From contig JAPLYG010000009.1 of the NCBI GenBank assembly GCA_026395685.1, positions 17,519 through 81,518 of the forward strand: a stretch of DNA of 64,000 bases, read 5' to 3'. Numbering within the stretch: position 1 is the stretch's first letter; each line of letters begins with the position of its first letter. The notes under the pieces are model-generated. The model saw only the letters and a list, made by a program, of their open reading frames with translations, searched no databases and was not told the origin of the DNA. The DNA comes from Candidatus Parcubacteria bacterium (GTDB lineage: Bacteria; Patescibacteriota; Patescibacteriia; CAIXNZ01). This document shows positions 1 to 64,000 of the stretch, piece by piece. Position numbers and translations under genes: made by a program.

Positions 1-76
1 AATAAAACGATAATTATGGCAAACAATAAATAAAACATACGGAGTTCAATTTAATAAATATTTCTAAATATCAAAT

Positions 77-982
77 TTAATTAATCATATAATCATGTTT
101 CCAAACTGTTTTATCTGTTTTGGCCAGAGCTTGAGCCATAATAAAAGCGTTATGAGCCACCTCTTGGGCGTCACGGCTGAAAAATTCACTATTTACAAAC
201 TTTTTATCGACAAATGTGGGTTGAGTCACGGTATTAATCGCATACATATTTGACCAGCCGGGAAAAATCATGCCAAAGTGGGTCAAAGTCATCATTAACT
301 GTGAAATAGTCATGGCCGCGCCGGCTTCATGACCCGTAACGATAATCCCACCGACCTTACCCATAAAACGTCTTAAAAATCCGCTGCCGGGAATTTTTTG
401 ATCAGCTGTCATTTCAATGAATTTAGCATGTTTGATATTCAGCTCTTTATTTTTTGCAAATTTAGGATCTGCCGGTTCCAAACTACCGTCTAAACTGATG
501 CAATGGTCAAGAAATAATGCCAGGTACGAAGAAATCTTAAAATTATTAACCGGTGTAGCAAAAATAATAATATCAGCAGCCAAAACCTTATCATACAAAA
601 TATTACTCATATCATCTGCTGTAGGCGTGCCCTTGGGATAACAAGAGCAGTAAAAATGACATTGAGTATTTACCGTTGAATAGCAGGCTTTGCAGGGTTT
701 AATGTTATAATCGCGCAGTTTAATAATTTCAGTTTTTACGCCCAAACTTTTTAATTCAGTCATAGCCTGTCCCAGCAAAAACTCGGAATTACTGTCTTCC
801 TGCGCCATATCATTACGGCTGCGGGCTGAACCGGAAATACCCAGGGCAATAAGCTTGTCTTTTTTCTGATTTAATTTTTTTGCCTGAATAATGGCGTTTT
901 TTCTGATCTGCCAAAATCTGGACAGGGTTTTGGCATCAACCTCTAATATTTTTTTAAATTTTTTATTATCAGCTGATTTCAT
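77..982 (-). CDS. NAD(P)H-dependent FMN reductase-like / iron-sulfur flavoprotein (flavodoxin-like fold)
   Basis: Flavodoxin-like N-terminal G-rich loop (LIALGISGSARSRN) and a compact Cys cluster (CKACYSTVNTQCHFYCSCYP); full-length ORF. Confidence 0.5.
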   Translation of the reverse strand: MKSADNKKFKKILEVDAKTLSRFWQIRKNAIIQAKKLNQKKDKLIALGISGSARSRNDMAQEDSNSEFLLGQAMTELKSLGVKTEIIKLRDYNIKPCKACYSTVNTQCHFYCSCYPKGTPTADDMSNILYDKVLAADIIIFATPVNNFKISSYLALFLDHCISLDGSLEPADPKFAKNKELNIKHAKFIEMTADQKIPGSGFLRRFMGKVGGIIVTGHEAGAAMTISQLMMTLTHFGMIFPGWSNMYAINTVTQPTFVDKKFVNSEFFSRDAQEVAHNAFIMAQALAKTDKTVWKHDYMIN

Positions 983-1014
983 ACTGCTAAAATTTATTGT
1001 TAGTATATTAAGCT

Positions 1015-3555
1015 CTAAATATCAAACTTTTTATAAATATATTTTTTTACAAATTCAACCATTAGAAAATAAATAATAGCGATACCAACGATTGCCAAGG
1101 CTTGCCAATAATTTAATAAACCAAAATTAAAATAGTTACGCAAGCCGGTAAATAATACTAATATCACTAAAACTGTAGTGATCAAAGTGGCATAGCTCAA
1201 GGCCTTACTGGGTTTGCTTTGCCAAAACCATTTTTTTGTTCTGATTACAAAAATTAAAAGAACTTCTGTCAAATAAGACTGCCAAAACCAGCCTGACTGA
1301 AAAACTGTCATAGGCGCATTGATAATAAAAATCAAGAAACCAAAAGTCACATAATCCATTACTGAAGATAATAAACCGAAATAGTTCATTGATTGCTTAA
1401 TTTTTTTAATATCCCATTGCTTCGGCTTTTTAATATATTCTTCATCCACCTCATCACTCGCGATGGCAAGCATAGGCATATCACTGAAAAAATTCAACAG
1501 AATAATTTGCACCGGCAGCATAGGGATGAAGGGCAAAAACAAAGAAGCGCCGACCACCGTAAACATGTTCCCATAATTCGAACTGATCGTACATAAAATA
1601 TATTTCAAAGTATTACCAAATGTTTTGCGGCCTTCTTTAATGCCGTAAATTAAAACATTCAAGCTCTTTTTCAATAAAATCACATCGGCTGCTTCTTTTG
1701 CCACATCAACTGCCCCTTCAACCGAGATTCCCACATCAGCGGCGCGCAAAGCCGGCGCATCATTGACTCCGTCGCCCAAAAAAGCGACATTGTGTCCAGA
1801 GGCTTTCAGTGCTTTAACAATTTTTAATTTATGCTCAGGCGTAACTTTGACGAAAACATCTATTCCATAAACAATCTTTTGCAGTCTTTCATCGCTCATT
1901 TTTTCAATTTCAGAACCCACAACTAATTTTGAATATTTATAATTTATTTCTTCTGCCAAACGCTTGGCCGCCATTTCATTATCTCCTGTTAAAATTTTAA
2001 CACTCACTCCCAAATCATTGAAGATACGAATCGATTCGGCCGCAGTTTTTTTCGGCGGATCAATAAAAACTAAGGCTCCTAATAAAACCATCTTGTTTTC
2101 ATCAGCTACCTTATACTTTGCCCGGGTATCAATTTCCTTTTGGGCGAGCAAAATTATGCGAAAACCGACTGATTCCAAATTTTCAATTTTATCCTTAACT
2201 TTAGCCAGGTGACCAGCTAAATTTTCAATTTTATTATCAACTAAAATTGAGCTGCAGATCTTAAGCATCTCTGCCGACGCGCCTTTGCAGATTAATTCCC
2301 TGCCGCCATTTTTGGATACAATGACGCTCATGCGACGTCGATAAAAATCAAAGGGTATATTCTCAACAATCTTATAGCCATTGTGTTTTTTAAGATTCTT
2401 TTGGGCATAATCAATAATTGCCTTATCCAAGGGATTAGCCGCAGAATTTTTATCAATGGCGTAGCTATTGCACAAACTACCTAAAAATAAGATGTTTTCA
2501 TTTTTTTGACCGTCAAAGTCAAAAAAATCTTTGAGCTCAATTTTGCCTTCAGTCAGAGTTCCGGTTTTATCGGTACAAAGCACATCAGCATTCCCCAAAT
2601 TTTCAATTGCCATTAATCGCTTGACCACCACTTGATTTTTGGCCATCAAGCGTGCGCCGCGTGAAAGATTAATTGTAATGATAATGGGCAATAATTCCGG
2701 GGAAATGCCAACTGCAATAGCCAGAGAAAAAAGCAAAGCTTCCAGCCAATTTCCCTTGAACAAAGCTAAAATCAAAAAAACAGCGAAAGAAAAGAAAATT
2801 ATTATTTTAAACAAAAAATAACCGAACTGAGAAATACCCCTTTGGAATTCCGAAGGTGATTCCACCTCGGTCAATAATTTGGCTGTCTGTCCTAAAAAAG
2901 TATCTTTGCCAATAGCCGCAACAATAGCTTTACCGCTACCCTGAACCACATGACTGCCGGCAAAAACAAGATTAGGCGCGTCTAAAAGCTGCTTGCGAGC
3001 ATTAACAGGCTCAGAATTTTTTTCTACGGGGAAAGCTTCACCGCTCAAAATAGCCTGATTGACCGCTAAATCATGGGACTCGACTAATCGCAAATCAGCG
3101 GGAATAATAGAGCTGGACTGCAAAAGAACAACGTCCCCGACCACCAGATCAGTCGTCACTATCTTTCTGGGTTTACCATCACGGATTACTGTTGACTGCA
3201 AAGCGACTTTATTTTTTAGAGTCTCAATAATCTTGGCTGAATTATATTCCTGGATAAAAGCTAAAATAGCCGATACAAAAACCATAACGAAAATTATGGT
3301 TGCGGAAACATATTCTCCCAAAAAGCCTGAAATTAGAGTGGCAATTAACAAAATAAGGATCAACGGATTTTTAAATTGGGAAATAAAAATTTCCAAAGCA
3401 TTAAATCTTCTTTCACCGCTTAACACATTTAAGCCGTAAAGCTTTTGGCGTTTTTTTACTTCAAGCGAAGTTAAACCCTCAGCATTTGATTTCAAAACAC
3501 GATAAATATCTTCGGGTTTAAAATCAATATATTTTAGGAGGTCATTGTTTGACAT
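1015..3555 (-). CDS. P-type cation-transporting ATPase (MgtA-like)
   Basis: Phosphorylation motif CTDKTGTLT, hinge motif GDGVNDAPAL, TGDN motif, 8-10 TM segments, 846 aa. Confidence 0.85.
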   Translation of the reverse strand: MSNNDLLKYIDFKPEDIYRVLKSNAEGLTSLEVKKRQKLYGLNVLSGERRFNALEIFISQFKNPLILILLIATLISGFLGEYVSATIIFVMVFVSAILAFIQEYNSAKIIETLKNKVALQSTVIRDGKPRKIVTTDLVVGDVVLLQSSSIIPADLRLVESHDLAVNQAILSGEAFPVEKNSEPVNARKQLLDAPNLVFAGSHVVQGSGKAIVAAIGKDTFLGQTAKLLTEVESPSEFQRGISQFGYFLFKIIIFFSFAVFLILALFKGNWLEALLFSLAIAVGISPELLPIIITINLSRGARLMAKNQVVVKRLMAIENLGNADVLCTDKTGTLTEGKIELKDFFDFDGQKNENILFLGSLCNSYAIDKNSAANPLDKAIIDYAQKNLKKHNGYKIVENIPFDFYRRRMSVIVSKNGGRELICKGASAEMLKICSSILVDNKIENLAGHLAKVKDKIENLESVGFRIILLAQKEIDTRAKYKVADENKMVLLGALVFIDPPKKTAAESIRIFNDLGVSVKILTGDNEMAAKRLAEEINYKYSKLVVGSEIEKMSDERLQKIVYGIDVFVKVTPEHKLKIVKALKASGHNVAFLGDGVNDAPALRAADVGISVEGAVDVAKEAADVILLKKSLNVLIYGIKEGRKTFGNTLKYILCTISSNYGNMFTVVGASLFLPFIPMLPVQIILLNFFSDMPMLAIASDEVDEEYIKKPKQWDIKKIKQSMNYFGLLSSVMDYVTFGFLIFIINAPMTVFQSGWFWQSYLTEVLLIFVIRTKKWFWQSKPSKALSYATLITTVLVILVLFTGLRNYFNFGLLNYWQALAIVGIAIIYFLMVEFVKKYIYKKFDI

Positions 3556-3627
3556 ATATTATAGTATAACAAATTTTACGCAATAAAAAAAACAATCCCA
3601 CAGCGCGGGACTGTCTTTTATCTTTTG

Positions 3628-4434
3628 TTATTTGGCTAAGCTAAATGAAGCCCTGACTACGGCCGTTACCTTTTTATCAATAGACCCTGTGTCATAATAT
3701 CCGTAATCAGAAATATCAGTGGAATTAATAGCCGTTACCTGAAATACGCCGATACCCGCTGATTGTAATAAACCTATACTAGAATCAGTTGAAGCGGCAA
3801 TTTGTTCTGCTCGGGCCTTGGCATTAGCTGTAGCTTCAGCGATTAAATCCATTTTCAGATCGCCAAGTTTACTGTAATAATATTCCACTCCCTGGCTGGT
3901 AAAAATGATTCCCTGATCAATGAAATAGCCGGCTGCCTCCTGTGACAACTTATAAATACTTTCCACATCTGTTGACTGAATGATTATCCATTGCTGGAGT
4001 GTATAGCCGGAAAGACGATTGTCAACGCAACTTTTACTCCCGGAATCATAACCATAATTAACCTGACCTTCGCAAATCGGATTAATAGTCAGTGTTTGTA
4101 CCGCAATTTCACTATCTGTAATGCCTCTCTGTCTAAAAACCCTCAAAATAGTATCTAAATCCGTTTTCATCTGATTACTGCCTTCTTTTAAAGCCTCAGC
4201 TGAAACTGTCCGGGAAAAGCTGCTGCTCCATTTAACCGTATCTGATTTAACTATTTTTTCCGCCGAACCAGTAACCGCGATACTATTACTTAATGCTTTA
4301 ACCTTATAAAATGTTTCACTGACCCAAAAAGCGCTGGCAGCAATGGCCAGACTTAAAAAAATCATACCAATCATGACAAAAGCCCCTTTGGCTTTAGAAC
4401 AACAGCATGATTGATTGTTAGGTAATTGCTCCAT
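3628..4434 (-). CDS. SIMPL-domain (DUF541) protein, N-terminal TM anchor
   Basis: N-terminal hydrophobic segment then IAVTGSAEKIVKSDTVKWSSSF pattern typical of SIMPL/DUF541. Confidence 0.5.
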   Translation of the reverse strand: MEQLPNNQSCCCSKAKGAFVMIGMIFLSLAIAASAFWVSETFYKVKALSNSIAVTGSAEKIVKSDTVKWSSSFSRTVSAEALKEGSNQMKTDLDTILRVFRQRGITDSEIAVQTLTINPICEGQVNYGYDSGSKSCVDNRLSGYTLQQWIIIQSTDVESIYKLSQEAAGYFIDQGIIFTSQGVEYYYSKLGDLKMDLIAEATANAKARAEQIAASTDSSIGLLQSAGIGVFQVTAINSTDISDYGYYDTGSIDKKVTAVVRASFSLAK

Positions 4435-4445
4435 AATTATATTAA

Positions 4446-4904
4446 TTAAATATTAAAATTTCTTTTTAAAACTTCCCCAAAAATATCACCGCGGCTGATA
4501 ATGCCGACGATTTTCCCTTTTTCATCAACTACGGGCATACGATGAATTCCCTTAGCTACTAGTAAGGCTCCCGCCTTCATAATCAAGGTATCCGGCGAAA
4601 CAGTGACAATTTCCCGCGAAAAAAATTTTTCAATTTTATCATCCTTTATTTCACTGGCCTTGCTTTCCCTTGCCTCCGCATCACCATAAAGTTCCGGATT
4701 TTCATAATAACTCTTATAAAAAGGGTACAGAACCTTAAAAAGGTCTTTTTCCGTAATCATTCCGATTAATTTATTGTCATCGTCAACAATCGGCGCTCCG
4801 CTGATTTGCCTGTCATGCAAAATCTTGGCAACCTCATAATAAGTGGCGGTATGAGGAATAGTAATAACATCCTTTTTCATTATATTTTTAACGATCATAG
4901 ACAT
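4446..4904 (-). CDS. CBS domain-pair protein
   Basis: Two CBS-like repeats (ISGAPIVDDDNKLIGMITEKDLF; HRMPVVDEKGKIVGIISRGDIF). Confidence 0.7.
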   Translation of the reverse strand: MSMIVKNIMKKDVITIPHTATYYEVAKILHDRQISGAPIVDDDNKLIGMITEKDLFKVLYPFYKSYYENPELYGDAEARESKASEIKDDKIEKFFSREIVTVSPDTLIMKAGALLVAKGIHRMPVVDEKGKIVGIISRGDIFGEVLKRNFNI

Positions 4905-4981
4905 TATAAATTAAGAATTATACCTGGATTAACTGTATCAAATTAAATGATTAAGACCAAGAGCTGTCAAGAGGTGCCATT

Positions 4982-5530
4982 TTATACCGGTACGATAATA
5001 TCTTGTTTTTTCCTGGCTAAATTGCCATATATAAACAAAACTAAGTCATAGGCATAAAAAAACACACCGGTATAAATCAGGTCGCCGAACAAGGAATTCC
5101 GGAAAAACGGCAAAGCCAGGGTAAAGCAGGAAACCAAACCAGCCCAATTATGGCCGTACCAGTTAAAAAACGCCCAGACCGCGAAATTTGTAATGATAAA
5201 AAATCCAACTGAAGAAATCAGAGCCGCCAGCGCAATTTTAACCATTGATTTTTTCTGGATAAAATAACGGCCGATGACAAAGGCCAAAATAATGCCGACA
5301 TAAACCGAGGCCATAACCTGCCAATCATAAAACCCGATAAAATAATCACTGACCAGCATCGCCAGCAAAGGGATAATAATACCCCAGGCCTTTTTTAGAT
5401 AATAACCGCCGAAGATAGCCATGGCCACAATGGGCGTAAAGTTAAATGGATGCTTTACCAAACGAGAAGCCGCTGCCAAGGCAATAAAGGCAATGGCCAG
5501 TAAAATCGTAATATTTATCTTTTTGGTCAT
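4982..5530 (-). CDS. polytopic membrane protein, possibly ECF-transporter S-component-like
   Basis: ~6 hydrophobic helices across 182 aa; no catalytic motifs. Confidence 0.35.
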   Translation of the reverse strand: MTKKINITILLAIAFIALAAASRLVKHPFNFTPIVAMAIFGGYYLKKAWGIIIPLLAMLVSDYFIGFYDWQVMASVYVGIILAFVIGRYFIQKKSMVKIALAALISSVGFFIITNFAVWAFFNWYGHNWAGLVSCFTLALPFFRNSLFGDLIYTGVFFYAYDLVLFIYGNLARKKQDIIVPV

Positions 5531-5583
5531 AAACTTGAATAATAATTAAATTACCATTCTTATCTTATAATAGAATTCGAATT

Positions 5584-6270
5584 GTGTCTAATTATTACGG
5601 CCTTAAAAAATTTACAAATATTTGTTATAATCAATCCATGATAACAAACCTGATCGCTTTATTGGCGCAAATAGTAATTTATATCATCAGCCACATTGGT
5701 TATGGCGGTATTTTTTTATTGATGCTGGTGGAATCCTGCGGTATTCCCATGCCGTCAGAAGTGATTATGCCCTTTTCCGGATTTTTAGTGGCCAACGGGC
5801 AACTAAACTTCTGGCTAGTGGCGCTAATCGGCGCCTTTGGCAATTTGGCAGGTTCCTGGCTGGCATACTGGATAGGCGCAAGAGGTGGCAGGCCTTTGAT
5901 TGAAAAATACGGTAAGTATATTTTGATTTCCCATCATGACCTGGATCTGGCTGATAAATGGTTTAGTAAATACGGCGACTGGACAGTATTTTTTGGCCGG
6001 TTGCTACCCGTAATTAGAACCTATATTTCCTTCCCCGCCGGCATAGCCAAAATGGATTTTAAAAAGTTCACACTTTATACTTTATTAGGCGCCCTGCCCT
6101 GGACTATTTTATTCACCTGGCTGGGTGTAAAAATGGGCAATAACTGGGAACAAATCCAAAAAACTTTGCATAATTTTGATTTGCTGATGTTGATTCTGGT
6201 AATTGCAGCTATTGTCTGGTATGTTTGGCGGCATTTAAAACATAGAAGCAACCCCAAGCGAACCAGCTAA
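5584..6270 (+). CDS. DedA / SNARE-associated (TVP38) family membrane protein
   Basis: Conserved DedA core (GIPMPSEVIMPFSGFLV ... GRLLPVIRTYISFPAGIAKM). Confidence 0.8.
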   Translation: MSNYYGLKKFTNICYNQSMITNLIALLAQIVIYIISHIGYGGIFLLMLVESCGIPMPSEVIMPFSGFLVANGQLNFWLVALIGAFGNLAGSWLAYWIGARGGRPLIEKYGKYILISHHDLDLADKWFSKYGDWTVFFGRLLPVIRTYISFPAGIAKMDFKKFTLYTLLGALPWTILFTWLGVKMGNNWEQIQKTLHNFDLLMLILVIAAIVWYVWRHLKHRSNPKRTS

Positions 6271-6277
6271 ACCAAAC

Positions 6278-6310
6278 CAAAAACGTCTAACTCAATAGAC
6301 GTTTTTTTGT
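6278..6310. terminator. bidirectional rho-independent terminator hairpin
   Basis: aaacgtcta-actcaa-tagacgttt stem-loop flanked by A-run and T-run. Confidence 0.6.
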
Positions 6311-6334
6311 ATACTTCGTGTAAAAGATAATAAA

Positions 6335-6703
6335 TTATTTTAGTGGCAATGCTTCACAAGCAGTACCGTCATTATCGCCGTCCAAACGGTTTGTGTCTTG
6401 ACTTGGTCCACCGGCATTTTTGAAAAACTTTTGGGCTTCTGGTTGAGTAGCAAAATCAGCGCAATTATATTCATCCGTGTATTTGCCGCCGCTTTCAACT
6501 ACATTGCCGCTTTTATCGCGCATTACCTTGGCTTCATTTAAGTTTGAACCTGATAACAATTTGCCCAAATCCCAGTCAGTATTAGATACTTCCAAGCCAA
6601 AAGCCGCTAAAAGAATAGCAATTGCCCCAATCAGTAATGGTTTAAGCACCTTTTTAGTACCTTCACTAGCATTAGCAAAGGGTTTTAATTTTGGAATAGC
6701 CAT
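6335..6703 (-). CDS. secreted/membrane-anchored Excalibur calcium-binding domain protein
   Basis: C-terminal [10 protein letters not shown] motif (Excalibur DxDxDGxxCE); N-terminal TM/signal. Confidence 0.6.
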
Positions 6704-6709
6704 AAATTT

Positions 6710-6802
6710 TTACCAAATTGAATATAAAAGATAGGCAGCTACCAGAATTAAAATCACGATAACCGCCAATCTAACTATTTTATTACCTCGAATTTTATTC
6801 AT
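6710..6802 (-). CDS. 30-aa single-TM mini-protein (MNKIRGNKIVRLAVIVILILVAAYLLYSIW), below ORF-track cutoff
   Basis: ATG sits 8 nt after a TGCTATAAT box; ends 6 nt before the Excalibur gene start. Confidence 0.25.
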   Translation of the reverse strand: MNKIRGNKIVRLAVIVILILVAAYLLYSIW

Positions 6803-6821
6803 ATGTTACTATTATAGCATG
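6803..6821 (-). promoter_or_regulatory. extended -10 (TGCTATAAT) 8 nt upstream of ATG; leaderless-type promoter
   Basis: Minus-strand reading catgcTATAATagtaacatATG. Confidence 0.4.
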
Positions 6822-6895
6822 TTTTATAATGCAATAAAATCGATGTGGATAACTGAACTAGTAAGAAAAATTGTAGTAGAGGCGACTTTATTATT

Positions 6896-7486
6896 TTAAC
6901 TATTTTGATTTTTCTCAATCAGCCATAAGGCAAATTTCTTACCGCACCAGTTATCATCAACTGTTTTTCTCCAATCCTCCATGTCCTGACCTGACATTTC
7001 TGAAAAAGTTCTGGTCTCACCTTCTGGAATAAAAATCTTATGCAACTGTCCCCAGTTGTATTCATGCAATTCCCCTCTGGGCTGTTCAACCATAATCCCC
7101 TTGGTAATAGTTTCAAAAAAGACAGGTTCGGTCAGAGTCTCGTCCAGATAAGCTAAAGTATCTCTAAACTCGCAGTGGCGATCCTTACCCTCAACCAATT
7201 TAAGTATTCCCTCAAGGCCAATTGTGCCCATGACAAAGTTCACAAACGCTTTAGGAAAGCCATTCAGGGACGGAATGTAAAAACCACCATCCTGGGCAAT
7301 ACAAGGCTTTTTTATATGCTCAAAAGCATAACGGACTTTTTCTCCGGCAATAATGCGCGTTTCATCAGACCGTGGCTCGGGTATATCTATTTCCACTGAT
7401 TCAACTTCAATATCACTGCCTTCAAAATCTCTTTTTATGGACGCGATTTTCCCTTTATTCGTTGAAGCAAAATAAATTTTTTTCAT
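6896..7486 (-). CDS. rdgB: non-canonical purine NTP pyrophosphatase (Ham1/RdgB/ITPase family)
   Basis: N-terminal IYFASTNKGK motif typical of Ham1 family. Confidence 0.65.
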   Translation of the reverse strand: MKKIYFASTNKGKIASIKRDFEGSDIEVESVEIDIPEPRSDETRIIAGEKVRYAFEHIKKPCIAQDGGFYIPSLNGFPKAFVNFVMGTIGLEGILKLVEGKDRHCEFRDTLAYLDETLTEPVFFETITKGIMVEQPRGELHEYNWGQLHKIFIPEGETRTFSEMSGQDMEDWRKTVDDNWCGKKFALWLIEKNQNS

Positions 7487-7507
7487 GTGATTGTATTATA
7501 GCATATT
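7487..7507 (-). promoter_or_regulatory. extended -10 (TGCTATAAT) 8 nt upstream of ATG; leaderless-type promoter
   Basis: Minus-strand reading atatgcTATAATacaatcacATG; same architecture as 6803-6821. Confidence 0.4.
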
Positions 7508-7663
7508 TTTAAAGCCAATAAAATCACTGCAGACAACTATATCTGCGCTTAAGGCAGAATTTGATAAAACGCTGATTTAAATACAAATTAATTCAGCTCC
7601 AATAATTGACTTGACGCAAAATTTCTGATAAAATAGCTGTATTCTTTAATATAATATTTTACT

Positions 7664-9124
7664 ATGAATCCAGGCAATGTCATTGTCAGATTTAACGAAG
7701 TCACATTTTCTTATGATAAAAATAAGCCTATCTTAACCGAGGCTAATTTTTCCGTGCGCGAAAATACAAAAATAACCATCATGGGTCAAAACGGCGCCGG
7801 CAAAAGCACTATTTTTAAATTAATCACAGGGGAATTAAAACCCAACGAAGGCTTGGCCTCTGTTACGCCGGGAACGACCATCGCTATTGCCGCTCAAGTC
7901 ATGAGTCGCGATAACATGAAAAAAACCATTGAAGAATATTTCAGTCATGCTTTTAATAAAAAAATCTATAATCTCCCTCGAAAAATTAAAAAAGTTCTGG
8001 ACATTGTTCATTTAGACGCGCCTCTTGATCGCAAAATAATTCAGTTTTCCGGCGGACAACAAGCGCGATTACTTTTGGCTTTTGCGTTGATTCAAGAACC
8101 GGACATTTTACTGCTTGATGAACCGACAAATAATTTGGATGCCGAAGGCATAAAACACTTAACTGAATTTCTCATGGAATATGTCAAAACCTGTCTGGTA
8201 ATTTCACATGATGCGGATTTTTTAAACACCTTTACCGACGGCGTTCTCTATCTGGATTCTTATACTCAGAAAGTTGAACAATATGTCGGTAATTATTATG
8301 ACGTGCTTAATGAAATTGAGGCCCAGCTTGAACGCGAACGAGCCAAAAATGCTCAATTAAGAAAAAGCATTCAGGATCGAAAAGATAAAGTTAATTTCTT
8401 TGCCAACAAAGGCGGTAAGATGCGCAAGCTGGCCAGCAAGCTGCGTGACCAGGTGGAAGAAGCCGAAGAGCACATGGTTGACGAACGCCAGGAAGATAAA
8501 ACCATCAATCCTTTTACAATTCCGGTTCAGCCGGATATTTCCGGAATCATCGCCCAGATAAAATCAGTCGGAGTCATGGTCAATCATAATCCGGTTGAAA
8601 AAAAGCTCATCCACCCGATTGAAGTCAGGCTAAAATCAAAACTGCTTTTAAAGGGTCCAAATGGTATAGGCAAAAGTACATTACTGAAAGCTTTGGCGGA
8701 TGGCAGTGAAAAAGGAGCTCAAATTTCTCCAAATATAAAAATCGGCTATTACCAGCAGGACTTTGCGGGTCTTGATTTTGAAAAAACTGCTTATCAGGTT
8801 TTGGAAGAAATGATGGAGATTCCTTTTAACCAGACAATCTACGCGACAGCCGCACAATTCTTATTATCCTCAGAAATATTAAGGAACAAAGTCGGTTCCC
8901 TATCCGAAGGCCAAAAAGGCTTGCTCTGCTATGCCAGATTTGTCCTACAAAAACCAGGGCTCTTGATTATGGATGAACCGACCAATCACATCAACTTCCG
9001 CCACTTGCCCATAATTGCCAAAGCCCTCAATGATTACCAGGGCGCCCTGATCCTGGTCAGCCATGCGTATGAATTTATTGACCAGATTGAGATTACAGAA
9101 ACGCTTGATCTGGGGACACTTTAA
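7664..9124 (+). CDS. ABC-F family ATPase (two tandem nucleotide-binding domains, no TM)
   Basis: Two Walker A motifs (GQNGAGKST; GPNGIGKST), two signature motifs (FSGGQQ; LSEGQK), charged linker. Confidence 0.85.
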   Translation: MNPGNVIVRFNEVTFSYDKNKPILTEANFSVRENTKITIMGQNGAGKSTIFKLITGELKPNEGLASVTPGTTIAIAAQVMSRDNMKKTIEEYFSHAFNKKIYNLPRKIKKVLDIVHLDAPLDRKIIQFSGGQQARLLLAFALIQEPDILLLDEPTNNLDAEGIKHLTEFLMEYVKTCLVISHDADFLNTFTDGVLYLDSYTQKVEQYVGNYYDVLNEIEAQLERERAKNAQLRKSIQDRKDKVNFFANKGGKMRKLASKLRDQVEEAEEHMVDERQEDKTINPFTIPVQPDISGIIAQIKSVGVMVNHNPVEKKLIHPIEVRLKSKLLLKGPNGIGKSTLLKALADGSEKGAQISPNIKIGYYQQDFAGLDFEKTAYQVLEEMMEIPFNQTIYATAAQFLLSSEILRNKVGSLSEGQKGLLCYARFVLQKPGLLIMDEPTNHINFRHLPIIAKALNDYQGALILVSHAYEFIDQIEITETLDLGTL

Positions 9125-9133
9125 TAATTAGAA

Positions 9134-9173
9134 CAAAAAAAGTCCTGAACTGTCTGGTTCAGGACTTTTTTTA
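9134..9173. terminator. rho-independent terminator
   Basis: gtcctgaac-tgtctg-gttcaggac followed by TTTTTTT. Confidence 0.7.
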
Positions 9174-9183
9174 TTGTCAAATA

Positions 9184-9558
9184 TTATTTTATATAAAAAC
9201 TCAGCCCGAAGTAAAAGGCGCCAATGAGGAATATTACTCCGCCCCAGAGTACTTGCCCGCCTTTGAACATCTGAGCTTTTTTATTGACACGGTCAGGAAA
9301 GCCGATTTTTTCAATGCCTTTTAATAAAGTGACCCAACCTAAAATAGTAATGGCGATTCGCCAGTCAGCGACCCAGATATTATGGGCAACCACGGTAGCC
9401 AAACCCAATAGAAAGGTAATGTAACCGGTAGATATCGTAATAGTTTTATCTTCGGTATACTCTATTATTCTGCCTAATAATTTTGCAAAAACAGACATTA
9501 GCCCGAGAATCATAAAAAGACTGCCCCAAAATTGCGCTAAAAAAATTGAAATTTGCAT
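9184..9558 (-). CDS. hypothetical 4-TM membrane protein
   Basis: Four hydrophobic segments, 124 aa. Confidence 0.45.
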   Translation of the reverse strand: MQISIFLAQFWGSLFMILGLMSVFAKLLGRIIEYTEDKTITISTGYITFLLGLATVVAHNIWVADWRIAITILGWVTLLKGIEKIGFPDRVNKKAQMFKGGQVLWGGVIFLIGAFYFGLSFYIK

Positions 9559-9613
9559 AGTTATAATTATTAATATTTCTTTGTTAAAATCATATCATAG
9601 ATTAGGAATCTAA

Positions 9614-9646
9614 ACAAAAAGTACCTAACATTAAGTAGGCACTTTT
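9614..9646 (-). terminator. rho-independent terminator downstream of tRNA-Asn
   Basis: Minus-strand AAGUGCCUA-loop-UAGGUACUU 9-bp stem followed by UUUUUG. Confidence 0.55.
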
Positions 9647-9653
9647 AAATTCT

Positions 9654-9728
9654 TGGCTCCGGGGGTGGGATTCGAACCCACGACCAATTGATTAACAGTC
9701 AACTGCGCTACCGCTGCGCTACCCCGGA
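9654..9728 (-). tRNA. tRNA-Asn (anticodon GTT), CCA encoded
   Basis: Hand-folded cloverleaf: acceptor TCCGGGG/CCCCGGA, D-stem GCGC, anticodon loop CTGTTAA, T-arm GTGGG-TTCGAAT-CCCAC. Confidence 0.85.
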
Positions 9729-9761
9729 ATGTTTTAAATTCTTAATTTACTTAATTCTAAT

Positions 9762-9843
9762 CGGGTAGCGCAGCGCACAACGTAAGTACTAAGCTTAACT
9801 GCCTGCCCGCCGAAACTTTAGTGTAGGCGGGCGCTACCCCGGA
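9762..9843. repeat. palindromic element built from two inverted copies of the tRNA-Asn 5' end (GGGTAGCGCAGCGC / GCGCTACCCCGGA) enclosing a GCCCGCC...GGCGGGC hairpin
   Basis: Direct comparison with the adjacent tRNA-Asn sequence. Confidence 0.6.
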
Positions 9844-9928
9844 AGGTAAATAAAAAAACAGAATTTTAAAATCCGTTTTGCTAAAACTAGCATATCATAA
9901 ATGGCAATAATTGGCAAGACCCAAAACC

Positions 9929-11110
9929 CTAAAAATCCCTCAGTTTCTCAATGCCTGCATGCTGTTTAATCCTTTCCAAAGACTTGGCTTCAATCTGCCT
10001 GATACGTTCACGGGTAACATCAAACTCCTGTCCTACTTCTTCCAGAGTATGCGCCACACCATCAGTCAGGCCGAAACGCATTTCCAGGATCTTTTGCTCA
10101 CGCGGTGATAATTCGCTGATAATGCCGCGGACATAATCCCGTAGAAGTTCCAAGGCAGCTGAACGGTCAGGCGTCATATTTTTCACGTCTTCGATAAAGT
10201 CTTCCAAGGTTGAATCTTCCTCGTCCTCGCCAACAGAAGTCTCCAAAGAAATTGTTTCCTGAGAAATATTGATAATGTGCCTGACTTTCTCAATATCTTC
10301 TCCCATTTCTGCGGCAATTTCTTCCGGCAATGGTTCACGTCCCAAATCCTGAATAAGCCGGCGCTGTACCTGCTGAAACTTATTTATTGTTTCCACCATG
10401 TGCACCGGAATACGAATCGTCCTTGACTGATCAGCCAAAGAACGGGTAATCGCCTGACGAATCCACCAAGTTGCATAGGTTGAAAATTTATAGCCTTTTT
10501 TAGGGTCAAATTTTTCTACTGCCTTAAACAAACCGATATTGCCTTCCTGAATCAAATCAAGCAAAGACATGCTTTTACCCACAAATTTCTTGGCAATAGA
10601 AACCACCAAGCGTAAATTCGCCTGTACAATCTTTTTAAAGGCATCTTTATCGCCCTTATCTTTTCTTCTAGCCAAAGACATTTCTTCCTCGCCGGATAAT
10701 AATGGAACTTTACCTATTTCGCGCAAATACATCTGGATTGAATCTTCAGAAATCTCAGATAAATCAAACTTCTTTTTATCCTTACCAATGCCAATTTTCT
10801 CGAAAACTTCTTCCTTTTCCTTGGCAGTACTTAGCATGCCGCCTTTCGGAGCAATTACCTGGACGGTGTTATCCTCTAAAGTATCCAAAAATTTCTCAAA
10901 TAAATCGAGATATTCCTCAACATCGGGAAAAGTATAAATTAATTCTTGTTCGGTAACAAAACCCCGGCTGCGTCCTTTTTCTAAAAGCAACTTCTGCTGT
11001 TCTTCTGTCGGTTTCAAGACACTAACTTTCTCTTTTTTAACTTTTTTCTGCGATATTCTCTTCTTGCCCAATTTCTTGATTTTTTTTATTTTGGCTTTTG
11101 TTTTTTTCAT
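9929..11110 (-). CDS. rpoD: RNA polymerase sigma-70 factor RpoD
   Basis: Regions 2-4 conserved ([27 protein letters not shown]; C-terminal [23 protein letters not shown]). Confidence 0.9.
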
Positions 11111-11133
11111 AATATTTAAAAAGACTTAGTATT

Positions 11134-12942
11134 TTAAACTTTTAATCCTTGTAATTGCTGGCTCAAGGCGGAAAAATCCTTCGAAAGCTCCTCAATCTGT
11201 CTTGAATCACGATTTTTTTCAGCTTCAGAAATCAGCTGCTGAACCTGCTTCAATTTTTTAACGAGATAACTCTTTTTTAATTCGCACAAGATATTGATAA
11301 TTTCCGTGCCGACTTGTTCTTCTGTAAAATTAAAAAAATCCTTGTCAGCCAAAAGCAGTAAGGTGGATAAGATCTTTACGATTTCTTGATCTTGGTTTGC
11401 AAATATTTTTTCAAATTCAAAATAGTCAAAACCGCTGTTATTATTATAATACATTACCAGCTCCGTGTAAATCTTTTGCAGCTCATTAAGCGGCAGCATC
11501 TCTTTTTCCAGATGATCGACTAGATACGCAATATTTTGGGGATATTTAAAAATCAAAGCAAAAAGTTGCTCGGCTAAAACAACTTCCCTGTTTTTAACCG
11601 CTATATTTTCTATTCTTGGCTCAGTTTTTTGATACTCATTTTTAACTTTTAAATTATTGAATGTCTCCTGTAAAATATTTGCCGGTACATCTAATTTTTC
11701 TGCCAATTTTCCCAGCCAATGATTTTGTTCAACCTTATCAGCAATCTTAGCAATTTGCTTTAAAAGTCTGGCGGCAATTTCTTTTTTTTGTATAGGATTA
11801 TTTTTATCAAATTGTTCAAAAACTTTGTCAAAATAAAACTCCATGATACTTTTCGCTTCACTAATCGCCTGCTGCCAGTGCTCCACCCCCTGTTTAATGC
11901 AATCGTCGGGATCTTTAACAGTCTTGCCGCCAATTTCTTTCGGCAAAGTAATCACACTGACATTAATACCCAGAGATAAAGCCGTATCTATTCCCCTTTC
12001 AGCCGCTACCTGGCCCGCCAAATCAGCGTCAAAGCAAAGGGCGATATTATTGGTATAGCGCTGTAAGATCTTTAATTGCTCCTGGGTCAAAGCCGTGCCT
12101 GATGAGGCAATCACATTTGTGACTCCGGCCTGATGAGAGGCAATCACATCCATATTGCCTTCAACAACCACTGCCAGATCTTTTTTCCTGATTTCCGATT
12201 TAGCCTTATCTAATCCGAAGACAACCAGACTTTTATTATAAATCATGGTCTGGGGCGTATTTACATATTTGCCGCCCTGATTTTCCCTGCTTTCGTCCAG
12301 GATTCTGCCGGTAAACCCCACGATATTGCCGTTATGATCTGAAATGGGAAACATCAGTCTTTGACGAAAACGGTCATAAAGCTGCCCCCTGTCATTTTTA
12401 ACTTCCAACCCCGCCAAAAATATATCATTATCCTTAAATCCTTTTTTGCGTAATAAATTCAAAAGTATGTCCCAGGAATCAGGCGCATACCCGATTTTAA
12501 AATCGCTGACTGTTTCCGGGTTTAATTTCCTTTTTGCAATATAGTTGCGGGCAATAATTCCTTCTTTGGAGCTCAATAAAACTTTATGGAAAAACTCAGC
12601 GGTTAACTTCAAAATATCCATTAACTTTGTCTTCTGAGATACCATTGTCTGGTCAACTTTTTTTAATTTTACCCCGGCCTTATCGGCCAACAATCTTAAA
12701 GCTTCAGGAAATTCTATATTCTCAATTTTTTGCACAAAGGTAAAAGCATCACCGCCTTCGCCACAGCCAAAACAATGAAAAATCTGTTTGTCTCTGGAAA
12801 CCATAAAAGACGGTGTCTTTTCATTATGAAAGGGACACGGCGCTTTCCAGTTTGTGCCGGCCTGCTTAAGCTGAATATATTCCGAGATAATATCAACTAT
12901 ATCAAGCTTGGATTTTATTTCGTCGACCTGGCTATTTAACAT
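11134..12942 (-). CDS. dnaG: DNA primase DnaG
   Basis: Zinc-ribbon CPFHNEKTPSF...CFGCG, TOPRIM region (VVVEGNMD; CFDADLAG); dnaG-rpoD synteny. Confidence 0.9.
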   Translation of the reverse strand: MLNSQVDEIKSKLDIVDIISEYIQLKQAGTNWKAPCPFHNEKTPSFMVSRDKQIFHCFGCGEGGDAFTFVQKIENIEFPEALRLLADKAGVKLKKVDQTMVSQKTKLMDILKLTAEFFHKVLLSSKEGIIARNYIAKRKLNPETVSDFKIGYAPDSWDILLNLLRKKGFKDNDIFLAGLEVKNDRGQLYDRFRQRLMFPISDHNGNIVGFTGRILDESRENQGGKYVNTPQTMIYNKSLVVFGLDKAKSEIRKKDLAVVVEGNMDVIASHQAGVTNVIASSGTALTQEQLKILQRYTNNIALCFDADLAGQVAAERGIDTALSLGINVSVITLPKEIGGKTVKDPDDCIKQGVEHWQQAISEAKSIMEFYFDKVFEQFDKNNPIQKKEIAARLLKQIAKIADKVEQNHWLGKLAEKLDVPANILQETFNNLKVKNEYQKTEPRIENIAVKNREVVLAEQLFALIFKYPQNIAYLVDHLEKEMLPLNELQKIYTELVMYYNNNSGFDYFEFEKIFANQDQEIVKILSTLLLLADKDFFNFTEEQVGTEIINILCELKKSYLVKKLKQVQQLISEAEKNRDSRQIEELSKDFSALSQQLQGLKV

Positions 12943-13122
12943 AAATAAGAGGATTTATAAGTAGTAAAGGAAGAATAGGATAATAGGATAAAAAAATTCG
13001 GAGGTGAAAGGAAAATAAGATTAATTACCTTCATTTCCGCTAATCATATTCTCCTTTATTCATCTTCTACCTATTCTTCGTCTAACTCCTTTTATAGCCT
13101 ACTAAATTTACCACACCATCGC

Positions 13123-14634
13123 TCAAAGATCAATTTTAAATAAGCCCATGCACAGCATCAAATAGCTGATCCCCAACGGATGGTTTAAATACGGGCTGAA
13201 AGCATGGGTTACCATTAAAACAATCAGACCAATTAAAAGACCAGCAACAATGTAATTTTTTCTTTGTTTCCAGCCTGCATACAATATTTGTCCAATCAAT
13301 AACAAATAAACAAATAAACCAATAAACCCAATCTCCGTCACTGTATCCAAATACCCCCATTCAAAACTGTAAGTTGTATAAGTCCCTTCCGGGTTCGCTT
13401 CATTTTTAATACGCGGATCTTCTGTCTTATATGTCACGGCACTGCCAAAACCAGTGCCGATAAAAGGCGCTTCCTTAACCTTCTCAACCAAAACCGGCAG
13501 TAAGTTCCAGCGGCTGGAAACCCCGGCTTCCCCGGAAATCATGGCAAAGCGGTCTTTGAACATATCAGCGGAAAACAGGCCCGAAGGCGTGGGAATTGGG
13601 AAATTGGCAATTGCCAGAACCAAAAGCACGCTTAATACTCCTGACGCCGCCAAAACACCGGCTGCCTGACATAATTTTTTCAGGCTTAATCTGGCTATAA
13701 AAATTAAATAAACCGCTAACGCCAAAACGCCGGCAAGGCCGCCGAGCCAGAAAGTGCGGGAAAAAGAAATTAATATAGAGGCTTCAATAAAAACCAAAAG
13801 CAAAAAAAGCCATTTGCCATCTTGTAGGGAACGTTCTAGAACGTTCCCTACGATAGATGGCTTTTTTTGTTGTTGAATAAAAAGCACTAATAGAGATAAA
13901 ATTATAAAAATCCCGATCAAGCTCCAGCTTTGCGACTGGAAAAATATCCTGAAAAAATTGCCGCCGGCATAGGTAATTTCCCCCACGCGCGTATCGCGAA
14001 TCCAGTGGTAAAAATAGTCGGTTATATAGGGTATGCCGTGAGAAAATAAATAAAGAGTAAAAAATATTTTGACTGAAACATAGCTTAAAGCCGCCAAAAA
14101 TACTTTCATAAACGCGGCGACTTGGCGTTTAGTTTTAAAAACCTCCAGAAAAACAAAGAAGAGGCCGAAGTATAAATAGCCGTTAACGTCAAAGAACACA
14201 TTTTTTATTCCATTGCCGGAAATTATTCCGTTAATAACTCCGAGCGCAATAAAACATAAAAAAATTATAAAATTTTGCACCAGTCTGTCTTTTTTCAACA
14301 AGTTGAAAAGATCGATAGGTCTAAAATATTTCAACAGCCAGACAAAAAAGACTATCAAAAATATCGCCAACCGCATTGATATTCTGAATCCCGGCAAGTC
14401 CAGGTAAAAAAGATACCCCTGCGACCCGATCATCAGTTCAGCTAAAGCAATCCAAAGGCCGTATTCCAGCTTATATAAAGTAAACATCAGCACCACAATC
14501 GCGATGGATACGAAAAATATCCCAGATAACAACGCTAATTTAAAGCTAATCAAGGAAAGTAACTCAATAACAAAGATGGCCATAATTAGCCTAAAAATAT
14601 CTTTATTTATTATGTTTTTATCAAAAATGGTCAT
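13123..14634 (-). CDS. O-antigen ligase/polymerase-like polytopic membrane protein
   Basis: ~12 TM helices with a large loop; sits next to a glycosyltransferase cluster. Confidence 0.5.
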   Translation of the reverse strand: MTIFDKNIINKDIFRLIMAIFVIELLSLISFKLALLSGIFFVSIAIVVLMFTLYKLEYGLWIALAELMIGSQGYLFYLDLPGFRISMRLAIFLIVFFVWLLKYFRPIDLFNLLKKDRLVQNFIIFLCFIALGVINGIISGNGIKNVFFDVNGYLYFGLFFVFLEVFKTKRQVAAFMKVFLAALSYVSVKIFFTLYLFSHGIPYITDYFYHWIRDTRVGEITYAGGNFFRIFFQSQSWSLIGIFIILSLLVLFIQQQKKPSIVGNVLERSLQDGKWLFLLLVFIEASILISFSRTFWLGGLAGVLALAVYLIFIARLSLKKLCQAAGVLAASGVLSVLLVLAIANFPIPTPSGLFSADMFKDRFAMISGEAGVSSRWNLLPVLVEKVKEAPFIGTGFGSAVTYKTEDPRIKNEANPEGTYTTYSFEWGYLDTVTEIGFIGLFVYLLLIGQILYAGWKQRKNYIVAGLLIGLIVLMVTHAFSPYLNHPLGISYLMLCMGLFKIDL

Positions 14635-14641
14635 TCAGGTC

Positions 14642-14670
14642 TTGACAAGGTTTTAAATATATGCTAACAT
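14642..14670 (+). promoter_or_regulatory. sigma70-like promoter (TTGACA-17-TAACAT, TGC-extended)
   Basis: cTTGACAaggttttaaatatatgcTAACATagtaacat on plus strand. Confidence 0.45.
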
Positions 14671-14677
14671 AGTAACA

Positions 14678-15020
14678 TAGCGCTGAACAGAGTGCGGCCT
14701 CTACGGAGTGTTCTCGCACCCATATCAGCCCTTCCGGCAAATCCACCGGATTGAATAACCTCCCCTGTAAAGGATACGGGGAGGTAAATAAAAAAATCAT
14801 ATTGAAGTGAGAAGGTTACTCGCTAAAAGCCAGTATCCAATGGACATAGGAAAATCATAACCTATGTTCACGCAAAGGACTACCTCGTCTTCCAGTATAA
14901 CTTGGAGTTTACTCCCAGTTGTGAAGATTCCTTTGCGGCTTCAATCTTAATTTCGATAAGGGATCCGGCGTAATAAAACGCCTACCCGATATTAAGAGGC
15001 AACCCCGGTGTGGCCTCTTT
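14678..15020 (+). ncRNA. candidate ~340 nt non-coding RNA (promoter-to-terminator unit without ORF)
   Basis: Plus-strand promoter at 14642-14670 and plus-oriented terminator at 14995-15022. Longest ATG ORF ~28 codons. Internal hairpin CCUCCCC...GGGGAGG. Both flanking genes are on the minus strand. Confidence 0.35.
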
Positions 15021-15024
15021 TTCT
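14993..15024 (+). terminator. rho-independent terminator (plus orientation)
   Basis: agaggc-aaccccggtgtg-gcctct followed by TTTTT. Confidence 0.6.
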
Positions 15025-15025
15025 A

Positions 15026-15895
15026 TTATATTTTTGACTGTGATTTAGGTCTGATTTTGAAAACCTGACTTACCCAAGCCAGCCCTAGACTGATATAACT
15101 TAACAACATTACGACTAAACAACTTAACAACCCGAAATGTTTCCTGAAGTAAATTGCCATTCCCCGATTAAACCGCTTCTGCTTTTCCAGGCTCATTTGC
15201 TGGGCAAAGCTTTTAGCTTCATGATGAATCAATTTAGTTTGCGGCATATACCAGATCTGATAGCCTTTATCTTGCGCCCGCTTGCATAAGTCCAAATCTT
15301 CCCACCATAGATAATAATCCTCATCCCAGCCGCCCAAGTCCTTAATCACTTCGTTTTTAACCAAAACAAAAGCGCCCATGATCTGCTTAACTTCCTGCTC
15401 TTTGGTATAATCAAAATCTTTAGCCAAATATTTTTTCAAACAACTTGGCTGCCAAAAATGATGCAGCTTTAATAAAATCAAAATCTGGTCGCAAAGGCCC
15501 GGATTATTTTTTATATTATTTTGCCTTAAACCGTCGGGATAAATTAGCTGGCAGGTTGCCATTTCGACTTTGGGGCTTGCTTCTAACCAATCAACTAAAA
15601 CCTTAAAGCTGTTTTCCACCAGCTCCATGTCCGGATTCATAAACAATATATATTTTCCCTGAGCCTGCTCTAATGCTAGGTTATTTGCCTTAGCAAAGCC
15701 CAAATTTTGATTGGAGGCAATCAAATTTACTTTAGGAAATTCAGAAGCGACCATTTGAACTGAACCGTCTTTAGACGCGTTATCAACCACAAAAACTTCA
15801 AAGTCCAAGCCTTGAGTCAACTTAAAAATCGACTGCAGATTTTTTCGCAGAAGGTCTTTAACATTCCAGCTGACGATGATAATTGATAATTGCAT
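15026..15895 (-). CDS. family 2 glycosyltransferase
   Basis: N-terminal LSIIIVSWN...VVDNASKDGS and DxD-containing GT-A fold signature. Confidence 0.8.
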   Translation of the reverse strand: MQLSIIIVSWNVKDLLRKNLQSIFKLTQGLDFEVFVVDNASKDGSVQMVASEFPKVNLIASNQNLGFAKANNLALEQAQGKYILFMNPDMELVENSFKVLVDWLEASPKVEMATCQLIYPDGLRQNNIKNNPGLCDQILILLKLHHFWQPSCLKKYLAKDFDYTKEQEVKQIMGAFVLVKNEVIKDLGGWDEDYYLWWEDLDLCKRAQDKGYQIWYMPQTKLIHHEAKSFAQQMSLEKQKRFNRGMAIYFRKHFGLLSCLVVMLLSYISLGLAWVSQVFKIRPKSQSKI

Positions 15896-16057
15896 ATTTA
15901 TTAATAATCAATAACCAAACATCAATCATCAAACAATACCAAATGTCCAATTCCTAATAACCAAATTAATTATTAGAATTTAGAAATTAGAATTTGTTTG
16001 AAAATTGATTATTGATGATTGGTGATTAATAACAGACTCAAGCACTTAATAACAGAT
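15896..16057. repeat. intergenic imperfect-palindrome repeat, family A (aataatcaataacc ... ttgattattgatg), copy 1
   Basis: Shares the exact 18-mer caatcatcaaacaatacc and several other blocks with 27079-27240; directly abuts a gene start. Confidence 0.55.
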
Positions 16058-17248
16058 CTAAGCACGGAAAGGATACGGCACTACTTTATCATTAATCAAC
16101 TCCAGCATCCGCCCCACCCTCACCTGCCAGATATTATTTTCCAGCATTTTAATCCTTTCATCCTTTAAAGTATCGCGTTCGCCAGCCAATGCCTGCTCAA
16201 CTGCGCCATTAAACTGTTCGGGCGTATTTGCTATAGCCACTAATCCGCCGAAACGTTCACTGCCAGGCGCTGAAGTCGAAACCACAGGCAAATTAGCCGC
16301 CAAATATTCATAATATTTCATGGGATCAGTGGATTTAATAAATTTATTAGTTTTATAAGGAATAATACCGACATCAAAACCATTATAAAGAGACGGGATT
16401 TCCCAGGATTTAATTAAACCGAGAAAATGCACATTTTTATATTGGCAAAAATTTTTCACCGGGAAACCTTTCCAGGCCGGGCCGGCAAGAACAATGGATT
16501 TTTCCGGATTATTTTTAGCCAGCGATTCAATCAAATCTAAATTTATCCGATCCTGCAAAATTCCCAAAAAACCAATAATCGGATGATTAATTTTTTCCAA
16601 AAGCGGATGTATTTTATTTTCAGCCTGAAAAAACTCCAGATCAACCGCATTGGGCAGCCAGTGAACATTGCTTTGCTTAGTAAATAAATTATCACGCAGA
16701 TATTCAGAAACAGTAAAAATCAAATCTGAACGCGCTTTTATTTTTTCATAATTACCCCGTAAAATTTTTTCATACTGTTTATAGCTGGAATGGCTCAGCC
16801 AGTCATCAACCGCGTCAAAAACATAAGTCGCATTCTCAAATTTATTTAAATAATCAGCATACATAGGATTATAATTCCAAACAACTAAATTTTGTTCCAT
16901 ACCCTCTTTAGCAATAATCCTTTTTAATTCCGTGATAATTCTTGACTTATTTAGCATTGAATCAATTGTTGAATAAACCAAAATTTTACTGCTGACTTGC
17001 CAGCAGCGCGAAGTCAGATCACCGTAAACAATATCGCCCCGGGTATCATTTAATACCTGGTCGTAAAAATAATTTTTAATGGCTCGCTTCCAGGTAAACG
17101 GCAAAAAATCCACGGCAATCACTTTATTGATCTGGTCGTTCTTTACCAAATTATGCAAAACATGATAATTACGGTTGGCAATTCCCTTTTGCCAGTCGCT
17201 GTACTTGGACATGTTAAACATGATGATGTTTAGTTTTGGTGAATTCAT
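16058..17248 (-). CDS. glycosyltransferase (GT-B, group 1/GT4-like)
   Basis: C-terminal GT1 core (FDVGIIPYKTNKFIKSTDPMKYYEYLAANLPVVST). Confidence 0.65.
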   Translation of the reverse strand: MNSPKLNIIMFNMSKYSDWQKGIANRNYHVLHNLVKNDQINKVIAVDFLPFTWKRAIKNYFYDQVLNDTRGDIVYGDLTSRCWQVSSKILVYSTIDSMLNKSRIITELKRIIAKEGMEQNLVVWNYNPMYADYLNKFENATYVFDAVDDWLSHSSYKQYEKILRGNYEKIKARSDLIFTVSEYLRDNLFTKQSNVHWLPNAVDLEFFQAENKIHPLLEKINHPIIGFLGILQDRINLDLIESLAKNNPEKSIVLAGPAWKGFPVKNFCQYKNVHFLGLIKSWEIPSLYNGFDVGIIPYKTNKFIKSTDPMKYYEYLAANLPVVSTSAPGSERFGGLVAIANTPEQFNGAVEQALAGERDTLKDERIKMLENNIWQVRVGRMLELINDKVVPYPFRA

Positions 17249-17302
17249 AATGGTTATTTCTATGCTTATGCTATTTGTATCCTAATTCGTAAATTCGCTG
17301 GG

Positions 17303-18418
17303 TTATAAAATATCTCTCAATTTCGCCACCTGTTTATCCCACTGAAATTCACTCAAGACCCGTTCCTTCCCCTGCGCTCCCAATTTAATTGCATACTCCT
17401 GATCAGTCATTAAATTTATAATTACCTTGGCTATTTGACTGACATTTTCCGGATCAACTAAAATCCCGGTTTGGCCGTCAATTACAGCTTCGCTGGCTCC
17501 TCCGCTTTTGCCGGCAATCACGGGTTTGCCAAAAGAATTAGCCTCCAAATAAACAATGCCAAAACCTTCCACATCACTGCCTATTTGCCGAGCCGGCATA
17601 ATAAAAACATCAGCCAGATCATAGAATGACGGTAAATTAGTATCCGGAATATCTTCACATATAGTCACATGGTCAAGAACTTGCTTCTGGATCGCCAAGA
17701 TTTCCAGATCATCCAGGTACCTTTTACCGTTGCCGACCAAAAGATAAACTAAGTTGGGAATTTTTTCAATCACTTCAGGTAGAGCTTCAATTACCTTATC
17801 AAATCCTTTACGAGGAACCATGCGGCCGACTGACAGTAATACTTTTTTACTGTGCAATTCTAATTCGGTTTTTAAAGTCTGACGTTCCTGAGAATTCAAA
17901 TCTTCAGGTTTAATATTGGGACAGGGATAAACAATGCTAATTTTGTCTGAAGAAATCGCCAGTTTTGAAACTTCATTTTCAGTAAATTTACTGTTAACAA
18001 TAATTGCTTTAGCTTGATTTAAAATTTTCAGCAGCCAGTATTTTTTCCAAGCTGTTTTTTGCGCGGCGAGAACATCAAAGCCGTGCAAACTGACAATAAA
18101 CGGCAATTTCAAAAGCAAAGCAATATATCCCATGGGCAAAACGTGAGAAATTAAAATCTGTTCTACTTTTTCCTGACGAATTACTTTCTTTGCCAAGCGT
18201 AAAGTCCGGAACCAAGCAGGCCAGAAAAATCTGTTAAAAAGTCTGGCACGGATTATTTTATAGCCTTGTTTATTATCAAAATGTTCCGAACCATTTTGCT
18301 TATTCGCTAAAACAACAATTTTATCATATTCAAGATTATGGCAGATATTGCTTAAGTATGTTGCTACGCCTCCTTTTTGCGGCGGAAAATCAATTGTGAT
18401 TAATAAAGTTTTTCGCAT
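17303..18418 (-). CDS. family 4 glycosyltransferase (GT-B)
   Basis: N-terminal GGVATY motif; C-terminal GT1 E-x7-E region (FGIVYLEANSFGKPVIAGKSGG). Confidence 0.8.
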   Translation of the reverse strand: MRKTLLITIDFPPQKGGVATYLSNICHNLEYDKIVVLANKQNGSEHFDNKQGYKIIRARLFNRFFWPAWFRTLRLAKKVIRQEKVEQILISHVLPMGYIALLLKLPFIVSLHGFDVLAAQKTAWKKYWLLKILNQAKAIIVNSKFTENEVSKLAISSDKISIVYPCPNIKPEDLNSQERQTLKTELELHSKKVLLSVGRMVPRKGFDKVIEALPEVIEKIPNLVYLLVGNGKRYLDDLEILAIQKQVLDHVTICEDIPDTNLPSFYDLADVFIMPARQIGSDVEGFGIVYLEANSFGKPVIAGKSGGASEAVIDGQTGILVDPENVSQIAKVIINLMTDQEYAIKLGAQGKERVLSEFQWDKQVAKLRDIL

Positions 18419-18538
18419 AAAAATTTATATTCATGGATAAAAGCGCCCTTTGTCCGTGATTTGTCATTCAGAGTGAAGCGAAGAATCTCTCTGTCCAATG
18501 AGATCCCTCGTTACACTCGGGATGACAAAGGGCGCGCC

Positions 18539-20149
18539 CTAAGTCATTAACGTTTCTTCCTCACTTGGCACGGCTTTTTTAAAAACTGACTGCCATAAAA
18601 ATAAAACGTCATTTTTAGTAAAACCTTTTAGCAAATACATAATCCCCAAATAAATAACGGCTCCGATAATAATTAATATTAAAAAATTCAGCTGAGCTTT
18701 TAATGATAAAATAACCGACGCCATCATCAAGGCGGCTAATACAGACTTTACAGACTTTATTAATAAATATTTATAGTCAAAACCGGTAATCTTTGGTACC
18801 TGAACTAAATTAAGAATAAATAACAAGGTCAAACTTACCAAAGCTGCAAAAGCCGCACCGATATGCTGATAAAGCGGAATTAAAATAATATTCAATATCA
18901 CATTTAAAATCATAGTTATTCCCATATTTAAAGTGTTTCGTCCCTGTTTATCGCAGGCATTTAAAATTGCTCCGGCCGGATAATTTAGAAACATAGGAAC
19001 AATGGCAAATATAAAAATCTGCATGGCTAAAATTGAAGGAATAAATTCGGCAGTATAAAGCGATAAAATTATCTTGTCTGCCAAGCAGGCAATACCTATG
19101 GCTGAAGGAACCGATAGAATAATCAGCAGGTACATGGATTTATCAAAAATCAATCTTAATTTTTCCTTGTTATTTAAAAAACAGTCGCTCATGGCCGGAT
19201 AAATCGCGGCTGAAAATGCTGCCGGCACAAACTGAAAAGCATAAGTAATTTTATACGGCACAGAATACCAGCCCAAAGCCTGATCGCCAATTAAAACTGA
19301 AAGCAAAATCTGATCAATATAGCTGTAAACACGGACAAAGATGCCGGCTAAAGCAAAAGGCAACGCAATCTTAAATAATGTCCTTAAAATTGATTTATCC
19401 CATAACAGCTTAAAATTAAACTTTAATTTTACTTTAAGCAAAATCAAGGAGTACAGAAAATTAAAAGTACTGCCGGCCAAAAGCGCCAAGACTAAAATAT
19501 ATAAAGGAAATTTTAAATAAATACCGGCCAACCCAACCCCTAAAATTACAATCTGATTAATGGCAATGCCAATAGCTTCATATTTTAAATTTTGGTATGC
19601 GCGGAAAACTGCGAAAAAAGCCAGGGTGAAAGAATCCAAAATCATAACCAGTCCGGCCAGATAAACCATAACCTGAGAAAGCTGGGGTTTACCCAATAAA
19701 TTAATTACGACAGCGACGCCCAAATATGACAATATTGCCAAAACAATTTTGACTGTAATTATATTATTCAAATATTCATTAGCCTTGTCCTTGAACTTGG
19801 CTGCCTCGCGGATCAAAACACTGGACAAACCCATATCAATAAAAACCGAAAAAATCGTGGTCAAAGAAATTGCAAAGGTATAAACTCCGATATCATTGGC
19901 GCCGATAAAACGCGCGACCAAGGTAAAATAAATAAAAGCAAATATTTTCTGAAAAATATATGCTCCGGTCAGCCAGGTTGTATTTTTGGCTATGCTTTGC
20001 GCTTGTGGACTCATAGACAGTAAAATTAACAGGATTCCCCTGCCTAAGCTTATTTTAGCATAAAACCTCCAAAATTCAAACAAAGATTTCCTCTCTAAAA
20101 TACAAAGAAGCGATTTATTAATCGCTCCTCTGCTCACAATATTTTTCAA
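18539..20149 (-). CDS. polysaccharide flippase (Wzx/MOP superfamily)
   Basis: ~14 TM helices, 536 aa, in a glycosyltransferase cluster. Confidence 0.7.
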   Translation of the reverse strand: MKNIVSRGAINKSLLCILERKSLFEFWRFYAKISLGRGILLILLSMSPQAQSIAKNTTWLTGAYIFQKIFAFIYFTLVARFIGANDIGVYTFAISLTTIFSVFIDMGLSSVLIREAAKFKDKANEYLNNIITVKIVLAILSYLGVAVVINLLGKPQLSQVMVYLAGLVMILDSFTLAFFAVFRAYQNLKYEAIGIAINQIVILGVGLAGIYLKFPLYILVLALLAGSTFNFLYSLILLKVKLKFNFKLLWDKSILRTLFKIALPFALAGIFVRVYSYIDQILLSVLIGDQALGWYSVPYKITYAFQFVPAAFSAAIYPAMSDCFLNNKEKLRLIFDKSMYLLIILSVPSAIGIACLADKIILSLYTAEFIPSILAMQIFIFAIVPMFLNYPAGAILNACDKQGRNTLNMGITMILNVILNIILIPLYQHIGAAFAALVSLTLLFILNLVQVPKITGFDYKYLLIKSVKSVLAALMMASVILSLKAQLNFLILIIIGAVIYLGIMYLLKGFTKNDVLFLWQSVFKKAVPSEEETLMT

Positions 20150-20157
20150 TTTGATAT

Positions 20158-21264
20158 TTAAATTCCTTCTTTTCCCAATTCTTCCAAAAGTTCCTTTTGC
20201 CTTCTATTTAATTTCTCCGGGGTTTTGACAAGCACTTCAACCAGCTGGTCTCCCCGGCCATAATGCTGAAAACGAGTCACGCCCTTACCCCGCAAAATAA
20301 AAACCTTGCCGGATTGGGTAGCGGCTGGAATTTTCAAATCAACTTCGCCGTCAACTGTCTGTACGCTTATTTTTCCTCCCAAAGCAGCCAAAGAATATGA
20401 AATTTCAGTTTGAGTTAAAATATCATCGCCTTCACGTTTGAAATATGGATCAGACTTAACATGGATATGAATATATAAATCACCTGCTTTGCCGCTTTTA
20501 ATGCCGGCTTCACCTTGGCCAGCCATTTTCAAACTCATGCCGTTATTCAAACCGGCTGAAATTTTCACGTCCATCTGAACCTTTTGTTTTATCCTTCCCT
20601 GGCCATCGCACTGAGTGCAATTTTTCTCATTAATTTTACCTTCACCCCGGCATTCGTCACAGGCACCAATGGTCTGAATATTGCCCAAAATTGTCCGCTG
20701 CATTTTATGAACCTGGCCTTTACCGTCACAAGCTTTGCAGGTAACAATTTTACTGCCCGGTTCTGCGCCATTGCCATGGCAATGCTCGCAAGAAATCAAT
20801 TTAATCAATTCAATTTTTTTGTCCGCGCCAAAAACCGCTTCTTTAAATTCCAATTCCAAACCAATTTCAATATCCCTGCCCCTGGTTTCCCGACGTCGGC
20901 GACTTCCACCGCCAAAACCTCCGCCGAACATACCGCCTAAAATATCTCCCAAATCACCCATATCGAAATCTACGTTACTGTAAGAACCACCGCCTTGTCG
21001 CGCCTGGCGCATAATATCTTCCCAGCCCATACCTCCGCCAAATCCACCCTGCTGAGTAAAATCAGAGCCAAACTGGTCATACTGCTGGCGTTTCTCATCA
21101 TTTGCCAAAACCTGATAAGCCTCATTGATTTCCTTAAACTTTTTTTCATCACCGCCTGGTTTATCAGGATGAAAAAGATGGGCCTTCTCGCGGAAGGCCT
21201 TTTTGATATCTTCTTTGGAGGCGGTTTTTCCGACGCCAAGTATGTTATAGTAATCCTTTGACAT
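20158..21264 (-). CDS. dnaJ: chaperone DnaJ
   Basis: J-domain with HPD (DYYNILGV...HPDK), G/F-rich linker, four CxxCxGxG zinc repeats. Confidence 0.9.
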   Translation of the reverse strand: MSKDYYNILGVGKTASKEDIKKAFREKAHLFHPDKPGGDEKKFKEINEAYQVLANDEKRQQYDQFGSDFTQQGGFGGGMGWEDIMRQARQGGGSYSNVDFDMGDLGDILGGMFGGGFGGGSRRRRETRGRDIEIGLELEFKEAVFGADKKIELIKLISCEHCHGNGAEPGSKIVTCKACDGKGQVHKMQRTILGNIQTIGACDECRGEGKINEKNCTQCDGQGRIKQKVQMDVKISAGLNNGMSLKMAGQGEAGIKSGKAGDLYIHIHVKSDPYFKREGDDILTQTEISYSLAALGGKISVQTVDGEVDLKIPAATQSGKVFILRGKGVTRFQHYGRGDQLVEVLVKTPEKLNRRQKELLEELGKEGI

Positions 21265-21327
21265 TTATAAATCGTTAATCGTTATTCGGGACCGATGTTC
21301 GTTATGTTATATACAAATCACTATTTA
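21265..21327. repeat. intergenic repeat family B (cgttacg/aacgataacg words), short copy
   Basis: aatcgttaatcgttattcgg...gttcgttatgttat directly upstream of dnaJ start. Confidence 0.4.
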
Positions 21328-22611
21328 TTAATCACGTTCCTTCATTCCTTTCTCCTTAAAAATCTTTTTTACTTCCTCAAGAAATTCCGGATTCTTATCA
21401 AAATCTAATTTTGTACCATGGAAAATATCTCTTAAATACTTGCCGATTGTTCTCTCAATTGATAAAAAAACTTCCGGTCCGCCGGCAACCATACCCTGTC
21501 TTTGCCAAATTTTCAAAGTGGAAGCCACATCCTCAATTTCCTCGCCCGGATTGATTAAAATCAGATCATCAACCGGCGTTTTTTTCCCAAGTGCCTTGTC
21601 ATGCTGGAAGTCTTCCTGCTGTTTTCTAACCTGATTCTGCTTTTTTATAAATTCAGATGTTCCGGAAGTAATAAGAGTTACCTGATAGCCCTTTTTCAAT
21701 TCGCTTTCAGTCGGATTCTTCTCAATACCGATACCACGTCTTTTATTGACCAATTCCAGAATTACATCAATCTTATTCACGATATCATCATCGGCCGTGG
21801 CATTACTAATATCAAAATTCCATTTCACGCCTAAGTCAAATGCTACTTTGGTCAGCAAACAGTTAATCATTCTTTCAAAAACAAAACCTGAAGGCATCTC
21901 AGTGTAGCTTTTACCAGCCGCCCTTAAAACCTTAATCTTTTTTAGAGTTTCATATGTTTTTAGGTATGCGTTACCGATGCCTTTGCCCTGATTATTCTTC
22001 GGAATCTTGTTAATCTCAATTCTTTCAATCAGTAATTGCTCCTCTTCAATTTCATCCAAATGCGCATCAAATATTTTGGCATTATAAATATTTATAAATT
22101 CAGCCAATTCCGGCTGATTTTCCAATGCCTTAATGTCATAATACATGCCCCAACCAATATCACTAATCAAATCGCCAGCTGTGCGTTTTGCTTGATAACC
22201 GCCTTTGGCTTCAAAAATGAACATCTGAGATTCAGAATCGTATTCAATCGGGCGAGTATTTGCCACTTCCGGCTGTTCGCCCTTCCTTTTGGCGATTATT
22301 AAACGCTGTCGTTCCACTTCCAATTCAAAGATTTTTCTTTGAGCTGGCGTCTTATCAGGATCATTGACATCAATATTGCCATAAGCTTTAATCTGCCGTT
22401 TCAGCTGTGATTTTATCTTTTTATATTCATCCGTGCCAAGATCTTCCTCACTGCTATTTTCAAATTCAATTTTTTGGCGCGCCAAATCAGCCGCCGCTAC
22501 ATAATCAAAGCCAGTTTCAGATTGTTCCTGTTTCTCAAATGATAGCATAGAAATATAATAATTTGTTAAACACTTATTAATTTTCACAGATATCACAGAT
22601 TTTCGAAACAT
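21328..22611 (-). CDS. hypothetical protein inside dnaK-dnaJ operon (no recognisable domain)
   Basis: 427-aa ORF co-oriented between dnaK and dnaJ; start choice uncertain. Confidence 0.55.
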   Translation of the reverse strand: MFRKSVISVKINKCLTNYYISMLSFEKQEQSETGFDYVAAADLARQKIEFENSSEEDLGTDEYKKIKSQLKRQIKAYGNIDVNDPDKTPAQRKIFELEVERQRLIIAKRKGEQPEVANTRPIEYDSESQMFIFEAKGGYQAKRTAGDLISDIGWGMYYDIKALENQPELAEFINIYNAKIFDAHLDEIEEEQLLIERIEINKIPKNNQGKGIGNAYLKTYETLKKIKVLRAAGKSYTEMPSGFVFERMINCLLTKVAFDLGVKWNFDISNATADDDIVNKIDVILELVNKRRGIGIEKNPTESELKKGYQVTLITSGTSEFIKKQNQVRKQQEDFQHDKALGKKTPVDDLILINPGEEIEDVASTLKIWQRQGMVAGGPEVFLSIERTIGKYLRDIFHGTKLDFDKNPEFLEEVKKIFKEKGMKERD

Positions 22612-22765
22612 TATCCGTGTAATCTGTGAACAAAATCAGTGGTTCCGTTACCTACACCGTCGGAAACGGTATCCCCCTTGGCGCTTTTTCCCTTTTCCCC
22701 ACACGATCGAACACTTTAGTGTTCGAGGGCGACCTTTGACACTAAAGTGTCAAAGCCTCTGAGGG
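22612..22765 (-). promoter_or_regulatory. highly structured leader region (three stable hairpins) upstream of the 427-aa gene
   Basis: Hairpins CUUUGACAC-UUUA-GUGUCAAAG, CGAACAC-UAAA-GUGUUCG and CACAGAUU...AAUCUGUG read on the minus strand. Confidence 0.35.
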
Positions 22766-23050
22766 TTAAACATTCGGGAATGGGATGCCTTTGGGAGCAT
22801 CTGCCTCTTTAATCTCGCCGAACGACTTCTCATACATCTCCAGATTATCCTGCAGGGCCTTAATAATCCTTTTCATATGTCCGGGACTTGTTATCACCCT
22901 GGCGGTCATTATCCCCTGTGGAGGCACCACATTGGCAAAATCCAAAATAAACTCCTCTTTGGTATGCATTACCTGCATCATGTTGGCATACCTCCCTTCC
23001 AGAATCTCATCCGTAATCTTGATATTGATTTGATTGGGTTGATTTTCCAT
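22766..23050 (-). CDS. DUF3467-family small protein
   Basis: YANMMQVMHTKEEFILDFANVVP...RVITSPGHMKRIIKALQDNLEMYEKSFGEI matches the DUF3467 pattern as recalled. Confidence 0.55.
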   Translation of the reverse strand: MENQPNQINIKITDEILEGRYANMMQVMHTKEEFILDFANVVPPQGIMTARVITSPGHMKRIIKALQDNLEMYEKSFGEIKEADAPKGIPFPNV

Positions 23051-23086
23051 AAAACTTATAGATTATTAATGAGGGAAAAATTATTA

Positions 23087-24988
23087 TTATTTTTTCTCTT
23101 CAAATTCACCTTCTTCCGGCTTTTTATCTTCAGCCTTTTGATCTTGATTGCCCTGATCCGCCGAAGCTTTTGCGGAGGCTTCCTGTTGAGCCTTATACAT
23201 CTCCGCTCCGATTTTTTGAGCGGATTGCATAACCGCGTCATTGGCTTTTTTAATAGCTTCGGCATCTAAACCGTCTTTAACCTTTTTCAATTCCTCAATC
23301 TTATTTTGAACTTCCTTTTTCATATCAGGATTAACCTTGTCGCCCAATTCAACTAAAGTCTTCTCAGTTGAATAAATCAAGGTATCGGCTGAATTTTTAA
23401 CTTCAATCAGTTCCTTTTTCTTTTTATCTTCTTCAGCATGGAGTTCCGCGTCTTTTTGCATTTTATCAATTTCTTCTTTAGATAATCCTGAAGAAGCAGT
23501 AATGGTTATTTTTTGTTCTTTACTTGTCGCCTTATCAACTGCCTTAACATTTAAAATACCATTAGCATCCAGATCAAAAGTAACTTCAACCTGAGGCATG
23601 CCGCGCGGAGCCGGTGGAATCCCAGATAAAATAAAACGACCTAAAGACTTATTGTCAGCCGCCATTTCACGTTCACCCTGCAAGACATTTATTTCCACTG
23701 AAGTCTGGGAATCAGCTGCCGTTGAAAAAACTTGCGATTTGGAAGTCGGGATGGTCGTGTTGCGGGCAATTAATTTGGTGCAAACACCACCTAGGGTTTC
23801 AATGCCTAATGATAATGGAGTGACGTCTAATAGCAAAACGTCCTTAACTTCACCCTGCATTACGCCTGCCTGAACAGCAGCGCCAATGGCTACGACTTCA
23901 TCAGGATTAACTCCCAAATGAGGCTTTTTGCCAAAAAATTCTTCCACTTTTTTCTGTACCAAAGGCATGCGGGTCATACCGCCGACCATGACGACTTCTT
24001 CTATTTCAGAGGTTTTAAATCCGGCATCAGCTAAAGCTTTTTTGCATGGTTCCAAAGTGGCTTCAACTAATTCACCGACCAGCTCTTCCAGTTTAGCGCG
24101 GGTCATTTTCATAACCAGATGTACAGGACTGCCGTCAGCACCCTGGGCAATAAACGGCTGATTAATTTCAGCTTCCACTGAAGAGGACAATTCAATTTTC
24201 GCTTTTTCACCGGCATCTTTGATTCTTTGCAAAGCCATGGGATCCTTAGACAGATCCAAACCGTTTTGTTTTTTAAATTCAGAAATTATCCAATCAATTA
24301 TTTTCTTGTCAAAATCATCACCGCCTAAATGAGTATCGCCGTTTGTTGATTTGACTTCTACAGTATCGGCGGTAACGTCCAAAATAGAAATATCAAAAGT
24401 GCCGCCGCCCAAATCATAAACCGCGATTTGCTGATCTTTTTTCTTGTCAAAACCATAAGCCAATGCAGCAGCAGTCGGTTCATTAATAATTCTTTTAACA
24501 TCCAGTCCGGCGATCTTACCGGCATCTTTAGTTGCCTGTCTTTGAGAATCGTCAAAATAAGCTGGCACAGTAATTATCGCCTCGGTAATTTTTTCACCGG
24601 TTTTCTCTTCAGCATCAGCTTTTAATTTCTGCAAAATCATGGCTGAAATTTCCTGAGGAGTATATTCCTTATCGTTCATTATAACCTTAACTCCGTCGCC
24701 TGACTGAATTAATTTATAAGGCAAGGTCTCTTTGTCTCTTTGCACTTCCTTGTCAGTCCATCTGCGACCGATCAAGCGTTTGATGGAAAAAATGGTGTTG
24801 GCTGGATTAGTTACAGCCTGCCTTTTAGCCAGCTGCCCAACCACTCTTTCTCCTGCTTTAGAAATAGCTACGACTGAAGGAGTTGTGCGCATGCCTTCTT
24901 TATTTTCCAGCACTTTTGGCTCACCGCCTTCAATAATCGCCATACATGAATTAGTTGTACCCAAATCAATACCTAAGATCTTTGACAT
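23087..24988 (-). CDS. dnaK: chaperone DnaK (Hsp70)
   Basis: [28 protein letters not shown] motifs; 633 aa. Confidence 0.95.
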
Positions 24989-25023
24989 ATGTTTGTAAAA
25001 TTTAATTATTAGTAAGCTTTTCA

Positions 25024-25059
25024 GCTTAGAGCTCTGGGCTTAGGGCTAGTGCTCTAAGC
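25024..25059. promoter_or_regulatory. CIRCE-like degenerate inverted repeat upstream of dnaK
   Basis: GCTTAGAGC-N18-GCTCTAAGC; right half contains AGTGCTCTAA resembling CIRCE GAGTGCTAA. Confidence 0.3.
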
Positions 25060-25097
25060 TCAAGGCTCATAGCTCCAAACAAATATTTTTTAATACC

Positions 25098-25126
25098 CTT
25101 GACAAAATCAAATATTATGGTTATAT
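25098..25126 (+). promoter_or_regulatory. sigma70-type promoter TTGACA-17-TATATT
   Basis: cTTGACAaaatcaaatattatggtTATATTaa. Confidence 0.5.
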
Positions 25127-25244
25127 TAATTAAGTAATTACGCAAATCTTTTTTAAGGAGGAAAAAAAGATGACGTAACGAGATTATTTTCTGCTGCGGA
25201 AAAGTTCCAAGTACAAACTGTCGAAAAGTTGAGGAGGGGTTTCC

Positions 25245-25631
25245 ATGTCTGATTCCGTTTGCGTTTGCGTAGAAATGCCAAAGAGTATGGGCCGAGTCAA
25301 AGCCAGAGAAGTGCGCTGGGAAATTCAGGCCCCGGTAATTAAAGCGGTCCAGTCCATCTGCGACAGCTGGGTAGATTCCCAAAAAATCGCCGCTTCCATA
25401 GCCAATGCTATCCCTAAAAAAACTCTCCGAAGAAAAATTGCGGCTGAGGAAGCAAAACCCAAAGCTTACAAAAAACCCGTCGTGGTGGAGGAAAAGATTT
25501 TTCTGAGCCTGCCGGAAAGAAAACGCGAACAGTATTATGTCAAACTCAGGGTTGCCAGAGAAGGTGTGGTTGAAGTACATCTTCATGAAAAACAAGAACT
25601 TATCGACCGAATAAAAGCCGGCCACGCCTGA
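25245..25631 (+). CDS. hypothetical basic (K/R-rich) 128-aa protein, GC-rich, opposite strand to surrounding operon
   Basis: Strong SD GAGGAGG 7 nt upstream of ATG, own promoter, own terminator; the antisense ORF 25026-25625 looks non-coding. Confidence 0.6.
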   Translation: MSDSVCVCVEMPKSMGRVKAREVRWEIQAPVIKAVQSICDSWVDSQKIAASIANAIPKKTLRRKIAAEEAKPKAYKKPVVVEEKIFLSLPERKREQYYVKLRVAREGVVEVHLHEKQELIDRIKAGHA

Positions 25632-25639
25632 TCCGACCC

Positions 25640-25676
25640 TTAGCCTGTTCCCCTTGCGGAACAGGCTTTTTTTATT
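25640..25676 (+). terminator. rho-independent terminator
   Basis: agcctgttcc-ccttgc-ggaacaggct followed by TTTTTTT. Confidence 0.8.
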
Positions 25677-25809
25677 TAATTAAAAATTCAAAGTGCAAAT
25701 TTCAAAGTTACAAAGCAAAGTTCAAAATGTTGGAACATAGTTATTAATAAACTTCCTAAATTTTTAATTAATAACTGCAATTTTGCACTTTAAACTTTGA
25801 ACTTTAAAC
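25677..25809. repeat. intergenic repeat family C (caaagtgcaaa / tttgcacttt, aaactttgaacttt words), near-palindromic
   Basis: Same word family at 28674-28851 and 39117-39259. Confidence 0.5.
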
Positions 25810-26289
25810 TTATTCACTCACCACCACTTTCGCCGGCGCTAAAACCTTTCCCTTTATTAAATAGCCGGAACTAATTTCAGCAATTATAATATCTGATTCA
25901 ATATCTTCTTTTTTTTCCTTATTAACCGCTTCATGGAATTCCGGATTAAACTTTTCACCGACTGTTTTAATTTCTTCAATGCCGTATTGCTTCAAAAAGT
26001 CCCCGAACTGCTTTTTAATCGCTTTGACCCCATCTACCCAGGCATTGCTTTGTTCAGCCGGCACAATCGCAACCGCCTTTTTCAAATTATCGTAAACTGG
26101 CAAAATTTCCATAATCAAAGCAGAATTGGCCAAATCAAAAAATGACTTTTGTTTTTCATCCATTTCTTTCTTAAAATTGACATAATCTGCTTTAGCCCGC
26201 TTCCAGCCGTTTAAATACTCTTCACACTGGGCTTTGAGCTTTTCGATTTCTTCCTTGTTGTTATCTAATTTTGTTGTTTGTTCTGGCAT
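25810..26289 (-). CDS. grpE: nucleotide exchange factor GrpE
   Basis: Coiled-coil N-terminus and conserved core (AKADYVNFKKEMDEK...MEILPVYDNL); hrcA-grpE-dnaK synteny. Confidence 0.85.
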   Translation of the reverse strand: MPEQTTKLDNNKEEIEKLKAQCEEYLNGWKRAKADYVNFKKEMDEKQKSFFDLANSALIMEILPVYDNLKKAVAIVPAEQSNAWVDGVKAIKKQFGDFLKQYGIEEIKTVGEKFNPEFHEAVNKEKKEDIESDIIIAEISSGYLIKGKVLAPAKVVVSE

Positions 26290-26382
26290 ATTTTTTCGTT
26301 TTTGGTTATTCGGTATCGATATTCGTTACGTTAAACGTTGATCGAAAAACGTTACGCTAAACGAAACCGCATAACGAATAAC
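26290..26382. repeat. intergenic repeat family B (cgttacgttaaacg / aacgtaacg), near-palindromic
   Basis: Exact 14-mer cgttacgttaaacg also at 48108; related copies at 34913-35034 and 21265-21327. Confidence 0.55.
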
Positions 26383-27078
26383 CTATATTTTAGTTAACGA
26401 ATTACTAATAAACTCCACCAGCGCCAAATTTTTATTATAATCCATTCTCTTTGGCCCTAAAATTATAAATAAACCGGTTGACTTATCATTTAAAAAATAC
26501 TTGCCAAAAACCGAGGAACAATCATCGCCAAAAGGATTTTTGGAGCCTATTAAAACTTGAACCTTATTAATCTTATCAAAAACCTGTTTAATCTTGTCAT
26601 CCAGATGGTCAATTACTTCAGAAACATTTTTAATTAAATTCTGGTCGCTAAATTCCGGTTTTTTAAAAAGGTTGGCTAAGCCGGTGTAATAAATATGATC
26701 TTTATCAAAAGCAACGATAACTGTAGCGTCAGCCAGTTCCACTGCGGTCTTGGCCAGATTTTTCATCAGTTCATCATCGTCAATTTTTTGTTTCAATACC
26801 AGTTCAAATGACTTGCGCCAGGTAGCTTTGATTTCCCGCTTTTCTACAAAATTATCGACATAGAATTGATAACCTTTTTCAGTCGGTACTCTGCCGGCAG
26901 AAGTATGGGGCTGGTAAATCAATCCTTCTTTTTCCAAATCCGCCATTTCATTCCTGAGTGTGGCAGATGATAAATCCAAGCCACCCTTATCCACCAAAAA
27001 GCTTGAGCCGACTGGTTCGGCTGTCTTAATATGCTCGTTAATGATCAAATTGAGTAATTTTTTCTGCCTTTCATTCAT
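26383..27078 (-). CDS. hrcA: heat-inducible transcription repressor HrcA
   Basis: N-terminal winged-helix (MNERQKKLLNLIINEHIKTAEPVGSS...LSSATLRNEMADLEKEGLI); CIRCE upstream. Confidence 0.85.
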   Translation of the reverse strand: MNERQKKLLNLIINEHIKTAEPVGSSFLVDKGGLDLSSATLRNEMADLEKEGLIYQPHTSAGRVPTEKGYQFYVDNFVEKREIKATWRKSFELVLKQKIDDDELMKNLAKTAVELADATVIVAFDKDHIYYTGLANLFKKPEFSDQNLIKNVSEVIDHLDDKIKQVFDKINKVQVLIGSKNPFGDDCSSVFGKYFLNDKSTGLFIILGPKRMDYNKNLALVEFISNSLTKI

Positions 27079-27240
27079 AAAATAATTTAATCACCAATCA
27101 TCAATTACCAATCATCAAACAATACCTAATTATTAAATCCTACTAACTAAAACGTTTTAAAATTTAGAATTTGGGCATTTGAATTTGTTTGGATCTTGGA
27201 GTTTGATTATTGATTATTATAGCTACATTTATTACCTTTA
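27079..27240. repeat. intergenic imperfect-palindrome repeat family A, copy 2
   Basis: Shares caatcatcaaacaatacc, aatttagaa, gaatttgttt, gattattgat blocks with copy 1. Confidence 0.55.
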
Positions 27241-27278
27241 AATCCAATTCAAACCTTACTTATAGTATAATGCAGCTA

Positions 27279-27305
27279 TTAGCAGTCGTCAAGCCCGAGT
27301 GCTAA
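27279..27305. promoter_or_regulatory. CIRCE operator (HrcA binding site)
   Basis: TTAGCAGTC-N9-GAGTGCTAA vs consensus TTAGCACTC-N9-GAGTGCTAA (1 mismatch), upstream of hrcA. Confidence 0.75.
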
Positions 27306-27416
27306 TAGGTTACTAATCTACTACCCCCCTAATTTGTAGATTAGTAGCTTATTAGTAAATTAGCAGCAATAAAAAAAGGCAAGCTTTCGCCTGACTTCAG
27401 ACTTCGAACTTCGGAC

Positions 27417-28673
27417 TTATTCTTTTCTCAGTGCCACCATTGGATCCAAAGCTGCCGCGCTTCTCGCAGGGTAAATGCCAGAAACCAGGCCCACAAAAAT
27501 TGAAATGCCTGAAGCCAATAATAAGTAAGTCAAAGAAAAATAAAACTGCCAGTCAAAATTTAAAAAATTAGTAGCTACATAGCTGATGAGCCAGGTTATA
27601 AATACGCCAAGAATAATTCCCAAAATTCCGCCCATGAAAGTTATAATCACGGCTTCAACTAAAAACTGATTTAATATATCAGCTGACTTCGCGCCCAGGG
27701 CTTTGCGCAAGCCGATTTCAAAAGTACGCTCGGCCACAGAGACATACATCACATTCATAATCCCCACGCCACCCACGACTAAAGAAATACAAGCCAGGGC
27801 AAAGAGTAAAATTTTTATAGCGCCGGTAATCACAGCCAGCATTTCCAAGGCCTGATCAGAAGTCGTGGCTGCAAAATCATCCATGTTCGGATCAGTAATA
27901 TCATGAAGATCCCGCATTAAATAATCAATATCATCAACCGTCTCAGGACCTAATGATTTATCCTTCATGGTTGCCATGATAAACGTGACATAATCAATGC
28001 CCAAAATTAATTTCTGCATAGATCGCAAAGGCATGATGATCATATCATCCATGGAAAAAACCCCGGCGCTTCCCCTTTCCGCCATGACTCCGACTACTTT
28101 AAAATTATATTTTTTTATTTTCACAAATTGTCCGATTGCTTGCTGATCGCCAAACAAAGAATCCTTGATCTTACTGCCTAAGACAATGACCCTGGCCAAC
28201 CCCTTGTCTTCCGCATCAGTAAAAAACCTGCCTTCGCTGATTGTGCCTGTATCTACCCGCTGAAAACCCTCGGTGACGCCAAAAATCATAGAAATTTTAT
28301 TTTTATCTTCAAAGGAAACTACTTCCTGCCCTGTTGAGGCAGAGTAGACATCTTTTATATTGGAAAGTTTTTGAATTTCCACAGCATCTTTTTCTTTCAT
28401 GGTAGTAATGGTAATGCCCTGAGCCATGCCCCCGGCATTTTCCACTGAAGTATGCCCGGTTGCCGGAATTTTTACTTCCACCTGCACCCAATCAGTGCCA
28501 AACTGAGTAACCTGGCTGGTAATAAAAAACTCAATCGCTTTGCCGGCTGACAAAACCACAATCACCGCGGAAATACCGACGGTAATGCCCAGAATCGTCA
28601 AAACAGCCCTTAGCTTGTGGCTGATAATGGCTGCCCTGGCGATTTCGATTGATTTTCTGGTCTTCGTAAACAT
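27417..28673 (-). CDS. ABC transporter permease, FtsX/MacB family
   Basis: N-terminal TM, large extracytoplasmic domain, C-terminal 3-TM FtsX core. Confidence 0.8.
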   Translation of the reverse strand: MFTKTRKSIEIARAAIISHKLRAVLTILGITVGISAVIVVLSAGKAIEFFITSQVTQFGTDWVQVEVKIPATGHTSVENAGGMAQGITITTMKEKDAVEIQKLSNIKDVYSASTGQEVVSFEDKNKISMIFGVTEGFQRVDTGTISEGRFFTDAEDKGLARVIVLGSKIKDSLFGDQQAIGQFVKIKKYNFKVVGVMAERGSAGVFSMDDMIIMPLRSMQKLILGIDYVTFIMATMKDKSLGPETVDDIDYLMRDLHDITDPNMDDFAATTSDQALEMLAVITGAIKILLFALACISLVVGGVGIMNVMYVSVAERTFEIGLRKALGAKSADILNQFLVEAVIITFMGGILGIILGVFITWLISYVATNFLNFDWQFYFSLTYLLLASGISIFVGLVSGIYPARSAAALDPMVALRKE

Positions 28674-28851
28674 ACTTTATATTAAGTTCGGTTTACATTC
28701 TTCATTCCTTAGAACTAATTTAAAGTTCAAAATGCAAAGTGCAAAGTTACAGTTTAAAAATAATAATTTTGGTATTTATATAATAAAAAATTTCCAAAAT
28801 TTTAAACTAATAATTGTAACTTTTTAATTTTGAACTTTGAACTTTCAATTC
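28674..28851. repeat. intergenic repeat family C copy
   Basis: aaagttcaaaatgcaaagtgcaaagttacag ... aactttttaattttgaactttgaactttc. Confidence 0.5.
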
Positions 28852-30093
28852 CTATTCGTATTGCAGTGCCTCAATCGGATTTAATTCCGAAGCCTTAAAT
28901 GCGGGATAAAGGCCGAAGAACAAGCCGACTAAAACAGAAATTGAACATGATAAGAATACTGCGGAAACTGAAATTACAAAATCCCAATTATAGCCCAACC
29001 ATCTGGCAATCAGAGCAACTAGAAGTGACATCAAAATACCAAAAATAATTCCGATAATACCCCCGAATAAAGTCACGGCAATTGACTCGATTAAAAACTG
29101 GCTGAGAATATTTTTTCTTTTGGCTCCCAAAGCTTTGCGCAAGCCGATTTCCCTGGTTCTTTCCGTAACATTAATTAACATGATGTTCATAATGCCGATA
29201 CCGCCGACCAAAAGTGAAATCGCGGCAATCGCGGCCAAAAAGTATGTCAGAGAATCGGTAATGGATGAAAAAATTTCAATCGCCTGGGCCTGAGCGCGCA
29301 CAGTGAAATCATCCAGTTCTTTGGAATCCAGATGATGCTGATCTCGCAAAACCGCCTTGATATCTTCAACTGCCTGATTGACATTCTCTGAAGAATTCAC
29401 CTTAATTCTGGCCAACGAAATATAATCAATGCCCAGCATGATTTTCTGGCCGGTGGAAATGGGAATAAAAACATAATTATCCTGGTTTTCAAAACCTGAC
29501 GTACCTTTGGCCGTCATCACGCCAATGACGCGAAATTGGTGCTTTTTTATTTTTATCAGCTGGCCCAGAGCTTCCTGATCGCCAAAAAGTTCTTTTTTTA
29601 CAGTCGCGCCTAAAACTACCACCTTGGACAGATTTTTTTCCTCTTCGGTATCAATAAATCTGCCTTCAGCCACTGAAATATCATGAACAATAGGATAGCT
29701 GGCAGTCGTAGCCACAAAAGTACCGTTAAATTCATTGCCCTGCCAGTTCATAGTCGCACTCCCGCGGACATAATAAGTGATTGCCTCAACATTGGGCACA
29801 TTTTGCGCGTTTTCCAGCGCCACCATGTCGGAAACCTTCAAGCTGGTATTAGCTGAACCAAAAACGCTGGGTGGCGGACCGGCTTCCTCTGAGGCACCTG
29901 GAAAAATAGATATTTGATTAGAACCCAAAGCCTTGATCTGGTTCAAAATCAAACTTTGTGCCCCTGCCCCCACAGAAATAATCATTATAACCGAAGAAAT
30001 ACCAATAATAATCCCGAGCATTGTTAAAAATGTTCGGGTCTTTTTTGACTTCAAACCGGTAAAAGCGATTCTTAAACTAGAAGCCAATTCCAT
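28852..30093 (-). CDS. ABC transporter permease, FtsX/MacB family (second paralog)
   Basis: Same architecture as 27417-28673; conserved C-terminal ERTREIGLRKALGA. Confidence 0.8.
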   Translation of the reverse strand: MELASSLRIAFTGLKSKKTRTFLTMLGIIIGISSVIMIISVGAGAQSLILNQIKALGSNQISIFPGASEEAGPPPSVFGSANTSLKVSDMVALENAQNVPNVEAITYYVRGSATMNWQGNEFNGTFVATTASYPIVHDISVAEGRFIDTEEEKNLSKVVVLGATVKKELFGDQEALGQLIKIKKHQFRVIGVMTAKGTSGFENQDNYVFIPISTGQKIMLGIDYISLARIKVNSSENVNQAVEDIKAVLRDQHHLDSKELDDFTVRAQAQAIEIFSSITDSLTYFLAAIAAISLLVGGIGIMNIMLINVTERTREIGLRKALGAKRKNILSQFLIESIAVTLFGGIIGIIFGILMSLLVALIARWLGYNWDFVISVSAVFLSCSISVLVGLFFGLYPAFKASELNPIEALQYE

Positions 30094-30097
30094 ATTC

Positions 30098-30847
30098 TTA
30101 TTTGGTTAAATCTTTTTCTAATCTGGCAATCAATCTTTCCTTTACCTGATAATCATCAATAATTTCACCGTCCACAATTTTTAAAATTCGACGGGCATGT
30201 TCAGCTGTGTATTTTTCATGAGTCACCAAAATAATAGTTTTACCATGGTCATTTAAATCCTGCAAAATTTCCATGATCTGCTTACCTGATTTAGAGTCCA
30301 AATTTCCGGTCGGCTCATCAGCAAAAATAATCGAAGGATCATTAACCAGAGAACGGGCAATCGCCACTCTTTGTTTTTCACCGCCGGACAATTGGTTTGA
30401 TAAATTATTAAGTCGATGGTATAAACCAACCGCCTTGATAGATGTAATGACTTTATTTTTATCAAATTTTTTACTGCTGTAAGTCAAAGGCAAACGCACA
30501 TTGTCATAAACGCTGGTGCGCTGCAGCAAATTAAAAGCCTGAAAAATAAAACCGACTTCTTCATTTCTGATTTCTGCCAATTCATCATCAGATAAATTAC
30601 TGACATCTTTGCCTTTGAAAAAATATTTTCCTAAAGTCAGCTTATCCAAAAAGCCCATTATGTGCATCAGAGTTGACTTGCCGGAACCTGAAGGGCCCAT
30701 GATAGCCACAAATTCACCCTGTGAAATCTCCAGATTAATACCCTTTAGAACTTCAGTTGCCACATCTTCATTTACATAATCCTTTTTCAAATCGCTTAAT
30801 TTTATGAGCACTTTTTTATCCATATTATTTTTATTTTTTGGAAACAA
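30098..30847 (-). CDS. ABC transporter ATP-binding protein (MacB/LolD-type)
   Basis: Walker A GPSGSGKST, signature LSGGEKQR, Walker B IIFADEPTGNLD. Confidence 0.9.
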   Translation of the reverse strand: MFPKNKNNMDKKVLIKLSDLKKDYVNEDVATEVLKGINLEISQGEFVAIMGPSGSGKSTLMHIMGFLDKLTLGKYFFKGKDVSNLSDDELAEIRNEEVGFIFQAFNLLQRTSVYDNVRLPLTYSSKKFDKNKVITSIKAVGLYHRLNNLSNQLSGGEKQRVAIARSLVNDPSIIFADEPTGNLDSKSGKQIMEILQDLNDHGKTIILVTHEKYTAEHARRILKIVDGEIIDDYQVKERLIARLEKDLTK

Positions 30848-32513
30848 TTATTTCCTGCCCTTCACTTAAGCCACTTTTAATTTCCGTGCCAATATCAGCC
30901 CTGAGCCCTGCTTCGATATTTACTTTTTTAATTATATTGCCAAAGCCCAAAACCTCCACATATTTTTGGCCATTAGGATCCTGCTTAATGACCCTATTGG
31001 AAACATAAAGCACGTTTTCAAGTGTTGCTGTAATTAAATCAACATTCGCGGTCATGCCTGATTTGATTTCCTTATCCGTCGGATCCAATTGTATAGTAAT
31101 TTTATAATAGACCACATCCTGGATAATGGTTTCAGCCACGTCAATTAATACAACTTTGCCGTTAAATATCTGATCACTGCCATAGGCATCCAAAGTTATC
31201 TTGGCCAAATCTCCTACTTTTATTTTAACGATATCTGATTCCGGCACATCAACTTTAATCTGAAAATCACTCTGGCCCATCATGGCAATTACCGGCTTAG
31301 AAGCTACGCTGCTGACCTGCTCACCGATTTTATAATTAACAAAAGTTATAACTCCGGCAGTAGGAGCATAGATTGTATAATCATCTAAATTGTTCAAAGC
31401 CAACGCGTAGGCTGCCTGCGCCTGGTCAACTTGAGCCTGATATGAAGCAATATCTACTCTGCGAGGTGGAGCTTTTTTAAAATCATACTGCGCCTTGGCC
31501 AGATTATATGCGCCAATTGCACTGTCCAGATTGGCCTTTGCCTGGATGTAATTGCTGCCCAGGTTTAATTTGGCATTGCTATAATTTTGATTGGCGCTAT
31601 CCAAAGTGGAAATCCCGGCATTCAAGATATTTTGCTGATTGTTAATATTTGTTTTATCAGTTAAAAATTGGGCCTCAGAATATTGATTGCCTACCAAAGT
31701 ATTAATCAAGCCCAAATAAGTATTATCTAAGGCGTTTTTAATCCAGGACTGGACATCGTTCAATTTCGCTACCGCATCAGCTAAATTTACCTCCGCATCA
31801 CTTGCTTTCAGAGTAGTTATACTGGTTTCAGCCGCTAATATGCGCACCTTTGATTCGTCATAATAATTATGCGCATTAATGCCATATTGAGTATTTCTAA
31901 CACTGAATTGGTAAGTCAAAAAAACGTCATCAAAAATAATTTTAATCGCATCCATGGCAGTGCGGCTAATGGCGATCTGCTTGTCAATTTCATTAATTAA
32001 ATTTTGCCTGACATCGCTGATCGATTTGGTCGATTGGTTTTGAGTATCATCAAATTTGAGCTGGGCATTATCTGCGGCGATTTTGGCATTATTGACTGTT
32101 TCTTCAGTTACTTTTAAATCTTCAGCACTGGCACCGGCGAGTAATTTGTTTAAATTTGCCTGCGACATATCTAAATTAGCCTGCGCTTGGCGCGCTGCTA
32201 TTGCCAGGCTCCCTGCATCCAAACTGGCCAAAACATCACCGGCTTTAACGCTTTCCCCTTCTTTGACATTTACCTGTGCCAAAATGCCTGTTCCTTTAAA
32301 ATTCAAATCAATGGCTGAAGCAGATTCAATCATACCTGTTTCAGATACAGTCTGAACCAAATTGCCCTTTTGCACTTTTTCAGTCACATAAACAGGAGCT
32401 TTCGGTCGGGTAAAATAAAAAATCAGCGCAACCACGCCCACCACAACAATCAATAAAAACCAAAAACTTTTCTTTTTGGCTAAATTTTTAAGTTTATTTA
32501 AAATCCATTTCAT
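30831..32513 (-). CDS. HlyD-family periplasmic adaptor / membrane fusion protein with long coiled-coil
   Basis: N-terminal TM, lipoyl/beta-barrel segments flanking an extended Q/A/N-rich coiled-coil; overlaps ATPase gene start. Confidence 0.75.
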   Translation of the reverse strand: MKWILNKLKNLAKKKSFWFLLIVVVGVVALIFYFTRPKAPVYVTEKVQKGNLVQTVSETGMIESASAIDLNFKGTGILAQVNVKEGESVKAGDVLASLDAGSLAIAARQAQANLDMSQANLNKLLAGASAEDLKVTEETVNNAKIAADNAQLKFDDTQNQSTKSISDVRQNLINEIDKQIAISRTAMDAIKIIFDDVFLTYQFSVRNTQYGINAHNYYDESKVRILAAETSITTLKASDAEVNLADAVAKLNDVQSWIKNALDNTYLGLINTLVGNQYSEAQFLTDKTNINNQQNILNAGISTLDSANQNYSNAKLNLGSNYIQAKANLDSAIGAYNLAKAQYDFKKAPPRRVDIASYQAQVDQAQAAYALALNNLDDYTIYAPTAGVITFVNYKIGEQVSSVASKPVIAMMGQSDFQIKVDVPESDIVKIKVGDLAKITLDAYGSDQIFNGKVVLIDVAETIIQDVVYYKITIQLDPTDKEIKSGMTANVDLITATLENVLYVSNRVIKQDPNGQKYVEVLGFGNIIKKVNIEAGLRADIGTEIKSGLSEGQEIIVSKK

Positions 32514-32521
32514 ATTAGTTT

Positions 32522-32785
32522 TTATTTACTTTTTAGAGTCTTTAAATGGCTAATATGCCTTTCTATAATTGTATCAAATTTCTCGGGTTTAATGAAGCCG
32601 ATAATTGCATTATCACGGCAAAAGACCAAAAACTGATCCCCAGTCTTAATATTCATTTTCTTCCTGATTTCTTTAGGAATAACCACCTGTCCCCGTTCAC
32701 CAATGGTGGTCATGCCATATTGTTTAAGTTCAAACGTCATTTTTGAGGCCATAATTTTAATACTGAATATGTCCTCCTTCGCCAA
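32522..32785 (-). CDS. AbrB/SpoVT (MazE-like swapped-hairpin) DNA-binding protein
   Basis: TTIGERGQVVIPKEIRKKMNIKTGDQFLV pattern. Confidence 0.55.
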   Translation of the reverse strand: MAKEDIFSIKIMASKMTFELKQYGMTTIGERGQVVIPKEIRKKMNIKTGDQFLVFCRDNAIIGFIKPEKFDTIIERHISHLKTLKSK

Positions 32786-33221
32786 GGCTTCGAAGGACTT
32801 AAATAAGAAAAGTATGATTTATCATACTTTCAGTATATTCCTCATTTCCCAAAACGTCAAGAACAAAAAAACAAACCATTCTCAAGTCATTCAGAGCCCT
32901 TTGTCTCCATTTGCTCTTTTGACTCTTTAGCAAAATTAGCGTGGAATCCATAAACTGCGTTATATCACGCTATACTTTACAATGGTTTGGCCTTTTTATT
33001 TTTTCTTTCTAATTATTCCTTTTCTGATTTTTGAAGCAGGAATATCTTTCAGATGCTTAAAAAACTCAACCTGTTTAAGCCGATGCTGAGCCTCCTTCTT
33101 GGTTTGGTAACACCCAAAACTTCGGCTGGTTGTTTCCGAGACCACGCACCACTTGCCTGAGCGTTTGATGATCATACAATAAAATTTTTTAAATTTATAA
33201 TTTGTAATTTTAAATTTTATA

Positions 33222-33297
33222 TGGTACCGCCAAGGGGAATCGGACCCCTGTTACTAAGATGCCCGCCAGAGGCGGGTCCGCCTTCGGCGGAAGAACC
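33222..33297 (-). other. atypical tRNA-like element (T-arm AGGGG-TCCGATT-CCCCT, 3' TGGCGGTACCA, two GC triloop hairpins) that does not fold into a canonical cloverleaf
   Basis: Hand folding fails for the acceptor and anticodon arms; contains the CCGCCTCTGGCGG hairpin also found at 43626-43640. Confidence 0.3.
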
Positions 33298-33305
33298 TTT
33301 TATTA

Positions 33306-33377
33306 TAGCCCCTACGGGAATCGAACCCGTGTTACATGGATGAGAACCATGCGTCCTAGCCACTAGACGAAGAGGCC
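33306..33377 (-). tRNA. tRNA-Glu (anticodon CTC)
   Basis: GGCCTCT acceptor with two GU wobbles, D-arm TTCGTCTAGTGGCTAGGAC similar to E. coli tRNA-Glu, anticodon loop TTCTCAT, T-arm ACGGG-TTCGATT-CCCGT; CCA not encoded. Confidence 0.8.
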
Positions 33378-33595
33378 TTAATTTTAATGACCAATAACCA
33401 AATCCCAAGCTCCAAACAAATTCAAATATCTAATGACAAAATTAAAAATATTTTTTTTTATTTGTTATTAATTATTGTTTGATTATTGCGTTATTGGTTA
33501 TTGATTATTGTTATTATATCTTACAGGAAAATAAAAAAACTTCAAGCCTTACAATAATCTTCCTAAATTTAGACTTTAGACTTTATACTTTAGAC

Positions 33596-34912
33596 TTATT
33601 TATTCAGCCATTCCCCCGTTTGCCTGACCAGCAATTTTCCTGCCTTTTCAGGTTCAGCCATAATTTCCAAGACAATCTTTTCCATTCTAATCCCCTGAGA
33701 ACCTTTAACCAAAATTAAATCGCCGGGCTGAATTAAATCCTGAACAAAGAGTCCGGCTTTATCACGATCTGTAAAGAATTCAACTTTATCATTTGATAAA
33801 CCGGCTTCAATTGCTGAATCCGCAATTAATTTAGCCTCCTGACCGACAGCCACCAGATAATCAAAACCGCACTCAACGACATTAAAGCCGATTTCACGGT
33901 GAGCAGCAGCTGACCGTTCTCCTAATTCCAGCATATCCCCTAAAACTGCAATTTTCTTTTTTCCTGCAGCCACGCTTATATCTTTTATTGCTTCGAGAGC
34001 CGCTTTAACAGCAATTGGCGAGGAATTATAAGTATCATCAATTATCAACGTATATTTTATTCCCGGGATTAAATTCATGCGTCCCTTGGGCGGATTAAAA
34101 TTCTTCAGAGCCTCTGCAATATCTACCAGATTCATTTTACAGGCCAAACCGACGGCAATCCCCGCTAAAGCCGCATAGGCGTGTTGTCTGCCAAAACACT
34201 TGGGTAAAAAAACCGGCACAGACGAACCGCCAAAAGAAACTTTAAAATTCATTCCCCAGACTTTGCAGTCCCAGTCATAATTTGTTTCACAGAAATCTTT
34301 TTCCAAGCCGGCAAATATTAATTCGCTCGCTTTAATATTTGCTTGTTCCCCGAATCCATAGCTGAAAACCCTAGCTTTTATTTTACTGCCGATGCTCAAT
34401 ATATTTTCATCATCAACATTTATTACCGCACTTGCATCCTTGGGCAAACTAGTAACAATCCTCTCCTTTTCTTTCAGCACTCCTTTCATATCCCCAAAAG
34501 CATGCAAATGAGTTTCTGAAACTGCGGTAAAAACCCCGATGTTGGGCGGTGCCAATTTAACCAGATATTCAATATCCCCGATTCTATCAGCCCCCATTTC
34601 TAAAATCAAAATCTCCGGATAGAATTTATCTTTAAACAACAAGAGTCTGATTACTTTTATAAAGACTAAAATCCACTTAATTAATGACCGTCCGCCGGTT
34701 TCCGTCCCGATAATTGTCAAGGGAGTTCCGATCTCATTATTATAGCTTTTAATATTTTGGCGGACATTAAATCGGGACGACAAAACAGCATAAATCGCCT
34801 CTTTGGCAGAGCTCTTGCCCACGCTGCCCGTGATGCCGATGATTTCAGGCTTGTATTTTATTAGAATCTTTTGGGCGAAATAACGCAGGATGTTTTGAAG
34901 TAGTAATTTCAT
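33596..34912 (-). CDS. murF: UDP-N-acetylmuramoyl-tripeptide--D-alanyl-D-alanine ligase MurF
   Basis: P-loop GITGSVGKSS, Mur ligase middle and C-terminal domains. Confidence 0.85.
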   Translation of the reverse strand: MKLLLQNILRYFAQKILIKYKPEIIGITGSVGKSSAKEAIYAVLSSRFNVRQNIKSYNNEIGTPLTIIGTETGGRSLIKWILVFIKVIRLLLFKDKFYPEILILEMGADRIGDIEYLVKLAPPNIGVFTAVSETHLHAFGDMKGVLKEKERIVTSLPKDASAVINVDDENILSIGSKIKARVFSYGFGEQANIKASELIFAGLEKDFCETNYDWDCKVWGMNFKVSFGGSSVPVFLPKCFGRQHAYAALAGIAVGLACKMNLVDIAEALKNFNPPKGRMNLIPGIKYTLIIDDTYNSSPIAVKAALEAIKDISVAAGKKKIAVLGDMLELGERSAAAHREIGFNVVECGFDYLVAVGQEAKLIADSAIEAGLSNDKVEFFTDRDKAGLFVQDLIQPGDLILVKGSQGIRMEKIVLEIMAEPEKAGKLLVRQTGEWLNK

Positions 34913-35034
34913 ATTTTATAGTTATTGGTTATTAGGTATTGACAATCGTTACGTTAACCGTTTTTCGATATACGTCACGTAAAATGTTTAACCATAAACG
35001 TAACGAACTTCGAAACCGATTAACGATTCACAAA
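34913..35034. repeat. intergenic repeat family B copy
   Basis: caatcgttacgttaaccgtttttcgatatacgtcacg...aaacgtaacgaacttcgaaaccgattaacgattc. Confidence 0.5.
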
Positions 35035-36837
35035 TTAAAGATCATCGGGCACAACATGGTAATAATCAAAAAGAAATTTCGCCAGACGGCTGAATAAAGG
35101 CATAGCCGTACTTTCAGCATAGGTTCCCTTCTTGGGATTTTCAAATTTTATCAACATTAAAAATTTAGGATCTTTAACCGGTCCGAAACCGATAAAGGAA
35201 TGATTCGTTTTATTGGAATAACCACTTTTCCCTGGTTCGGCAATTTGCGCGGTACCAGATTTGCCAGCCATATAATACCCGGGGACTCCTGCTTTTTTAC
35301 CTTGGCCATTTTTAATTACAGAAACCATCATACCCGTCAATAAAGTCGCCGTACGTGAAGAGATAACGGAAATTGGTCTTGCTCTTTCTGTTTTTATGGC
35401 AATGCCTTCTGGCTTTCTAATTTCTTCCACAATATAAGGCTTAACCATTTTACCACCATTGGCAATGGCTGAAAAAGCCTGAACCATTTGAATCGGGGTA
35501 GCTGTAATTCCCTGACCAAAAGAAGCAGTGGCAAAATAAATTTCGCCGTTTGTTTTAAGGGAGGAAATATTGCCTGCTGACTCAACACTCAATTCGATAC
35601 CTGTCTTTTTGCCAAAACCGAATTTTTCAACATAGCTGCGAAAATCTTTCTTTTCCATCTGTCTGACGGCAAAGATTGTCCCTGTATTTAAAGAATTTTC
35701 CAAAACCTGAGTCATGGTTTTTATACCATGGGCTTTTTTATCTGCATTATGGATTGTGAATTCATCAATTTTGACAAAACCCTCATCATTATAAGTTGTC
35801 TCCGGAGTAATTTTACCCAGATCTAATCCCGCAGCCATGGTAATCGGTTTAAAAATTGAACCCGGTTCATAAGCTTCAAAAATAGCTCGGTTGTTATAAT
35901 CGCCCAACGAATTAACTTTATTATACTCGTTAGGATCAAAATCAGGATAAGAACACATCGCTATTATTTCGCCTGTTTTAGGATTCATCACAATAGCCAC
36001 AGCGCTGTCAGCTTGGACCACTTTAACATGTTCATTTAGTTTTGTGCAAACTTCATATTGCACTGTCTTATCAATCGTCAAGACAATATCGTCGCCATCC
36101 TTTGCCCTGACAAATTTCTTCTCGCCAACAGAAATAAAATTGCCAGTAATATCCTTTTCCGACTGTATTTCACCTTGTTTGCCTGCTAATTCCTGATTAA
36201 AATACCCTTCGATGCCATAATAGCCTTTCTTCATATTTTCACTTTCAGCAAAACCGACATAGCCTAAAATATTCGCCCCCAAGTTTTTTTCCGGATAATA
36301 TCTGAACGTTTCTTTACTTATTATAATGCCTTTAATCTTTAGTTCCTCTATTTTTTGCGCAATATTATCTTCAACTTTATGTTTCAAAGGTTCATAAGGA
36401 TCATCTTCTTTAGAAAGTTTTGCCAGTAATTCTTTGCCGAATTCCTCACGTTTGCTCTCATCAGGCTCTAATAATGGCAACAAAGCAGCAGTTACTTCCT
36501 CAGGGCTTTTATCCAGATACTTGGGTTGGGCATAAATTAAATTGTAATCCTTATTAATAGCCAGCGGATACAAATTTTCTTCAACCGCCAAAATTGAACT
36601 GCCCTTATCTTTGACATAGATAGATCCCCTTTCCGGAAATAATTTCCGATAAACCTCGTGCTGGTCAGATGCCAAAGCGGCATAAAAATCAAATTTTATG
36701 ATCTGAAAATCAATTAATTTGCAAATTATCAAAAAGGCGAAGACAACAAAACAAGCTACTATAAATTTTATGCGGGGCTCAAGCTTTTTTGTGCCGGGAA
36801 TTTTCTTTTTATTTTTCCACCGAGTTAAGTCTAACAT
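35035..36837 (-). CDS. class B penicillin-binding protein (PBP2/FtsI-type transpeptidase)
   Basis: N-terminal TM, dimerisation domain, SxxK (PGSIFKP), SxN and KSGTA motifs. Confidence 0.85.
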   Translation of the reverse strand: MLDLTRWKNKKKIPGTKKLEPRIKFIVACFVVFAFLIICKLIDFQIIKFDFYAALASDQHEVYRKLFPERGSIYVKDKGSSILAVEENLYPLAINKDYNLIYAQPKYLDKSPEEVTAALLPLLEPDESKREEFGKELLAKLSKEDDPYEPLKHKVEDNIAQKIEELKIKGIIISKETFRYYPEKNLGANILGYVGFAESENMKKGYYGIEGYFNQELAGKQGEIQSEKDITGNFISVGEKKFVRAKDGDDIVLTIDKTVQYEVCTKLNEHVKVVQADSAVAIVMNPKTGEIIAMCSYPDFDPNEYNKVNSLGDYNNRAIFEAYEPGSIFKPITMAAGLDLGKITPETTYNDEGFVKIDEFTIHNADKKAHGIKTMTQVLENSLNTGTIFAVRQMEKKDFRSYVEKFGFGKKTGIELSVESAGNISSLKTNGEIYFATASFGQGITATPIQMVQAFSAIANGGKMVKPYIVEEIRKPEGIAIKTERARPISVISSRTATLLTGMMVSVIKNGQGKKAGVPGYYMAGKSGTAQIAEPGKSGYSNKTNHSFIGFGPVKDPKFLMLIKFENPKKGTYAESTAMPLFSRLAKFLFDYYHVVPDDL

Positions 36838-36910
36838 ACATCTATTTTAGCAAATTTTGGGCAAAATTAAAACCGCCTTAGTTAAATTACTGAAGCGGTT
36901 TTAAATATCT

Positions 36911-37666
36911 TTATTTTTCTAGCTTTTTAGTTAAGCCTTCAAATGCCCTTAATACTTCCAGCGGCACTGCAAAAACTATGGTATTTGATTGATCTGAGGA
37001 AATATCATTAATTGAATTTAATGTTCTTAAGTGCAAAGCCCCCGGAGTAGCTGCCAGCATTCCTGCGGCCTTGGAAATATTCTCAGCTGCCAAAACTTCA
37101 CCCTCAGAATTGATAATGACGGCTCTTTTTTCTCTTTCAGCTTCAGCCTGTTTAGCCATAGTCCTTTTCATGGATTCAGGCAACATGATGTCTTTCAAAT
37201 CCACTGATTCAGCGTTAATGCCCCAATTTTCAGAAGCCTTATCCACGATTTCTTCTATTTTATCAGAGACTGCATCTCTTTGCGACAATAATTCATCCAA
37301 AGTCACGGATCCGACCACGTTTCTCATGGTAGTTTGGGCTAATTGGGAAACAGCATAATAAAAATTCTCCACTCCAATAATTGCTTTAGATGCATCAATA
37401 ACTTTGTAATAAATTACCGCATTGATTTGGCACGATACATTATCCTTAGTAATTGCCTCCTGATTAGGCACATCCACTGCTTTTAAGCGCATATCGACTT
37501 TGCGCATGCCCTGAAAAATCGGCACAACCAGACGCCAGCCTGGATTTTTTGTGCCGGTGTAGCGTCCCATTGTAAACATTACGCCGCGCTCATACTGGTT
37601 AATCTGGCGCAAAAAACTCAAGATGGCAATACCAACGATTACTGCTAAGACAATTAACAATTCCAT
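36911..37666 (-). CDS. SPFH/band-7 (stomatin/prohibitin-like) protein
   Basis: N-terminal TM plus conserved SPFH core and coiled-coil C-terminus. Confidence 0.85.
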   Translation of the reverse strand: MELLIVLAVIVGIAILSFLRQINQYERGVMFTMGRYTGTKNPGWRLVVPIFQGMRKVDMRLKAVDVPNQEAITKDNVSCQINAVIYYKVIDASKAIIGVENFYYAVSQLAQTTMRNVVGSVTLDELLSQRDAVSDKIEEIVDKASENWGINAESVDLKDIMLPESMKRTMAKQAEAEREKRAVIINSEGEVLAAENISKAAGMLAATPGALHLRTLNSINDISSDQSNTIVFAVPLEVLRAFEGLTKKLEK

Positions 37667-37676
37667 GTTTTTAAAA

Positions 37677-38021
37677 TTAATTATTAAAAAATAAAATTAT
37701 TATGCTAACTCCCAAGATAAAAGACAATAATATCGTAGCGAATGTGGCACATATTGTCCAGAGCGCCTCTTTATACTGTTTTTGCAGAGCCAGATAAGCG
37801 GGGAAACCGAAAACAAAAAGTCCTGAAATGCCGGCGCTGATTACAAATAAAATTAAGACGCTAAAAATGTTCAAAATTGCAGGGTTCGGCGAACTCATAT
37901 ACTTATCCATTAACGTCATGAACAAAACGACTAAAATAACATAAATAACTTCAGCTAAACCAGCGACAACACCCCATTTGATCACTTCTTTTTGGCTAAA
38001 TTTTTCTTTATTGAAAAACAT
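37677..38021 (-). CDS. small 3-TM membrane protein (possible SPFH partner)
   Basis: Three hydrophobic helices; 10 nt from the SPFH gene. Confidence 0.45.
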   Translation of the reverse strand: MFFNKEKFSQKEVIKWGVVAGLAEVIYVILVVLFMTLMDKYMSSPNPAILNIFSVLILFVISAGISGLFVFGFPAYLALQKQYKEALWTICATFATILLSFILGVSIIILFFNN

Positions 38022-38168
38022 AATTTATTAATTAATAATCAATAACACAATAACCAATCAACGAGCAATTTCTAATATTAAAATTATAAATTCAAAGCTT
38101 GTTTAGTTATTAGGGATTTGAATTTAGTTATTGTTTGAATATTGATTATTGATGCTTGGTTATTTAAA
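38022..38168. repeat. intergenic imperfect-palindrome repeat family A, copy 3
   Basis: aataatcaataac ... ttgaatttag ... attgattattgatgcttggttatt. Confidence 0.5.
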
Positions 38169-38489
38169 TTATTCACCAAACGAGGCGGCATTGATTTCAG
38201 TCCAGGTATCACTGGCAGTTTCCCATTTATAGGCAAAAAGAGTATTGGTCTTTTCCGTATCTGAAGTTACATAATCAACCTTGGCCGTATCCCCCATTCT
38301 TTTGGAATAATGGACATTTTTTGACAAAACCAAAGGCTTGCTGACAAATTCCAGCTTCATTTTTCCCAATGGCCCGTTAAAAATCAATTCTTCGGTAATA
38401 ACGCCATCACTTTCATTCCTGTTTGTTTCCAAAACCTCAAAATTCTTCTTGGCCATGTCTTTTATTTCTTCCCACTTTTCCGGTGACAT
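38169..38489 (-). CDS. hypothetical 106-aa protein
   Basis: ORF only. Confidence 0.45.
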   Translation of the reverse strand: MSPEKWEEIKDMAKKNFEVLETNRNESDGVITEELIFNGPLGKMKLEFVSKPLVLSKNVHYSKRMGDTAKVDYVTSDTEKTNTLFAYKWETASDTWTEINAASFGE

Positions 38490-38561
38490 AATTTTGATAT
38501 TAAGTACGAAGTTTCAAACTTCAGCCTTCAGACTTCGGCCTTCGGCCTGCCCGCCGTAGCT

Positions 38562-39116
38562 TTAGCGAAGGCGGGACTTAGAAAAAACACAACCGCAATA
38601 ATCCTGTCGATAAAGCCCTAACCTTCCCGCCAGCCAATCAGCAATTTGCGTGCCATATTTTTTCTTAAAATCCTGATCCCAAAACTTCACCTTGTACTTA
38701 CCTTCCACTTTACGCCCGGCGTTTAAAACTTGCAAGGAGTTTTTCTGGCGACCCATGGTCAAGGTGGTACTGAACCAACCATAGCCATTAGCCTGGGCAA
38801 ATTCCGCAGTTTTATCTAAACGCAGCAAAAAGCACAGATTACAACGGAAACCCCGTTCCGGTTCCTGTTCATAACCTTTGACAAATTTTAACCAGTGCTT
38901 TGGCTGATAATGCGCCTCAATATATTTGATCTTTTTACGGCGGCAAAATTCCTTGACTTCAGCCAGACGCTGTAAATACTCGTCCTCGGGAAAAATATTG
39001 GGATTAAAAAAGTAAACAGTTACCTCAAATTTATCCAGCAACTGGTTAATCACGTAAATGCTGCAGGGAGCGCAGCAGGTGTGGAGTAATAACTTTTCTT
39101 TTCCCAAATTATCCAT
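38562..39116 (-). CDS. queH: epoxyqueuosine reductase QueH (DUF208)
   Basis: Hallmark LLLHTCCAPCS motif plus downstream CxxC (CNLCF; CGCV). Confidence 0.85.
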   Translation of the reverse strand: MDNLGKEKLLLHTCCAPCSIYVINQLLDKFEVTVYFFNPNIFPEDEYLQRLAEVKEFCRRKKIKYIEAHYQPKHWLKFVKGYEQEPERGFRCNLCFLLRLDKTAEFAQANGYGWFSTTLTMGRQKNSLQVLNAGRKVEGKYKVKFWDQDFKKKYGTQIADWLAGRLGLYRQDYCGCVFSKSRLR

Positions 39117-39259
39117 GGAATGTTTGATAATTTAAAATCTAAAATGCAAAGTGCAAAATTGCAAAGCAAAGTTAAAAGTTTTGGAATAAAATTTAAATAA
39201 TATTTCTTAAATTTTAAGCTACCAACTGTAACTTTGCATTTTAAACTTTGAACTTTTAA
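39117..39259. repeat. intergenic repeat family C copy
   Basis: aaaatgcaaagtgcaaaattgcaaagcaaagttaaaagtt ... ctgtaactttgcattttaaactttgaactttt. Confidence 0.5.
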
Positions 39260-39598
39260 CTACTTTTTTAAAAGCCAGCTTGTCAGCCAGGACACAACGC
39301 ACAAAATCAAAGCTCCCCAGAATGCCGGCCAAAACCCACCAACAAAAAAGCCTTTGACGATCGTAGAAGTTAACCAGAATAAAAAGGCATTGATGATCAG
39401 GGTGAACAAACCCAAGGTTAAAATGTTTACTGGCAAAGTCAAAAGAACCAGCAAGGGACGGATCAAGGCATTTAAAATTCCTAAGACCAAAGCCGCGATT
39501 AAAGCCGCATAAAAACTGGAGATGCCAATTCCCGGCAAATAAAGCGCGATCAGCATAATAGCAATCGCATTGATTAGCCAACGTAGAATGAGTTGCAT
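39260..39598 (-). CDS. DUF360 / phage-holin-family 4-TM membrane protein
   Basis: Four TM helices in 112 aa; overlapping ORF 39219-39581 judged spurious. Confidence 0.55.
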   Translation of the reverse strand: MQLILRWLINAIAIMLIALYLPGIGISSFYAALIAALVLGILNALIRPLLVLLTLPVNILTLGLFTLIINAFLFWLTSTIVKGFFVGGFWPAFWGALILCVVSWLTSWLLKK

Positions 39599-39704
39599 AG
39601 GTTTTAAAGGTTATATGAGGTTAATTAGGTTTTATTAGGTTATATAAGGTTACACAAGACCGTCTATAATCCATAATCTATCAGCTATAATCTACTTCTA
39701 GTTT

Positions 39705-39736
39705 ACCAAAAAACGCCCTATTTTTAAAGAGCGTTA
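39705..39736 (-). terminator. rho-independent terminator after rarA
   Basis: Minus strand AACGCUC-loop-GGCGUU then UUUUUU. Confidence 0.5.
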
Positions 39737-40987
39737 ATTGGACTCCAGATATTTCCTATTTTTCAATTTTTCCGGCAAATAATCCTGTTTTGCGTCTTCA
39801 GCATTTTTAAAATTAGGTGTATATTTATAATCCTTGCCATAATTCAAATCCTGCATTAATTTCGTGGGCGCATTGCGCAGATGCAAGGGCACAGGTTCAT
39901 TGGGTAAATTCTTGATATCTTGTTTAACCTGACCAATGGCAAGATAAAGTTTATTGCTTTTCGGAGCTTTGGCTAAATAGGCTACTGCCTGAGCTAAAAT
40001 CACATCACATTCAGGATAACCAAGATAATGACAGGCAGTATAAGCTGACACGGTCTGAACCAAGGCATTTGGATCGGCTAAACCAATATCTTCCGAGGCA
40101 AACCTGACCAGACGACGCGCAATATACAACGGATCTTCGCCCGATTCAACCATGCGCCCCAGCCAGTACAAGGCTGCATTGGCATCAGAACCGCGCATTG
40201 ATTTATGCAAGGCGGAAATTATATTATAATGCTGTTCTCCGGCCTTGTCGTAAAGGTAACTTTTTTGCAAAGCCTGCTCAATGATCTTTTTATCCAAAAC
40301 AATCTTGCTGTCTTTATTGGGCTTGGTGGAATTTACTGAAAACTCCAAGGCATTCAAAACCGTACGCGCATCGCCATTGGACATCTGAGTTAAATGATCC
40401 TGAACATCTTCACCAATTTCAACTTTCAAATTGCCAAAACCCCGCTCCTTATCGTTCACCGCATTCTTGATGATTTGCTTGAGCTGATCCTGTTCCAAAA
40501 GATTTAAAACAAAAACCCGGCATCTAGAAAGCAAAGCTGAATTGACCTCAAAAGAAGGATTTTCCGTGGTCGCGCCAATCAGAGTTACAATCCCCTTTTC
40601 CACATATGGCAAAAGCGCATCCTGTTGTGATTTATTCCAGCGGTGAATTTCATCAATAAATAAAATCGTTTTTTGGTTTTTAAATTTCTTTCGTTCAATC
40701 GCCGCTTTGATCACATCACGCAATTCTTTTACGCCTGAAGACACAGCTGAAAAAGGCTCAAAAAAAGCTGATGTCTTTTGAGCAATAATTTTAGCCAATG
40801 TAGTTTTACCCGTACCGGGCGGCCCCCAAAAAATAATTGATGGCAAATTGTCAGCCTCAATGGCCTGTCTCAGCAAAGTCTTTGGCCCCACAATCTGCTC
40901 CTGGCCCATAAAATCCGAAAAATCCACAGGCCGCATCCGGTCAGCCAAAGGAGCTGCTTCTCTTAAATTTTTATCAAATAAATCCAT
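39734..40987 (-). CDS. rarA: replication-associated recombination protein A (RarA/MgsA AAA+ ATPase)
   Basis: Walker A WGPPGTGKTTLA, Walker B ILFIDEIHRWNK, sensor motifs. Confidence 0.9.
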   Translation of the reverse strand: MDLFDKNLREAAPLADRMRPVDFSDFMGQEQIVGPKTLLRQAIEADNLPSIIFWGPPGTGKTTLAKIIAQKTSAFFEPFSAVSSGVKELRDVIKAAIERKKFKNQKTILFIDEIHRWNKSQQDALLPYVEKGIVTLIGATTENPSFEVNSALLSRCRVFVLNLLEQDQLKQIIKNAVNDKERGFGNLKVEIGEDVQDHLTQMSNGDARTVLNALEFSVNSTKPNKDSKIVLDKKIIEQALQKSYLYDKAGEQHYNIISALHKSMRGSDANAALYWLGRMVESGEDPLYIARRLVRFASEDIGLADPNALVQTVSAYTACHYLGYPECDVILAQAVAYLAKAPKSNKLYLAIGQVKQDIKNLPNEPVPLHLRNAPTKLMQDLNYGKDYKYTPNFKNAEDAKQDYLPEKLKNRKYLESN

Positions 40988-41079
40988 CTGTTACTAATCT
41001 ACGAATTAGCTACGGATCTACTAATAGATCCTGGATGAAATATAGATGTGTTGATAGTTTAACAAAAAATACTAAAAAG

Positions 41080-41107
41080 AAAAAGGCCTAAATTTGGCCC
41101 TTCCCTT
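41080..41107 (-). terminator. rho-independent terminator after rpmG
   Basis: Minus strand GGCCAAAUUUAGGCC then UUUUU. Confidence 0.55.
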
Positions 41108-41263
41108 TTATTTTGTTTCTTTATGCAAGGTGTGCTTTTTACAGTGCCGGCAGTATTTTTTCAGTTGCATTCTTTCCTTAATAATTTTCTTATTCTTTTG
41201 AGAATAATAGTTGGTCTTTTTACAAACAGTACATTCAAATTTAATTAAATTGTCTTGGGACAT
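41108..41263 (-). CDS. rpmG: 50S ribosomal protein L33 (51 aa, below ORF-track cutoff)
   Basis: Hand translation MSQDNLIKFECTVCKKTNYYSQKNKKIIKERMQLKKYCRHCKKHTLHKETK, a good match to the L33 zinc-ribbon consensus. Confidence 0.85.
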   Translation of the reverse strand: MSQDNLIKFECTVCKKTNYYSQKNKKIIKERMQLKKYCRHCKKHTLHKETK

Positions 41264-41369
41264 ACTATTTTAAAGTTATGAGTTATTAGTTATTAGTTTT
41301 AAGTTAACAAAGCCACCCATCCCGCTCCGCGTCTTTATCTGCGCGAAACTAAAATACAAGGTATTTATT

Positions 41370-41442
41370 AGCCGGGAGAGGGGCTTGAACCCACGACCTA
41401 CTGTTTACAAAACAGTTGCTCTACCAACTGAGCTATCCCGGC
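41370..41442 (-). tRNA. tRNA-Thr (anticodon TGT)
   Basis: Acceptor GCCGGGA/TCCCGGC, D-arm GCTCAGTTGGTAGAGC, anticodon loop TTTGTAA, T-loop TTCAAGC; CCA not encoded. Confidence 0.8.
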
Positions 41443-41622
41443 ATATTTAAATTTTACTGGTTCGGCTTAGGCAGGCGGGTATGTTCTACCAGCTGAGCCT
41501 GGGGGGCATTGACAAGACATTAAACTTATGTAAAATATTTTATCAGAAAACAAAATAAATGTCAAAGCTTGGCTAAAATCCCAAATTTGATATAATAGAA
41601 TCACTATTTAAATTAACAAAGT

Positions 41623-43431
41623 ATGGCTAAAATTAAACCCCGAATATTACAATTTGGCATCATTTTTGCCTTAGCAACTATCATAATTACCCTGCTTGTA
41701 CTTATCCCCTCTTTTTATTTGGTAAAAATCACCAATTTAAAAGAGCTTAATATTTTGGTATCTGTAGTAAAACAACTCAGCATCTTAATAATATTTATCC
41801 TGCCCTTGCTTTTCCTAAGCAAATCAAAGCTGCTGATCATTGCCCTTTCGCTGTTATCAACGGCATATTATTCCCTAATTTTCTTTCTGGTTTATTACTG
41901 GTCGACTTTAAAAACGTTATTTAATCCGTATTTCTTTGTTGATTCTTATGATGCCATAATACCAACCGCTAATATTTTATTTGGGCCCACAGTTGTAATA
42001 TTTTCCGCTATAGCCCTGACAATATTTGTGATTTTTCTATTCTATTTTTTCTATGTTTTATATACGAATATCTGCGAATTAAAAAAACATTTTTCTTCCA
42101 TAAACAAACAGCTAAAATATTTATTAATTATACCCGTTGCTGTTTTATGTATCTGTCCTCAGCCCTTTGGCTTTATCACCTACCACTATCATTTAATTAA
42201 AGAGGTAAATGCCGCCCGTCATTTTTTCAGAGCCTACATCCCCGATTATAAAAATATAAAAACGAATTCTAATGAGAACATTTTTATTTTACAGCTGGAA
42301 TCAATCAATGCCATGGCAACACAGGGTCAGGCTGCTAATTTAGATGCCTATGCCAACCAGGTATTTATACCTAATTTTCAAAAAATCGCCAAAGACGGAA
42401 TATTTTTCCCTTACTTCTGGTCAAATAGCATTCAGACTATTCGCGCGCAAGAAAATATTTTATGCGGAATTACTAATAATATTGACGAGGGAATTGCCTA
42501 TGATGATGGGGTTGACATGGAAAATTGTCTGCCTAACATTTTAAAAAAATCTGGCTATAAAACAATTGTTTTCCGTTCTGACAATCTGGAATTTCAGGGC
42601 ATGGGTGATTTTTTTCAAAAGCTTGGTTACGAAGAGGTTCATTACACAGACATAATGAAACCCCAAGACCCCAAATATCAATGGGGGTTTGATGATTGTA
42701 TTTTTTATCAGCGCGCCTTTGAATATTTAAAAAACAAAGGCTTAGATAAAGAAAAAATATTTGTTTATTTTGAAGTATCATCAACCCATCTCCCCTGGGA
42801 GCCGAAAGCAGAATATACTTTCACCCATAAATTTAATTCCCCGGCTAATTATCTGGAAAAATATTTAAACTCCCAGTCCGAACAAGACTATTGCCTGGGA
42901 AAATTTTACGAAGAATATAAAGAGTATAACGACTCCAAATCGCACCTTTTTATTTTATCCGATCACTCCTGGCCGATAGGCTTTAAGGAGGGCAATTATT
43001 ACAATTTTCAAAACGCCTTCAATGAAAACTATTTGACAGTGCTTTCTTATTTTCCTCCGACTGATAAAACAGGACAATTTAATATCGGGAAAACCGTTAA
43101 GACTCCCCTTATTTATTCAGAAACTGATATCCCACCCACGATTTTCGAATTGCTCAATAATCAAAGCTATCAAAATTCCTTTGTCTTTGAGTTGAAAAAA
43201 GAAAGCACCCAGTCAACTTATGAAAATTGCCAAATTTTAACTCAGCCCTATAGCGGCGGATATTTAATAATCATCTCGGGGACAAACAAGTATATTTACT
43301 CGGTAATTGATAAAACCGTTACCCAATATGACTTAATAAATGATCTTTACGAACAAAGCCCCAAAATCATTGAAACAAATCTACCCTTTGAAGCTTTCAA
43401 GGAAAAATATTTTTGTCAAAGATATAAGTAG
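41623..43431 (+). CDS. sulfatase-like / LtaS-family polytopic membrane protein (alkaline-phosphatase superfamily)
   Basis: 5-6 N-terminal TM helices followed by a large extracytoplasmic sulfatase-like domain. Confidence 0.5.
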   Translation: MAKIKPRILQFGIIFALATIIITLLVLIPSFYLVKITNLKELNILVSVVKQLSILIIFILPLLFLSKSKLLIIALSLLSTAYYSLIFFLVYYWSTLKTLFNPYFFVDSYDAIIPTANILFGPTVVIFSAIALTIFVIFLFYFFYVLYTNICELKKHFSSINKQLKYLLIIPVAVLCICPQPFGFITYHYHLIKEVNAARHFFRAYIPDYKNIKTNSNENIFILQLESINAMATQGQAANLDAYANQVFIPNFQKIAKDGIFFPYFWSNSIQTIRAQENILCGITNNIDEGIAYDDGVDMENCLPNILKKSGYKTIVFRSDNLEFQGMGDFFQKLGYEEVHYTDIMKPQDPKYQWGFDDCIFYQRAFEYLKNKGLDKEKIFVYFEVSSTHLPWEPKAEYTFTHKFNSPANYLEKYLNSQSEQDYCLGKFYEEYKEYNDSKSHLFILSDHSWPIGFKEGNYYNFQNAFNENYLTVLSYFPPTDKTGQFNIGKTVKTPLIYSETDIPPTIFELLNNQSYQNSFVFELKKESTQSTYENCQILTQPYSGGYLIIISGTNKYIYSVIDKTVTQYDLINDLYEQSPKIIETNLPFEAFKEKYFCQRYK

Positions 43432-43475
43432 ACGCAAAAATAAAATCGAGGACAAAATCCTCGATTTTATAATTT

Positions 43476-43558
43476 TGGGCCGGGGAGGGTTCGAACCTCC
43501 GAAGGCGTAAGCCAGCAGATTTACAGTCTGCCCCATTTGACCGCTTTGGTACCGACCC
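43476..43558 (-). tRNA. tRNA-Tyr (anticodon GTA), long variable arm
   Basis: Acceptor GGGTCGG/CCGGCCC, D-arm CCAAAGCGGTCAAATGGGG like bacterial tRNA-Tyr, anticodon loop CTGTAAA, T-arm GGAGG-TTCGAAC-CCTCC. Confidence 0.8.
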
Positions 43559-43662
43559 ATTATAAAAACTTAAAATTCAAAATTCTAATTACTAATTACA
43601 ATTCCTTAGCCGTTGCGCGGATTTTCCGCCAGAGGCGGATCAGCCTCTGGCTGAGAACCATG

Positions 43663-43735
43663 AGCCGTTGTGGAGACTTGAACTCCAGACCTACTCCTTA
43701 CCATGGAGTTGCTCTACCAACTGAGCTACAACGGC
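43663..43735 (-). tRNA. tRNA-Thr (anticodon GGT)
   Basis: Acceptor GCCGTTG/CAACGGC, D-arm GCTCAGTTGGTAGAGC, anticodon loop ATGGTAA, T-arm TGGAG-TTCAAGT-CTCCA. Confidence 0.8.
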
Positions 43736-43967
43736 GTGATATAAACTACTACAACAACTTCTGCGAGCGAAGTTGGTAGGCCGTCCATAATTCTAATTAC
43801 AATTTTAACTGCCTGCCCAGGCGCTCGCGAGCGGCTGGGCCTGTCCGCCGTAGCCCTCCGTAGCATTAGCGTAGGATGGGCGTAGGCGGAAGCTACAACG
43901 GCGTGATATAAACTACTACAACAACTTCAGCAAGCGAAGTTGGTAGGCCGTCCATAATTCTAATTAC
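43725..43967. repeat. 76-bp direct repeat (2 copies, 43725-43800 and 43892-43967, 2 mismatches) whose second copy carries an 11-nt copy of the tRNA-Thr 5' end
   Basis: Direct comparison of the two copies; 91-bp spacer contains a CTGCCYRCC...GGCGG-type hairpin. Confidence 0.7.
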
Positions 43968-44021
43968 TTGCTAAACAAAAAAATCGCCGTAAAATCGATC
44001 TTGATTTAATTTAATTTTATC

Positions 44022-44813
44022 CTAAATTTCTTTAAGCTGCTGTTCAAATTCAGCTATTTTTGCATTTTCGGGATTTACTGATTTTAGCTTTTCCAAAGTC
44101 TCAACTGCTAATTCCTTATTTTTTAATATTATACTATTTGTCAGTAAAAGGTCAAGATATTTAGGGCTATTAGGCACTAATTCCAAAGCTTTTACTAAAT
44201 TTTCAACCACAGACTCGGGTTTTTCCATCTTCTCATAAACTTCAGCCAACTTAAAATACGCCTGGTCATCAGTCTTATTAATCTTTAAAATATGCTTAAA
44301 AGTAGCTTCTGCTTCGACAAATTGTTTTTGCAGATAATACAAATCGCCCAGCTCATGATAAGCCTTTAGATTTTTAGGATCCAACGCCAAAACCTCGATT
44401 ATTTTTTTCTCTGCTTCTTCGAAATTCTCATTTTTCATCAAACTTTTCCCCTCATCTAAAAGATCCTCTATCTTCTTTTCCAAATCTAAAAACTCACTCT
44501 TAGTTACCAAGATTTCCTTTTTGGTCTGATTTTTGTACTTATCCTCAACTTCTTGAATTTTAGTTTTAACTGCGCTTACTTTGCGCTGAAAAAAATTCGA
44601 AAGAATTTGAAAAAATGGCTGGAGCTTCGAAGAAAAATGTTTTACTTTCCGCTCCAATCTTTCCTCAATAATTTTATTCTTAGTCTGGGCAGCTTTTTCC
44701 TCCGGAATTTCATTCACGTCAAAAATAGTCAATAACGGCAATTTCTTTAAAACAATCGCCGATATTCCGGCCAGACATAATAGGATAATAATTAAGGGGA
44801 TTATATTATACAT
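44022..44813 (-). CDS. TPR-repeat protein with N-terminal TM anchor and coiled-coil
   Basis: TPR-like repeats (AYHELGDLYYLQKQFVEAEATFKHILKIN; AYFKLAEVYEKMEKPE). Confidence 0.65.
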   Translation of the reverse strand: MYNIIPLIIILLCLAGISAIVLKKLPLLTIFDVNEIPEEKAAQTKNKIIEERLERKVKHFSSKLQPFFQILSNFFQRKVSAVKTKIQEVEDKYKNQTKKEILVTKSEFLDLEKKIEDLLDEGKSLMKNENFEEAEKKIIEVLALDPKNLKAYHELGDLYYLQKQFVEAEATFKHILKINKTDDQAYFKLAEVYEKMEKPESVVENLVKALELVPNSPKYLDLLLTNSIILKNKELAVETLEKLKSVNPENAKIAEFEQQLKEI

Positions 44814-44840
44814 AATATTTAGATACTTTTAAATAAAAGC

Positions 44841-46073
44841 TTATTTCTCCTTTTCCTGACTTTGATATTTTGCCCGCAGTTTTTTTTGCGCAATTGCCCT
44901 CGAAGCTTCCTGAAAATTAATTATTTTTTTCTTTGCAGCTCTGGGCTTAAATAGATTTTTTAATTTTAAAGCGAATTCTGCCAAGGCGTTTTCATTGCCG
45001 TATGCCTTTGCAAATTCTTTTCTCAGGGTTTCCAGGCCATCCTGATTGAACATGGCATCAGAAAAGAATTTAAACGGAACTTTTTGCAATGTTTCCTTTA
45101 CCAGTGCCGTATATTCTGAATATGCCATATTTGACAGATACAACGGATGATTTCTTTCTCCCATTAAACTGGTTTTGAAATTAGTCAGATGATCTCGCAT
45201 AATAAAAAACGTAACCATTTCCGTAACTGCTTCATTTACTTCTTTAAAATCAGGATCATTATAATTCTGATGCAAACCTAATCTTTCATAATTCTTGTAG
45301 CTCGCGGAATGGACTAACTCATGAACAACCACCCAAAAAACCCGCCATTCATCCTTGTCTGTAAAATGAGATGGAATTGCGACTTGAATCTCATAGCCCT
45401 TATTTACGCCAGCCGAATCCGGCGGATTTCCGGCCAAATCATAATTCAGAATATCCACTAATCTCACGGGGATACTGCTGATATCAGGGAAAGAATCCAA
45501 TTTTCGCAAATTCTTTTCTTTAATCAGGTACTGCGTTACTTCGGCCCTGGCAGTTTTCAGGACCTTGTCAAAAATTATTGGGTAAAATTCTTTTTCCAGC
45601 CAATATGCCTTTTTCAATTCTAAAGCAATAAAAGTAGCCAAATCATTGGCGACCTTCTGCATCTCATCATTATTTTCCTTTTTATATAAACTGCTGTCAT
45701 TTAATAATTTATAAGCGGCTGGCCTTAACTTTTTTACCGTATTCAAATTACGCCTGTAACGAAACGTTTTTTCTTTTATTGGCAGCTCTTCAGAAACATT
45801 ACGGGTCGAGGCATCATAAAGCAAGCGGTAAAAATGTCCAGGCTCAATTTCATCAATTTCAGTTAACCAGTTTATACTACTGACAATGCGATTCGTCTCT
45901 TCCCGGGGAACCTCCAGATCGCATATTTCTTCCAAGTCTTCCTCAGAGACAACAACCGCTTTAATTTGTTCAGGCTCCAATGATTCTAAAGGTCTTAATT
46001 TGCCGGCCTTTTTACGCTGTGCATTTTCTCCAAACTGGTTTGGCAATGATGGAAATGACATATTTTTAAGCAT
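44841..46073 (-). CDS. hypothetical protein with HExxH motif (possible zinc metallopeptidase-like)
   Basis: VVHELVHSAS motif; otherwise no recognised domain. Confidence 0.45.
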   Translation of the reverse strand: MLKNMSFPSLPNQFGENAQRKKAGKLRPLESLEPEQIKAVVVSEEDLEEICDLEVPREETNRIVSSINWLTEIDEIEPGHFYRLLYDASTRNVSEELPIKEKTFRYRRNLNTVKKLRPAAYKLLNDSSLYKKENNDEMQKVANDLATFIALELKKAYWLEKEFYPIIFDKVLKTARAEVTQYLIKEKNLRKLDSFPDISSIPVRLVDILNYDLAGNPPDSAGVNKGYEIQVAIPSHFTDKDEWRVFWVVVHELVHSASYKNYERLGLHQNYNDPDFKEVNEAVTEMVTFFIMRDHLTNFKTSLMGERNHPLYLSNMAYSEYTALVKETLQKVPFKFFSDAMFNQDGLETLRKEFAKAYGNENALAEFALKLKNLFKPRAAKKKIINFQEASRAIAQKKLRAKYQSQEKEK

Positions 46074-46791
46074 TATTGATTATACCATTTAAATTATTTA
46101 TTTTCAAACTCGCTCCCCCGACTAAAACTCCGTCAACTTCCTTCAAGGACATTATATCAGCGCTGTTTAGTAAATTGACAGTCCCGCCATATATAATTTT
46201 CGTGCCGGCTTTACCCATACTACTCAATAATTTACGCAAATAGCCGTGCATTTCGGCAATATCAGCAGTCGAGGCTGCAATCTTGACCCTGCCCTTTTGA
46301 AACGTGGAAATTGCCCAGACCGGCTCATATGCTATAATCACTCGGTTTTTAATGCCTTTGAGGGCTATTTGCAGCTGTTTTTTTAGAATTTTTTTTGTAA
46401 TTCCTCTTTTACGATCCCGGGCATTTTCACCGATGCAAATCACCGGAGTTATATGCAATTTTAACAAATTTTTAATTTTCTGATTAATCATATAATCACT
46501 TTCTAAAAAGTAAATGCGCCTTTCAGAATGGCCGACCAGACAATAGGTGCAGCCCTGCTCCTTTAACATGCTGGCGGAAATTTCCCCTGTAAACGCACCC
46601 TGCTCATATTGAGACACATTTTGCGCCCCTAATTTTATATCGGGCCTTTGATGTTTTGCCAACTCACCTAAAAAGGTATAAGGGGCGGCAAGCACTACTT
46701 CATTTTTACTGCTTTTGATCTTAGCAAGAAAACTTAAAGCTTCCTTGACAGACAAATTCATTTTCCAATTGGCAATAATTATTTTACTCAT
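46066..46791 (-). CDS. tpiA: triose-phosphate isomerase
   Basis: IIANWKMN, GHSERR and GGASLK motifs. Confidence 0.9.
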   Translation of the reverse strand: MSKIIIANWKMNLSVKEALSFLAKIKSSKNEVVLAAPYTFLGELAKHQRPDIKLGAQNVSQYEQGAFTGEISASMLKEQGCTYCLVGHSERRIYFLESDYMINQKIKNLLKLHITPVICIGENARDRKRGITKKILKKQLQIALKGIKNRVIIAYEPVWAISTFQKGRVKIAASTADIAEMHGYLRKLLSSMGKAGTKIIYGGTVNLLNSADIMSLKEVDGVLVGGASLKINNLNGIINNA

Positions 46792-48065
46792 AAGTTTAAT
46801 AGCTTTAAATATTTTTCTTTATTTTTATTGGGACCGACCATAACAAAATTCATTTTATCTCTTAAAATCACTTCCTTAGCCACCTGATTGACTTGCGCAA
46901 GGCTGACCTTTAAAAATTCATTTATTTTCTGCTCGGGCGTCAATAATTTTTTCGCTAAAATAAATTCCCGTCCGTAAAACTCTGCCAAATCATTTAATTC
47001 CTCCAGCTGCATAGTTAAACGACCCTTAATGAATTTCTTAGCTTTGGATAATTCTTCCGCAGTGACTCCGCTGTCTTTTATATCCCTCAATTCCTTGGCA
47101 ATCAGTGCCAGGCCTTTTTCCAATTTATCATTATCCAACCCGGAACGGATCAATAGATCACCGGTATCTTCATAAATATCAGCCTGTGAGCGGATATAAT
47201 AGCACAAGCCTTCTCTTTCTCTGACATTGATAAATAAACGCGAACTCATATTTCCCCCTAAAATAATGGATAAAATTTGAAAAGCAGGCAATTTTGGAGA
47301 TGAATATGGATATGCCGGAAATCCCAGGGCAATATGAGCCTGATTCGTAGCTTTATAATTAAGAGCCGCCTTAGCGACTTTTTGTTTAATGCTAATTGGT
47401 TTGTGTTCAATCCTTTTTTGAAATTTATGGCCAAAACCCTGCTGGTTAAAATATTTGTTCAATACTTTCAAAGTATTTTTATCAACCTTTCCGGAAACAA
47501 TCAAAGCTGCATTTTTTGGAGAATAAAACTTTTCCAAATAGCCAATAATATCCTGCCTGGTCAGAGCCTTAACTGTTTTCCGCGTACCGGCAATATTATG
47601 TTCCAAATCTAAACCCTTAAAAATAGATTCCTCAAACAAAATCTCGGCATACTGAATGGGCTGATCTTCATACATTTTTATTTCCTCCAAAATTACGCCT
47701 TTTTCTTTCTCCAATTCTTCCTTGTCAAATTTCGAATTATTTAACATATCAGAAAGGATATCACAGGCAACTTCAAAGTCACCGACATTAACTTTCATAT
47801 GGTAAGCTGTATGATCCTTAGCTGTAAAAGCATTGAATTCCGCGCCAATACTATCCAGTTCTTTGGAGAGAATAAGAGTTGAGGGCCGTTTTTGCGTACC
47901 TTTAAACATCAAATGCTCTATAAAGTGCGATATACCATATAAATTCTGCCTTAACTCATGGCGCGAACCGACTTTATAAATTAAAAATAAAGCAATTGCC
48001 TTGCTGTCTTTTTTGGGCGCCAAAATCACTGGCAAACCATTTTTTAAAGTTAATTTTTGGTACAT
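46788..48065 (-). CDS. M16-family (insulinase/pitrilysin-like) zinc peptidase
   Basis: Inverted zinc motif HFIEHLMFKGT (HxxEH). Confidence 0.85.
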   Translation of the reverse strand: MYQKLTLKNGLPVILAPKKDSKAIALFLIYKVGSRHELRQNLYGISHFIEHLMFKGTQKRPSTLILSKELDSIGAEFNAFTAKDHTAYHMKVNVGDFEVACDILSDMLNNSKFDKEELEKEKGVILEEIKMYEDQPIQYAEILFEESIFKGLDLEHNIAGTRKTVKALTRQDIIGYLEKFYSPKNAALIVSGKVDKNTLKVLNKYFNQQGFGHKFQKRIEHKPISIKQKVAKAALNYKATNQAHIALGFPAYPYSSPKLPAFQILSIILGGNMSSRLFINVREREGLCYYIRSQADIYEDTGDLLIRSGLDNDKLEKGLALIAKELRDIKDSGVTAEELSKAKKFIKGRLTMQLEELNDLAEFYGREFILAKKLLTPEQKINEFLKVSLAQVNQVAKEVILRDKMNFVMVGPNKNKEKYLKLLNL

Positions 48066-48180
48066 AAATTTTTCAACAAAAATATGAGTTAAACGTCAAT
48101 CAACATCACTTGGCGTTACGTTAAACGATTATCGATAAACGTAACTAATATCGAAACCGTACAACGATAAACGAATTTTA
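48066..48180. repeat. intergenic repeat family B copy
   Basis: ggcgttacgttaaacgattatcgataaacgtaactaatatcgaaaccgtacaacgataaacg. Confidence 0.5.
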
Positions 48181-48378
48181 TTATTCCACCTTAAAGGCGA
48201 CTTTCATATTTACGCGAAACTCCACAATTTTATTATCATTGACTACAGCTGTCTGACCGATGACATCGACGCCGCTGATTCCCCGAATAGACTTGCCTGC
48301 TCTTTTCACGCCATCGCTAATAGCATCTTCAAAACTCTTGGGAGAAGTACCGATTAACTCAACTATTTTTACGCACAT
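48181..48378 (-). CDS. dodecin-family small flavin-binding protein
   Basis: 65 aa; IVELIGTSPKSFEDAI...FRVNMKVAFKVE pattern typical of dodecins. Confidence 0.65.
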   Translation of the reverse strand: MCVKIVELIGTSPKSFEDAISDGVKRAGKSIRGISGVDVIGQTAVVNDNKIVEFRVNMKVAFKVE

Positions 48379-48454
48379 TTTGGCAAAATTAATATTTAAA
48401 ATAAACTTAATTGCTGATTATATTTTATCATAGTCTCTGTGTTTTTTAAAGTGA

Positions 48455-48483
48455 TTGACAATGTTGACAATTTATGATAAATT
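48455..48483 (+). promoter_or_regulatory. tandem TTGACA -35 boxes plus TGATAAAT -10-like element; AAGGAGG SD at 48504-48510
   Basis: gtgaTTGACAatgTTGACAatttaTGATAAATt ... aAAGGAGGactttccATG. Confidence 0.4.
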
Positions 48484-48518
48484 AAGTAAACAGTTTATTT
48501 GAAAAAGGAGGACTTTCC

Positions 48519-49781
48519 ATGGATAATAACGGGAGTTTTTACCAGCAAGCCCAACGGCTGCAAGATGCGGCTTATGATGTCCGCAACCCCAAGATTCGGG
48601 AAGCCAGATTGATCATTGAACAGACCATTAAAGAAGAACTGCGGACTAAACCCAGGGAAGAAATCAAACAACTGCATTCCTGGAATATCGGCAACCCGCC
48701 TTATTTTGGCATCCAGCCGCCGGAAGAAATCAATCATTTGCTGCAGCAGATCCAGATCCAGTATGGCTATTCCCCGGCTCAGGGATTGGAACAGGCTATT
48801 GAGTCCATTTTCGCCTACCATCAGTCGCAAAAATTTATCAATCTCAAAAGAGAAAATATTTTCGGCACTGATGGCGTAAGTGAAGGCATTCGCCTTGTTA
48901 CTACGGCAACGCTTAATCCCGGGGACGAAATACTCCTGCCTACGCCCAATTATCCCCTTTGGCGCCTGTTTGTGCAGCAAGCCGGAGCCATTCCGGTTCA
49001 CTACCAGTGTGATGAAAAATCCTGCTGGTATCCGGATCTTGCCGATATCATCAGGAAAATCAGCGGCCGGACAAAAGCAATCTTGCTGATCAATCCCAAT
49101 AATCCGACCGGCGCAATTTATTCCCTGGAAATTTTGCAGCAGATTATCAGTATTGCTCGCGAGCACCGGCTAATCATCTTTGCTGATGAAGTCTATAACG
49201 AAGTGCTTTACGGCCAAGCCAAGCACATTCCGATTGCCTCGATTTCTGACGAGGTGCTGATTTTCACGCTTAATGGCCTGTCTAAAAACAGGCTCATGCC
49301 CGGCATTCGTTCCGGCTGGATTGCCATTAGCGGACCGACGCATCAGGCGCGTGACTTGATTAACGGCATTAACCTGCTTGTTAATGCCAGGCTGTGCCCG
49401 AATATCTACGGCCAATTGGCCATTCCCCTGATCCTCCCCCGCGCTGACTACCTCCGGCCGCTTTTAGTGCCTGGGGGACGATTCTTTGACCAGATTGAAG
49501 CAGCCAGCCAGGCAATCAATCAGTGCGAGGAGCTGTCTTGCGTCAAAGCTGATGCAACTATGTACCTTTACGTAAAGATCAACAGCCCGAATCACATTGC
49601 CAATGACGAGAAGTTCATTCTGGACCTGCTCAATGCTGAACGAGTTCAGCTTGTGCAGGGTACCGGCTTTGACGACAAAAATCTACCGCGGCATATCCGC
49701 ATTGTCTGTCTGGCGCCGGTGGCTGAACTGACCGAGGGCATCGGACGCATTATTAGGTTTCTGCAGAACTACAAAAACTAA
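48519..49781 (+). CDS. PLP-dependent class I/II aminotransferase (AlaA/AspC-like)
   Basis: LSKNRLMPGIRSGW lysine region; visibly higher GC than neighbours; the antisense ORF 48495-49166 looks spurious. Confidence 0.85.
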   Translation: MDNNGSFYQQAQRLQDAAYDVRNPKIREARLIIEQTIKEELRTKPREEIKQLHSWNIGNPPYFGIQPPEEINHLLQQIQIQYGYSPAQGLEQAIESIFAYHQSQKFINLKRENIFGTDGVSEGIRLVTTATLNPGDEILLPTPNYPLWRLFVQQAGAIPVHYQCDEKSCWYPDLADIIRKISGRTKAILLINPNNPTGAIYSLEILQQIISIAREHRLIIFADEVYNEVLYGQAKHIPIASISDEVLIFTLNGLSKNRLMPGIRSGWIAISGPTHQARDLINGINLLVNARLCPNIYGQLAIPLILPRADYLRPLLVPGGRFFDQIEAASQAINQCEELSCVKADATMYLYVKINSPNHIANDEKFILDLLNAERVQLVQGTGFDDKNLPRHIRIVCLAPVAELTEGIGRIIRFLQNYKN

Positions 49782-49792
49782 AAGAACACAAA

Positions 49793-49828
49793 AACCCCCT
49801 GAGCCAAATGGTTCAGGGGGCTTTTTCT
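49793..49828 (+). terminator. rho-independent terminator
   Basis: cccccTGAGCCAAATGGTTCAggggg followed by CTTTTTC. Confidence 0.8.
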
Positions 49829-49831
49829 TGT

Positions 49832-51253
49832 CTATTTTTCCAATTTATCATTAAAGTAGCTGCCTAAATCTGAAATTTTAATTCTTTCCTGTTTCATGGA
49901 ATCACGATCTCTGACCGTTACGCTATCATCTTTTTCCAGAGTTTCAAAGTCAACTGTAACGCAATAAGGCGTACCTATTTCATCCTGACGGCGGTAACGC
50001 TTGCCAATATTGCCGTTATCATCAAATTCGCACATATAACTCTGTCTTAAAATCTCATATATTTCTTTGGCTTTGGCGACTAACTGCGGCTTATTCTTTA
50101 ATAAAGGGAATATCGCAATTTTCACAGGAGCCAGACGCTTATCAATTTTCAAAACAACCCGCTGTTCACCTGCAACTTCTTCCTCAGTATAAGCACTATC
50201 CAAGAACATCAGCAATAAACGATTTAAGCCCACAGAGGTTTCCATAATATGAGGGAAAAAGCGTTCTTTGCTTTCCTCGTCAAAATATGTCAAATCAACA
50301 CCGGAATATTTCGCGTGTTGTGATAAATCCCAATCTCCCCTGGCGTGAATGCCTTCAATTTCCTTAAAGCCGCCCAAAGATTGAAAATTAAATTCAATAT
50401 CATAAGCATCGCTGGCATAATGAGCTAATTTCTCATGCTTATACCATTGAATCTTTTTTTCCGGAATACCATATTCCAAAAACCAATTCCAACGAATCTG
50501 CTTCCACTTCTCATATGTTTCTTTCATCTGCCCCGGCTTCAAGAAATATTGCATTTCCATTTGTTCAAATTCCCTGGTGCGAAAAATAAACTGACGGGCC
50601 ACAATCTCATTGCGAAAAGCCTTGCCGACCTGGGCAATGCCAAAAGGCAATTTGGGATGAAGGGTATCAACCGTATTTTTATATTCCAAATAAATGCCGC
50701 CGCAACTTTCCGGCCTTAAATATATAACATTCTCCTCAGTCAAAGCTTCAGTCGGCGAACCAAGATTGGATTTAACCATCAGGGAAAAAACTTTTGCTTC
50801 GGTTAACTCTTTGGAACCGCACACCGGACATTTCAATTTGCCGCTATTCCTGATTTCATCCAAACCCTTATTAATTTCTTCAATTGACGCCTTATCCATA
50901 TTAATTCCAAACTCTTCCAGCAAATGATCAGCCCGGAAGCGATTTTTGCATTTTTTACAATCAACCTGCGGATCATTAAAACCCGCGACATGACCGCTTG
51001 CCACCCAAGTCTGAGGGTGCATAAAAATAGCGCTATCCATGCCCAGCACATCGTCCCGCAATTGCACCATATGCCGCCACCAGGCATCACGGATATTATT
51101 TTTTAATAAAACCCCGTAATGGCCGTAATCATAGATTGCCTGAAGTCCGCCGTAAATTTCCGAGGAAGGAAAAACAAAACCCCGGCGCTTGCAGAATGAC
51201 ACGAGCTTTTCAATAGAGTTAGCTTCGCTTTTGGATTTTTCGTTTTTGGACAT
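49832..51253 (-). CDS. glyQS: glycine--tRNA ligase (alpha2 dimeric GlyQS type)
   Basis: N-terminal CKRRGFVFPSSEIYGGL, class II motifs, C-terminal anticodon-binding domain. Confidence 0.9.
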   Translation of the reverse strand: MSKNEKSKSEANSIEKLVSFCKRRGFVFPSSEIYGGLQAIYDYGHYGVLLKNNIRDAWWRHMVQLRDDVLGMDSAIFMHPQTWVASGHVAGFNDPQVDCKKCKNRFRADHLLEEFGINMDKASIEEINKGLDEIRNSGKLKCPVCGSKELTEAKVFSLMVKSNLGSPTEALTEENVIYLRPESCGGIYLEYKNTVDTLHPKLPFGIAQVGKAFRNEIVARQFIFRTREFEQMEMQYFLKPGQMKETYEKWKQIRWNWFLEYGIPEKKIQWYKHEKLAHYASDAYDIEFNFQSLGGFKEIEGIHARGDWDLSQHAKYSGVDLTYFDEESKERFFPHIMETSVGLNRLLLMFLDSAYTEEEVAGEQRVVLKIDKRLAPVKIAIFPLLKNKPQLVAKAKEIYEILRQSYMCEFDDNGNIGKRYRRQDEIGTPYCVTVDFETLEKDDSVTVRDRDSMKQERIKISDLGSYFNDKLEK

Positions 51254-51360
51254 AAAATAAATTTAATAATCAATAATCAATCATCAATAACCATACAATT
51301 GCTAAATCCAAAATAGGATATTAGTAATTAATTATTAATGGCTGATGATTAAATAAAAAA
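51254..51360. repeat. family A repeat, partial copy
   Basis: aaataatcaataatcaatcatcaataacca ... taattattaatggctgatgattaaata. Confidence 0.4.
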
Positions 51361-51636
51361 TGGATCTCAAAATGATAAACCAAAAAAGCTATCATCCTGG
51401 GACCCATTTTTTTAATTAAGGGCGGTTCCACCCAAGTTGTCTCCATTGCCAAGGCTACGAAGACCTCTTTATTGCCTACAGCTCCCAGGGAGCCAAACCC
51501 CTGATCATCGCCGTGTCTGCTCTTATATTGTAATAAATCTTTAAACGTTTTGCAATTTACGTACTTTTATTTCCAAATCCGCCAGTTGTTTTTTTAAAAT
51601 TTCAATATCCCTATAGGCGGCTGATATATCCTCATC

Positions 51637-51843
51637 CTATGCCTTTCCTATACTATCCAGTCTTTGGCTGATTATTTTTAACTCAACCCTAATATCTGCC
51701 AACTCTTGTTTAATTGGCTCTAATTTTTCAGTCAGCTTGGAATCCAGCGCTGAATTAATAATTATTTCTATTTGTTTTAAATCCTCTTGTTCTAGCATAA
51801 AATTGCGTATTTTTATTATAGCAATAATATTTTTTTTAAACAA
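51637..51843 (-). CDS. small coiled-coil protein; in-frame TAG followed by 31 further coiled-coil-like codons (51544-51636)
   Basis: Hand translation after the stop reads DEDISAAYRDIEILKKQLADLEIKVRKLQNV*. Confidence 0.4.
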   Translation of the reverse strand: MFKKNIIAIIKIRNFMLEQEDLKQIEIIINSALDSKLTEKLEPIKQELADIRVELKIISQRLDSIGKA

Positions 51844-51853
51844 CTGACCTCAA

Positions 51854-52417
51854 TTAAATCATCTTTATCTCTGTTTCCTTTTCCTCGGCAATCTCGTCTG
51901 CTTTTTTATTCAATTCCGAGACATAATTATCCAAATCAGCCAGATACTGATAACGGTCATCCTGAGTAATATCCTTGTCCTTTTCTGCTTTTAATATTGC
52001 CTCCTTTGTTTTATCGCGAATCTGGCGAATGCCTATTTTTGCCGCTTCCAATTTTTGGCCTGAGACCTTGATTAATTCTTTGCGATTTTCTTCAGTCATC
52101 ATCGGCACCTTGGCAATTATCTTGCTGCCGGCATTTACCACTGACAGCCCCAGATTAGACGCGATTAATGACTTTTCAATTTCTTTAACAATGCTTTTAT
52201 CCCAGGGTTCAATGCTGATTGCTCTTGATTCCGGAATACTGATTGAAGCCAATTGCTTCAAGACCTGCCGGCTGCCGTAAGCTTCCACTAGAATATTCTC
52301 AACCAAAGCAGACTGGGCGCGCCCGGTCCGCAAAGTTCCCAGTTCTTTTTTCAGATGAACCAGCGAATTTTCAAATTCTTCTTTATTTTGTTTGATGTAA
52401 TTGTTTAATTCTGGCAT
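51854..52417 (-). CDS. frr: ribosome recycling factor
   Basis: Conserved RRF core (LRTGRAQSALVENILVEAYG ... PMMTEENRKELIK). Confidence 0.9.
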   Translation of the reverse strand: MPELNNYIKQNKEEFENSLVHLKKELGTLRTGRAQSALVENILVEAYGSRQVLKQLASISIPESRAISIEPWDKSIVKEIEKSLIASNLGLSVVNAGSKIIAKVPMMTEENRKELIKVSGQKLEAAKIGIRQIRDKTKEAILKAEKDKDITQDDRYQYLADLDNYVSELNKKADEIAEEKETEIKMI

Positions 52418-52449
52418 AATTTTATGTTGGGTTATTAACCGAGTATTAA

Positions 52450-53547
52450 TTATTTCTCGGGGATCTTCTTTGCTCCCAAATAGATATTTTTAGTATTTTT
52501 CGGATCGACCAATAAAAAATTTACATAACCGACATTGGGCGCTTTTTGAGTTGACCAGGTACTGCCCCCGTCTGCAGATTTATATACGGTTGAATCCGTA
52601 CCATAATAAATTAAATTGCCATTTGTCGGATCGACAGCGAGTGAATATATATTCTTGCCGCCGACAGTGGTGACTAAATTAATTGGTTTCCAGGTCTGCG
52701 CGCCGTCAATTGTCCTTAAAAGGCCATAGTCGGAAACATAAATAAAAGCATTAGAAGCTGAAAGGTCCTGAACCATTAAACGCGCATTCTTAAAATTCTT
52801 ATAAAGCTTGGCTCCGTCTTTATTTATCGACTCGGTTTTTTTATCAGTATCACTCCAGGTTACACCCCCGTCAATTGACTTGGCAATACCGGCTTTTTCA
52901 ATCAACAAGTAAATATTTCTGGTATCTTCAGCATTTAAAAGTATTTGCTTAATGGCATTGCCCGAACCTCTAATTAATGTCCAAGTCCCCCCGAAATTCT
53001 CACTTTTTCTTAATTCGCCGCCGCTATTGGCAAAATATACCAGATTCTGATTACCTGCATAGCGATCTGTTTCAATATCTGTAATCTTTATTGCCCTGGA
53101 ATCATTATAGATGGTGGTAAAAGTACGTCCGCAGTCAGTACTTTTGGACAGATTAGCGCCGACTGTAATATAGAGAGTGCATTTATCCTGATAATCAATA
53201 GCAATATCGGCAATATTATCATTTTCAAAAAATTTTGATTTCATCCAGCTGTTGCCGGCGTCATTGGAATAATACCACCCCTGTTCCGAAGCCAAATAAA
53301 CCGTGTTATTATCTGACGGATCCAAAATAAGACGATTTACACTGACATTCACCAAAGGTATAACTTTACCCTGGGTATTTAATAGACTGCCTTTTAATTT
53401 CCAGGTTACAGCATTATCTTCTGATTTAAAAACCCCGATATACCCCTTTGGTGTCTTGGAAGAATCTTTGACACTGATACAGCCGCTTAATGATACGGCT
53501 AAAATTGCCAGACAAAAAATAAAAATTATTTTTTGGAATTTCCCCAT
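52450..53547 (-). CDS. BNR/Asp-box repeat beta-propeller lipoprotein (Ycf48/sialidase-like)
   Basis: Lipobox-like LSGC; at least seven S-x-D-x-G-x-T-W/F Asp-box repeats. Confidence 0.7.
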   Translation of the reverse strand: MGKFQKIIFIFCLAILAVSLSGCISVKDSSKTPKGYIGVFKSEDNAVTWKLKGSLLNTQGKVIPLVNVSVNRLILDPSDNNTVYLASEQGWYYSNDAGNSWMKSKFFENDNIADIAIDYQDKCTLYITVGANLSKSTDCGRTFTTIYNDSRAIKITDIETDRYAGNQNLVYFANSGGELRKSENFGGTWTLIRGSGNAIKQILLNAEDTRNIYLLIEKAGIAKSIDGGVTWSDTDKKTESINKDGAKLYKNFKNARLMVQDLSASNAFIYVSDYGLLRTIDGAQTWKPINLVTTVGGKNIYSLAVDPTNGNLIYYGTDSTVYKSADGGSTWSTQKAPNVGYVNFLLVDPKNTKNIYLGAKKIPEK

Positions 53548-53551
53548 AAAA

Positions 53552-54622
53552 TTACAAATTTATTAATAAATTTTCCGCTGCTAAACGCGGATTAATATTA
53601 TAAGTTAAATATTTTTTCAGCAAATTAACCTGGGCAAAAAGATCCAGCAGCTTATTAAAGTCATAGCGCAAAGAAACTTTTTTAAGCTGGGGCAAATAAT
53701 GCAGATTTATAATTAAATTATCGAGATTCTGGCGGGCAGCCAATAAATCATGAAGAATCAACTGCCAATTATCCAATTCTCCGGCCAGAATATTTGCCGA
53801 TTCCTTGGGATTTTTGGTTTGAGCAAAAACCTGTTCAATATTTTTAAAGCGGGAAACCAAATCCTGATCAAATAAGGAGACCAGCCGGTCCATCTGCTCT
53901 AAATATTCATCAAAAAAATCAGGATGCTGAAAATAGCTGATGGCTAGGCCGATTTGTCCCCTTGCCAGGGCAGTGAACTTTTCAGCCTGGCTGCGGCTCG
54001 AGCCCAAAGAAACTAAGTGATGAAAAATTTCATCGGCTGCCAACGGCTGAAATTTAATCAATTGACAGCGGGAAGCAATGGTCGGCAGGATTAAATTGGA
54101 ATCAGTGGTAATCAAAATTAATATTGTTTTCGGGCCAGGCTCCTCTAATATTTTCAATAACGCATTTTGGGCGCTTTCACTCAAGTCCTGGGCATTTTCA
54201 ACCAGCGCAAATTTGTAGGAGTTTAAAAACGAAGTCAGGTTTAAGAATTTATGCATTTCCCTTACCTGTTCCACACTGATATTTTTCTTATCTTCTTCCT
54301 TTTTTAAAATATAAATATCAGGATGAATATTTTTTTTTGCCTGTTGGCAGAAAGCGCATTGTCCGCAGGGGCTACTCTGCAAAGGCAACTTATTTTGCTG
54401 ATGGAAATCTTGGCATAAAATTGAGCTGATAAGCTTTTGCCCCACCAGTGATCTGCCTAAATGTTCCAAGCCAGAAAACAAGTAAGCATGGGCCAGTTTA
54501 TTGTTATTAAGGCTTTTTTGCAAATATTGCTGTATTTTTGAGTGGCCGACAACCTGCCAATTATAATTATTCATGACTTTATTATAGCTTAATCGCCGGT
54601 CTTCGTAAAGGCTTAAAAACAA
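53552..54622 (-). CDS. holB: DNA polymerase III delta-prime subunit (HolB)
   Basis: AAA+ fold with degenerate Walker A, zinc module CGQCAFCQ, Walker B-like ILIITT. Confidence 0.8.
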   Translation of the reverse strand: MFLSLYEDRRLSYNKVMNNYNWQVVGHSKIQQYLQKSLNNNKLAHAYLFSGLEHLGRSLVGQKLISSILCQDFHQQNKLPLQSSPCGQCAFCQQAKKNIHPDIYILKKEEDKKNISVEQVREMHKFLNLTSFLNSYKFALVENAQDLSESAQNALLKILEEPGPKTILILITTDSNLILPTIASRCQLIKFQPLAADEIFHHLVSLGSSRSQAEKFTALARGQIGLAISYFQHPDFFDEYLEQMDRLVSLFDQDLVSRFKNIEQVFAQTKNPKESANILAGELDNWQLILHDLLAARQNLDNLIINLHYLPQLKKVSLRYDFNKLLDLFAQVNLLKKYLTYNINPRLAAENLLINL

Positions 54623-54772
54623 GGCTAAAGGCTTAAGACTAAAGGCTAAAGGCTAAAGTTTAAAGGCTAAAGTATGGTAATTACAAATTTTCCTAAATTT
54701 AGACTTAACAAAAAAAACGCCCTAAATTAGGGCTTAATGAGTTCTAAGTTAATTATTTTATATAAAACCGAA

Positions 54773-55189
54773 TTATTTAGATTCCTGCTCCTTAATATAT
54801 CTTCTAATTCTATTAATCTCAAATCCCACAGTAGAAACAGCATAGCCCCTGGCCCAGAAATGTTCGCCGATAAAATTCCTTTCCTTGCCGCAAAACTGCC
54901 TGGCAATCAAAATAGCGCTTTTGCCTTTCAAATACCCGACAATTGAGGCCACCGCATACTTGGGCGGTATTTCAATGCACATATGCACATGATCCGGCAT
55001 AATATGGCCTTCAATTATCCTGCAACCTTTATATTTAGCCAATTCATGGAATATCCCGCCAAGCTGGAGCTTAATTTTTCCATAGAGAATGCTTTTGCGC
55101 CGTTGAGGAATAAAAATCAGATGATAAACGCAATCCCACCTGCTGTGGCACAAGCTTTGATAATTATGCATGTGATAATTTCCCTTCAC
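54773..55189 (-). mobile_element. tnpA: IS200/IS605-family transposase TnpA (HUH Y1), no tnpB
   Basis: 138 aa; HUH motif HVHM and catalytic Tyr region YAVSTVG; hairpin terminators on both flanks. Confidence 0.85.
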
Positions 55190-55280
55190 TCATCAAGCCT
55201 GAAGGAATTATAACCGATTTCTATGCATTAATTCAAAAAAACGCTGTCAAGCGTTTTTCAGAAGATATCTTATCAATATA

Positions 55281-55586
55281 TTAAGCATTCAGCTTCAAAT
55301 GATCTAGAACCTTTTTTAATGAAGACTCCAAACGGTCATATTTTGAGCGCAATGAAACCAATTCCAAGTCTAACTTTTGATGCAATCCGATAAATGAATC
55401 AATATGGGTTATTGTCTCATCTTTATTTTCCCTCATTTCATCCCTAACCTCTTTTAATTCTCCCCTTATTTCTCTAATATCATCCTTGGAAGCAAAATTC
55501 TTCAGATCATCCTTCGTCGGCGCAGTATCTTTAATAAAAGAGACTATCTCTAAAATATCGTTTAAATTTTTATCTTGATTATTCAT
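55281..55586 (-). CDS. hypothetical coiled-coil protein
   Basis: 101-aa charged ORF. Confidence 0.4.
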   Translation of the reverse strand: MNNQDKNLNDILEIVSFIKDTAPTKDDLKNFASKDDIREIRGELKEVRDEMRENKDETITHIDSFIGLHQKLDLELVSLRSKYDRLESSLKKVLDHLKLNA

Positions 55587-55728
55587 AAATTCAATATTAT
55601 TTTGTGTCTTTATTATAGCTTTATTGACGCTTCCCTGTCAAATACAAACTTTAAGCGATAATTACCGCCCAAAGGAACGCTCAAAGCTTATCAAGTCTCC
55701 CCAGCTAAAGCTGGGGGTTTTCCTATTT

Positions 55729-56556
55729 TTAATAAGCACCATAGGTTTCCAAGTCCATATTCCCGTTGTTGTCGTAGCTGACATCCACGCCTAAATCAGT
55801 GAAGTCCGTGACGGCATGTGGATTTGCGTACAAACTTCCTGTATTGCCATTATATTCATAATCCCCGACATCCGATTTATTCAGGATATTTCCGAGACTG
55901 TCATAGTTGTAAGTTTGCGTATAATCATCCTCCGTCGCCGAATCCGTTATCGTCGCGCCTGTCAGACGATACAAGTCATCATAAGCATAGGCGGCATTTT
56001 TTCGGGTATTTGTTTCAGATTGATCAATAATGCCAGTAATATTTCCAACATCGTCGTAAGTATATGCCAAATCCTGTATTCTCTTTCCGGCCATGACAAA
56101 ATAATCGTTTCCATTAGTCCATTCTCCTTCATTGTCCGACTCATCCCATAACTTAATTCTCCAATTATATTTCATCCCATTCAAAGCCAGCGGATCACCG
56201 CCATAAGAAATGTCTTCAGTGCGGTCGCCTTCAAGCACAGAGGTGGCAAAGGCGGTTTTTTCGCTATCCCAAAGAGGATCATTCCAATCGCCATCGTAAG
56301 GAATAACCTGTATTTGATAATAGTCGGCGTAATCCCCTGTATCAGGATCATCATAAATCGCTGAAAATTCAGGCGTAGTGTCAGAAATTTTGGTCGCCTG
56401 CTGCGGCCAGAGGCGCACCTGGTCCAGCTTAATCCAGCTTGTTTCCTCACCCAAATAGAAAATCAAACGAGCGTCGGATTCAGTCACATTCGGAGTCAGC
56501 TCAATCTGGAATTTGGCAAATTCGCTGATTGAATTGCATGCGGAATCAATTTTCAT
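55729..56556 (-). pseudogene. orphan 5'- and 3'-truncated near-duplicate of an internal segment (CBM end + YD repeats) of the giant toxin gene
   Basis: Protein nearly identical to the giant protein from ...EFAKFQIELTPNVTESDARLIFYLGEETSWIKLDQVRLWPQQATKISDTTPE to ...VSYDNNGNMD; DNA near-identical by eye to ~58510-59300. Confidence 0.75.
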
Positions 56557-56697
56557 AAATACTAATTCTCAAATGGACTACTTTAATTAATGACTTCATA
56601 GCCAAAATTAGGGTTAGTTTTCTTTAGCTCATTCAAAAAATCAAAAAATTATCTATATATTTTTTAAATACCAAATTTTGAATCTTTTTATAATTTT

Positions 56698-56868
56698 TCA
56701 ATTCGAAAAATACATTTTCATCGCTATAACTATATGCATCAAAAAAGCATCCAAGTTTTTGCCATAACCAATTATCAAGCTGGATAAATTCAATTTTCTT
56801 TCCAAGTAACTATTTAATTCGACGGCTGTATTAATTTTACCAAAATCAAAAATAATAGTTTTTTTCAT
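56698..56868 (-). CDS. unannotated 56-aa ORF (MKKTIIFDFGKINTAVELNSYLERKLNLSSLIIGYGKNLDAFLMHIVIAMKMYFSN)
   Basis: Hand translation; below ORF-track cutoff; sits between the immunity candidate and the orphan fragment. Confidence 0.25.
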   Translation of the reverse strand: MKKTIIFDFGKINTAVELNSYLERKLNLSSLIIGYGKNLDAFLMHIVIAMKMYFSN

Positions 56869-56897
56869 AAATTTCTACTTAATTCTTTCCAGATTGA

Positions 56898-57272
56898 CTA
56901 GTATAAACAATATTCCTTTGTTTCATAATAAGGCAGCTCCTTTATCGGAGCCCCCGGTAAAATTCTATCAACATAAGCATTATTAAATTTAACAAGCTCG
57001 GCTTTGAATATTTTATTGTCCTTTATATAAACTAAACCTTCAGAAAAGTCGTTTGTTCTAAAGAATAAAATTACTCCGCCTCTATATTCGCAGGTAATTA
57101 TTTCATTGGACTCCGCAAAATTGATAGCGCCAACCCTTCCTTTAAAATAATTAATCGCCGCTGGCGAATCGACTTTATGCATAGTGTTATAATCCCAAAA
57201 CCATATTAAATAAATGATTGCCAAAAGCAGGGAAATACTTATGAGGATTATTTTTCGATACTTTTTATTCAT
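56898..57272 (-). CDS. putative cognate immunity protein (N-terminal TM anchor, 124 aa)
   Basis: Starts 18 nt after the stop of the toxin gene, co-oriented; no known domain. Confidence 0.45.
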   Translation of the reverse strand: MNKKYRKIILISISLLLAIIYLIWFWDYNTMHKVDSPAAINYFKGRVGAINFAESNEIITCEYRGGVILFFRTNDFSEGLVYIKDNKIFKAELVKFNNAYVDRILPGAPIKELPYYETKEYCLY

Positions 57273-57289
57273 AATTTTTATATATTAAA

Positions 57290-60200
57290 TTAGTCTAAAT
57301 TAAGCGATCCTACTTTCTGTACATTTTCTATTGAATTATTACTGTTCAGGAAATCCGATAATGAGGCATTAGGATTTTCTTTTAGTAATTGACCAAATTG
57401 TGCGCCGAGCTGATTAGCTTGAATATCATTGAAATCATATTTTTCCCGTCCAGATGTAAAAATAATTTCCCAGTTTTCAACTAAATTACCAAGAACATTT
57501 ACAGTTTCTGGCCCAAACATATAAGATAACAAGGCAGAGGCAAAAAAATGCTGTAATTTATCTGTATTATCCAAAAAAGTATCAGTAGTATATTGTCCAA
57601 ATAATCCGCTAGGCAAATCGAAAATCCTCTCTTTCCTATCTTTGTTATTTACATCAGCACTGTTAAAACTTGTCCTCGTAGCTTCCATCATAACATATAA
57701 TGTTTCCTCTGTATTTCCACCTGTTAAATTATTAGCATAATTATAAATCTTATTCAAGCCTTGTATATTACTATCGCCAGATTGCATGTTTAAATTATTC
57801 TTCACGAAATTATTTGTTAAACTTACATTCAAAATTGTGAAAATTCCCACTGGCCCCTCACCTGTTGGATCTACATAAACAAAGGGCCTATTGGCCACAT
57901 AACTATATGAATTCAAACTCTGCGGATCTATTAAAATATCAAATGATTTTTTACCATACTTCTTTCTCAAATCTGTTCCCATATCCAAAAACATCGGATC
58001 CTCGCTCACAAACCTCCCCGCTTCCCCGCTATAATACCTCGCCCCAAAGTACTGCAATCCCGACGAGTCGGTTTCAATTTCCTTTTGGGTGAATTTTTTC
58101 CTTTGGTCAAAAGACCCGTTTTCAGGATCGCTTTGTTCGTTAAAGCGCATATTGCCAAATGGATAGTAATCAACTACCTGCTCAACATCCCCGTCATCCT
58201 TAGTCATGACACTGCTTGATGTCAAATGGTCGTCATGGACATAATATTCATTGCGATTTGTTCCGTCGTCTGTGATCGTCAGCACAAGCTGGTTATTGGC
58301 GTAAACATTTTCAGTAATTGTCTCATCCTCGCCGACAATCTTTTTATCAAAGTATTTATTGGGATAAACAATAATTTCGCTTCCAGAATCAATGTCCTTG
58401 ATTATCCTTTGTCCAGCATGATCGTAACCATAACTTGCAGGAGTTGCCCAAATTCCGTCGCTTGTCGCCATTCGGTTATTATAATCCCAATCCGCCTCAA
58501 AAACAGTATAAGCTCCGAGTGTTTCCGCATCCATATTGCCATTATTATCATAACTCACCTCCACACCTAAATCCGTGAAATCCGTAACAGCATGCGGGTT
58601 TGCGTATAAGCTTCCTGTATTCCCGTTGTACTCGTAGTCCCCGACATCTGATTTTGACAGGATATTGCCTAAGCTGTCATAAGTAAATGTCTGCGTGTAG
58701 TCATCCTCCGTCGCCGAATCCGTAATCGTCGCTGAAGTTAATCTGTATAAATCATCATATGCATAAGCGGCATTCTTTCGGGTATTTGTTTCAGATTGAT
58801 CAACAATTTCAGTAATATTGCCCACATCATCGTAAGTATAAGCTAAATCCTGAATACGCTTTCCCGCCATCACGAAATAATCATTCCCATTCGTCCACTC
58901 GCCCTCATTATCCGATTCATCCCACAGTTTAATTCTCCAGTAATACTTCATCCCATCTAGCATTAAAGCATCCCCGCCATAGCTGATATCCTCGGATCTA
59001 TCTCCTTCATCTACTGAATTTGTGAAAGCAGTCTTGCCGGAATCCCAAATCGGATCATTCCAATTACCGTCATACTTAATCACTTGGATTTGATAATCAG
59101 TTGCGGAATCCCCAGTATCAGGATCATCATAAATCGCTGATAATTCAGGAGTAGTGTCAGAAATCTTAGTCGCCTGCTGGGGCCACAATCGCACCTGATC
59201 CAGCTTGATCCAGCTTGTTTCCTCACCCAAATAGAAAATCAGCCGAGCGTCGGATTCCGTTACATTCGGAGTCAGCTCAATCTGGAATTTGGCAAATTCA
59301 CCGTTATTCCAGACAGTGTCAAATGGCACGACTGAACTTATCTCACTAAAGGGGTTGTAATTCAGGGTTATGGCTGCTCGGGCTGTCCTGGGATCGTAAT
59401 TCTCTGAATGGGCGTAAAATGTAAGAATATAGGTTTGGTCTTCAACAACTGAAATCGGCTGGGCAAGAGACACTTCCCAGTATCCTCCGCCGGTTGTCAC
59501 AGTTACTTTGTCGCAGGAATTGCCATCATAAGACTCGGTATCGTCAATCGCATTGGTTCCCGTTCCGTCCGGATAACCTTTACTGGTGAAGTACCAGGTA
59601 TTGCCCCAGTTTTCAAAGCTCGGATCGGTTATCATGTTCAGATCATCAGGAGTCAAGGAAACATCATCAATCCAGTATGTTCCCGCATTGTCGCCCAGAT
59701 GGAAAGTAATAATGGAATTTTCATCATCAACCGCAACTGTGAAAGTATAGGAGTATTCCTGCCAATCAGTTCCGGCTTCTATTGTTCTGTAAATGCCCTG
59801 CTGGGTCCAGGGTGAATGGTTTTGGTAAGCCTGAATGAAAAATTCTGTTGCGGTTGAAGCCTTGGCCCAGAATTTCCAGGTGTAATTTTTGCCGGCAAGC
59901 AATTTGACCGACTGGCCCACATGCACTTCCCAGGGCTCGCCTGTTGTGGATACAATCACTTTTTCCGAACATGATCCGCTGTGCGATACTGTGCAGTCTT
60001 CAGTATGCGTCGCATCCAGCTCATTCTGCCAGTTCCAGCTGTCAAATCCGTCCTCAAAGCCGGAATTGTACAGGATATTCGCGCTTTTCCATAAATCTTC
60101 GGACAGCAGGTCTGTTGATGGATCAGGAGGATTGACGCTTAAAAGCATATTTTCGCCCAGGCTTTCTTTTTGTTTTTCCAGAAAATCAATCATTCCCTGG

Positions 60201-63200
60201 GGCAAGTATTTTAATTCAGGCTCTTTTTGAGATTCTTTCGCCTTATCAAACATTTCAATTGCTTCTTTGGGCAAAGGTTCGGGTTTGACATTGGGATCGT
60301 ATTTAACATAAATTGTTTCGTCTTTAGGATAGTTGTCATAGCGGACAGGACGGCCCAGAAAGTCGCGCTTAACCTTGTTTGCGGATTTTTCATTACTGCT
60401 TGCCTCCTTGATATCCGTAGATCCGTAGCCAATCTGTAGATTAGTAACAATATCAACGCCAGGCAGAGTTTCCAGAAAACCGCCGACTGCCTGACCAACA
60501 GAAGCTAACGGATTGCCAATAAGGGTTGCGGGTGTACTGGATTCTTCGTCCCGCGCCGCGGGACTCTGAATGACAGTGGGTGGTGCGGCAATCAAGGATT
60601 CTTCGTCCCGCTCCGCGGGACTCTGAATGACAGAGGAGGTCGCCATCATCAATCCTTCGCCGTAGTCGCCCTCATCAGGACTTGCCGTTATTTTCTCTTT
60701 CAAACGATACAGCTTGGCCTCGTCATAGTCATTGAATGTTTTCACTCCATTGGCGTTTTCCTGGTACGCGACCTGCTCCAAAGGCGAATAATCATAATCG
60801 CTCACAATATCGCTAAACGACTCTTCGCCATCAGGCTTGCTCTGCACTTTTTCCAAAAGACCTGCAGTATTGTAAACATACTGAACTTCATCGTCATTGG
60901 GATAGGTAATCAAAATCTGGTTTCCCTGGCGATCATAGCCATACTCGGTCAAATAATTCGTAGAATCAATATTTTTATTCTCGGTCTTAACCCCGCCTAA
61001 AGCATTGTAAGTATAAGTTGTCACAACATCAGCTGTTGTCGCCGTGTACAATCTGCCAATCCCGTCAGTGCCGGTGTCATAAACATAAGCCACTTCGGTT
61101 CCGCTTTGGCCCGTGTAATTCTCGGTTAAAACGCGGTTGATGTCGTCATACGACCAGTTGACTGTCTGGTTTTTCGGATCTACGCGCGAAGTTAAATTTC
61201 CCGAATCATCATAGCCGTATGTCCATTCGCCGAAAGTCTCGTCTTCAGGATCATGCAAATCTTCGGCTGTGAGCCTCCTGCCAAGTCCGTCATAAGTGAA
61301 ATTGCGAATATTGTCCTGCGAATCTTCAATTTGAGTTAAATTGCCCAAGCCATTATAGGCGTAATTTGTGGTATAAGTATTAGCGCCATTATGTTCGTCA
61401 ACCTGGATTAAATTGTCATAAGCGTCCTTGTACAAATCCTTGACATTGCTTTCCGCGTCAGTAATCGTCAGTTTCCAGTCATCATAGGTATTGGTCGTTG
61501 TTCCAACCGCGTTGGTCGCTGTTAAAACCCTTTGCAAGGGATCATAAGTGTAGGAAGTATATAACGCCGTATCAGTGGTCGCCGTTGTCTGAGCTGAACC
61601 TGTGGAAAAGTACGGCAAAGATTCCTTGTCTAAAAGACCAACGTCATTGTAAGCGTAATCTTTGGCTGAATAAGTATTTGAAGCCTCAGACTCTTTACGC
61701 TCCTGAATTTTCCTGCCAAATCCGTCAAGATAAGTGTAAATATCAAAACTGGTTGAAGAATCAAGATTATTTGTCTGCTGAACTTTGGTTGGCACAGTGT
61801 TATCGGTATAAGTGTATTCTGTTTTAATAACCAAAGTGCTCGGAGTAGACAGATAAGGCTGTTTTTCCTGCTTTACCCTATCCAAAGCGTCATAGACCGT
61901 CTGGAATACCCGGCTGTTGGGATCAGTCACTTGCGTCGGCTTACCCAAAGAATAATCATATTCATAATCCGTATCCTGGTCTAAAGCATTTGTTACTGTG
62001 GCAGGATATAAATTATATGTGTCATAAGTATAATCAGTTGTCTTGTCCTGCGGATCTTTTTCTTGAGTTACTAATCCGTACGCATTATATGTTTTTTCAA
62101 TATCAATATAGCTTGTGCCTGACTTCCACATTTCCTGCTTTGTTAAATTGCCTTCGTCAACATTGCCCAAAGTTAAACTATCATAATAATATTTAGTTTC
62201 TTTAACTTTATTGGAACTCTGGTCAATTGTAGTTTCCTGGCTGGGCAAGCCAATAACATCACTGCCGGTAGTGGCGGCATAATCAATGTCAGTAGTATAT
62301 TTATCAGACCCCGTATCCGTGAATGTTCCATTTGAATTGCCGGAAACTTCGCCCCAGGTTATTTTCTGGGTCAGATTGCCGTTATCATTGTCATATGCAT
62401 AAGTCTCGGCCGTGTCCTTATGGCTGGTATTCCCGTCAAAAGCAAAGCCGATTGTCTGGGTCTGCTTCACAAAGTCCCTGTCATCACCCAAATCGTAATT
62501 TTCCCATTTATTGACGCTAAAACGGAAAAGATTGGCGCTGTCATCATAGATTTCCGTGCGGTACGGCTTGCCGATTTTTGACGCGTCATCCAAATACTCG
62601 CCGTTGCCAGTATCAGTACCATTGCCCTGATGGAAAAAAGTCATAGCTACATTGCCGTCTCCATCAACTTTGGCAATCTGATTAAAGCCTGCGAATTTGC
62701 GGTTCAGATAGTCTTCATAATAATAATCCCCGCCGACATAAAAATACGATTCAGATGAGAGATTATCAAAACTGTCGTTGTATTCAATATAGTTTACTGT
62801 CTGGACAGCAAAAGGCAGGTCAGGATTTTGCAAACTGTCATTTTCAATATATTGTGGCGAGGCTTTATAGGTTACGCTAAACTCTCCGCCTTTGGCATTG
62901 GTTGATTCGGAAAGTAAGTCGGCTTTAAACCCCATATTCAACACGACCCCGCCACCTATAGTCGGAGGTGGGTTACTATTTTTATAACCATATATAATAT
63001 CGGGCAAACTATCTCCATTAATGTCTGAAATATGTACACCATTACCATTGCTATTATTGAGAACTCCTCCGAACAGAGGGATATAACTTGTATTCTGTTG
63101 TAACCATCCGTGCCCTGTATTTATAAATACTCTATGTATACCTGGGGAAGAAAGATAAAGTGATTGGACTAAATCGGTCAGGCCATCCCCATTTACATCA

Positions 63201-64000
63201 GCCGCACGAACACCATTATCAATCGGATAAGCATACCAGTCTGCCCAATCCTCATAAAAAATAACTGGAGCTATTAAATTTTCATCCTCTATCCAACCTC
63301 CGTTACCGTCATTAATATATGTGGCCTGCTCAATCCGATCCAATTCCGGATGTTCATACATTGCGTGCCAATACCAAGAACGCATGACATCCTCTAAACC
63401 ATCTCCGTTAAAATCCGCAATAATTGTCCCACTTCTTAAATCAGCTGGCGGGACTAGATTTGTTTGGATTGCCCATGTATTATCGCCATTGTTTAGTGAA
63501 ACTGATCCTGAAATTGGATCATCGGGCTGCCAACCTGTTGGTTTATATCCTTGAATAATATCTGGCAGACCATCTCCATTTATTTCCGCAAAAAATGTCC
63601 CATGAGATAACAATGATTGTGCACTGCCAAAAGTAGGTATATAATCAATATTTTGCATTGACCAGCCAGTACCTGTATTAAAATATATTTTATGGATACT
63701 TGATGGCGAAGCACCTAAAGACTGGACCAAATCAGTTAAGCCGTCACCATTAACATCAGCCGCCCTAACTCCATTATCATATGGCCAGCCATTCCAGACT
63801 TCATCATAATAAAAAATTAGAGGCGGAGCTAATTCTTCACTTTCAATCCAACCGCCATGTCCGTCATTAAGATATGTTGCAATCTCATCAGGATCTTCAT
63901 TCTGAGGACTATATGATCTTAAAATGTCAGGCAAACCATCGCCATTAACATCGGCTACAATTACACCCTTGCGTAAATCACAAGGTGGATACCAGTCTTC
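57290..64000 (-). CDS. giant polymorphic-toxin-like surface protein (FG-GAP-like repeats, YD/RHS repeats, two CBM4/9-like modules, RHS core ending NSYSYVANRPFVYVDPTGE, ~210-aa unclassified C-terminal domain). N-terminus lies beyond the window edge
   Basis: Repeated DVNGDGLxD, many YxYDxxGNL YD repeats, GFEDGFDSWNWQ and DPSFENWGNTWYF CBM-like starts. The reading frame stays open through 63935-64000. Confidence 0.85.
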   Translation of the reverse strand, partial: EDWYPPCDLRKGVIVADVNGDGLPDILRSYSPQNEDPDEIATYLNDGHGGWIESEELAPPLIFYYDEVWNGWPYDNGVRAADVNGDGLTDLVQSLGASPSSIHKIYFNTGTGWSMQNIDYIPTFGSAQSLLSHGTFFAEINGDGLPDIIQGYKPTGWQPDDPISGSVSLNNGDNTWAIQTNLVPPADLRSGTIIADFNGDGLEDVMRSWYWHAMYEHPELDRIEQATYINDGNGGWIEDENLIAPVIFYEDWADWYAYPIDNGVRAADVNGDGLTDLVQSLYLSSPGIHRVFINTGHGWLQQNTSYIPLFGGVLNNSNGNGVHISDINGDSLPDIIYGYKNSNPPPTIGGGVVLNMGFKADLLSESTNAKGGEFSVTYKASPQYIENDSLQNPDLPFAVQTVNYIEYNDSFDNLSSESYFYVGGDYYYEDYLNRKFAGFNQIAKVDGDGNVAMTFFHQGNGTDTGNGEYLDDASKIGKPYRTEIYDDSANLFRFSVNKWENYDLGDDRDFVKQTQTIGFAFDGNTSHKDTAETYAYDNDNGNLTQKITWGEVSGNSNGTFTDTGSDKYTTDIDYAATTGSDVIGLPSQETTIDQSSNKVKETKYYYDSLTLGNVDEGNLTKQEMWKSGTSYIDIEKTYNAYGLVTQEKDPQDKTTDYTYDTYNLYPATVTNALDQDTDYEYDYSLGKPTQVTDPNSRVFQTVYDALDRVKQEKQPYLSTPSTLVIKTEYTYTDNTVPTKVQQTNNLDSSTSFDIYTYLDGFGRKIQERKESEASNTYSAKDYAYNDVGLLDKESLPYFSTGSAQTTATTDTALYTSYTYDPLQRVLTATNAVGTTTNTYDDWKLTITDAESNVKDLYKDAYDNLIQVDEHNGANTYTTNYAYNGLGNLTQIEDSQDNIRNFTYDGLGRRLTAEDLHDPEDETFGEWTYGYDDSGNLTSRVDPKNQTVNWSYDDINRVLTENYTGQSGTEVAYVYDTGTDGIGRLYTATTADVVTTYTYNALGGVKTENKNIDSTNYLTEYGYDRQGNQILITYPNDDEVQYVYNTAGLLEKVQSKPDGEESFSDIVSDYDYSPLEQVAYQENANGVKTFNDYDEAKLYRLKEKITASPDEGDYGEGLMMATSSVIQSPAERDEESLIAAPPTVIQSPAARDEESSTPATLIGNPLASVGQAVGGFLETLPGVDIVTNLQIGYGSTDIKEASSNEKSANKVKRDFLGRPVRYDNYPKDETIYVKYDPNVKPEPLPKEAIEMFDKAKESQKEPELKYLPQGMIDFLEKQKESLGENMLLSVNPPDPSTDLLSEDLWKSANILYNSGFEDGFDSWNWQNELDATHTEDCTVSHSGSCSEKVIVSTTGEPWEVHVGQSVKLLAGKNYTWKFWAKASTATEFFIQAYQNHSPWTQQGIYRTIEAGTDWQEYSYTFTVAVDDENSIITFHLGDNAGTYWIDDVSLTPDDLNMITDPSFENWGNTWYFTSKGYPDGTGTNAIDDTESYDGNSCDKVTVTTGGGYWEVSLAQPISVVEDQTYILTFYAHSENYDPRTARAAITLNYNPFSEISSVVPFDTVWNNGEFAKFQIELTPNVTESDARLIFYLGEETSWIKLDQVRLWPQQATKISDTTPELSAIYDDPDTGDSATDYQIQVIKYDGNWNDPIWDSGKTAFTNSVDEGDRSEDISYGGDALMLDGMKYYWRIKLWDESDNEGEWTNGNDYFVMAGKRIQDLAYTYDDVGNITEIVDQSETNTRKNAAYAYDDLYRLTSATITDSATEDDYTQTFTYDSLGNILSKSDVGDYEYNGNTGSLYANPHAVTDFTDLGVEVSYDNNGNMDAETLGAYTVFEADWDYNNRMATSDGIWATPASYGYDHAGQRIIKDIDSGSEIIVYPNKYFDKKIVGEDETITENVYANNQLVLTITDDGTNRNEYYVHDDHLTSSSVMTKDDGDVEQVVDYYPFGNMRFNEQSDPENGSFDQRKKFTQKEIETDSSGLQYFGARYYSGEAGRFVSEDPMFLDMGTDLRKKYGKKSFDILIDPQSLNSYSYVANRPFVYVDPTGEGPVGIFTILNVSLTNNFVKNNLNMQSGDSNIQGLNKIYNYANNLTGGNTEETLYVMMEATRTSFNSADVNNKDRKERIFDLPSGLFGQYTTDTFLDNTDKLQHFFASALLSYMFGPETVNVLGNLVENWEIIFTSGREKYDFNDIQANQLGAQFGQLLKENPNASLSDFLNSNNSIENVQKVGSLNLD

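Follow-up and report, generated by a model that had tools for sequence, protein, structure and literature searches.

In the window, by which we mean the whole 64,000-nt (64-kb) stretch of Parcubacteria DNA analysed here, a gene for tRNA-Asn has as neighbours rpoD, dnaG, an unnamed ORF of 124 aa and the genes for an ABC-F protein, Ham1, an Excalibur-domain protein and a VTT-domain protein. The tRNA forms a unit with its own promoter and terminator, and a palindromic element occupies its 5′ leader (Table 1). A promoter module of the form TTGACn/TTGCCA-17-TGnTAnnnT lies upstream of the element or the tRNA at 11/11 loci compared. All copies of the element lie downstream of this conserved sigma-70 promoter, so they are probably transcribed within the pre-tRNA leader. 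The leader hairpin with its T-run is present at all 11 loci as well, with stems that differ yet stay complementary; in relatives that lack the element, such as lineage L082, this hairpin abuts the tRNA itself. An AT hairpin with a T7 run at this position could terminate rpoD transcripts. Designation of the feature as the rpoD terminator was nevertheless rejected, because it accompanies the tRNA unit even where no rpoD lies upstream (L085, L087).

Table 1. Coordinates of the tRNA-Asn unit, its leader element and related features in the window
Feature	Position	Strand	Basis or remark
Intrinsic terminator of the tRNA-Asn unit	9617..9646	-	terminator scan; 11-bp stem, then T-run
tRNA-Asn(GTT), CCA encoded	9654..9728	-	ARAGORN; Rfam RF00005, 74 bits
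AT-rich spacer (GATTAGAATTAAGTAAATTAAGAATTTAAAACA) between element and tRNA, within the inserted unit	9730..9762	-	
Antisense arm (GCGCTGCGCTACCC on the tRNA strand), reverse complement of tRNA-Asn nt 4-16	9763..9776	-	inverted repeat
Variable region 2	9777..9798	-	unalignable between subfamilies
GGGCAGGCAG box	9799..9808	-	GCAG pairs with CUGC of the antisense arm (helix 3 of the predicted three-way junction)
Inner hairpin H (GCCCGCC, 14-nt loop, GGCGGGC)	9805..9832	-	inverted repeat; covariance model R2, 54.9 bits
Decoy arm, direct copy of tRNA-Asn -4 to +13 (ACCTTCCGGGGTAGCGC)	9831..9847	-	16/17 repeat of 9716-9732
Leader hairpin, then seven-T run, terminator-like, directly upstream of the element	9850..9879	-	sequence
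Sigma-70 promoter, extended -10 (TTGCCA, 17 nt, TGA TATGCT)	9889..9917	-	promoter scan
Solo H hairpin (CCCGCC TTCGCTAAAGCTAC GGCGGG CAGGC) overlapping the queH stop codon	38538..38581	-	R2, 44.1 bits
Analogous element upstream of tRNA-Thr(GGT)	43736..43967	-	sequence, k-mer scan, R1 weak match, R2 match

Measured against empty sites in relatives, the inserted unit comprises about 115 bp (9730-9844), and includes a conserved GCAGGCAG box and the conserved 33-nt AT-rich spacer. The original prediction had described an element of 82 bp (9762-9843); its features are there, but the size needs correction. Its claim that both arms derive from the 5′ end of tRNA-Asn is borne out. The decoy arm repeats the start of the gene in the gene's own orientation, and the antisense arm (9763-9775) is complementary at 13/13 positions to 9712-9724, within the tRNA. 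The antisense copy had been given as nt 3-16, and here the match holds for nt 4-16 while the 14th base is mismatched. The predicted hairpin is present between the arms, with GCCCGCC at 9805-9811 and GGCGGGC at 9826-9832 forming a 7-bp stem. The two arms can pair with each other over 9 perfect bp (GGGTAGCGC / GCGCTACCC). As a control for chance, the 201-nt upstream region was shuffled 5000 times, and the longest matches to tRNA-Asn were scored. A direct match of 13 nt arose in 0/5000 shuffles (maximum 12), and the longest inverted match in any shuffle was 13 nt; matches of at least 10 nt were seen in 42/5000 (direct) and 32/5000 (inverted). The direct and inverted repeats are not the product of chance.

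Several other identities for the element were considered. ARAGORN finds only the true tRNA-Asn, and Rfam gives no tRNA-clan match on 9762-9850 at E<=10, in keeping with the earlier view that this is not a second tRNA. A wider search of Rfam 15 (9560-9930, E<=10) returned no relevant match to the element, and second tRNA, tmRNA and known non-coding RNA were all rejected. A promoter within the 33-nt spacer, on either strand, was likewise dismissed, since inspection of the alignment by eye revealed no consistent -35/-10 across lineages; the conserved promoter is found further out, beyond the leader hairpin. We set aside, on general grounds, an invertible promoter switch between the 13-bp inverted repeats, because they enclose a segment of only 38 bp. 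No integrase, transposase or element gene lies between or near the direct repeats, which are separated by about 100 bp, and no cognate transposase (e.g. RAYT) is seen among 14 ORFs checked in the 64-kb window.

The original prediction had proposed that the locus be compared with that of related genomes, and this comparison yields both occupied and empty sites. Homologous elements lie 5′ of tRNA-Asn in four other Parcubacteria lineages (L083, L087, L088 and L089), each with the antisense arm, as in the window. In a fifth, L132, a shorter variant upstream of tRNA-Asn lacks this arm, and its decoy copy carries GCTC, as does L132's own tRNA. Because this variant does without it, the antisense arm is a secondary feature of one subfamily. 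The five long elements share a homologous AT-rich spacer, which leaders without an element lack. RpoD identities for these five other lineages are 83-92%, and clean empty sites are found in L082, L085, L086, L129/130 and L131. On the RpoD tree, the distribution of the element is patchy, and hairpin type is incongruent with the tree. The L083 element was found through RpoD, and is thus unbiased by any element pattern. The GGGCAGGCAG box is invariant in 6/6 Asn elements, although three of the six were retrieved with a pattern that fixed three blocks, so conservation of the blocks is partly a matter of ascertainment; the box also occurs in the element at tRNA-Thr. At five sites, the direct repeat measures 14-19 nt; it is longer in L083, with 43 nt (spacer and nt 1-13), and at tRNA-Thr, with 77 nt. 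Between L087 and L089, identity is 86% over a 234-nt stretch comprising element, spacer and tRNA 5′ end, versus 76-78% for flanking coding DNA; over element and spacer, read by eye, there are about 8 differences in 129 positions (~94% identity). This similarity could reflect purifying selection for a function just as well as recent exchange. The presence of the same element in all relatives, with compensatory covariation, had been named beforehand as the sign of a conserved functional structure rather than a scar. The picture is mixed: the element recurs in five other lineages, with compensatory stem changes in hairpin H, while close relatives have empty sites. As several related lineages carry it, the element is more than a one-off integrase scar.

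The inner hairpin, which we term H, also occurs elsewhere. Its core, CC-UUC-GC-UAAA-GC-UAC-GG, is flanked by short complementary stems, and CAGGC or CAAGC usually comes next. Covariance model R2 has three matches within the 64-kb window, at the two tRNA elements and at the queH end (queH ORF 38562-39116, Pfam QueH), and another at L082:154-187. In the latter, H is contained in an in-frame insertion of about 132 nt (44 codons) in a Wzy-like gene, absent from the window's ortholog. In L018, H lies in frame in dnaG, and the insertion in DnaG encodes ..SVALAKDG... The exact 18-mer of the core is found at 32 loci in viral contigs; complementary stems, of 4.7 bp on average, flank it at nearly all of them and are missing from one copy. 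Hence the search for further copies of the inner hairpin, also proposed beforehand, was productive, and H is a member of a dispersed family rather than local debris; on this distribution it is probably mobile DNA. No tRNA gene adjoins H in the viral contigs, though at one locus (L103) there is a tRNA-Thr about 740 nt away, and GenBank phage records gave no convincing match to H in cultured phages. The three-block element pattern has no match in viral contigs. The junction sequence TTCCGGGGTAGCGCCC, a 16-mer, has seven matches there, all in GC-rich coding DNA and taken as chance. On these grounds, the idea that phages carry the element was rejected.

A second case within the window, upstream of tRNA-Thr(GGT), has a similar layout. 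Here, a 77-nt direct repeat (43967->43891 and 43800->43724) comprises the leader and tRNA nt 1-12. Between its two copies lies a 90-nt insert (43890->43801) that contains the motif GGGCAGGCAGTTAA, another GC hairpin and, nested, an H hairpin. Model R1 matches weakly at 43772-43852, and R2 matches at 43843-43885 with 34.3 bits. The junction falls after nt 12, like the Asn junction, and the GGGCAGGCAGTTAA motif is common to both.

We tentatively favor the view, to which we give a probability of roughly 45%, that the Asn element is a small non-autonomous palindromic insertion, similar to a MITE or a Rickettsia palindromic element (RPE), which entered the gene after tRNA nt 13 and was tolerated, as the duplication gives back an intact tRNA start. 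Such an insertion, of about 115 bp and geneless, would have the palindrome as its core and would be built around H, whose dispersed family behaves like mobile DNA. It lies directly after nt 13 (GUAGCNC) of the tRNA, within the probably transcribed tRNA-Asn leader. In every case, the bounding direct duplication begins upstream of +1 and ends at nt 12-14, so that the downstream copy restores a complete tRNA gene, while a 13-nt decoy is what remains of the upstream one. Transcription from the conserved tRNA promoter probably includes the insert, and a cut by RNase P at the real +1 would discard it. One subfamily, including that of the window, would later have gained the inverted copy of tRNA nt 4-16, for which template switching is a possible origin. 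The decoy arm and the GCAG box are predicted to pair with all 12-13 nt of the antisense arm in a three-way junction; otherwise, this arm could pair with the real tRNA 5′ end. Because no mobilizing enzyme was found, mobility of the unit is inferred only from presence/absence and dispersal. Other observations count against a mobile insertion. The direct repeats, at 14-19 nt (also 43 and 77), are longer and more variable than classical target-site duplications, and, whereas the hairpin module is dispersed in multiple copies, copies of the whole composite element are found at tRNA 5′ ends only. The 9-bp perfect arms could be read as terminal inverted repeats, but they are tRNA-derived and absent from L132. 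An IS91-, Helitron- or casposon-like mechanism, suggested by the hairpin plus CAAG and by the long duplications, was also considered; no supporting gene or end structure was found, so such a mechanism is speculative.

Known small repeats resemble these elements in part. RPEs, MITEs and REPs are, like the present elements, short, palindromic, non-coding and geneless, with several copies per genome and a presence that varies between close relatives. RPEs lie in intergenic regions and also in frame inside essential genes (PMC10969869), a behavior akin to that of H in dnaG (L018), in the Wzy-like gene (L082) and over the queH stop codon. H differs from all three in that only its loop core of about 18 nt is conserved, while the stems vary but remain complementary, and in that the same core is shared by CPR bacteria and very different viral contigs. 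The Asn and Thr insertions differ too, with a direct duplication of 14-77 nt that regenerates the tRNA start. We know of no cognate transposase for H elements. In REPs, GTAG lies at the 5′ foot (PMC3733652), whereas in H it lies in the loop, on the reverse strand; with no RAYT seen among the ORFs checked in the window, membership in the REP/RAYT system was rejected. TIGR systems consist of tandem arrays of repeat units beside a Nop-domain Tas gene, in CPR bacteria and phages (PMC12045711). H hairpins are solitary and form no array, and a TIGR origin was likewise dismissed.

The original prediction regarded the palindrome as a typical scar of integrase-mediated events at tRNA genes, or of template switching. 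A version of the integrase idea holds that a larger integrative element or prophage entered at the 5′ end of tRNA-Asn through an attP comprising the leader and nt 1-13, and that its interior was later deleted, so that fused attL and attR are what is left. In tDNA islands and prophages integrated by tyrosine integrases, the tRNA gene is split, a fragment is displaced, and a copy borne on the insert regenerates the gene (PMC4383910). The Asn locus follows this anatomy: two copies of a tRNA segment in direct orientation enclose foreign DNA, one end carries a tRNA gene made whole again, and relatives have empty sites. Integration at a tRNA 5′ end also has precedent, as pelagiphages integrate there with a partial 5′ tRNA copy borne on the phage (10.1101/410191). 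The locus is a rearrangement hot spot, its orientation relative to rpoD flipping between lineages and a group I intron being present in L003 and L087; and in the viral contig L110 a tRNA 3′ fragment directly adjoins a copy of H. The tRNA-derived arms and the displaced fragment agree with the earlier claim. The element is nevertheless no typical integrase scar. No integrase or other element gene is present, and the structured palindrome is conserved across lineages, recurring in five others. Three structurally different cases, namely the long Asn element, the short L132 variant and the element at tRNA-Thr, all span 56-115 bp and have H immediately after the displaced fragment. Three independent near-complete deletions to the same form are unlikely. 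H is dispersed, lying also inside protein-coding genes, where there is no tRNA att site; the junction sequence and the three-block pattern point to no viral source; and the extra inverted copy of the tRNA 5′ end falls outside att-site anatomy. We therefore regard an integrase remnant as quite unlikely. A decayed tandem or inverted duplicate of tRNA-Asn, a pseudogene recognizable only by its ends and with stems kept by descent rather than selection, seems highly improbable. The 43-nt and 77-nt duplications in L083 and at tRNA-Thr do resemble tandem duplication, and other tRNA flanks in the window carry tRNA fragments (k-mer scan). But nothing in the interior still resembles the tRNA body, and tRNA and Rfam searches find no signal there; this interior belongs instead to an unrelated dispersed hairpin family; the breakpoint is constant (nt 12-14) in independent cases; and hairpin pairing is kept through double substitutions.

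It has also to be asked whether the leader has a function as RNA, which would be compatible with a mobile-element origin. The element may be a cis-acting device in the pre-tRNA-Asn leader that gates or slows maturation of the tRNA. With the antisense arm on the decoy, the tRNA would be free to fold and be cut by RNase P; with the arm on the real tRNA 5′ end, the decoy would take the 5′ place in the acceptor stem and the tRNA would be misfolded. For the window precursor, ViennaRNA gives -65.0 kcal/mol for the element fold plus cloverleaf versus -81.6 kcal/mol for the strand-swapped fold, with an estimated barrier of about 10 kcal/mol and a flip predicted as soon as tRNA nt 1-16 are made. The swapped fold is the predicted minimum in 4/4 lineages tested. 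It is also predicted, however, for L132 and the tRNA-Thr element, neither of which has an antisense arm, so the prediction is partly generic to two copies of a 5′ strand; moreover, nearest-neighbor energies ignore tRNA tertiary structure and fast cleavage by RNase P. Each long element alone folds into the same three-way junction (z-scores -2.7 to -6.2), in agreement with the RNAalifold consensus. In this fold the decoy and the invariant GCAG box between them occupy the entire antisense arm, so that no toehold is free. Helix 2 shows compensatory changes, and the raised identity between L087 and L089 over element and spacer is in line with selection. Against this, covarying pairs number only 2/21, helices 1 and 3 being invariant and, for three sequences, fixed by the search pattern; close relatives lack the element altogether, and L132 lacks the arm. 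On balance, we consider such a device unlikely. Like attenuators, riboswitch expression platforms and functional pre-tRNA external transcribed spacers, the Asn leader would place mutually exclusive pairings upstream, with a switch predicted during transcription. Unlike these, it has no known sensor domain or ligand, and it would act on how a tRNA folds and is processed, not on the transcription or translation of an mRNA. A more far-reaching proposal is that decoy and antisense arms in the three-way junction form a previously undescribed leader device, a strand-swap switch gating the folding and RNase P maturation of the only nearby tRNA-Asn gene, built on, and spread by, an H module that would itself be an undescribed element common to CPR bacteria, uncultured phages and giant-virus bins; we think this improbable.

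If the insertion model is correct, tRNA genes that are essential and single-copy can be colonized at their 5′ ends by small palindromic elements in CPR bacteria with streamlined genomes. Such insertions would be harmless because duplication and RNase P trimming hide them. This would constitute a new mechanism of tolerance, and also a new way in which tRNA-fragment scars arise that may be misread in genome annotation. If instead the RNA switch operates, tRNA-Asn would be a rare tRNA whose maturation is controlled by a leader made of its own sequence. The H core is identical in Parcubacteria, a tailed-phage fragment and AT-rich giant-virus bins; a canonical copy (38440-38660) gives no relevant match in Rfam at E<=10, and the core sequence, in either orientation, was not found in the literature searched. 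For these reasons, the core marks either a mobile module exchanged very widely or a hairpin conserved for recognition by a protein, and would be worth defining as a family. As to whether it acts as RNA or as DNA, counts of G·U versus A·C pairs give contradictory answers: in the Asn elements they favor the tRNA-sense strand, as an RNA role would have it, whereas in the viral H copies they favor the reverse strand (7 A·C versus 1 G·U).

The tRNA-Asn gene of the window is preceded by an insertion that is assembled from copies of the gene's own 5' end. A direct repeat on the tRNA strand (ACCTTCCGGGGTAGCGC, here called the decoy) copies tRNA positions -4 to +13 with 16 of 17 nucleotides identical, and an inverted repeat, the antisense arm, matches the reverse complement of tRNA nt 4-16 at all 13 positions. 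These arms are mutually complementary over 9 bp and enclose a hairpin, GCCCGCC/GGCGGGC. When the upstream 201 nt were shuffled 5000 times, a 13-nt direct match to the tRNA never arose (0/5000); the longest inverted match in any shuffle was 13 nt. The sequence repeats thus bear out the original description of tRNA-derived arms around a GC hairpin, with two corrections: the inverted copy begins at nt 4, not nt 3, and the element, described as an 82-bp unit, measures ~115 bp when judged against empty sites. It was also said to be no second tRNA, and indeed neither ARAGORN nor Rfam, even at E<=10, finds a tRNA or other RNA family there.

Examination of the tRNA-Asn locus in relatives, which had been proposed as a check, revealed both occupied and empty sites. 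Close relatives were fetched via RpoD, making this sample unbiased for the element. Among them, L083 carries a homologous element, L132 a shorter variant, and L082, L085, L086, L129/130 and L131 clean empty sites. In distant relatives (RpoD ~70%), rpoD is followed by tRNA-Asn without the element. A three-block DNA pattern retrieved three more copies from JGI metagenomes (L087, L088, L089); the blocks were part of the search pattern, and their conservation in these three copies is an effect of ascertainment. In the RpoD tree, carriers fall into two clades with non-carriers nested within, L082 being sister to L083. The kind of hairpin is incongruent with this tree: the window and L088 have a short-stem hairpin with a TTCGCT loop, and L083, L087 and L089 one with a CGCACT stem. 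L087 and L089 are 86% identical over 234 nt (element, spacer and tRNA 5' end), versus 76-78% in flanking genes; for element and spacer alone, read by eye, ~8 of 129 positions differ (~94% identical). Orientation of the tRNA unit with respect to rpoD switches among lineages, regardless of element presence.

All long elements have the same order of parts: a decoy of tRNA -1 to +13, the hairpin, AG, GCAG, a variable 24-33 nt, the antisense arm (CUGC plus GCUACC(C)), a conserved AT-rich spacer of ~33 nt, and the tRNA. Their consensus fold (RNAalifold) is a three-way junction, which is also predicted from every single long-element sequence (z-scores between -2.7 and -6.2). There is modest covariation: 96% of cells are paired, compensatory changes occur at two hairpin pairs, and helices 1 and 3 do not vary. 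The L132 variant retains the hairpin, GCAGGCAG and a decoy (GTAGCTC) matching its own lineage's tRNA but is missing the antisense arm, and therefore the constant core excludes this arm. That core comprises the directly repeated leader with nt 1-13, the hairpin and CAGGCAG, and the palindrome of tRNA ends is a trait of one subfamily.

The window belongs to an uncultured member of the Parcubacteria (Patescibacteria); its RpoD matches a protein carrying the name 'Candidatus Parcubacteria bacterium' with 100% identity. Along the minus strand, dnaG and rpoD are followed by the promoter, the leader hairpin with T7, the element, the spacer, tRNA-Asn, the terminator and a 124-aa ORF; no integrase or transposase is found among the genes neighboring the element. 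At 11 of 11 loci, a sigma-70 promoter with extended -10 (TTGACn/TTGCCA-17-TGnTAnnnT) lies upstream of the element or, where this is absent, of the tRNA, and is followed at once by a terminator-like hairpin with covarying stems and 5-7 consecutive T, beyond which lies the tRNA-Asn unit. This hairpin and T-run may act as an attenuator within the tRNA leader, or may serve the upstream gene as a shared terminator. The element sits where the tRNA begins in element-free relatives; because it occupies this position behind a conserved promoter, we infer that its transcript belongs to the pre-tRNA leader.

The gene content of the rpoD-to-tRNA-Asn interval varies in nearly every lineage. A small Cys-rich ORF lies beside tRNA-Asn in several relatives and is missing at that position in the window. 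Two genome contigs, L001 and L002, stop precisely at the tRNA-Asn 3' end, ahead of CCA, which suggests assembly breaks from a repeat or population heterogeneity downstream. In two relatives, L003 and L087, a group I intron splits the anticodon loop of tRNA-Asn(GTT) after ..GGCTGT, and ARAGORN misses both genes. HNH-like CxxC/HH motifs occur in a 125-aa ORF of the L087 intron region, and a homologous reading frame is present in L003.

The inner hairpin belongs to a dispersed family, H. Canonical copies comprise a 4-bp variable stem, CC, UUC, GC, UAAA, GC, UAC, GG and the complementary stem, usually with CAGGC or CAAGC next, and form a 3x3 internal loop, two GC pairs and a tetraloop; the window's Asn copy has AC/GU instead of GC/GC as its inner two pairs. 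Further copies, whose search had been suggested at the outset, were indeed found. A covariance model of H (R2) matches over the queH stop codon, in an insert at tRNA-Thr, and in L082, where the copy lies within 44 codons inserted in frame into a Wzy-like gene; the window ortholog of this gene has no such insertion. In a Yanofskybacteria genome (L018), an exact-core copy lies in frame within dnaG. IMG/VR viral contigs (L090-L121) contain the exact 18-mer CCTTCGCTAAAGCTACGG at 32 loci, among them a tailed-phage fragment (portal, protease and capsid genes) and AT-rich giant-virus bins. Complementary stems flank the core in 34 of 35 non-redundant copies (141 Watson-Crick pairs, 7 A.C, 1 G.U, 16 other), and orientation relative to adjacent genes varies. 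The core has no match among Rfam families, in literature text or in cultured phage records. Common to CPR genomes and viral contigs, it may deserve definition as a family. In L110, a 50-kb viral contig, H adjoins a fragment from the 3' side of a tRNA, comprising T arm, acceptor strand and CCA, and CCA-G forms part of the hairpin stem; this fragment may be an att site with a neighboring hairpin.

A weak match of the element model led to a second case, upstream of tRNA-Thr(GGT). Here, a 77-nt duplication of leader and tRNA nt 1-12 encloses a 90-nt GC-rich insert, with a nested H-family hairpin inside and GGGCAGGCAGTTAA at its end. The junction within the tRNA is alike, after GUAGCU at Thr and after GUAGCGC or GUAGCUC in the Asn elements. 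The duplicated leader holds a hairpin of its own with tRNA-like arms, CTACCAACT being complementary to D-loop nt 14-22 and GTTGTAG equal to nt 4-10. With a match of 9 nt, this resemblance may be due to chance, or to the tendency also seen at tRNA-Asn.

Coordinates of the features (window positions, unless preceded by the handle of a relative or viral contig)
Feature	Position	Strand	Remarks
tRNA-Asn(GTT)	9654-9728	minus	ARAGORN, Rfam
Element	9730-9844
Antisense arm	9763-9775
Inner hairpin	9805-9832
Decoy	9847->9831	minus
Promoter and leader hairpin/T-run	9850-9917		equivalents in L082-L089, L129-L132
tRNA-Glu-like fragment, nt 30 to CCA end	33225-33300	minus	just downstream of tRNA-Glu 33306-33377
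H copy, queH	38538-38581
Degenerate tRNA 5'-half-like sequence GCCCCCCAGGCTCAGCTGGTAGAACATACCCGCCTGCCTAAGCC	41445-41520	minus	directly upstream of intact tRNA-Thr(TGT) 41370-41442
GC hairpins CAGCCAGAGGCTG, TCCGCCTCTGGCGGA	43600-43661	minus	between tRNA-Thr(GGT) and tRNA-Tyr
tRNA-Thr(GGT) leader duplication	43967->43891, 43800->43724
H copy, Wzy-like gene	L082:154-187
H copy, dnaG	L018:1640-1679
H and tRNA 3' fragment	L110:~12030-12100
Small Cys-rich ORF	L082:4317-4674, L083:3296-3451, L085:4823-4978, L086:6722-6877		51 aa in L083, L085, L086
Group I intron in tRNA-Asn	L003:4880-5470, L087:9520-10140		Rfam RF00028, 96 and 62 bits

The feature is real and recurrent, and neither a standard integrase scar, a tRNA nor a known RNA family fits it. 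A small non-autonomous insertion built on the H module is the most economical account, and we assign a probability of about 0.45 to the element being of the palindromic-insertion kind, with novel features. It behaves like a MITE, small and non-autonomous, and like the Rickettsia palindromic elements, with which it shares in-frame placement in genes, essential ones in the Rickettsia case (PMC10969869). At tRNA genes, the insertion lies after nt 12-14. A direct duplication brackets it and in every case reaches back past +1, with a length of 14-19 nt at five sites, 43 nt in L083 and 77 nt at tRNA-Thr, so an intact tRNA gene follows the insert, and RNase P could remove everything upstream of it. 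Insertions lacking a duplication would cost the cell a tRNA gene that is probably single-copy, and hence none would be observable. Recombination between the direct repeats would generate clean empty sites and a patchy distribution. The inverted arm may come from template switching, as originally proposed. The other origin proposed then, integrase-mediated insertion or excision, would make the element what deletion has left of a large element integrated at the tRNA-Asn 5' end. This accounts for the logic by which the tRNA is split and regenerated, and integration at a tRNA 5' end has precedent, but such a remnant, one of the two main rivals, is quite improbable because element genes are wholly absent, three structurally different cases are all uniformly tiny, and H also lies inside protein genes.

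The other main rival, conceivable though unlikely, is that the element is a regulatory RNA leader gating tRNA-Asn. Two states are predicted when the whole precursor is folded: one with the element junction and tRNA cloverleaf (-65.0 kcal/mol), and a minimum (-81.6 kcal/mol) in which the real tRNA is paired at nt 4-16 with the antisense arm and at its 3' acceptor strand with decoy nt 1-7. The barrier is estimated at ~10 kcal/mol, and the thermodynamic preference is predicted to switch once ~16 nt of the tRNA are made. In the element's own predicted fold, the decoy and the invariant GCAG box cover the whole antisense arm, which could explain conservation of these blocks. These energies, however, leave out tRNA tertiary structure and fast processing, and the swapped minimum-energy fold also appears in controls without the antisense arm; moreover, relatives exist without the element, and covariation in its fold is thin. 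Interest in the insertion lies in its tRNA-preserving mode, the predicted decoy/antisense two-state precursor, and an undescribed hairpin core of CPR bacteria and uncultured viruses.

Finally, tRNA fragments or GC hairpins are seen at every tRNA locus in the window, bar the downstream side of tRNA-Tyr. The tRNA-Glu-like fragment (GGTTCT ... CATC TTAGTAACA GGGGTCCGATTCCCC TTGGCGG TA CCA) contains two GC hairpins, TCCGCCGAAGGCGGA and CCCGCCTCTGGCGGG, that interrupt it after anticodon-loop position 35, and its T stem and acceptor differ from those of the neighboring intact tRNA-Glu. After the hairpins between tRNA-Thr(GGT) and tRNA-Tyr, the 3' acceptor strand of tRNA-Thr is repeated as GCAACGGCTAA, and a 13-mer of that stretch, CCGCCTCTGGCGG, recurs downstream of tRNA-Glu (33263).

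What the first reader, a model, noticed from the sequence alone, without database searches (positions are those of the whole stretch)
14635..15025. Promoter-to-terminator unit (~340 nt) on the plus strand with no ORF: candidate structured ncRNA inside the glycan-synthesis cluster
Both flanking genes are on the minus strand, so this 390-bp gap is unusually long for the window. It contains a good plus-strand sigma70 promoter (TTGACA-17-TAACAT with TGC extension at 14642-14670). It also contains a plus-oriented intrinsic terminator (gaggc...gcctc + TTTTT at 14995-15022). The longest ATG ORF between them is ~28 codons. The interior is GC-richer and forms several hairpins (e.g. CCUCCCC-N12-GGGGAGG, GUGCGGCCUCUACGGAGUGUUCUCGCAC). 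I could not match it by eye to RNase P RNA, tmRNA, SRP RNA or 6S RNA consensus elements. The promoter motif ATGCTAACATAGTAACAT resembles the TGCTATAATAGTAACAT leaderless promoter at 6803-6821, which suggests a genuine promoter dialect.
Basis: partly seen in the sequence, partly recalled or inferred. Interest (0 to 1): 0.7.

Follow-up and report, generated by a model that had tools for sequence, protein, structure and literature searches.

The report
Orphan structured RNA gene cassette
A roughly 350-base stretch between two sugar-coat genes of an uncultured Parcubacteria bacterium looks like a self-contained gene for a highly folded, non-coding RNA with no known relatives, and it sits in a slot where related bacteria carry other, unrelated folded RNAs or tiny protein genes.

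Summary
Window 14642-15025 (+) has a full-consensus sigma-70 promoter with an extended -10. That pattern occurs 3 times in 64 kb against 0.02 expected, and one of the other two sites lies upstream of a tRNA gene. The body is GC-enriched and has no credible ORF. It folds far better than shuffles (z -7.4; the central 159-nt domain z -6.9). A modest hairpin plus U-run ends 3 nt before the stop codon of the convergent GT2 gene. There is no Rfam or ARAGORN match.

Context adds to this. In 12 of 13 related Parcubacteria loci, the slot between GT2 and the O-antigen-ligase-like gene holds one or two cassettes in the same orientation. All share the promoter architecture, with the -35 a few nt from the ligase ATG. 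Their bodies are unrelated: five other RNA types (two with compensatory base-pair changes) and two small proteins. One locus is empty.

The window's RNA ("W") is a singleton. I found no homologue in 1.4 Mb of related loci, or in phage, plasmid and viral collections. Covariation therefore cannot be tested, and no expression data were available.

Most likely it is a real, novel, independently transcribed structured ncRNA of unknown function that also interrupts operon read-through. Interest is moderate.

The parts
14642..14647 (+). -35 hexamer TTGACA, 7 nt from the ATG (14634-14632, minus strand) of the ligase-like gene
   Evidence: TTG.C is invariant in all 14 cassette promoters aligned.
14662..14670 (+). 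Extended -10 element TGC-TAACAT (17-nt spacer)
   Evidence: TG.TA...T is invariant across the 14 cassettes.
14676..15025 (+). Predicted transcript 'W', about 345-350 nt (start inferred at about 14677, 7 nt after the -10)
   Evidence: Fold -121.6 kcal/mol, z -7.35, 0 of 100 shuffles as stable. Stops in all six frames. No Rfam hit.
14679..14732 (+). 5' domain: helix GCGCUGA/UCAGC enclosing the hairpin GUGCGGCCUCUACGGAGUGUUCUCGCAC
   Evidence: Its own z is only -1.5. Weak, non-significant resemblance to the type A P1 3' strand.
14733..14750 (+). Hairpin 2 (UCCGG-N8-CCGGA)
14758..14785 (+). Hairpin 3 (CCUCCCC...GGGGAGG)
   Evidence: -17.1 kcal/mol, z -3.7, 0 of 200 shuffles.
14786..14799 (+). A-rich single-stranded linker (AAAUAAAAAAAUCA)
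   Evidence: Unpaired in both the MFE and the centroid structure.
14800..14958 (+). Central multi-branch domain: a 13-bp closing helix and three arms
   Evidence: z -6.9, 0 of 200 dinucleotide shuffles. The + strand gives -55.8 kcal/mol with 6 G-U pairs; the - strand gives -46.3.
14960..14987 (+). 3' hairpin (GGG..GGCGU-AAUAAA-ACGCC..CCC)
14994..15025 (+). Terminator-like hairpin AAGAGGC...GCCUCUU followed by UUUCU; ends 3 nt before the GT2 stop codon (15026-15028)
   Evidence: -10.6 kcal/mol, z -1.9. Not listed by the pattern scan because the loop exceeds 8 nt.
13123..14634 (-). Flanking gene: O-antigen-ligase / Wzy_C-like membrane protein, 503 aa (NCBI MCX6740028.1, annotated as 486 aa)
   Evidence: The N-terminal extension is conserved in relatives.
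15026..15895 (-). Flanking gene: family-2 glycosyltransferase, 289 aa (MCX6740029.1), convergent with the RNA unit

Best explanation
Window 14642-15025 (+) is a self-contained gene for an orphan structured non-coding RNA of about 350 nt, which I call 'W'.

How it is read to work:
- Sigma-70 RNA polymerase starts at a consensus promoter with an extended -10, whose -35 lies 7 nt from the start codon of the divergent ligase-like gene. Shown from sequence and conservation.
- The transcript folds into a 5' hairpin domain, two further hairpins, an A-rich linker, a 159-nt multi-branch domain closed by a 13-bp helix, and a 3' hairpin. It ends at a hairpin plus U-run just before the stop codon of the convergent GT2 gene. 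The fold is predicted.
- The RNA itself is the product. It is a stable, compact RNA that most likely acts in trans by binding a protein or ligand rather than by long antisense pairing. This step is inferred.

It is one allele of a hypervariable slot in the surface-glycan operon of this Parcubacteria lineage:
- Related genomes carry, at the same place and in the same orientation, the same promoter architecture with unrelated bodies. These are five other RNA types and two small proteins.
- Alleles appear to be exchanged by homologous recombination through the conserved GT2 and ligase flanks.

As a by-product, the convergent, strongly promoted cassette must collide with read-through from the GT genes into the ligase gene and the co-oriented dnaG and rpoD-like genes downstream (inferred).
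For: Promoter:
- Best site in 13-17 kb.
- The pattern TTGACA-N14-TGnTAnnnT occurs 3 times in 64 kb against 0.02 expected. One of the other two sites is upstream of tRNA-Thr.
- The promoter is nearly identical in the orthologous slot of L001, L089 and L094. Its key positions are invariant in all 14 cassettes.

Body:
- 44% G+C against 20-34% for the window's gaps without tRNA or probable coding sequence, similar to the tRNA-bearing gaps.
- z -7.35 for the whole RNA and -6.9 for the central domain, which is 9.5 kcal/mol more stable on the + strand because of 6 G-U pairs.

Not coding:
- Stops in all six frames. The longest ORFs are 28 codons on the + strand and 59 codons on the - strand.
- The 59-aa product has only 3 repeat-type hits to long proteins among 1.84 billion representatives.
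- NCBI protein accessions of the two flanking genes are consecutive, so no CDS is annotated between them.

Not a known RNA.

Context:
- 12 of 13 distinct orthologous loci have cassettes in the same orientation.
- Type A has 6 of 33 pairs with compensatory changes and type B has 11 of 70. Types D and E fold with z about -5.
- The two protein cassettes have AGGAGG Shine-Dalgarno sites in that orientation.
Against: - No homologue of the W body was found. Searched: 1.43 Mb of related loci, phage and plasmid collections, and three exact-pattern scans of viral contigs. So there is no covariation or conservation evidence for this RNA itself.
- No expression data were available.
- Overall the minus strand folds as well (z -5.8).
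- The terminator is weak and non-canonical.
- The slot can be empty (L081) and its content is interchangeable, so no particular RNA is essential. The body could be filler or a decayed remnant.
- Long perfect helices (10-13 bp) can also be young inverted repeats.
Confidence: 0.55

Rival explanations
1. Insulator or transcription-interference cassette. What matters is the strong convergent promoter abutting the ligase ATG, plus a terminator. RNA polymerase firing against the operon blocks or tunes read-through from the GT genes into the ligase gene and the dnaG and rpoD-like genes beyond it. The RNA body is largely arbitrary filler.
For: - The -35 lies a few nt from the ligase start codon in the cassettes that abut the ligase gene, whatever the body.
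- The ligase N-terminus is conserved up to that ATG, which leaves no room for a promoter of its own. No promoter-like site was found on the minus strand inside the gap.
- The bodies are unrelated and include proteins.
- In the empty allele, L081, the GT2 stop abuts the ligase start as in an ordinary operon.
Against: - Filler would not be GC-enriched or fold at z -7.
- Filler would not keep helices through compensatory changes, as types A and B do.
- The common orientation may simply be inherited with the shared promoter.
- This explanation can hold alongside the best explanation rather than replace it.
Confidence: 0.17
2. Decayed or rearranged relic of the 'type A' slot RNA. The promoter and perhaps a vestige of the 5' closing helix (GCUGA...UCAGCCC) survive, but the functional core was lost and the remainder is non-functional.
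For: - The closest relatives (L001, L085, L089, L094) carry type A behind a near-identical promoter.
- W begins with GCGCUGA paired to UCAGC, as type A begins with GGCUGAGA paired to UCUCAGCC.
- The local similarity CAUAUCAGCCCUUCCG versus CAUCUCAGCCCGGCCG ranks third window-wide (E 5.1).
Against: - The type A profile does not detect W.
- The best pairwise local alignment maps the same W segment to a different part of type A (4 of 300 shuffles reach its score, uncorrected for eight comparisons).
- A weak nhmmer hit was not reproduced on the bodies alone.
- About 290 nt of W have no counterpart in type A, yet that part is the most strongly structured (z -6.5 to -7.7). That is not expected of drifting sequence in a genome whose intergenic DNA is about 30% G+C.
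Confidence: 0.12
3. Sensor-controlled antisense driver. W is a ligand- or protein-responsive leader whose weak terminator is conditionally read through. Polymerase then runs antisense into GT2 and the glycan operon and represses it. This resembles riboswitch-controlled antisense RNAs known from Listeria (AspocR) and Clostridium (my background knowledge).
For: - The terminator is marginal (-10.6 kcal/mol, z -1.9) and abuts the stop codon of the convergent GT2 gene.
- A complex structured domain lies upstream of it.
Against: - Other cassettes in the slot end with strong terminators. L001 carries several hairpins upstream of its terminator, one also followed by a U-run. That argues for insulation of GT2 rather than regulated read-through.
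- There is no known aptamer match.
- I could identify no alternative anti-terminator pairing without homologues.
Confidence: 0.07
4. Minus-strand element. The structured region is part of the GT2-ligase polycistronic mRNA, for example an intercistronic processing or stabilising element or a leader of the ligase gene.
For: - The minus strand folds about as well overall (z -5.8).
- The ligase gene has no recognisable promoter of its own, so the gap is probably transcribed on the minus strand too.
Against: - The promoter, the U-run after the terminal hairpin, and the Shine-Dalgarno plus ORF of the protein cassettes all point the other way in every allele.
- The central domain is 9.5 kcal/mol weaker on the minus strand.
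- Types B and C rely on many conserved G-U pairs that would be A-C on the minus strand.
- The element is absent in L081.
Confidence: 0.05
5. Small-protein gene: either the 28-codon plus-strand ORF (14864-14950) or the 59-codon minus-strand ORF (14621-14800).
For: - ORFs exist.
- The same slot carries genuine small protein genes in L086 and L088.
Against: - No Shine-Dalgarno sequence precedes either ORF, unlike the AGGAGG of the L086 and L088 cassettes.
- The 28-codon ORF lies inside predicted helices.
- The 59-aa product has no small-protein homologue among 1.84 billion representatives, and the library has no entry for it.
- No CDS is annotated there by NCBI.
Confidence: 0.03

Closest known systems
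Orphan structured ncRNAs found in GC-rich intergenic regions of AT-rich bacteria (Breaker-lab GC-IGR approach; e.g. raiA, OLE, ROOL, GOLLD; PMC8632094, PMC11109978)
   Same: - A long intergenic region with G+C well above the intergenic background.
- Its own promoter and terminator, no ORF, a complex multi-helix fold, and unknown function.
   Different: - No match to any of these families in Rfam 15, even at E<=10.
- Only one representative is known, so it lacks the covariation support those classes have.
- It is smaller than OLE, ROOL or GOLLD.
'Type A' slot RNA of related Parcubacteria (unnamed; L001, L085, L089, L094/L095)
   Same: - Same slot and same orientation, with a near-identical promoter.
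- The transcript starts with a GCUGA helix closed by UCAGC and ends at an intrinsic terminator before the GT2 stop.
   Different: - The type A core is absent: the GAUGGG/CCCAUC helix, the hairpin tipped by the palindrome GUGCAC, and GGGCAnCCGCCUCG.
- Sequence-profile searches with type A do not find W.
ncRNAs transcribed against polysaccharide or operon genes (cis-antisense sRNAs of Bacteroides PULs; riboswitch-driven antisense RNAs such as Listeria AspocR). From my background knowledge; not checked in the paper library.
   Same: An RNA gene placed inside a glycan gene cluster and transcribed opposite to it. Convergent transcription could modulate the operon.
   Different: W overlaps no coding sequence. 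It starts 43 nt from the ligase ATG and ends before the GT2 stop, so any antisense action would be on the intercistronic transcript only, or would need terminator read-through.
Housekeeping RNAs of similar size (RNase P RNA, tmRNA, SRP RNA, 6S RNA)
   Same: Size range, a strong constitutive-type promoter, and a compact fold.
   Different: - No Rfam or ARAGORN hit.
- A related Parcubacteria contig has a normal class A RNase P RNA at 175 bits, so the models do work in this lineage.
- The RNA is dispensable across relatives.
Cassette arrays at a fixed genomic site (e.g. integron gene cassettes)
   Same: Interchangeable, sometimes tandem, short cassettes at one conserved position.
   Different: - No integrase or attC-like site was seen in the flanks examined.
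- Each cassette has its own promoter and terminator.
- The D-C junction in L083/L093 carries remnants of the GT2 3' end and the ligase 5' end, which points to homologous recombination through the flanks.

Membership tests
Any Rfam 15 family (4227 models, including RNase P, SRP, 6S, tmRNA, riboswitches, OLE, ROOL, GOLLD, raiA, HEARO, Y RNA-like) | Covariance-model score at or above the family's gathering threshold | tested here: not met
   The whole window at gathering score gave only 5 tRNAs. The region 14500-15150 at E<=10 gave one spurious 12.8-bit CRISPR-DR22 hit on the promoter.
tmRNA | tRNA-like ends and a tag reading frame detectable by ARAGORN | tested here: not met
   ARAGORN finds 5 tRNAs and no tmRNA in the window.
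Independent sigma-70 transcription unit (ncRNA gene) | Promoter with -35, 17-nt spacer and extended -10, beyond chance and conserved | tested here: met
   10/12 match with TG. The strict pattern occurs 3 times against 0.02 expected. It is conserved in orthologous slots.
Independent sigma-70 transcription unit (ncRNA gene) | Intrinsic terminator (a stable GC-rich hairpin followed by a U-run) at the 3' end | tested here: inconclusive
   The hairpin is -10.6 kcal/mol with a 12-nt interior, z -1.9, and is followed by UUUCU. The consensus scan did not list it.
Independent sigma-70 transcription unit (ncRNA gene) | Detectable transcript with defined 5' and 3' ends | not testable with these tools
   No transcriptome data were accessible.
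Structured ncRNA (conserved structure) | Thermodynamic stability beyond composition | tested here: met
   z -7.35 for the whole RNA and z -6.9 for the central domain, with 0 of 200 dinucleotide shuffles as stable.
Structured ncRNA (conserved structure) | Covariation (compensatory changes) among homologues | not testable with these tools
   No homologue of the W body was found.
Type A slot RNA of related Parcubacteria | Position, orientation and promoter | tested here: met
Type A slot RNA of related Parcubacteria | Conserved core (P1 GGCUGAGA/UCUCAGCC, GAUGGG/CCCAUC, GUGCAC-tipped hairpin) detectable by profile | tested here: not met
   nhmmer with the type A profiles finds all type A members at E<=1e-47 but not W. 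Only a non-significant match to the P1 3' strand was seen (E 5.1).
Riboswitch / cis-regulatory 5' leader | A downstream gene on the same strand under its control | tested here: not met
   The next plus-strand feature after the terminator is the 3' end of the convergent GT2 gene.
Cis-antisense RNA | Overlap with a gene or UTR on the opposite strand | tested here: inconclusive
   There is no overlap with either CDS: the predicted start at about 14677 against the ligase ATG at 14634, and the end at about 15022 against the GT2 stop at 15026. W would be antisense only to a GT2-ligase read-through transcript, whose existence is not shown.
Small-protein gene | An ORF with a ribosome-binding site and homologues | tested here: not met
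   Longest ORFs are 28 and 59 codons with no Shine-Dalgarno sequence. There is no small-protein homologue.
MITE / REP-type repeat | Multiple dispersed copies in the genome | tested here: inconclusive
   There is no second copy in the 64-kb window or in the related loci. The rest of the source genome could not be searched.

The most novel reading that the evidence does not exclude
The GT2/ligase junction of this Parcubacteria lineage is a dedicated exchange slot for strongly expressed structured RNAs. At least six unrelated RNA classes (A-E and W), none in Rfam, share one promoter architecture and are swapped by homologous recombination inside the surface-glycan operon. W would be a new RNA class with a strain-specific role, for example control of surface glycan expression, or host or phage interaction in an episymbiont.
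Probability: 0.25. Interest if true: 0.8.

Novelty: new variant of a known kind. Interest (0 to 1): 0.55.

Why it matters
Patescibacteria (CPR) have tiny genomes and few known regulators, and little non-coding DNA is expected to persist without function. A strongly promoted, highly folded 350-nt RNA with no known family would add a new RNA class to a poorly understood phylum. It sits in the operon that builds the cell-surface glycan, which is the interface with host and phage. The wider pattern found here may matter more than W itself. One conserved slot holds at least six unrelated structured RNAs and two small proteins, all behind the same promoter architecture. That gives a set of comparable natural alleles for asking what such RNAs do and how they are exchanged. 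If the cassette merely insulates the operon, it would still be an unusual way of wiring an operon that runs on towards dnaG and an rpoD-like gene.

Tried and rejected
- Rfam at gathering score and at E<=10 on the window region, and on L001 and six related loci, gave nothing but tRNAs, generic terminator look-alikes and one RNase P RNA elsewhere. ARAGORN found no tmRNA.
- An exact look-up of the GT2 protein returned no contig.
- blastn and nhmmer of W against 95 fetched loci (1.43 Mb) matched only the promoter in L001. A weak 12.6-bit hit in the body was not reproduced when the bodies alone were compared.
- Type A and type B profiles against the window gave no hit at the locus.
- Short profiles of the type A P1 strands gave a third-ranked, non-significant hit at 14721-14736.
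- Smith-Waterman alignment against all types with shuffles gave only L094 as marginal (4 of 300 shuffles), and it aligns to a different segment than the P1 idea requires.
- blastn (distant mode) against the phage and plasmid collections found nothing.
- Three exact-pattern scans of viral contigs (two from W, one from type A) found nothing.
- Look-ups of P0133 and P0122, two of the GT2 proteins closest to the window's, returned no DNA.
- Self-BLAST of W against the window found no second copy and no extended antisense target.
- The CsrB-like idea (GGA motifs in loops) was rejected by eye: I counted about 9 GGA triplets, mostly inside stems.
- A leaderless mRNA was rejected: there is no ATG, GTG or TTG at the predicted start.
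- The 59-aa minus-strand ORF has no real homologue.
- Literature searches for CPR or Parcubacteria ncRNAs at glycan loci found nothing relevant.
- One promoter pattern search was mis-spaced and missed the site. It was corrected.
Full report
**1. What is in the sequence**

The window comes from an uncultured Parcubacteria (CPR/Patescibacteria) MAG.
- Its DnaG is 76% identical to that of a contig labelled as a Lac Pavin Parcubacteria MAG (L001). More distant matches include Uhrbacteria and Buchananbacteria MAGs.
- The two flanking proteins are NCBI MCX6740028.1 and MCX6740029.1, on a 164,633-nt contig.

The gap 14635-15025 lies between two minus-strand genes.
- One encodes a 503-aa membrane protein whose homologues carry Wzy_C/PF04932 and are named O-antigen ligase family.
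- The other encodes a 289-aa family-2 glycosyltransferase. Two GT1/GT4 glycosyltransferase genes lie beyond it, and dnaG lies on the other side of the ligase gene.

- It reads TTGACA (14642-14647), a 17-nt spacer ending in TGC, then TAACAT (14665-14670). It is the best site in 13-17 kb.
- The combined pattern TTGACA-N14-TGnTAnnnT occurs three times in the 64-kb window against 0.02 expected.
- One of the other two sites lies about 95 nt upstream of tRNA-Thr. This is therefore the promoter type this organism uses for highly expressed stable RNA.

The 3' hairpin exists but is modest.
- It folds at -10.6 kcal/mol with z -1.9, around a 12-nt interior, and is followed by UUUCU. The pattern scan therefore missed it.
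- It ends 3 nt before the GT2 stop codon.

All six frames are full of stops. The longest ORFs are 28 codons on the + strand and 59 codons on the - strand.

**2. Is it more than chance?**

- The gap is 44% G+C. The window's gaps that hold no tRNA or probable coding sequence are 20-34%, and tRNA-bearing gaps are 34-46%.
- The predicted 350-nt transcript folds at -121.6 kcal/mol, z -7.35, with 0 of 100 shuffles as stable.
- The signal sits mainly in a 159-nt multi-branch domain (14800-14958; z -6.9, 0 of 200 shuffles) and in the CCUCCCC...GGGGAGG hairpin (z -3.7). The 5' domain alone is unremarkable (z -1.5).
- The reverse strand folds about as well overall (z -5.8). However, the central domain is 9.5 kcal/mol more stable on the + strand because of six G-U pairs.
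- Strand assignment therefore rests mainly on the promoter, the U-run and the comparative context.

**3. Known families**

- Rfam 15 at gathering score finds only five tRNAs in the window. At E<=10 on the region it finds one spurious 12.8-bit hit.
- ARAGORN finds no tmRNA.
- A related Parcubacteria contig (L005) gives a normal class A RNase P RNA at 175 bits, so the models do work in this lineage.

**4. Comparative context, the main new result**

I retrieved orthologous loci through DnaG, the ligase-like protein and GT2 from genome, metagenome and assembly collections. This gave 13 distinct GT2-ligase junctions. One, L081, is empty: the GT2 stop abuts the ligase start, as in an ordinary operon. 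The other 12 hold one or two cassettes, all transcribed opposite to the operon. Each cassette has a TTGAC(A)-17-TGnTAnnnT promoter and a terminator. In the alignment of all 14 cassette promoters those promoter positions are invariant. In the cassettes that abut the ligase gene the -35 lies a few nt from its ATG.

The bodies fall into unrelated groups:

| Type | Loci | Notes |
|---|---|---|
| A | L001, L085, L089, L094/95 | about 360-510 nt |
| B | L084, L085, L086/87 | about 250 nt |
| C | L083/93, L090/91, L092 | about 225 nt |
| D | L083/93 | 228 nt |
| E | L082 | 131 nt |
| W | the window | 349 nt |
| Protein | L088 | 92-aa PQ-loop/SemiSWEET-like protein, AGGAGG ribosome-binding site |
| Protein | L086 | 94-aa protein with no Pfam match, AGGAGG ribosome-binding site |

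The protein cassettes are documented.

- None of the RNA types matches Rfam.
- Type A keeps its helices through compensatory changes (6 of 33 pairs in four sequences). It has an invariant palindromic GUGCAC hairpin tip.
- Type B has 11 of 70 compensatory pairs in three sequences.
- Type C is too conserved to test but uses many G-U pairs.
- Types D and E fold with z about -5.
- The junction between the two cassettes of L083/L093 retains short remnants of the GT2 3' end and the ligase 5' end. This points to allele exchange by homologous recombination through the conserved flanks rather than site-specific insertion.

**5. Where W stands**

- W has the promoter of type A, nearly base for base with L001, L089 and L094.
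- Like types A, D and E, it begins with a GCUG(A) helix.
- Its body is nevertheless an orphan. Type A and B profiles do not find it.
- The resemblance of CAUAUCAGCCCUUCCG to the type A P1 3' strand is not significant window-wide (E 5.1).
- The best pairwise local alignment maps the same segment to another part of type A (4 of 300 shuffles reach its score, before correcting for eight comparisons).
- An early weak nhmmer hit to L001 was not reproducible.
- W is absent from the phage and plasmid collections and from IMG/VR by exact patterns. It has no second copy in the window.
- Hence no covariation test of W itself is possible with what I could fetch.

**6. Coding potential**

- No start codon sits at the predicted transcript start, and no Shine-Dalgarno sequence precedes either ORF.
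- The 59-aa minus-strand product hits only three long repeat-type proteins among 1.84 billion representatives.
- NCBI annotates no CDS between the flanks, as their protein accessions are consecutive.

**7. Interpretation**

The best-supported reading (about 0.55) is that W is a genuine, independently and probably strongly transcribed gene for a structured ncRNA of a so far undescribed class. It would be one allele of a hypervariable cassette slot.
- Shown: the promoter's quality and conservation, the lack of coding capacity, the GC enrichment, the exceptional predicted stability, and the comparative precedent of covarying RNAs in the same slot and orientation.
- Inferred: transcription, the 5' and 3' ends, the stability of the RNA, and action in trans through its fold.

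The geometry raises a question. The -35 abuts the ligase ATG, and there is no room and no recognisable site for a ligase promoter. So the cassette must interfere with, or replace, read-through from the GT genes into the ligase gene and the genes beyond it.

The rivals are:

| Rival reading | Confidence | Main objection or note |
|---|---|---|
| The insulator or interference effect is the selected function | 0.17 | Compatible with the main reading rather than exclusive |
| Decayed relic of type A | 0.12 | The most structured 290 nt have no type A counterpart |
| Sensor-controlled antisense driver through the weak terminator | 0.07 | Other cassettes end with strong terminators |
| Minus-strand intercistronic element | 0.05 | Promoter, U-run and protein cassettes all point the other way |
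| Small-protein gene | 0.03 | No ribosome-binding site and no homologue |

**8. Novelty and verdict**

As a kind of object, a promoter-to-terminator structured ncRNA in a GC-rich intergenic region is known (compare PMC8632094 and PMC11109978). As a family it is new and currently a singleton. The slot that exchanges unrelated structured RNAs behind one promoter inside a glycan operon is, to my knowledge and from the literature searches, undescribed. Interest is moderate at 0.55. The candidate is credible and the locus-level pattern is intriguing, but there is no expression evidence, no homologue and no function.

Noticed in passing
L001:1234-1449(-), L085:3757-3988(-), L089:1054-1287(-), L094:2432-2621(-): 'Type A' slot RNA, a structured RNA of about 190-235 nt core length that is not in Rfam. 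It has P1 GGCUGAGA/UCUCAGCC, a helix GAUGGG/CCCAUC, a hairpin whose stem covaries while its tip GUGCAC (a palindrome, so a possible kissing-loop dimerisation site) is invariant, and a variable 3' extension. 6 of 33 pairs are compensatory in 4 sequences.
   Followed up: partly
L084:1007-1261(-), L085:3328-3576(-), L086:3315-3560(-): 'Type B' slot RNA, about 250 nt, with its 5' and 3' ends closed by a 10-bp helix. 11 of 70 predicted pairs have compensatory changes in only three sequences. No Rfam match.
   Followed up: partly
L093:2403-2626(-), L090:995-1218(-), L092:910-1131(-); L093:2731-2958(-); L082:3810-3940(-): Three further unrelated cassette RNAs in the same slot: type C (about 225 nt), type D (228 nt, z -5.3) and type E (131 nt, z -5.0). 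None is in Rfam.
   Followed up: partly
L083:3660-3730(-) = L093:2660-2730(-); L085:3580-3630(-): In L083/L093, the junction between the two tandem cassettes contains a roughly 45-nt copy of the GT2 3' end followed by about 20 nt of the ligase 5' end. This implies that whole alleles were joined by recombination through the flanks. The junction in L085 was not examined for such remnants.
   Followed up: partly
L084:927-1006, L089:841-916 (also L085:3244-3328 and L094:2160-2210): Between the cassette terminator and the GT2 stop, several alleles carry a roughly 76-nt imperfect palindrome or repeat block built from ATCTGTAGAT- and ATTCGTAGAT-like units. It is absent from the window and its function is unknown.
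   Followed up: partly
L088:3643-3921(-); L086:3657-3941(-): In two relatives the slot holds small protein genes instead of, or beside, an RNA. One is a 92-aa PQ-loop/SemiSWEET-like membrane protein (PF04193, E 1.3e-6). The other is a 94-aa protein with no Pfam match. Both have AGGAGG ribosome-binding sites.
   Followed up: partly
window 14583-14634 (-): The NCBI model of the ligase-like protein (486 aa) probably starts 17 codons too late. The N-terminal extension (..KDIFRLIMAIFVIE) is conserved in L081 and L082, where the internal Met is Leu.
   Followed up: partly
window 6710-6802 (-): A 30-codon ORF, MNKIRGNKIVRLAVIVILILVAAYLLYSIW, starts 8 nt after a perfect extended -10 (TGCTATAAT). It is a candidate leaderless small membrane peptide just upstream of the 122-aa ORF 6335-6703.
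   Followed up: no
window 41445-41565 (-): A full-consensus promoter (41565-41537) lies about 95 nt upstream of tRNA-Thr. The spacer contains a tRNA-like 5' fragment (GCCCCCCAGGCUCAGCUGGUAGAAC...) that neither ARAGORN nor Rfam calls. It may be a tRNA remnant or an interrupted tRNA.
   Followed up: no
window 48455-48483 (+): The third full-consensus promoter in the window (TTGACAATGTTGACAATTTATGATAAATT, with a duplicated TTGACAAT) lies upstream of the plus-strand ORF 48519-49781.
   Followed up: no
window 51254-51853: A 600-nt gap that folds well on both strands (z about -5 against mononucleotide shuffles). It contains only a 68-codon TTG ORF (51637-51843, minus strand) and shorter ORFs of up to 56 codons. 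Unexplained.
   Followed up: no
window 32522-32785 (-) and 32996-33175 (-): The 1.08-kb 'gap' next to tRNA-Glu holds small ORFs. One is an 87-aa ORF whose sequence looks AbrB/SpoVT-like by eye (..GQVVIPKEIRKKMNIKTGD..). Another is a basic 59-aa ORF. Neither was checked against Pfam.
   Followed up: no
L005:19857-20343 (+): A related Parcubacteria contig has a class A RNase P RNA that spans 487 nt against a 367-position model, so it carries large insertions.
   Followed up: no

Follow-up and report, generated by a model that had tools for sequence, protein, structure and literature searches.

Heptad-word palindromes form a class of intergenic modules in a Parcubacteria clade

Repeat families and their seven-base period

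The window, the whole 64-kb stretch of a Candidatus Parcubacteria metagenome-assembled genome (MAG) analyzed here, holds families of imperfect palindromes in spacers that are ~67% AT and are flanked by syntenic core genes (dnaK, grpE, PBP, and a tRNA). Conserved heptad arrays or hairpin modules are carried by 14 of the 27 spacers of at least 100 nt. These elements make up a class of intergenic modules that is spread across the lineage, a Parcubacteria (CPR) clade, and is divided into several sequence families whose copies are dispersed within the genome and are also common to different genomes. Families A, B, C, and F are present in the window, and families T and E occur additionally in relatives. 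The elements are non-coding, 90 to 150 nt in size, and present in three to five copies per family in the window. The individual elements and their associated features are as follows:

15898..16032 (-), A1, family A palindrome between GT4 and GT2 glycosyltransferase genes, 2 nt from the ATG at 15895; fold with 49 Watson-Crick pairs of 67 pairs, -40.6 kcal/mol, z -6.5
21265..21327 (-), B1, half-size family B remnant 5' of dnaJ; no hairpin
25007..25095 (-), F-type heptad palindrome (gagcttn and agcccta words) 5' of dnaK
25680..25808 (-), C1, family C palindrome beginning 1 nt past the grpE stop, opposite the terminator of a convergent plus-strand gene (25245-25631)
26305..26382 (-), B2, family B hairpin that occupies the within-operon hrcA-grpE spacer, from the stop codon to 15 nt before the grpE ATG; -25.7 kcal/mol, z -3.0
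27088..27219 (-), A2, family A palindrome in the hrcA 5' leader, 9 nt from the ATG at 27078
27264..27305 (-), CIRCE operator (27279-27305), overlapped by the hrcA promoter TTGACG-17-TATACT (27292-27264)
27302..27355 (-), hairpin of tactaat words between the macB terminator and CIRCE; 20-nt arms, 90% complementary
27393..27413 (-), solo heptad array gaagtyn right after the macB stop
28717..28850 (-), C2, family C palindrome between two macB genes, 1 nt past the stop and 43 nt from the ATG; z -5.1
33379..33516 (-), A5, family A copy forming a leader 1 nt from tRNA-Glu (33306-33377)
33518..33545 (-), promoter-like TTGAAG-N16-TAAGAT, read from the sequence, 5' of A5 and tRNA-Glu
33565..33597 (-), solo heptad array gtctaaa x4 past the Mur-ligase stop; 4.3 copies, 91% matches
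34946..35033 (-), B3, family B hairpin between the PBP and Mur-ligase genes; -31.9 kcal/mol, z -3.4
38031..38153 (-), A3, family A palindrome 9 nt from the ATG at 38021, inverted relative to A2
38513..38548 (-), heptad array gaaggcn/gaagtyt past the queH stop
39128..39259 (-), C3, family C palindrome between a holin-like gene and queH
41273..41305 (-), solo heptad array aactaat ending 10 nt before the ATG (41263) of an unannotated rpmG (L33)
48082..48151 (-), B4, family B copy located 16 nt from the ATG at 48065 in a divergent spacer
51261..51361 (-), A4, shorter family A copy within a 600-nt gap, 7 nt from the ATG at 51253
54621..54672 (-), longest solo heptad array, ctttagc x7.4, between an IS200-type tnpA and holB

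A preliminary description of this DNA had proposed recurring families A, B, and C, and these are alignable and collinear, amounting to more than compositional likeness. In an all-versus-all blastn comparison of the 41 gaps of the window, 15 spacer pairs scored at least 40 bits, whereas no pair reached that score in 15 dinucleotide shuffles and 15 7-nt-block shuffles (top score, 37 bits). Identity was 79% between C1 and C3, 77% between C1 and C2, and 74% between A1 and A2 (133 nt each), 73% between A1 and A3 (139 nt), and 81% between B2 and B3 (72 nt), and B1 matches B2 at 82% over 38 nt. Paralogs within the window are about 70 to 81% identical, mean column identity in family C is 83% with the centre counted in, and no near-identical copies occur in the 64 kb. 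The 18-mer caatcatcaaacaatacc said to be shared by A1 and A2 is indeed found at positions 15923 and 27109 and nowhere else. The coordinates first given for the families describe entire intergenic gaps between open reading frames rather than element borders, so that each touches the upstream stop and the downstream ATG alike. The fifth family A copy, A5 (33379-33516), is absent from the earlier list; it lies directly 5' of tRNA-Glu, inverted relative to A2. Above the Rfam gathering threshold, solely tRNAs were detected, with nothing over the elements at E <= 1 (positions 15000 to 40000), and A2 had no BLAST match in phage genomes.

The words earlier called low complexity are 7-nt periodic, and this strict period had been overlooked. 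Counting stretches in which 12 or more of 14 positions match at lag 7, we found 17 intergenic heptad arrays and none in coding sequences of the window, and the control lags from 4 to 12 gave 0 to 1 intergenic arrays each. Triple recurrence of 3-mers stands at 564 for lag 7 versus 30 to 73 for other lags, and that of CAA/TTG at lag 7 is 48 versus 0.2. Element words include CAAnnnn/nnnnTTG, ACG-containing words, GAAGnnn, CTTTAGC, and TACGAAT, and they usually form two inverted arms that make up one long imperfect hairpin of 90 to 150 nt. Seven of the 17 arrays are solo, with no inverted partner. The short variants that had been listed alongside the palindromes (33565-33597, 27393-27413, 38513-38548, and 54621-54672) belong to this solo type. 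The solo arrays, together with the single-arm tRNA-Glu leaders of two relatives (L026 and L027), indicate that the period of 7 does not require the hairpin. No lag-7 arrays were found in an AT-rich Bacillota locus (L007, 31% GC) or in locus L003. The period would probably stem from amplification of a word by a slippage-type process, after which the whole unit spread. Stop codons in every frame were considered as a cause of the period and rejected because T-type words hold no stop codon. An IHF site (WATCAA-N4-TTR) was likewise rejected, as the A arms read ATCAA-N4-CAA, with no TTR.

Conservation and folding of the elements

The same element families are present in relatives (L numbers below) from independent NCBI, JGI, ENA, and Logan assemblies and are therefore no assembly artefact. 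Four-fold synonymous sites are 0.42 to 0.56 identical, whereas the A2 ortholog of L022 and L023, which are themselves 100% identical over 7.8 kb, retains 87.3% identity over 134 nt. The A2 spacer is 83.5% identical to that of L024 over 158 nt, the whole A5 spacer is 86.9% identical to that of L025 over 214 nt, and L030 has an A-type copy too. The preliminary description had pointed to the same spacers in sister genomes, and their comparison revealed sites that are filled, empty, or swapped between families. Some copies are kept at the same locus by strong purifying selection, and others have been exchanged for another family.

At the C2 site, L022 has a B-type element and a GC-rich hairpin instead, and the C3 site holds a shorter C-like version in L026 and a different family in L027. 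The A3 site lacks the element in L026 and L025 and holds the 3' arm alone in L027, and the site of the 27302-27355 hairpin is occupied by a T-type (tacgaat) hairpin in relatives. B2 is 70% identical over 90 nt to its counterpart in L001, a MAG from Lake Pavin sediment, and B-type words lie 5' of dnaJ, the B1 site, in L001, L022, and L024. L029 and L030 have the F-type family 5' of dnaK, and L025 has it at PBP-Mur. Among the smaller arrays, the gaagtyn word type of 27393-27413 is also found in L022, and the gtctaaa array of 33565-33597 is conserved in L025. Other copies occupy different places: an A1-like copy lies past macB at a non-orthologous site in L022, T-type copies are found at differing loci in L001, L022, L027, L028, and L029, and the tacaaat word variant appears at two loci within L029.

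The view of the elements as imperfect palindromes holds throughout except for B1, with near full-length dyads of 42 to 55 Watson-Crick pairs and a loop of 0 to 1 nt. They fold end to end as a single imperfect hairpin (z -2.1 to -6.5), the exception again being the half element B1, which does not fold (z +1.3 and +2.0). In the T family, known from relatives only, 93.7% of cells are paired over 29 pairs, and nine stem pairs are altered on both sides with pairing kept (e.g., tacgaat/attcgta, tacaaat/atttgta, and tacagat/atctgta); none of 500 shuffles matches these double-sided changes, and slid controls gave at most two such pairs. Family A has one compensatory pair, in a conserved CAAACAA/TTGTTTG stem. 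Its stems consist of 3-bp blocks (CAA:UUG) between N4 positions that are conserved though poorly paired, which points to a constraint on sequence rather than on pairing. A consensus fold of family B across genomes gave 0 predicted pairs because the alignment is too heterogeneous.

Mismatches on the sense strand comprise 76 G.U versus 46 A.C in the window and 10 versus 4 in the T family. Across 35 elements, the 106 G.U versus 56 A.C (composition expects 56%; p = 0.014) are suggestive of RNA-sense wobble, an excess for which GC skew and the role of the sense strand as lagging-strand template are both confounders. In an arm-swap test, complementarity between the two arms of a copy did not exceed that between arms combined from separate copies, which rules out arm-to-arm homogenisation within copies and fits a descent of the copies from masters that were already imperfect palindromes.

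Position relative to starts, stops, and promoters

All five A copies end 1 to 9 nt from an ATG or a tRNA 5' end, even in spacers of 218 to 600 nt. Over the window and relatives, of the 11 elements that have 60 nt or more of slack, 9 sit 1 to 22 nt from a start, one of these nine being hand-counted from the tRNA 5' end. T-type copies end in ...gtagggttt right before the ATG at five loci in five genomes. GC-rich terminator-like hairpins are instead found 0 to 9 nt past stops, and family C is anchored to stops rather than starts. The AT-rich heptad palindromes are anchored to the downstream start, and the initial claim that the repeats abut the ATG and not the stop was largely an artefact of whole-gap coordinates: C1 follows the grpE stop with no adjoining ATG, and C2 and C3 begin 1 to 3 nt past a stop.

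It had also been suggested that the elements donate promoters, and a consensus promoter and terminator scan gave this no support, showing no enrichment over shuffles (promoter matches, 62 versus 54 +/- 7.6). Conservation of the hrcA promoter and CIRCE extends to seven genomes, in which they lie 5' of an A- or T-type hairpin, and their position places A2 in the 5' UTR. The tRNA-Glu promoter is conserved in four genomes, the relatives being L025, L026, and L027, where it likewise lies 5' of the leader element. Since both promoters are upstream of the element, the element falls in the leader, and from these two loci, hrcA and tRNA-Glu, we infer that the elements are transcribed. A Shine-Dalgarno core precedes 4 of 50 genes and is lacking in the other 46, and TAnnnT is found 4 to 9 nt before the start in 20 of the 50. 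In part of the Parcubacteria, the anti-Shine-Dalgarno motif has been lost (PMC9297842).

Relation to known repeats and possible roles

We compared the elements with several described classes of intergenic repeat. ERIC sequences (IRU) of Enterobacteriaceae and Vibrio are about 127-bp imperfect palindromes that occur in either orientation in transcribed intergenic regions and have no transposase of their own. The elements described here resemble them in size, in forming a single long imperfect hairpin, in lacking a transposase of their own, in occurring in either orientation, and in cross-species conservation with variable presence at a locus, and they fall within the same functional class, with transcription predicted from the conserved promoters. 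However, ERIC is one family, whereas several unrelated ones are found here, with arms of 7-nt words, a fixed short distance to the start, and a small-genome CPR host; homology to ERIC is implausible given taxon and base composition. Correia elements (NEMIS) of Neisseria and the RUP and BOX MITEs of Streptococcus are 100- to 150-bp palindromic intergenic repeats that are co-transcribed with neighbouring genes, form RNase III-sensitive hairpins, and affect expression, but their features of defined terminal inverted repeats, TA duplications, and numerous near-identical copies were not found here.

A MITE-like insertion was among the first proposals for these repeats. The elements are small (<500 bp), non-coding, and multi-copy, and because the whole element is palindromic, its ends are inverted repeats. 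The proposal nevertheless gained no support: a target-site duplication could not be defined, no near-identical copies were seen, and paralogs are 72 to 79% identical versus up to 87% for orthologs. No direct duplication could be defined at the ends of the C and A copies or by comparing the extra A copy of L022 with the empty site of the window. Between filled and empty sites, the difference extends across the entire spacer. A parent insertion sequence with the same ends was not found within the window, where the sole transposase gene (54773-55189) has unrelated GC-rich flanking hairpins.

REP/BIME sequences and REPINs, which are associated with RAYT transposases, are dispersed extragenic palindromes, a REPIN being two inverted units in a hairpin; such elements are thought to move as single-stranded DNA via a Y1 transposase and can stabilise upstream mRNA (PMC3116915). 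Dispersed hairpin-forming palindromes and a Y1 transposase gene are found in the window as well. Yet REP units are 20 to 40 bp, GC-rich, without a heptad period, and present in many near-identical copies, whereas arms here are 35 to 60 nt of heptad words, and the copies are old (72 to 79%) and orthologously conserved. No RAYT flanked by repeats was found in the window, as its Y1 protein scores 132 bits with the IS200 model and 30 with the RAYT model, which has a cutoff of 80, and no A, B, or C copy stands beside tnpA.

Cyanobacterial STRR heptamer repeats and the TAACTGA heptamer repeats of Beggiatoaceae, Cyanobacteria, and Bacteroidetes are tandem and intergenic, often just 5' of start codons, and consist of mixed related words for which a translational role was proposed (PMC4679880). 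A tandem period of 7 limited to intergenic DNA is equally found here (17 arrays versus 0 in coding sequences, and with TRF too). The published sets are mainly direct repeats of one word, MacGregor having reported one inverted set among 170 (PMC4679880), whereas the arrays described here are mostly inverted arms of long palindromes, form alignable families, and occur in another phylum. Their words differ as well, and the known heptamers CCCCAGT, TTGGTCA, CAACAGT, and TAACTGA are not among them. The elements are probably a further form of the REP/ERIC/MITE kind of intergenic repeat, one that acts in RNA.

As the best explanation, which we hold tentatively and with less than even confidence, we propose that the modules would be transcribed 5' leaders or intercistronic spacers acting in cis as RNA hairpins. 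The hairpin would fold on itself and leave a ~1- to 20-nt A/U-rich unstructured tail bearing the start codon or tRNA 5' end, and where nearly all genes lack a Shine-Dalgarno sequence, the module would insulate the initiation region as well as define it. It could also determine processing or stability between cistrons, where the downstream RNA would gain a stem-loop at its 5' end and the upstream RNA one at its 3' end. The non-coding periodicity, upkeep of pairing, transcribed position, constraint, anchoring to starts, Shine-Dalgarno-poor context, and the wobble bias, confounded as it is, all support this proposal. Counting against it are the weak pairing of family A, the solo arrays, the location of family C at stops, and the arm-swap result, in which own arms are no better matched; moreover, a leader hairpin before a tRNA cannot concern translation.

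The elements could instead be selfish, non-autonomous mobile DNA that is tolerated in spacers and has no host function, moving as single-stranded hairpins (REPIN/BIME or PATE/MITE-like) via a Y1 (HUH) IS200/IS605 transposase, a scenario that we regard as unlikely. A TnpA gene of the IS200/IS605 family is present at 54773-55189 (Pfam Y1_Tnp, 4.6e-35; NCBIfam IS200, 132 bits), and IS200/IS605-type insertion is expected to leave no evident target-site duplication. The dispersal of families to non-orthologous sites across genomes, the spread of the tacaaat variant within one genome, and sites that are filled, empty, or swapped among relatives would also suit mobility, and with a sense strand that is the lagging-strand template, the G.T bias suits single-stranded DNA hairpins too. 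However, orthologous copies keep 87% identity although neutral sites are saturated, and orthologs (87%) are closer than paralogs (72 to 75%), which, together with the lack of near-identical copies in 64 kb, leaves recent transposition without a sign. The Y1 protein is below the RAYT model cutoff, the hairpins flanking tnpA are ordinary GC-rich ones rather than heptad elements, and a fixed distance of 1 to 20 nt to start codons is unexpected under random insertion.

A role at the level of DNA appears still less probable, whether as dyad arrays of 7-bp-spaced triplets (TTG/CAA and others) to which a nucleoid protein, a regulatory protein, or RNA polymerase sigma would bind, as supercoiling-sensitive cruciforms, or as promoters for leaderless transcripts. 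The exact 7-nt spacing of CAA/TTG is invariant in family A while N4 pairing is poor, and the triple recurrence of these triplets, the existence of solo arrays, and the occurrence of both orientations (A3 and A5 inverted relative to A2) all agree with a role in DNA. But words are unrelated from family to family (CAA/TTG, ACG/CGT, GAAG/CTTC, and TACGAAT), so that no one sequence-specific binder fits, and compensatory word changes on both arms favour pairing. As for promoters, where TAAATT comes after (TTG-N4)n, a TTGnnn-16-TAnnnT geometry results 5 to 7 nt before several ATGs, including a called site at 33408-33381, and TAnnnT precedes many starts as given above. Promoter-like matches are nonetheless not above shuffles, the called site, which lies in A5, would initiate transcription within the tRNA, and a conserved promoter already lies 5' of the element at hrcA and tRNA-Glu.

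That the spacers are a neutral by-product, AT-rich low-complexity DNA made by replication slippage and template switching with neither families nor function, is highly improbable and already contradicted by element conservation and by the spacer blastn comparison with shuffles. Base composition fits this account, and heptamer simple-sequence repeats are known to build up in several phyla (PMC4679880, PMC4692102), but collinear similarity over ~130 nt is missing from block shuffles, conservation is far over that of four-fold sites, elements are anchored to gene starts, and lag-7 arrays are absent from the AT-rich L007 and from L003. Integron attC sites and Vibrio cholerae repeats act as folded single strands, with structure conserved over sequence. 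They too are imperfect palindromes of similar size (60 to 140 nt) between co-oriented genes, and TIGR-Tas systems are present in Parcubacteria, where a TIGR array consists of tandem ~36-nt units beside a Nop-domain Tas protein (PMC12045711). It is nevertheless scarcely conceivable that the elements are recombination or guide arrays of an integron, CRISPR, or TIGR-Tas system: a Pfam search of all window open reading frames found no integrase, Cas, or Nop-domain Tas protein, neighbours are syntenic housekeeping genes rather than cassettes, elements are start-anchored where attC sites are at cassette 3' ends, they are single and dispersed rather than tandem 36-nt units, and Rfam gave no CRISPR match over noise. 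The absent proteins, core neighbours, and dispersed single elements effectively refute such arrays.

Returning to the proposed RNA hairpins, a bolder extension holds that the 7-nt period is a code, in which a conserved triplet and four free bases (CAA-N4/N4-TTG and others) would be read by a putative multimeric RNA- or single-stranded-DNA-binding protein of the lineage, with hairpins replacing Shine-Dalgarno start selection and cistron processing in genomes without the anti-Shine-Dalgarno motif. We give this extension little credence. HutP, which binds UAG-N4 repeats, is a precedent for it.

The very small genomes of CPR/Patescibacteria are considered poor in regulatory DNA, yet among the spacers here that reach 100 nt in length, about half hold conserved modules, some of them 87% identical where synonymous sites are saturated. 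Anchoring to start codons in a Shine-Dalgarno-poor lineage provides a testable candidate for marking translation starts and separating cistrons. With these elements, intergenic heptamer repeats, known from Cyanobacteria, Beggiatoaceae, and Bacteroidetes, reach a fourth group that is very distant, and the new palindromic form that they take here may help to explain the recurrence of period 7. For genome annotation, such elements resemble low-complexity sequence and are likely masked or ignored. In a JGI metagenome scan, heptad arrays were widespread, the relatives there being distant, with GrpE identity of at most 46%.

Repeat families with a seven-nucleotide period

The window (GC content, ~38%) carries nearly all its genes on the minus strand and encodes an ordinary housekeeping set: rpoD, dnaG, glycosyltransferases, hrcA-grpE-dnaK-dnaJ, two macB genes, PBP, a Mur ligase, queH, mgsA, tpiA, frr, and holB. 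The nearest species-representative genome is a Parcubacteria MAG, L001 (GrpE identity, 86%). Several "long gaps" conceal small genes and are therefore not truly noncoding:

22766-23050, minus strand, DUF3467-like protein, 94 aa
32522-32785, minus strand, AbrB/MazE-like protein
32996-33175, minus strand, basic protein, 59 aa
41108-41263, minus strand, ribosomal protein L33

The intergenic repeats form real families with a period of 7 nt, and their hairpin pairing is under selection. All-vs-all blastn across 41 window gaps (cutoff, 40 bits) gave 15 gap pairs of at least 40 bits (top, 107 bits), with alignments of up to 133 to 139 nt at 72 to 79% identity. Because neither dinucleotide shuffles nor 7-nt-block shuffles produced a pair at that level (maximum, 37 bits), the similarity is collinear and not merely compositional. 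Families A, B, and C of the preliminary description were recovered as clusters, and the 18-mer common to the family A copies A1 and A2 was found at 15923 and 27109; the coordinates proposed there describe whole ORF-to-ORF gaps. A fifth family A copy lies at 33379-33516, and mean column identity in family C is 83%, centre included. The palindromes, described as long and imperfect, are indeed near-full-length dyads of 42 to 55 Watson-Crick pairs with a loop of 0 to 1 nt. Each element folds as one end-to-end hairpin (z, -2.1 to -6.5), except the family B copy upstream of dnaJ (B1, 21265-21327), which is only a half element and showed no hairpin fold.

Many period-7 arrays are listed by TRF, and autocorrelation at lags 7 and 14 is raised in intergenic DNA only (0.332 and 0.315 versus about 0.28 to 0.30). 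With a simple array detector, 17 lag-7 arrays were found in the window, 17/17 of them intergenic, against 0 to 1 intergenic arrays at each other lag from 4 to 12. In spacers of the window and its close relatives (22 kb in all), three-fold 3-mer recurrence reached 564 at lag 7 versus 30 to 73 at other lags, and for CAA/TTG 48 versus 0.2. In family A, the invariant columns are triplets repeated at 7-nt intervals, CAA along one arm and TTG along the other; the 4-nt stretches separating them pair poorly yet are kept between orthologs. Palindromes contain 10/17 arrays, and the remaining 7/17 are solo arrays, which had been described as short variants. Two spacer repeats have other periods: a 10-nt repeat at 39599-39652 (AGGTTATATT x4.6, upstream of a holin-like gene and partly kept in L027), and a palindrome of 151 nt at 12945-13095, upstream of 13123-14634, which is purine/pyrimidine-asymmetric and repeats every 8 nt. 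The 2214-aa ORF 57290-63934 contains a tandem repeat with a 57-nt unit (60539-60645; 1.9 copies, 88% matches).

Pairing was assessed in the T family, built on tacgaat words and seen in relatives only (eight copies, five genomes, 29 pairs). Here 93.7% of cells are paired and 9 pairs are altered on both sides, with all units of both arms switching jointly among tacgaat/attcgta, tacaaat/atttgta, and tacagat/atctgta. This level of pairing and covariation was reached in 0/500 shuffles, and slid controls gave at most 2 two-sided pairs. G.U cells exceed A.C cells in this family (10 versus 4) and across 35 sense-oriented elements (106 versus 56; arm composition predicts 56%, P = 0.014). This imbalance argues for reading of the structure on the sense strand, whether as RNA or single-stranded DNA (ssDNA); the test cannot separate the two because that strand is the mRNA and, where genes are co-oriented, also the lagging-strand template. 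The two arms of one copy complement each other no better than they complement arms of other copies, so the families descend from imperfect master palindromes.

Conservation and exchange among relatives

Syntenic loci were compared in five further genomes from four assembly sources. All these relatives carry the window's element types (0.5 to 4.6 arrays per 10 kb), and Falkowbacteria and other Patescibacteria whose GrpE is only 34 to 48% identical likewise have heptad inverted arrays; none were found at locus L003 or the AT-rich Bacillota locus L007. Element conservation exceeds neutral: four-fold synonymous sites are near saturation between the window and relatives (identity, 0.42 to 0.56), whereas A2, within the hrcA leader, is 87.3% identical to its L022 ortholog over 134 nt, and the entire Mur-to-tRNA-Glu spacer (heptad array, promoter, and the family A leader A5) is 86.9% identical to that of L025 over 214 nt. 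Since orthologs (87%) are closer than paralogs (72 to 79%) and no near-identical copies were found, the copies are old and locally constrained, not recently transposed.

Elements are also swapped between loci. A T-type hairpin occupies the A2 site in L001, L028, and L029, a B-type element the site between the macB genes (C2) in L022, and other families the PBP-Mur ligase spacer (B3) in L025 and L027; A3 (38031-38153) is not present at the orthologous site in L026 or L025. Different genomes also carry the families at sites that are not orthologous. At the A3 and B3 sites, L027 has a separate ~125-nt family (agtataaakggtttggtaaa...tcactat...; L027:5383-5560 and L027:8551-8826), with 3 copies in 10.8 kb, two of them tandem. 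At L022:8396-8650, an extra A1-like element has a perfect 20-bp GC palindrome (cctgcctgccggcaggcagg) nested in its 5' arm, recalling the tiny mobile repeats that lie inside heptamer hairpins of cyanobacteria. The four-fold-site identity of macB1 (28852-30093 versus L022:5662-6903) is 0.75, compared with 0.47 to 0.58 in neighbouring genes, and may reflect a recent recombination tract.

Position relative to starts, stops, and promoters

The elements are anchored to starts. Of the 11 AT-rich elements that span 70 nt or more and whose spacer leaves 60 nt or more of slack, 9 end 1 to 22 nt from the downstream start (one measured by hand, from a tRNA 5' end); GC-rich hairpins start 0 to 9 nt past stops and are terminator-like. 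Family A copies end 1 to 9 nt from an ATG or tRNA 5' end (5/5), T-type copies end in gtagggttt with the ATG following at once (five loci), and B-type copies end in acgattnacga, then 5 to 9 A/T bases, then ATG. Family C departs from this pattern: its copies begin 1 to 3 nt past stops, and C1 (25680-25808), after the grpE stop, has no adjoining ATG. The earlier claim that elements abut the ATG and not the stop largely reflects the use of whole-gap coordinates. Upstream of the hrcA hairpin lies TTGACG-17-TATAMT with an overlapping CIRCE operator (kept in seven genomes), and at tRNA-Glu, TTGAAR-16-TAAGAT/TAAAAT lies upstream of the leader (kept in four genomes). Given these conserved upstream promoters, the elements at both loci are leaders, contrary to the suggestion that they donate promoters.

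A second, GC-richer palindrome class stands directly after stop codons (18419-18538, L022:6904-6975, and L029:2364-2515; -44 kcal/mol, z of -4.9), with a weak, sub-threshold likeness to the Bacteroides sRNA BTnc231 (23.5 bits; cutoff, 80.4). Folding of the 391-nt gap at 14635-15025 is strongly nonrandom on both strands (z, -6.4 for plus and -5.1 for minus). The gap shows no heptad periodicity and no Rfam match even at an E value of ≤10; an unknown structured RNA is one candidate for its content, unannotated small genes another. Just 3' of tRNA-Glu, GC-rich 33225-33300 (minus strand) is kept in L025 and, with a terminal T-arm-like stem and ...ggcggtacca, has the appearance of a truncated tRNA or tRNA-like sequence, called by neither ARAGORN nor Rfam.

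An SD core (GGAG/GAGG/AGGA) lies within -20 to -4 in only 4/50 genes, and the -20 to -1 region is 81% A+T in the window; the anti-SD motif has been lost in a Parcubacteria subgroup (PMC9297842). An extended -10-like motif (TGnTAAAAT- or TATAAT-like) precedes the ATG of several genes by 5 to 8 nt, as at 36838-36860 (kept in four genomes), suggesting leaderless or near-leaderless mRNAs. Only two genes have a clear GGAGG-type SD, 48519-49781 (plus strand) and the following:

25245-25631, plus strand, 128-aa ORF between grpE and dnaK, running antisense to the heat-shock operon

This ORF has a strong GGAGG and its own terminator (25642-25667); every relative has it at the corresponding position, and neither Pfam nor NCBIfam gave a match.

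Candidate functions and known analogues

We tentatively propose that the elements act in cis as RNA hairpins, each of which would leave a short A/U-rich tail bearing the start codon and, in an organism poor in SD sequences, could separate cistrons as a boundary for processing or stability. Selfish ssDNA-hairpin elements mobilised by a Y1 transposase are a rather unlikely alternative, brought into view by a gene within the window:

54773-55189, minus strand, IS200/IS605-family Y1 transposase gene, tnpA (Pfam Y1_Tnp, 4.6e-35; NCBIfam IS200, 132 bits)

The window's longest heptad array (54621-54672) is just downstream, but this tnpA is not a RAYT (30 bits only against the RAYT model) and is flanked by ordinary GC-rich hairpins and not by the elements. 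That the arrays act as DNA, through a binding protein, sigma factor, or cruciform, would accommodate the invariant but poorly paired CAA/TTG triplets and the existence of solo arrays; word diversity, covariation of the arms, and the promoter positions make it improbable. A neutral by-product is essentially excluded by the collinear similarity relative to shuffles and by identity above that of four-fold sites.

The elements in the window lack defining features of REPIN-RAYT, attC, and TIGR systems, and integron, CRISPR, or TIGR arrays are essentially excluded. They resemble MITEs in size and copy number, but no target-site duplication could be defined at their ends, and the hairpins flanking the window's only transposase gene are unrelated to them. 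They match no Rfam family, and no account of such elements in CPR/Patescibacteria turned up in full-text literature searches. The nearest analogues in function are the transcribed palindromic repeats of the ERIC, REP/REPIN, and Correia types, and in composition the intergenic heptamer repeats of Cyanobacteria, Beggiatoaceae, and Bacteroidetes (PMC4679880).
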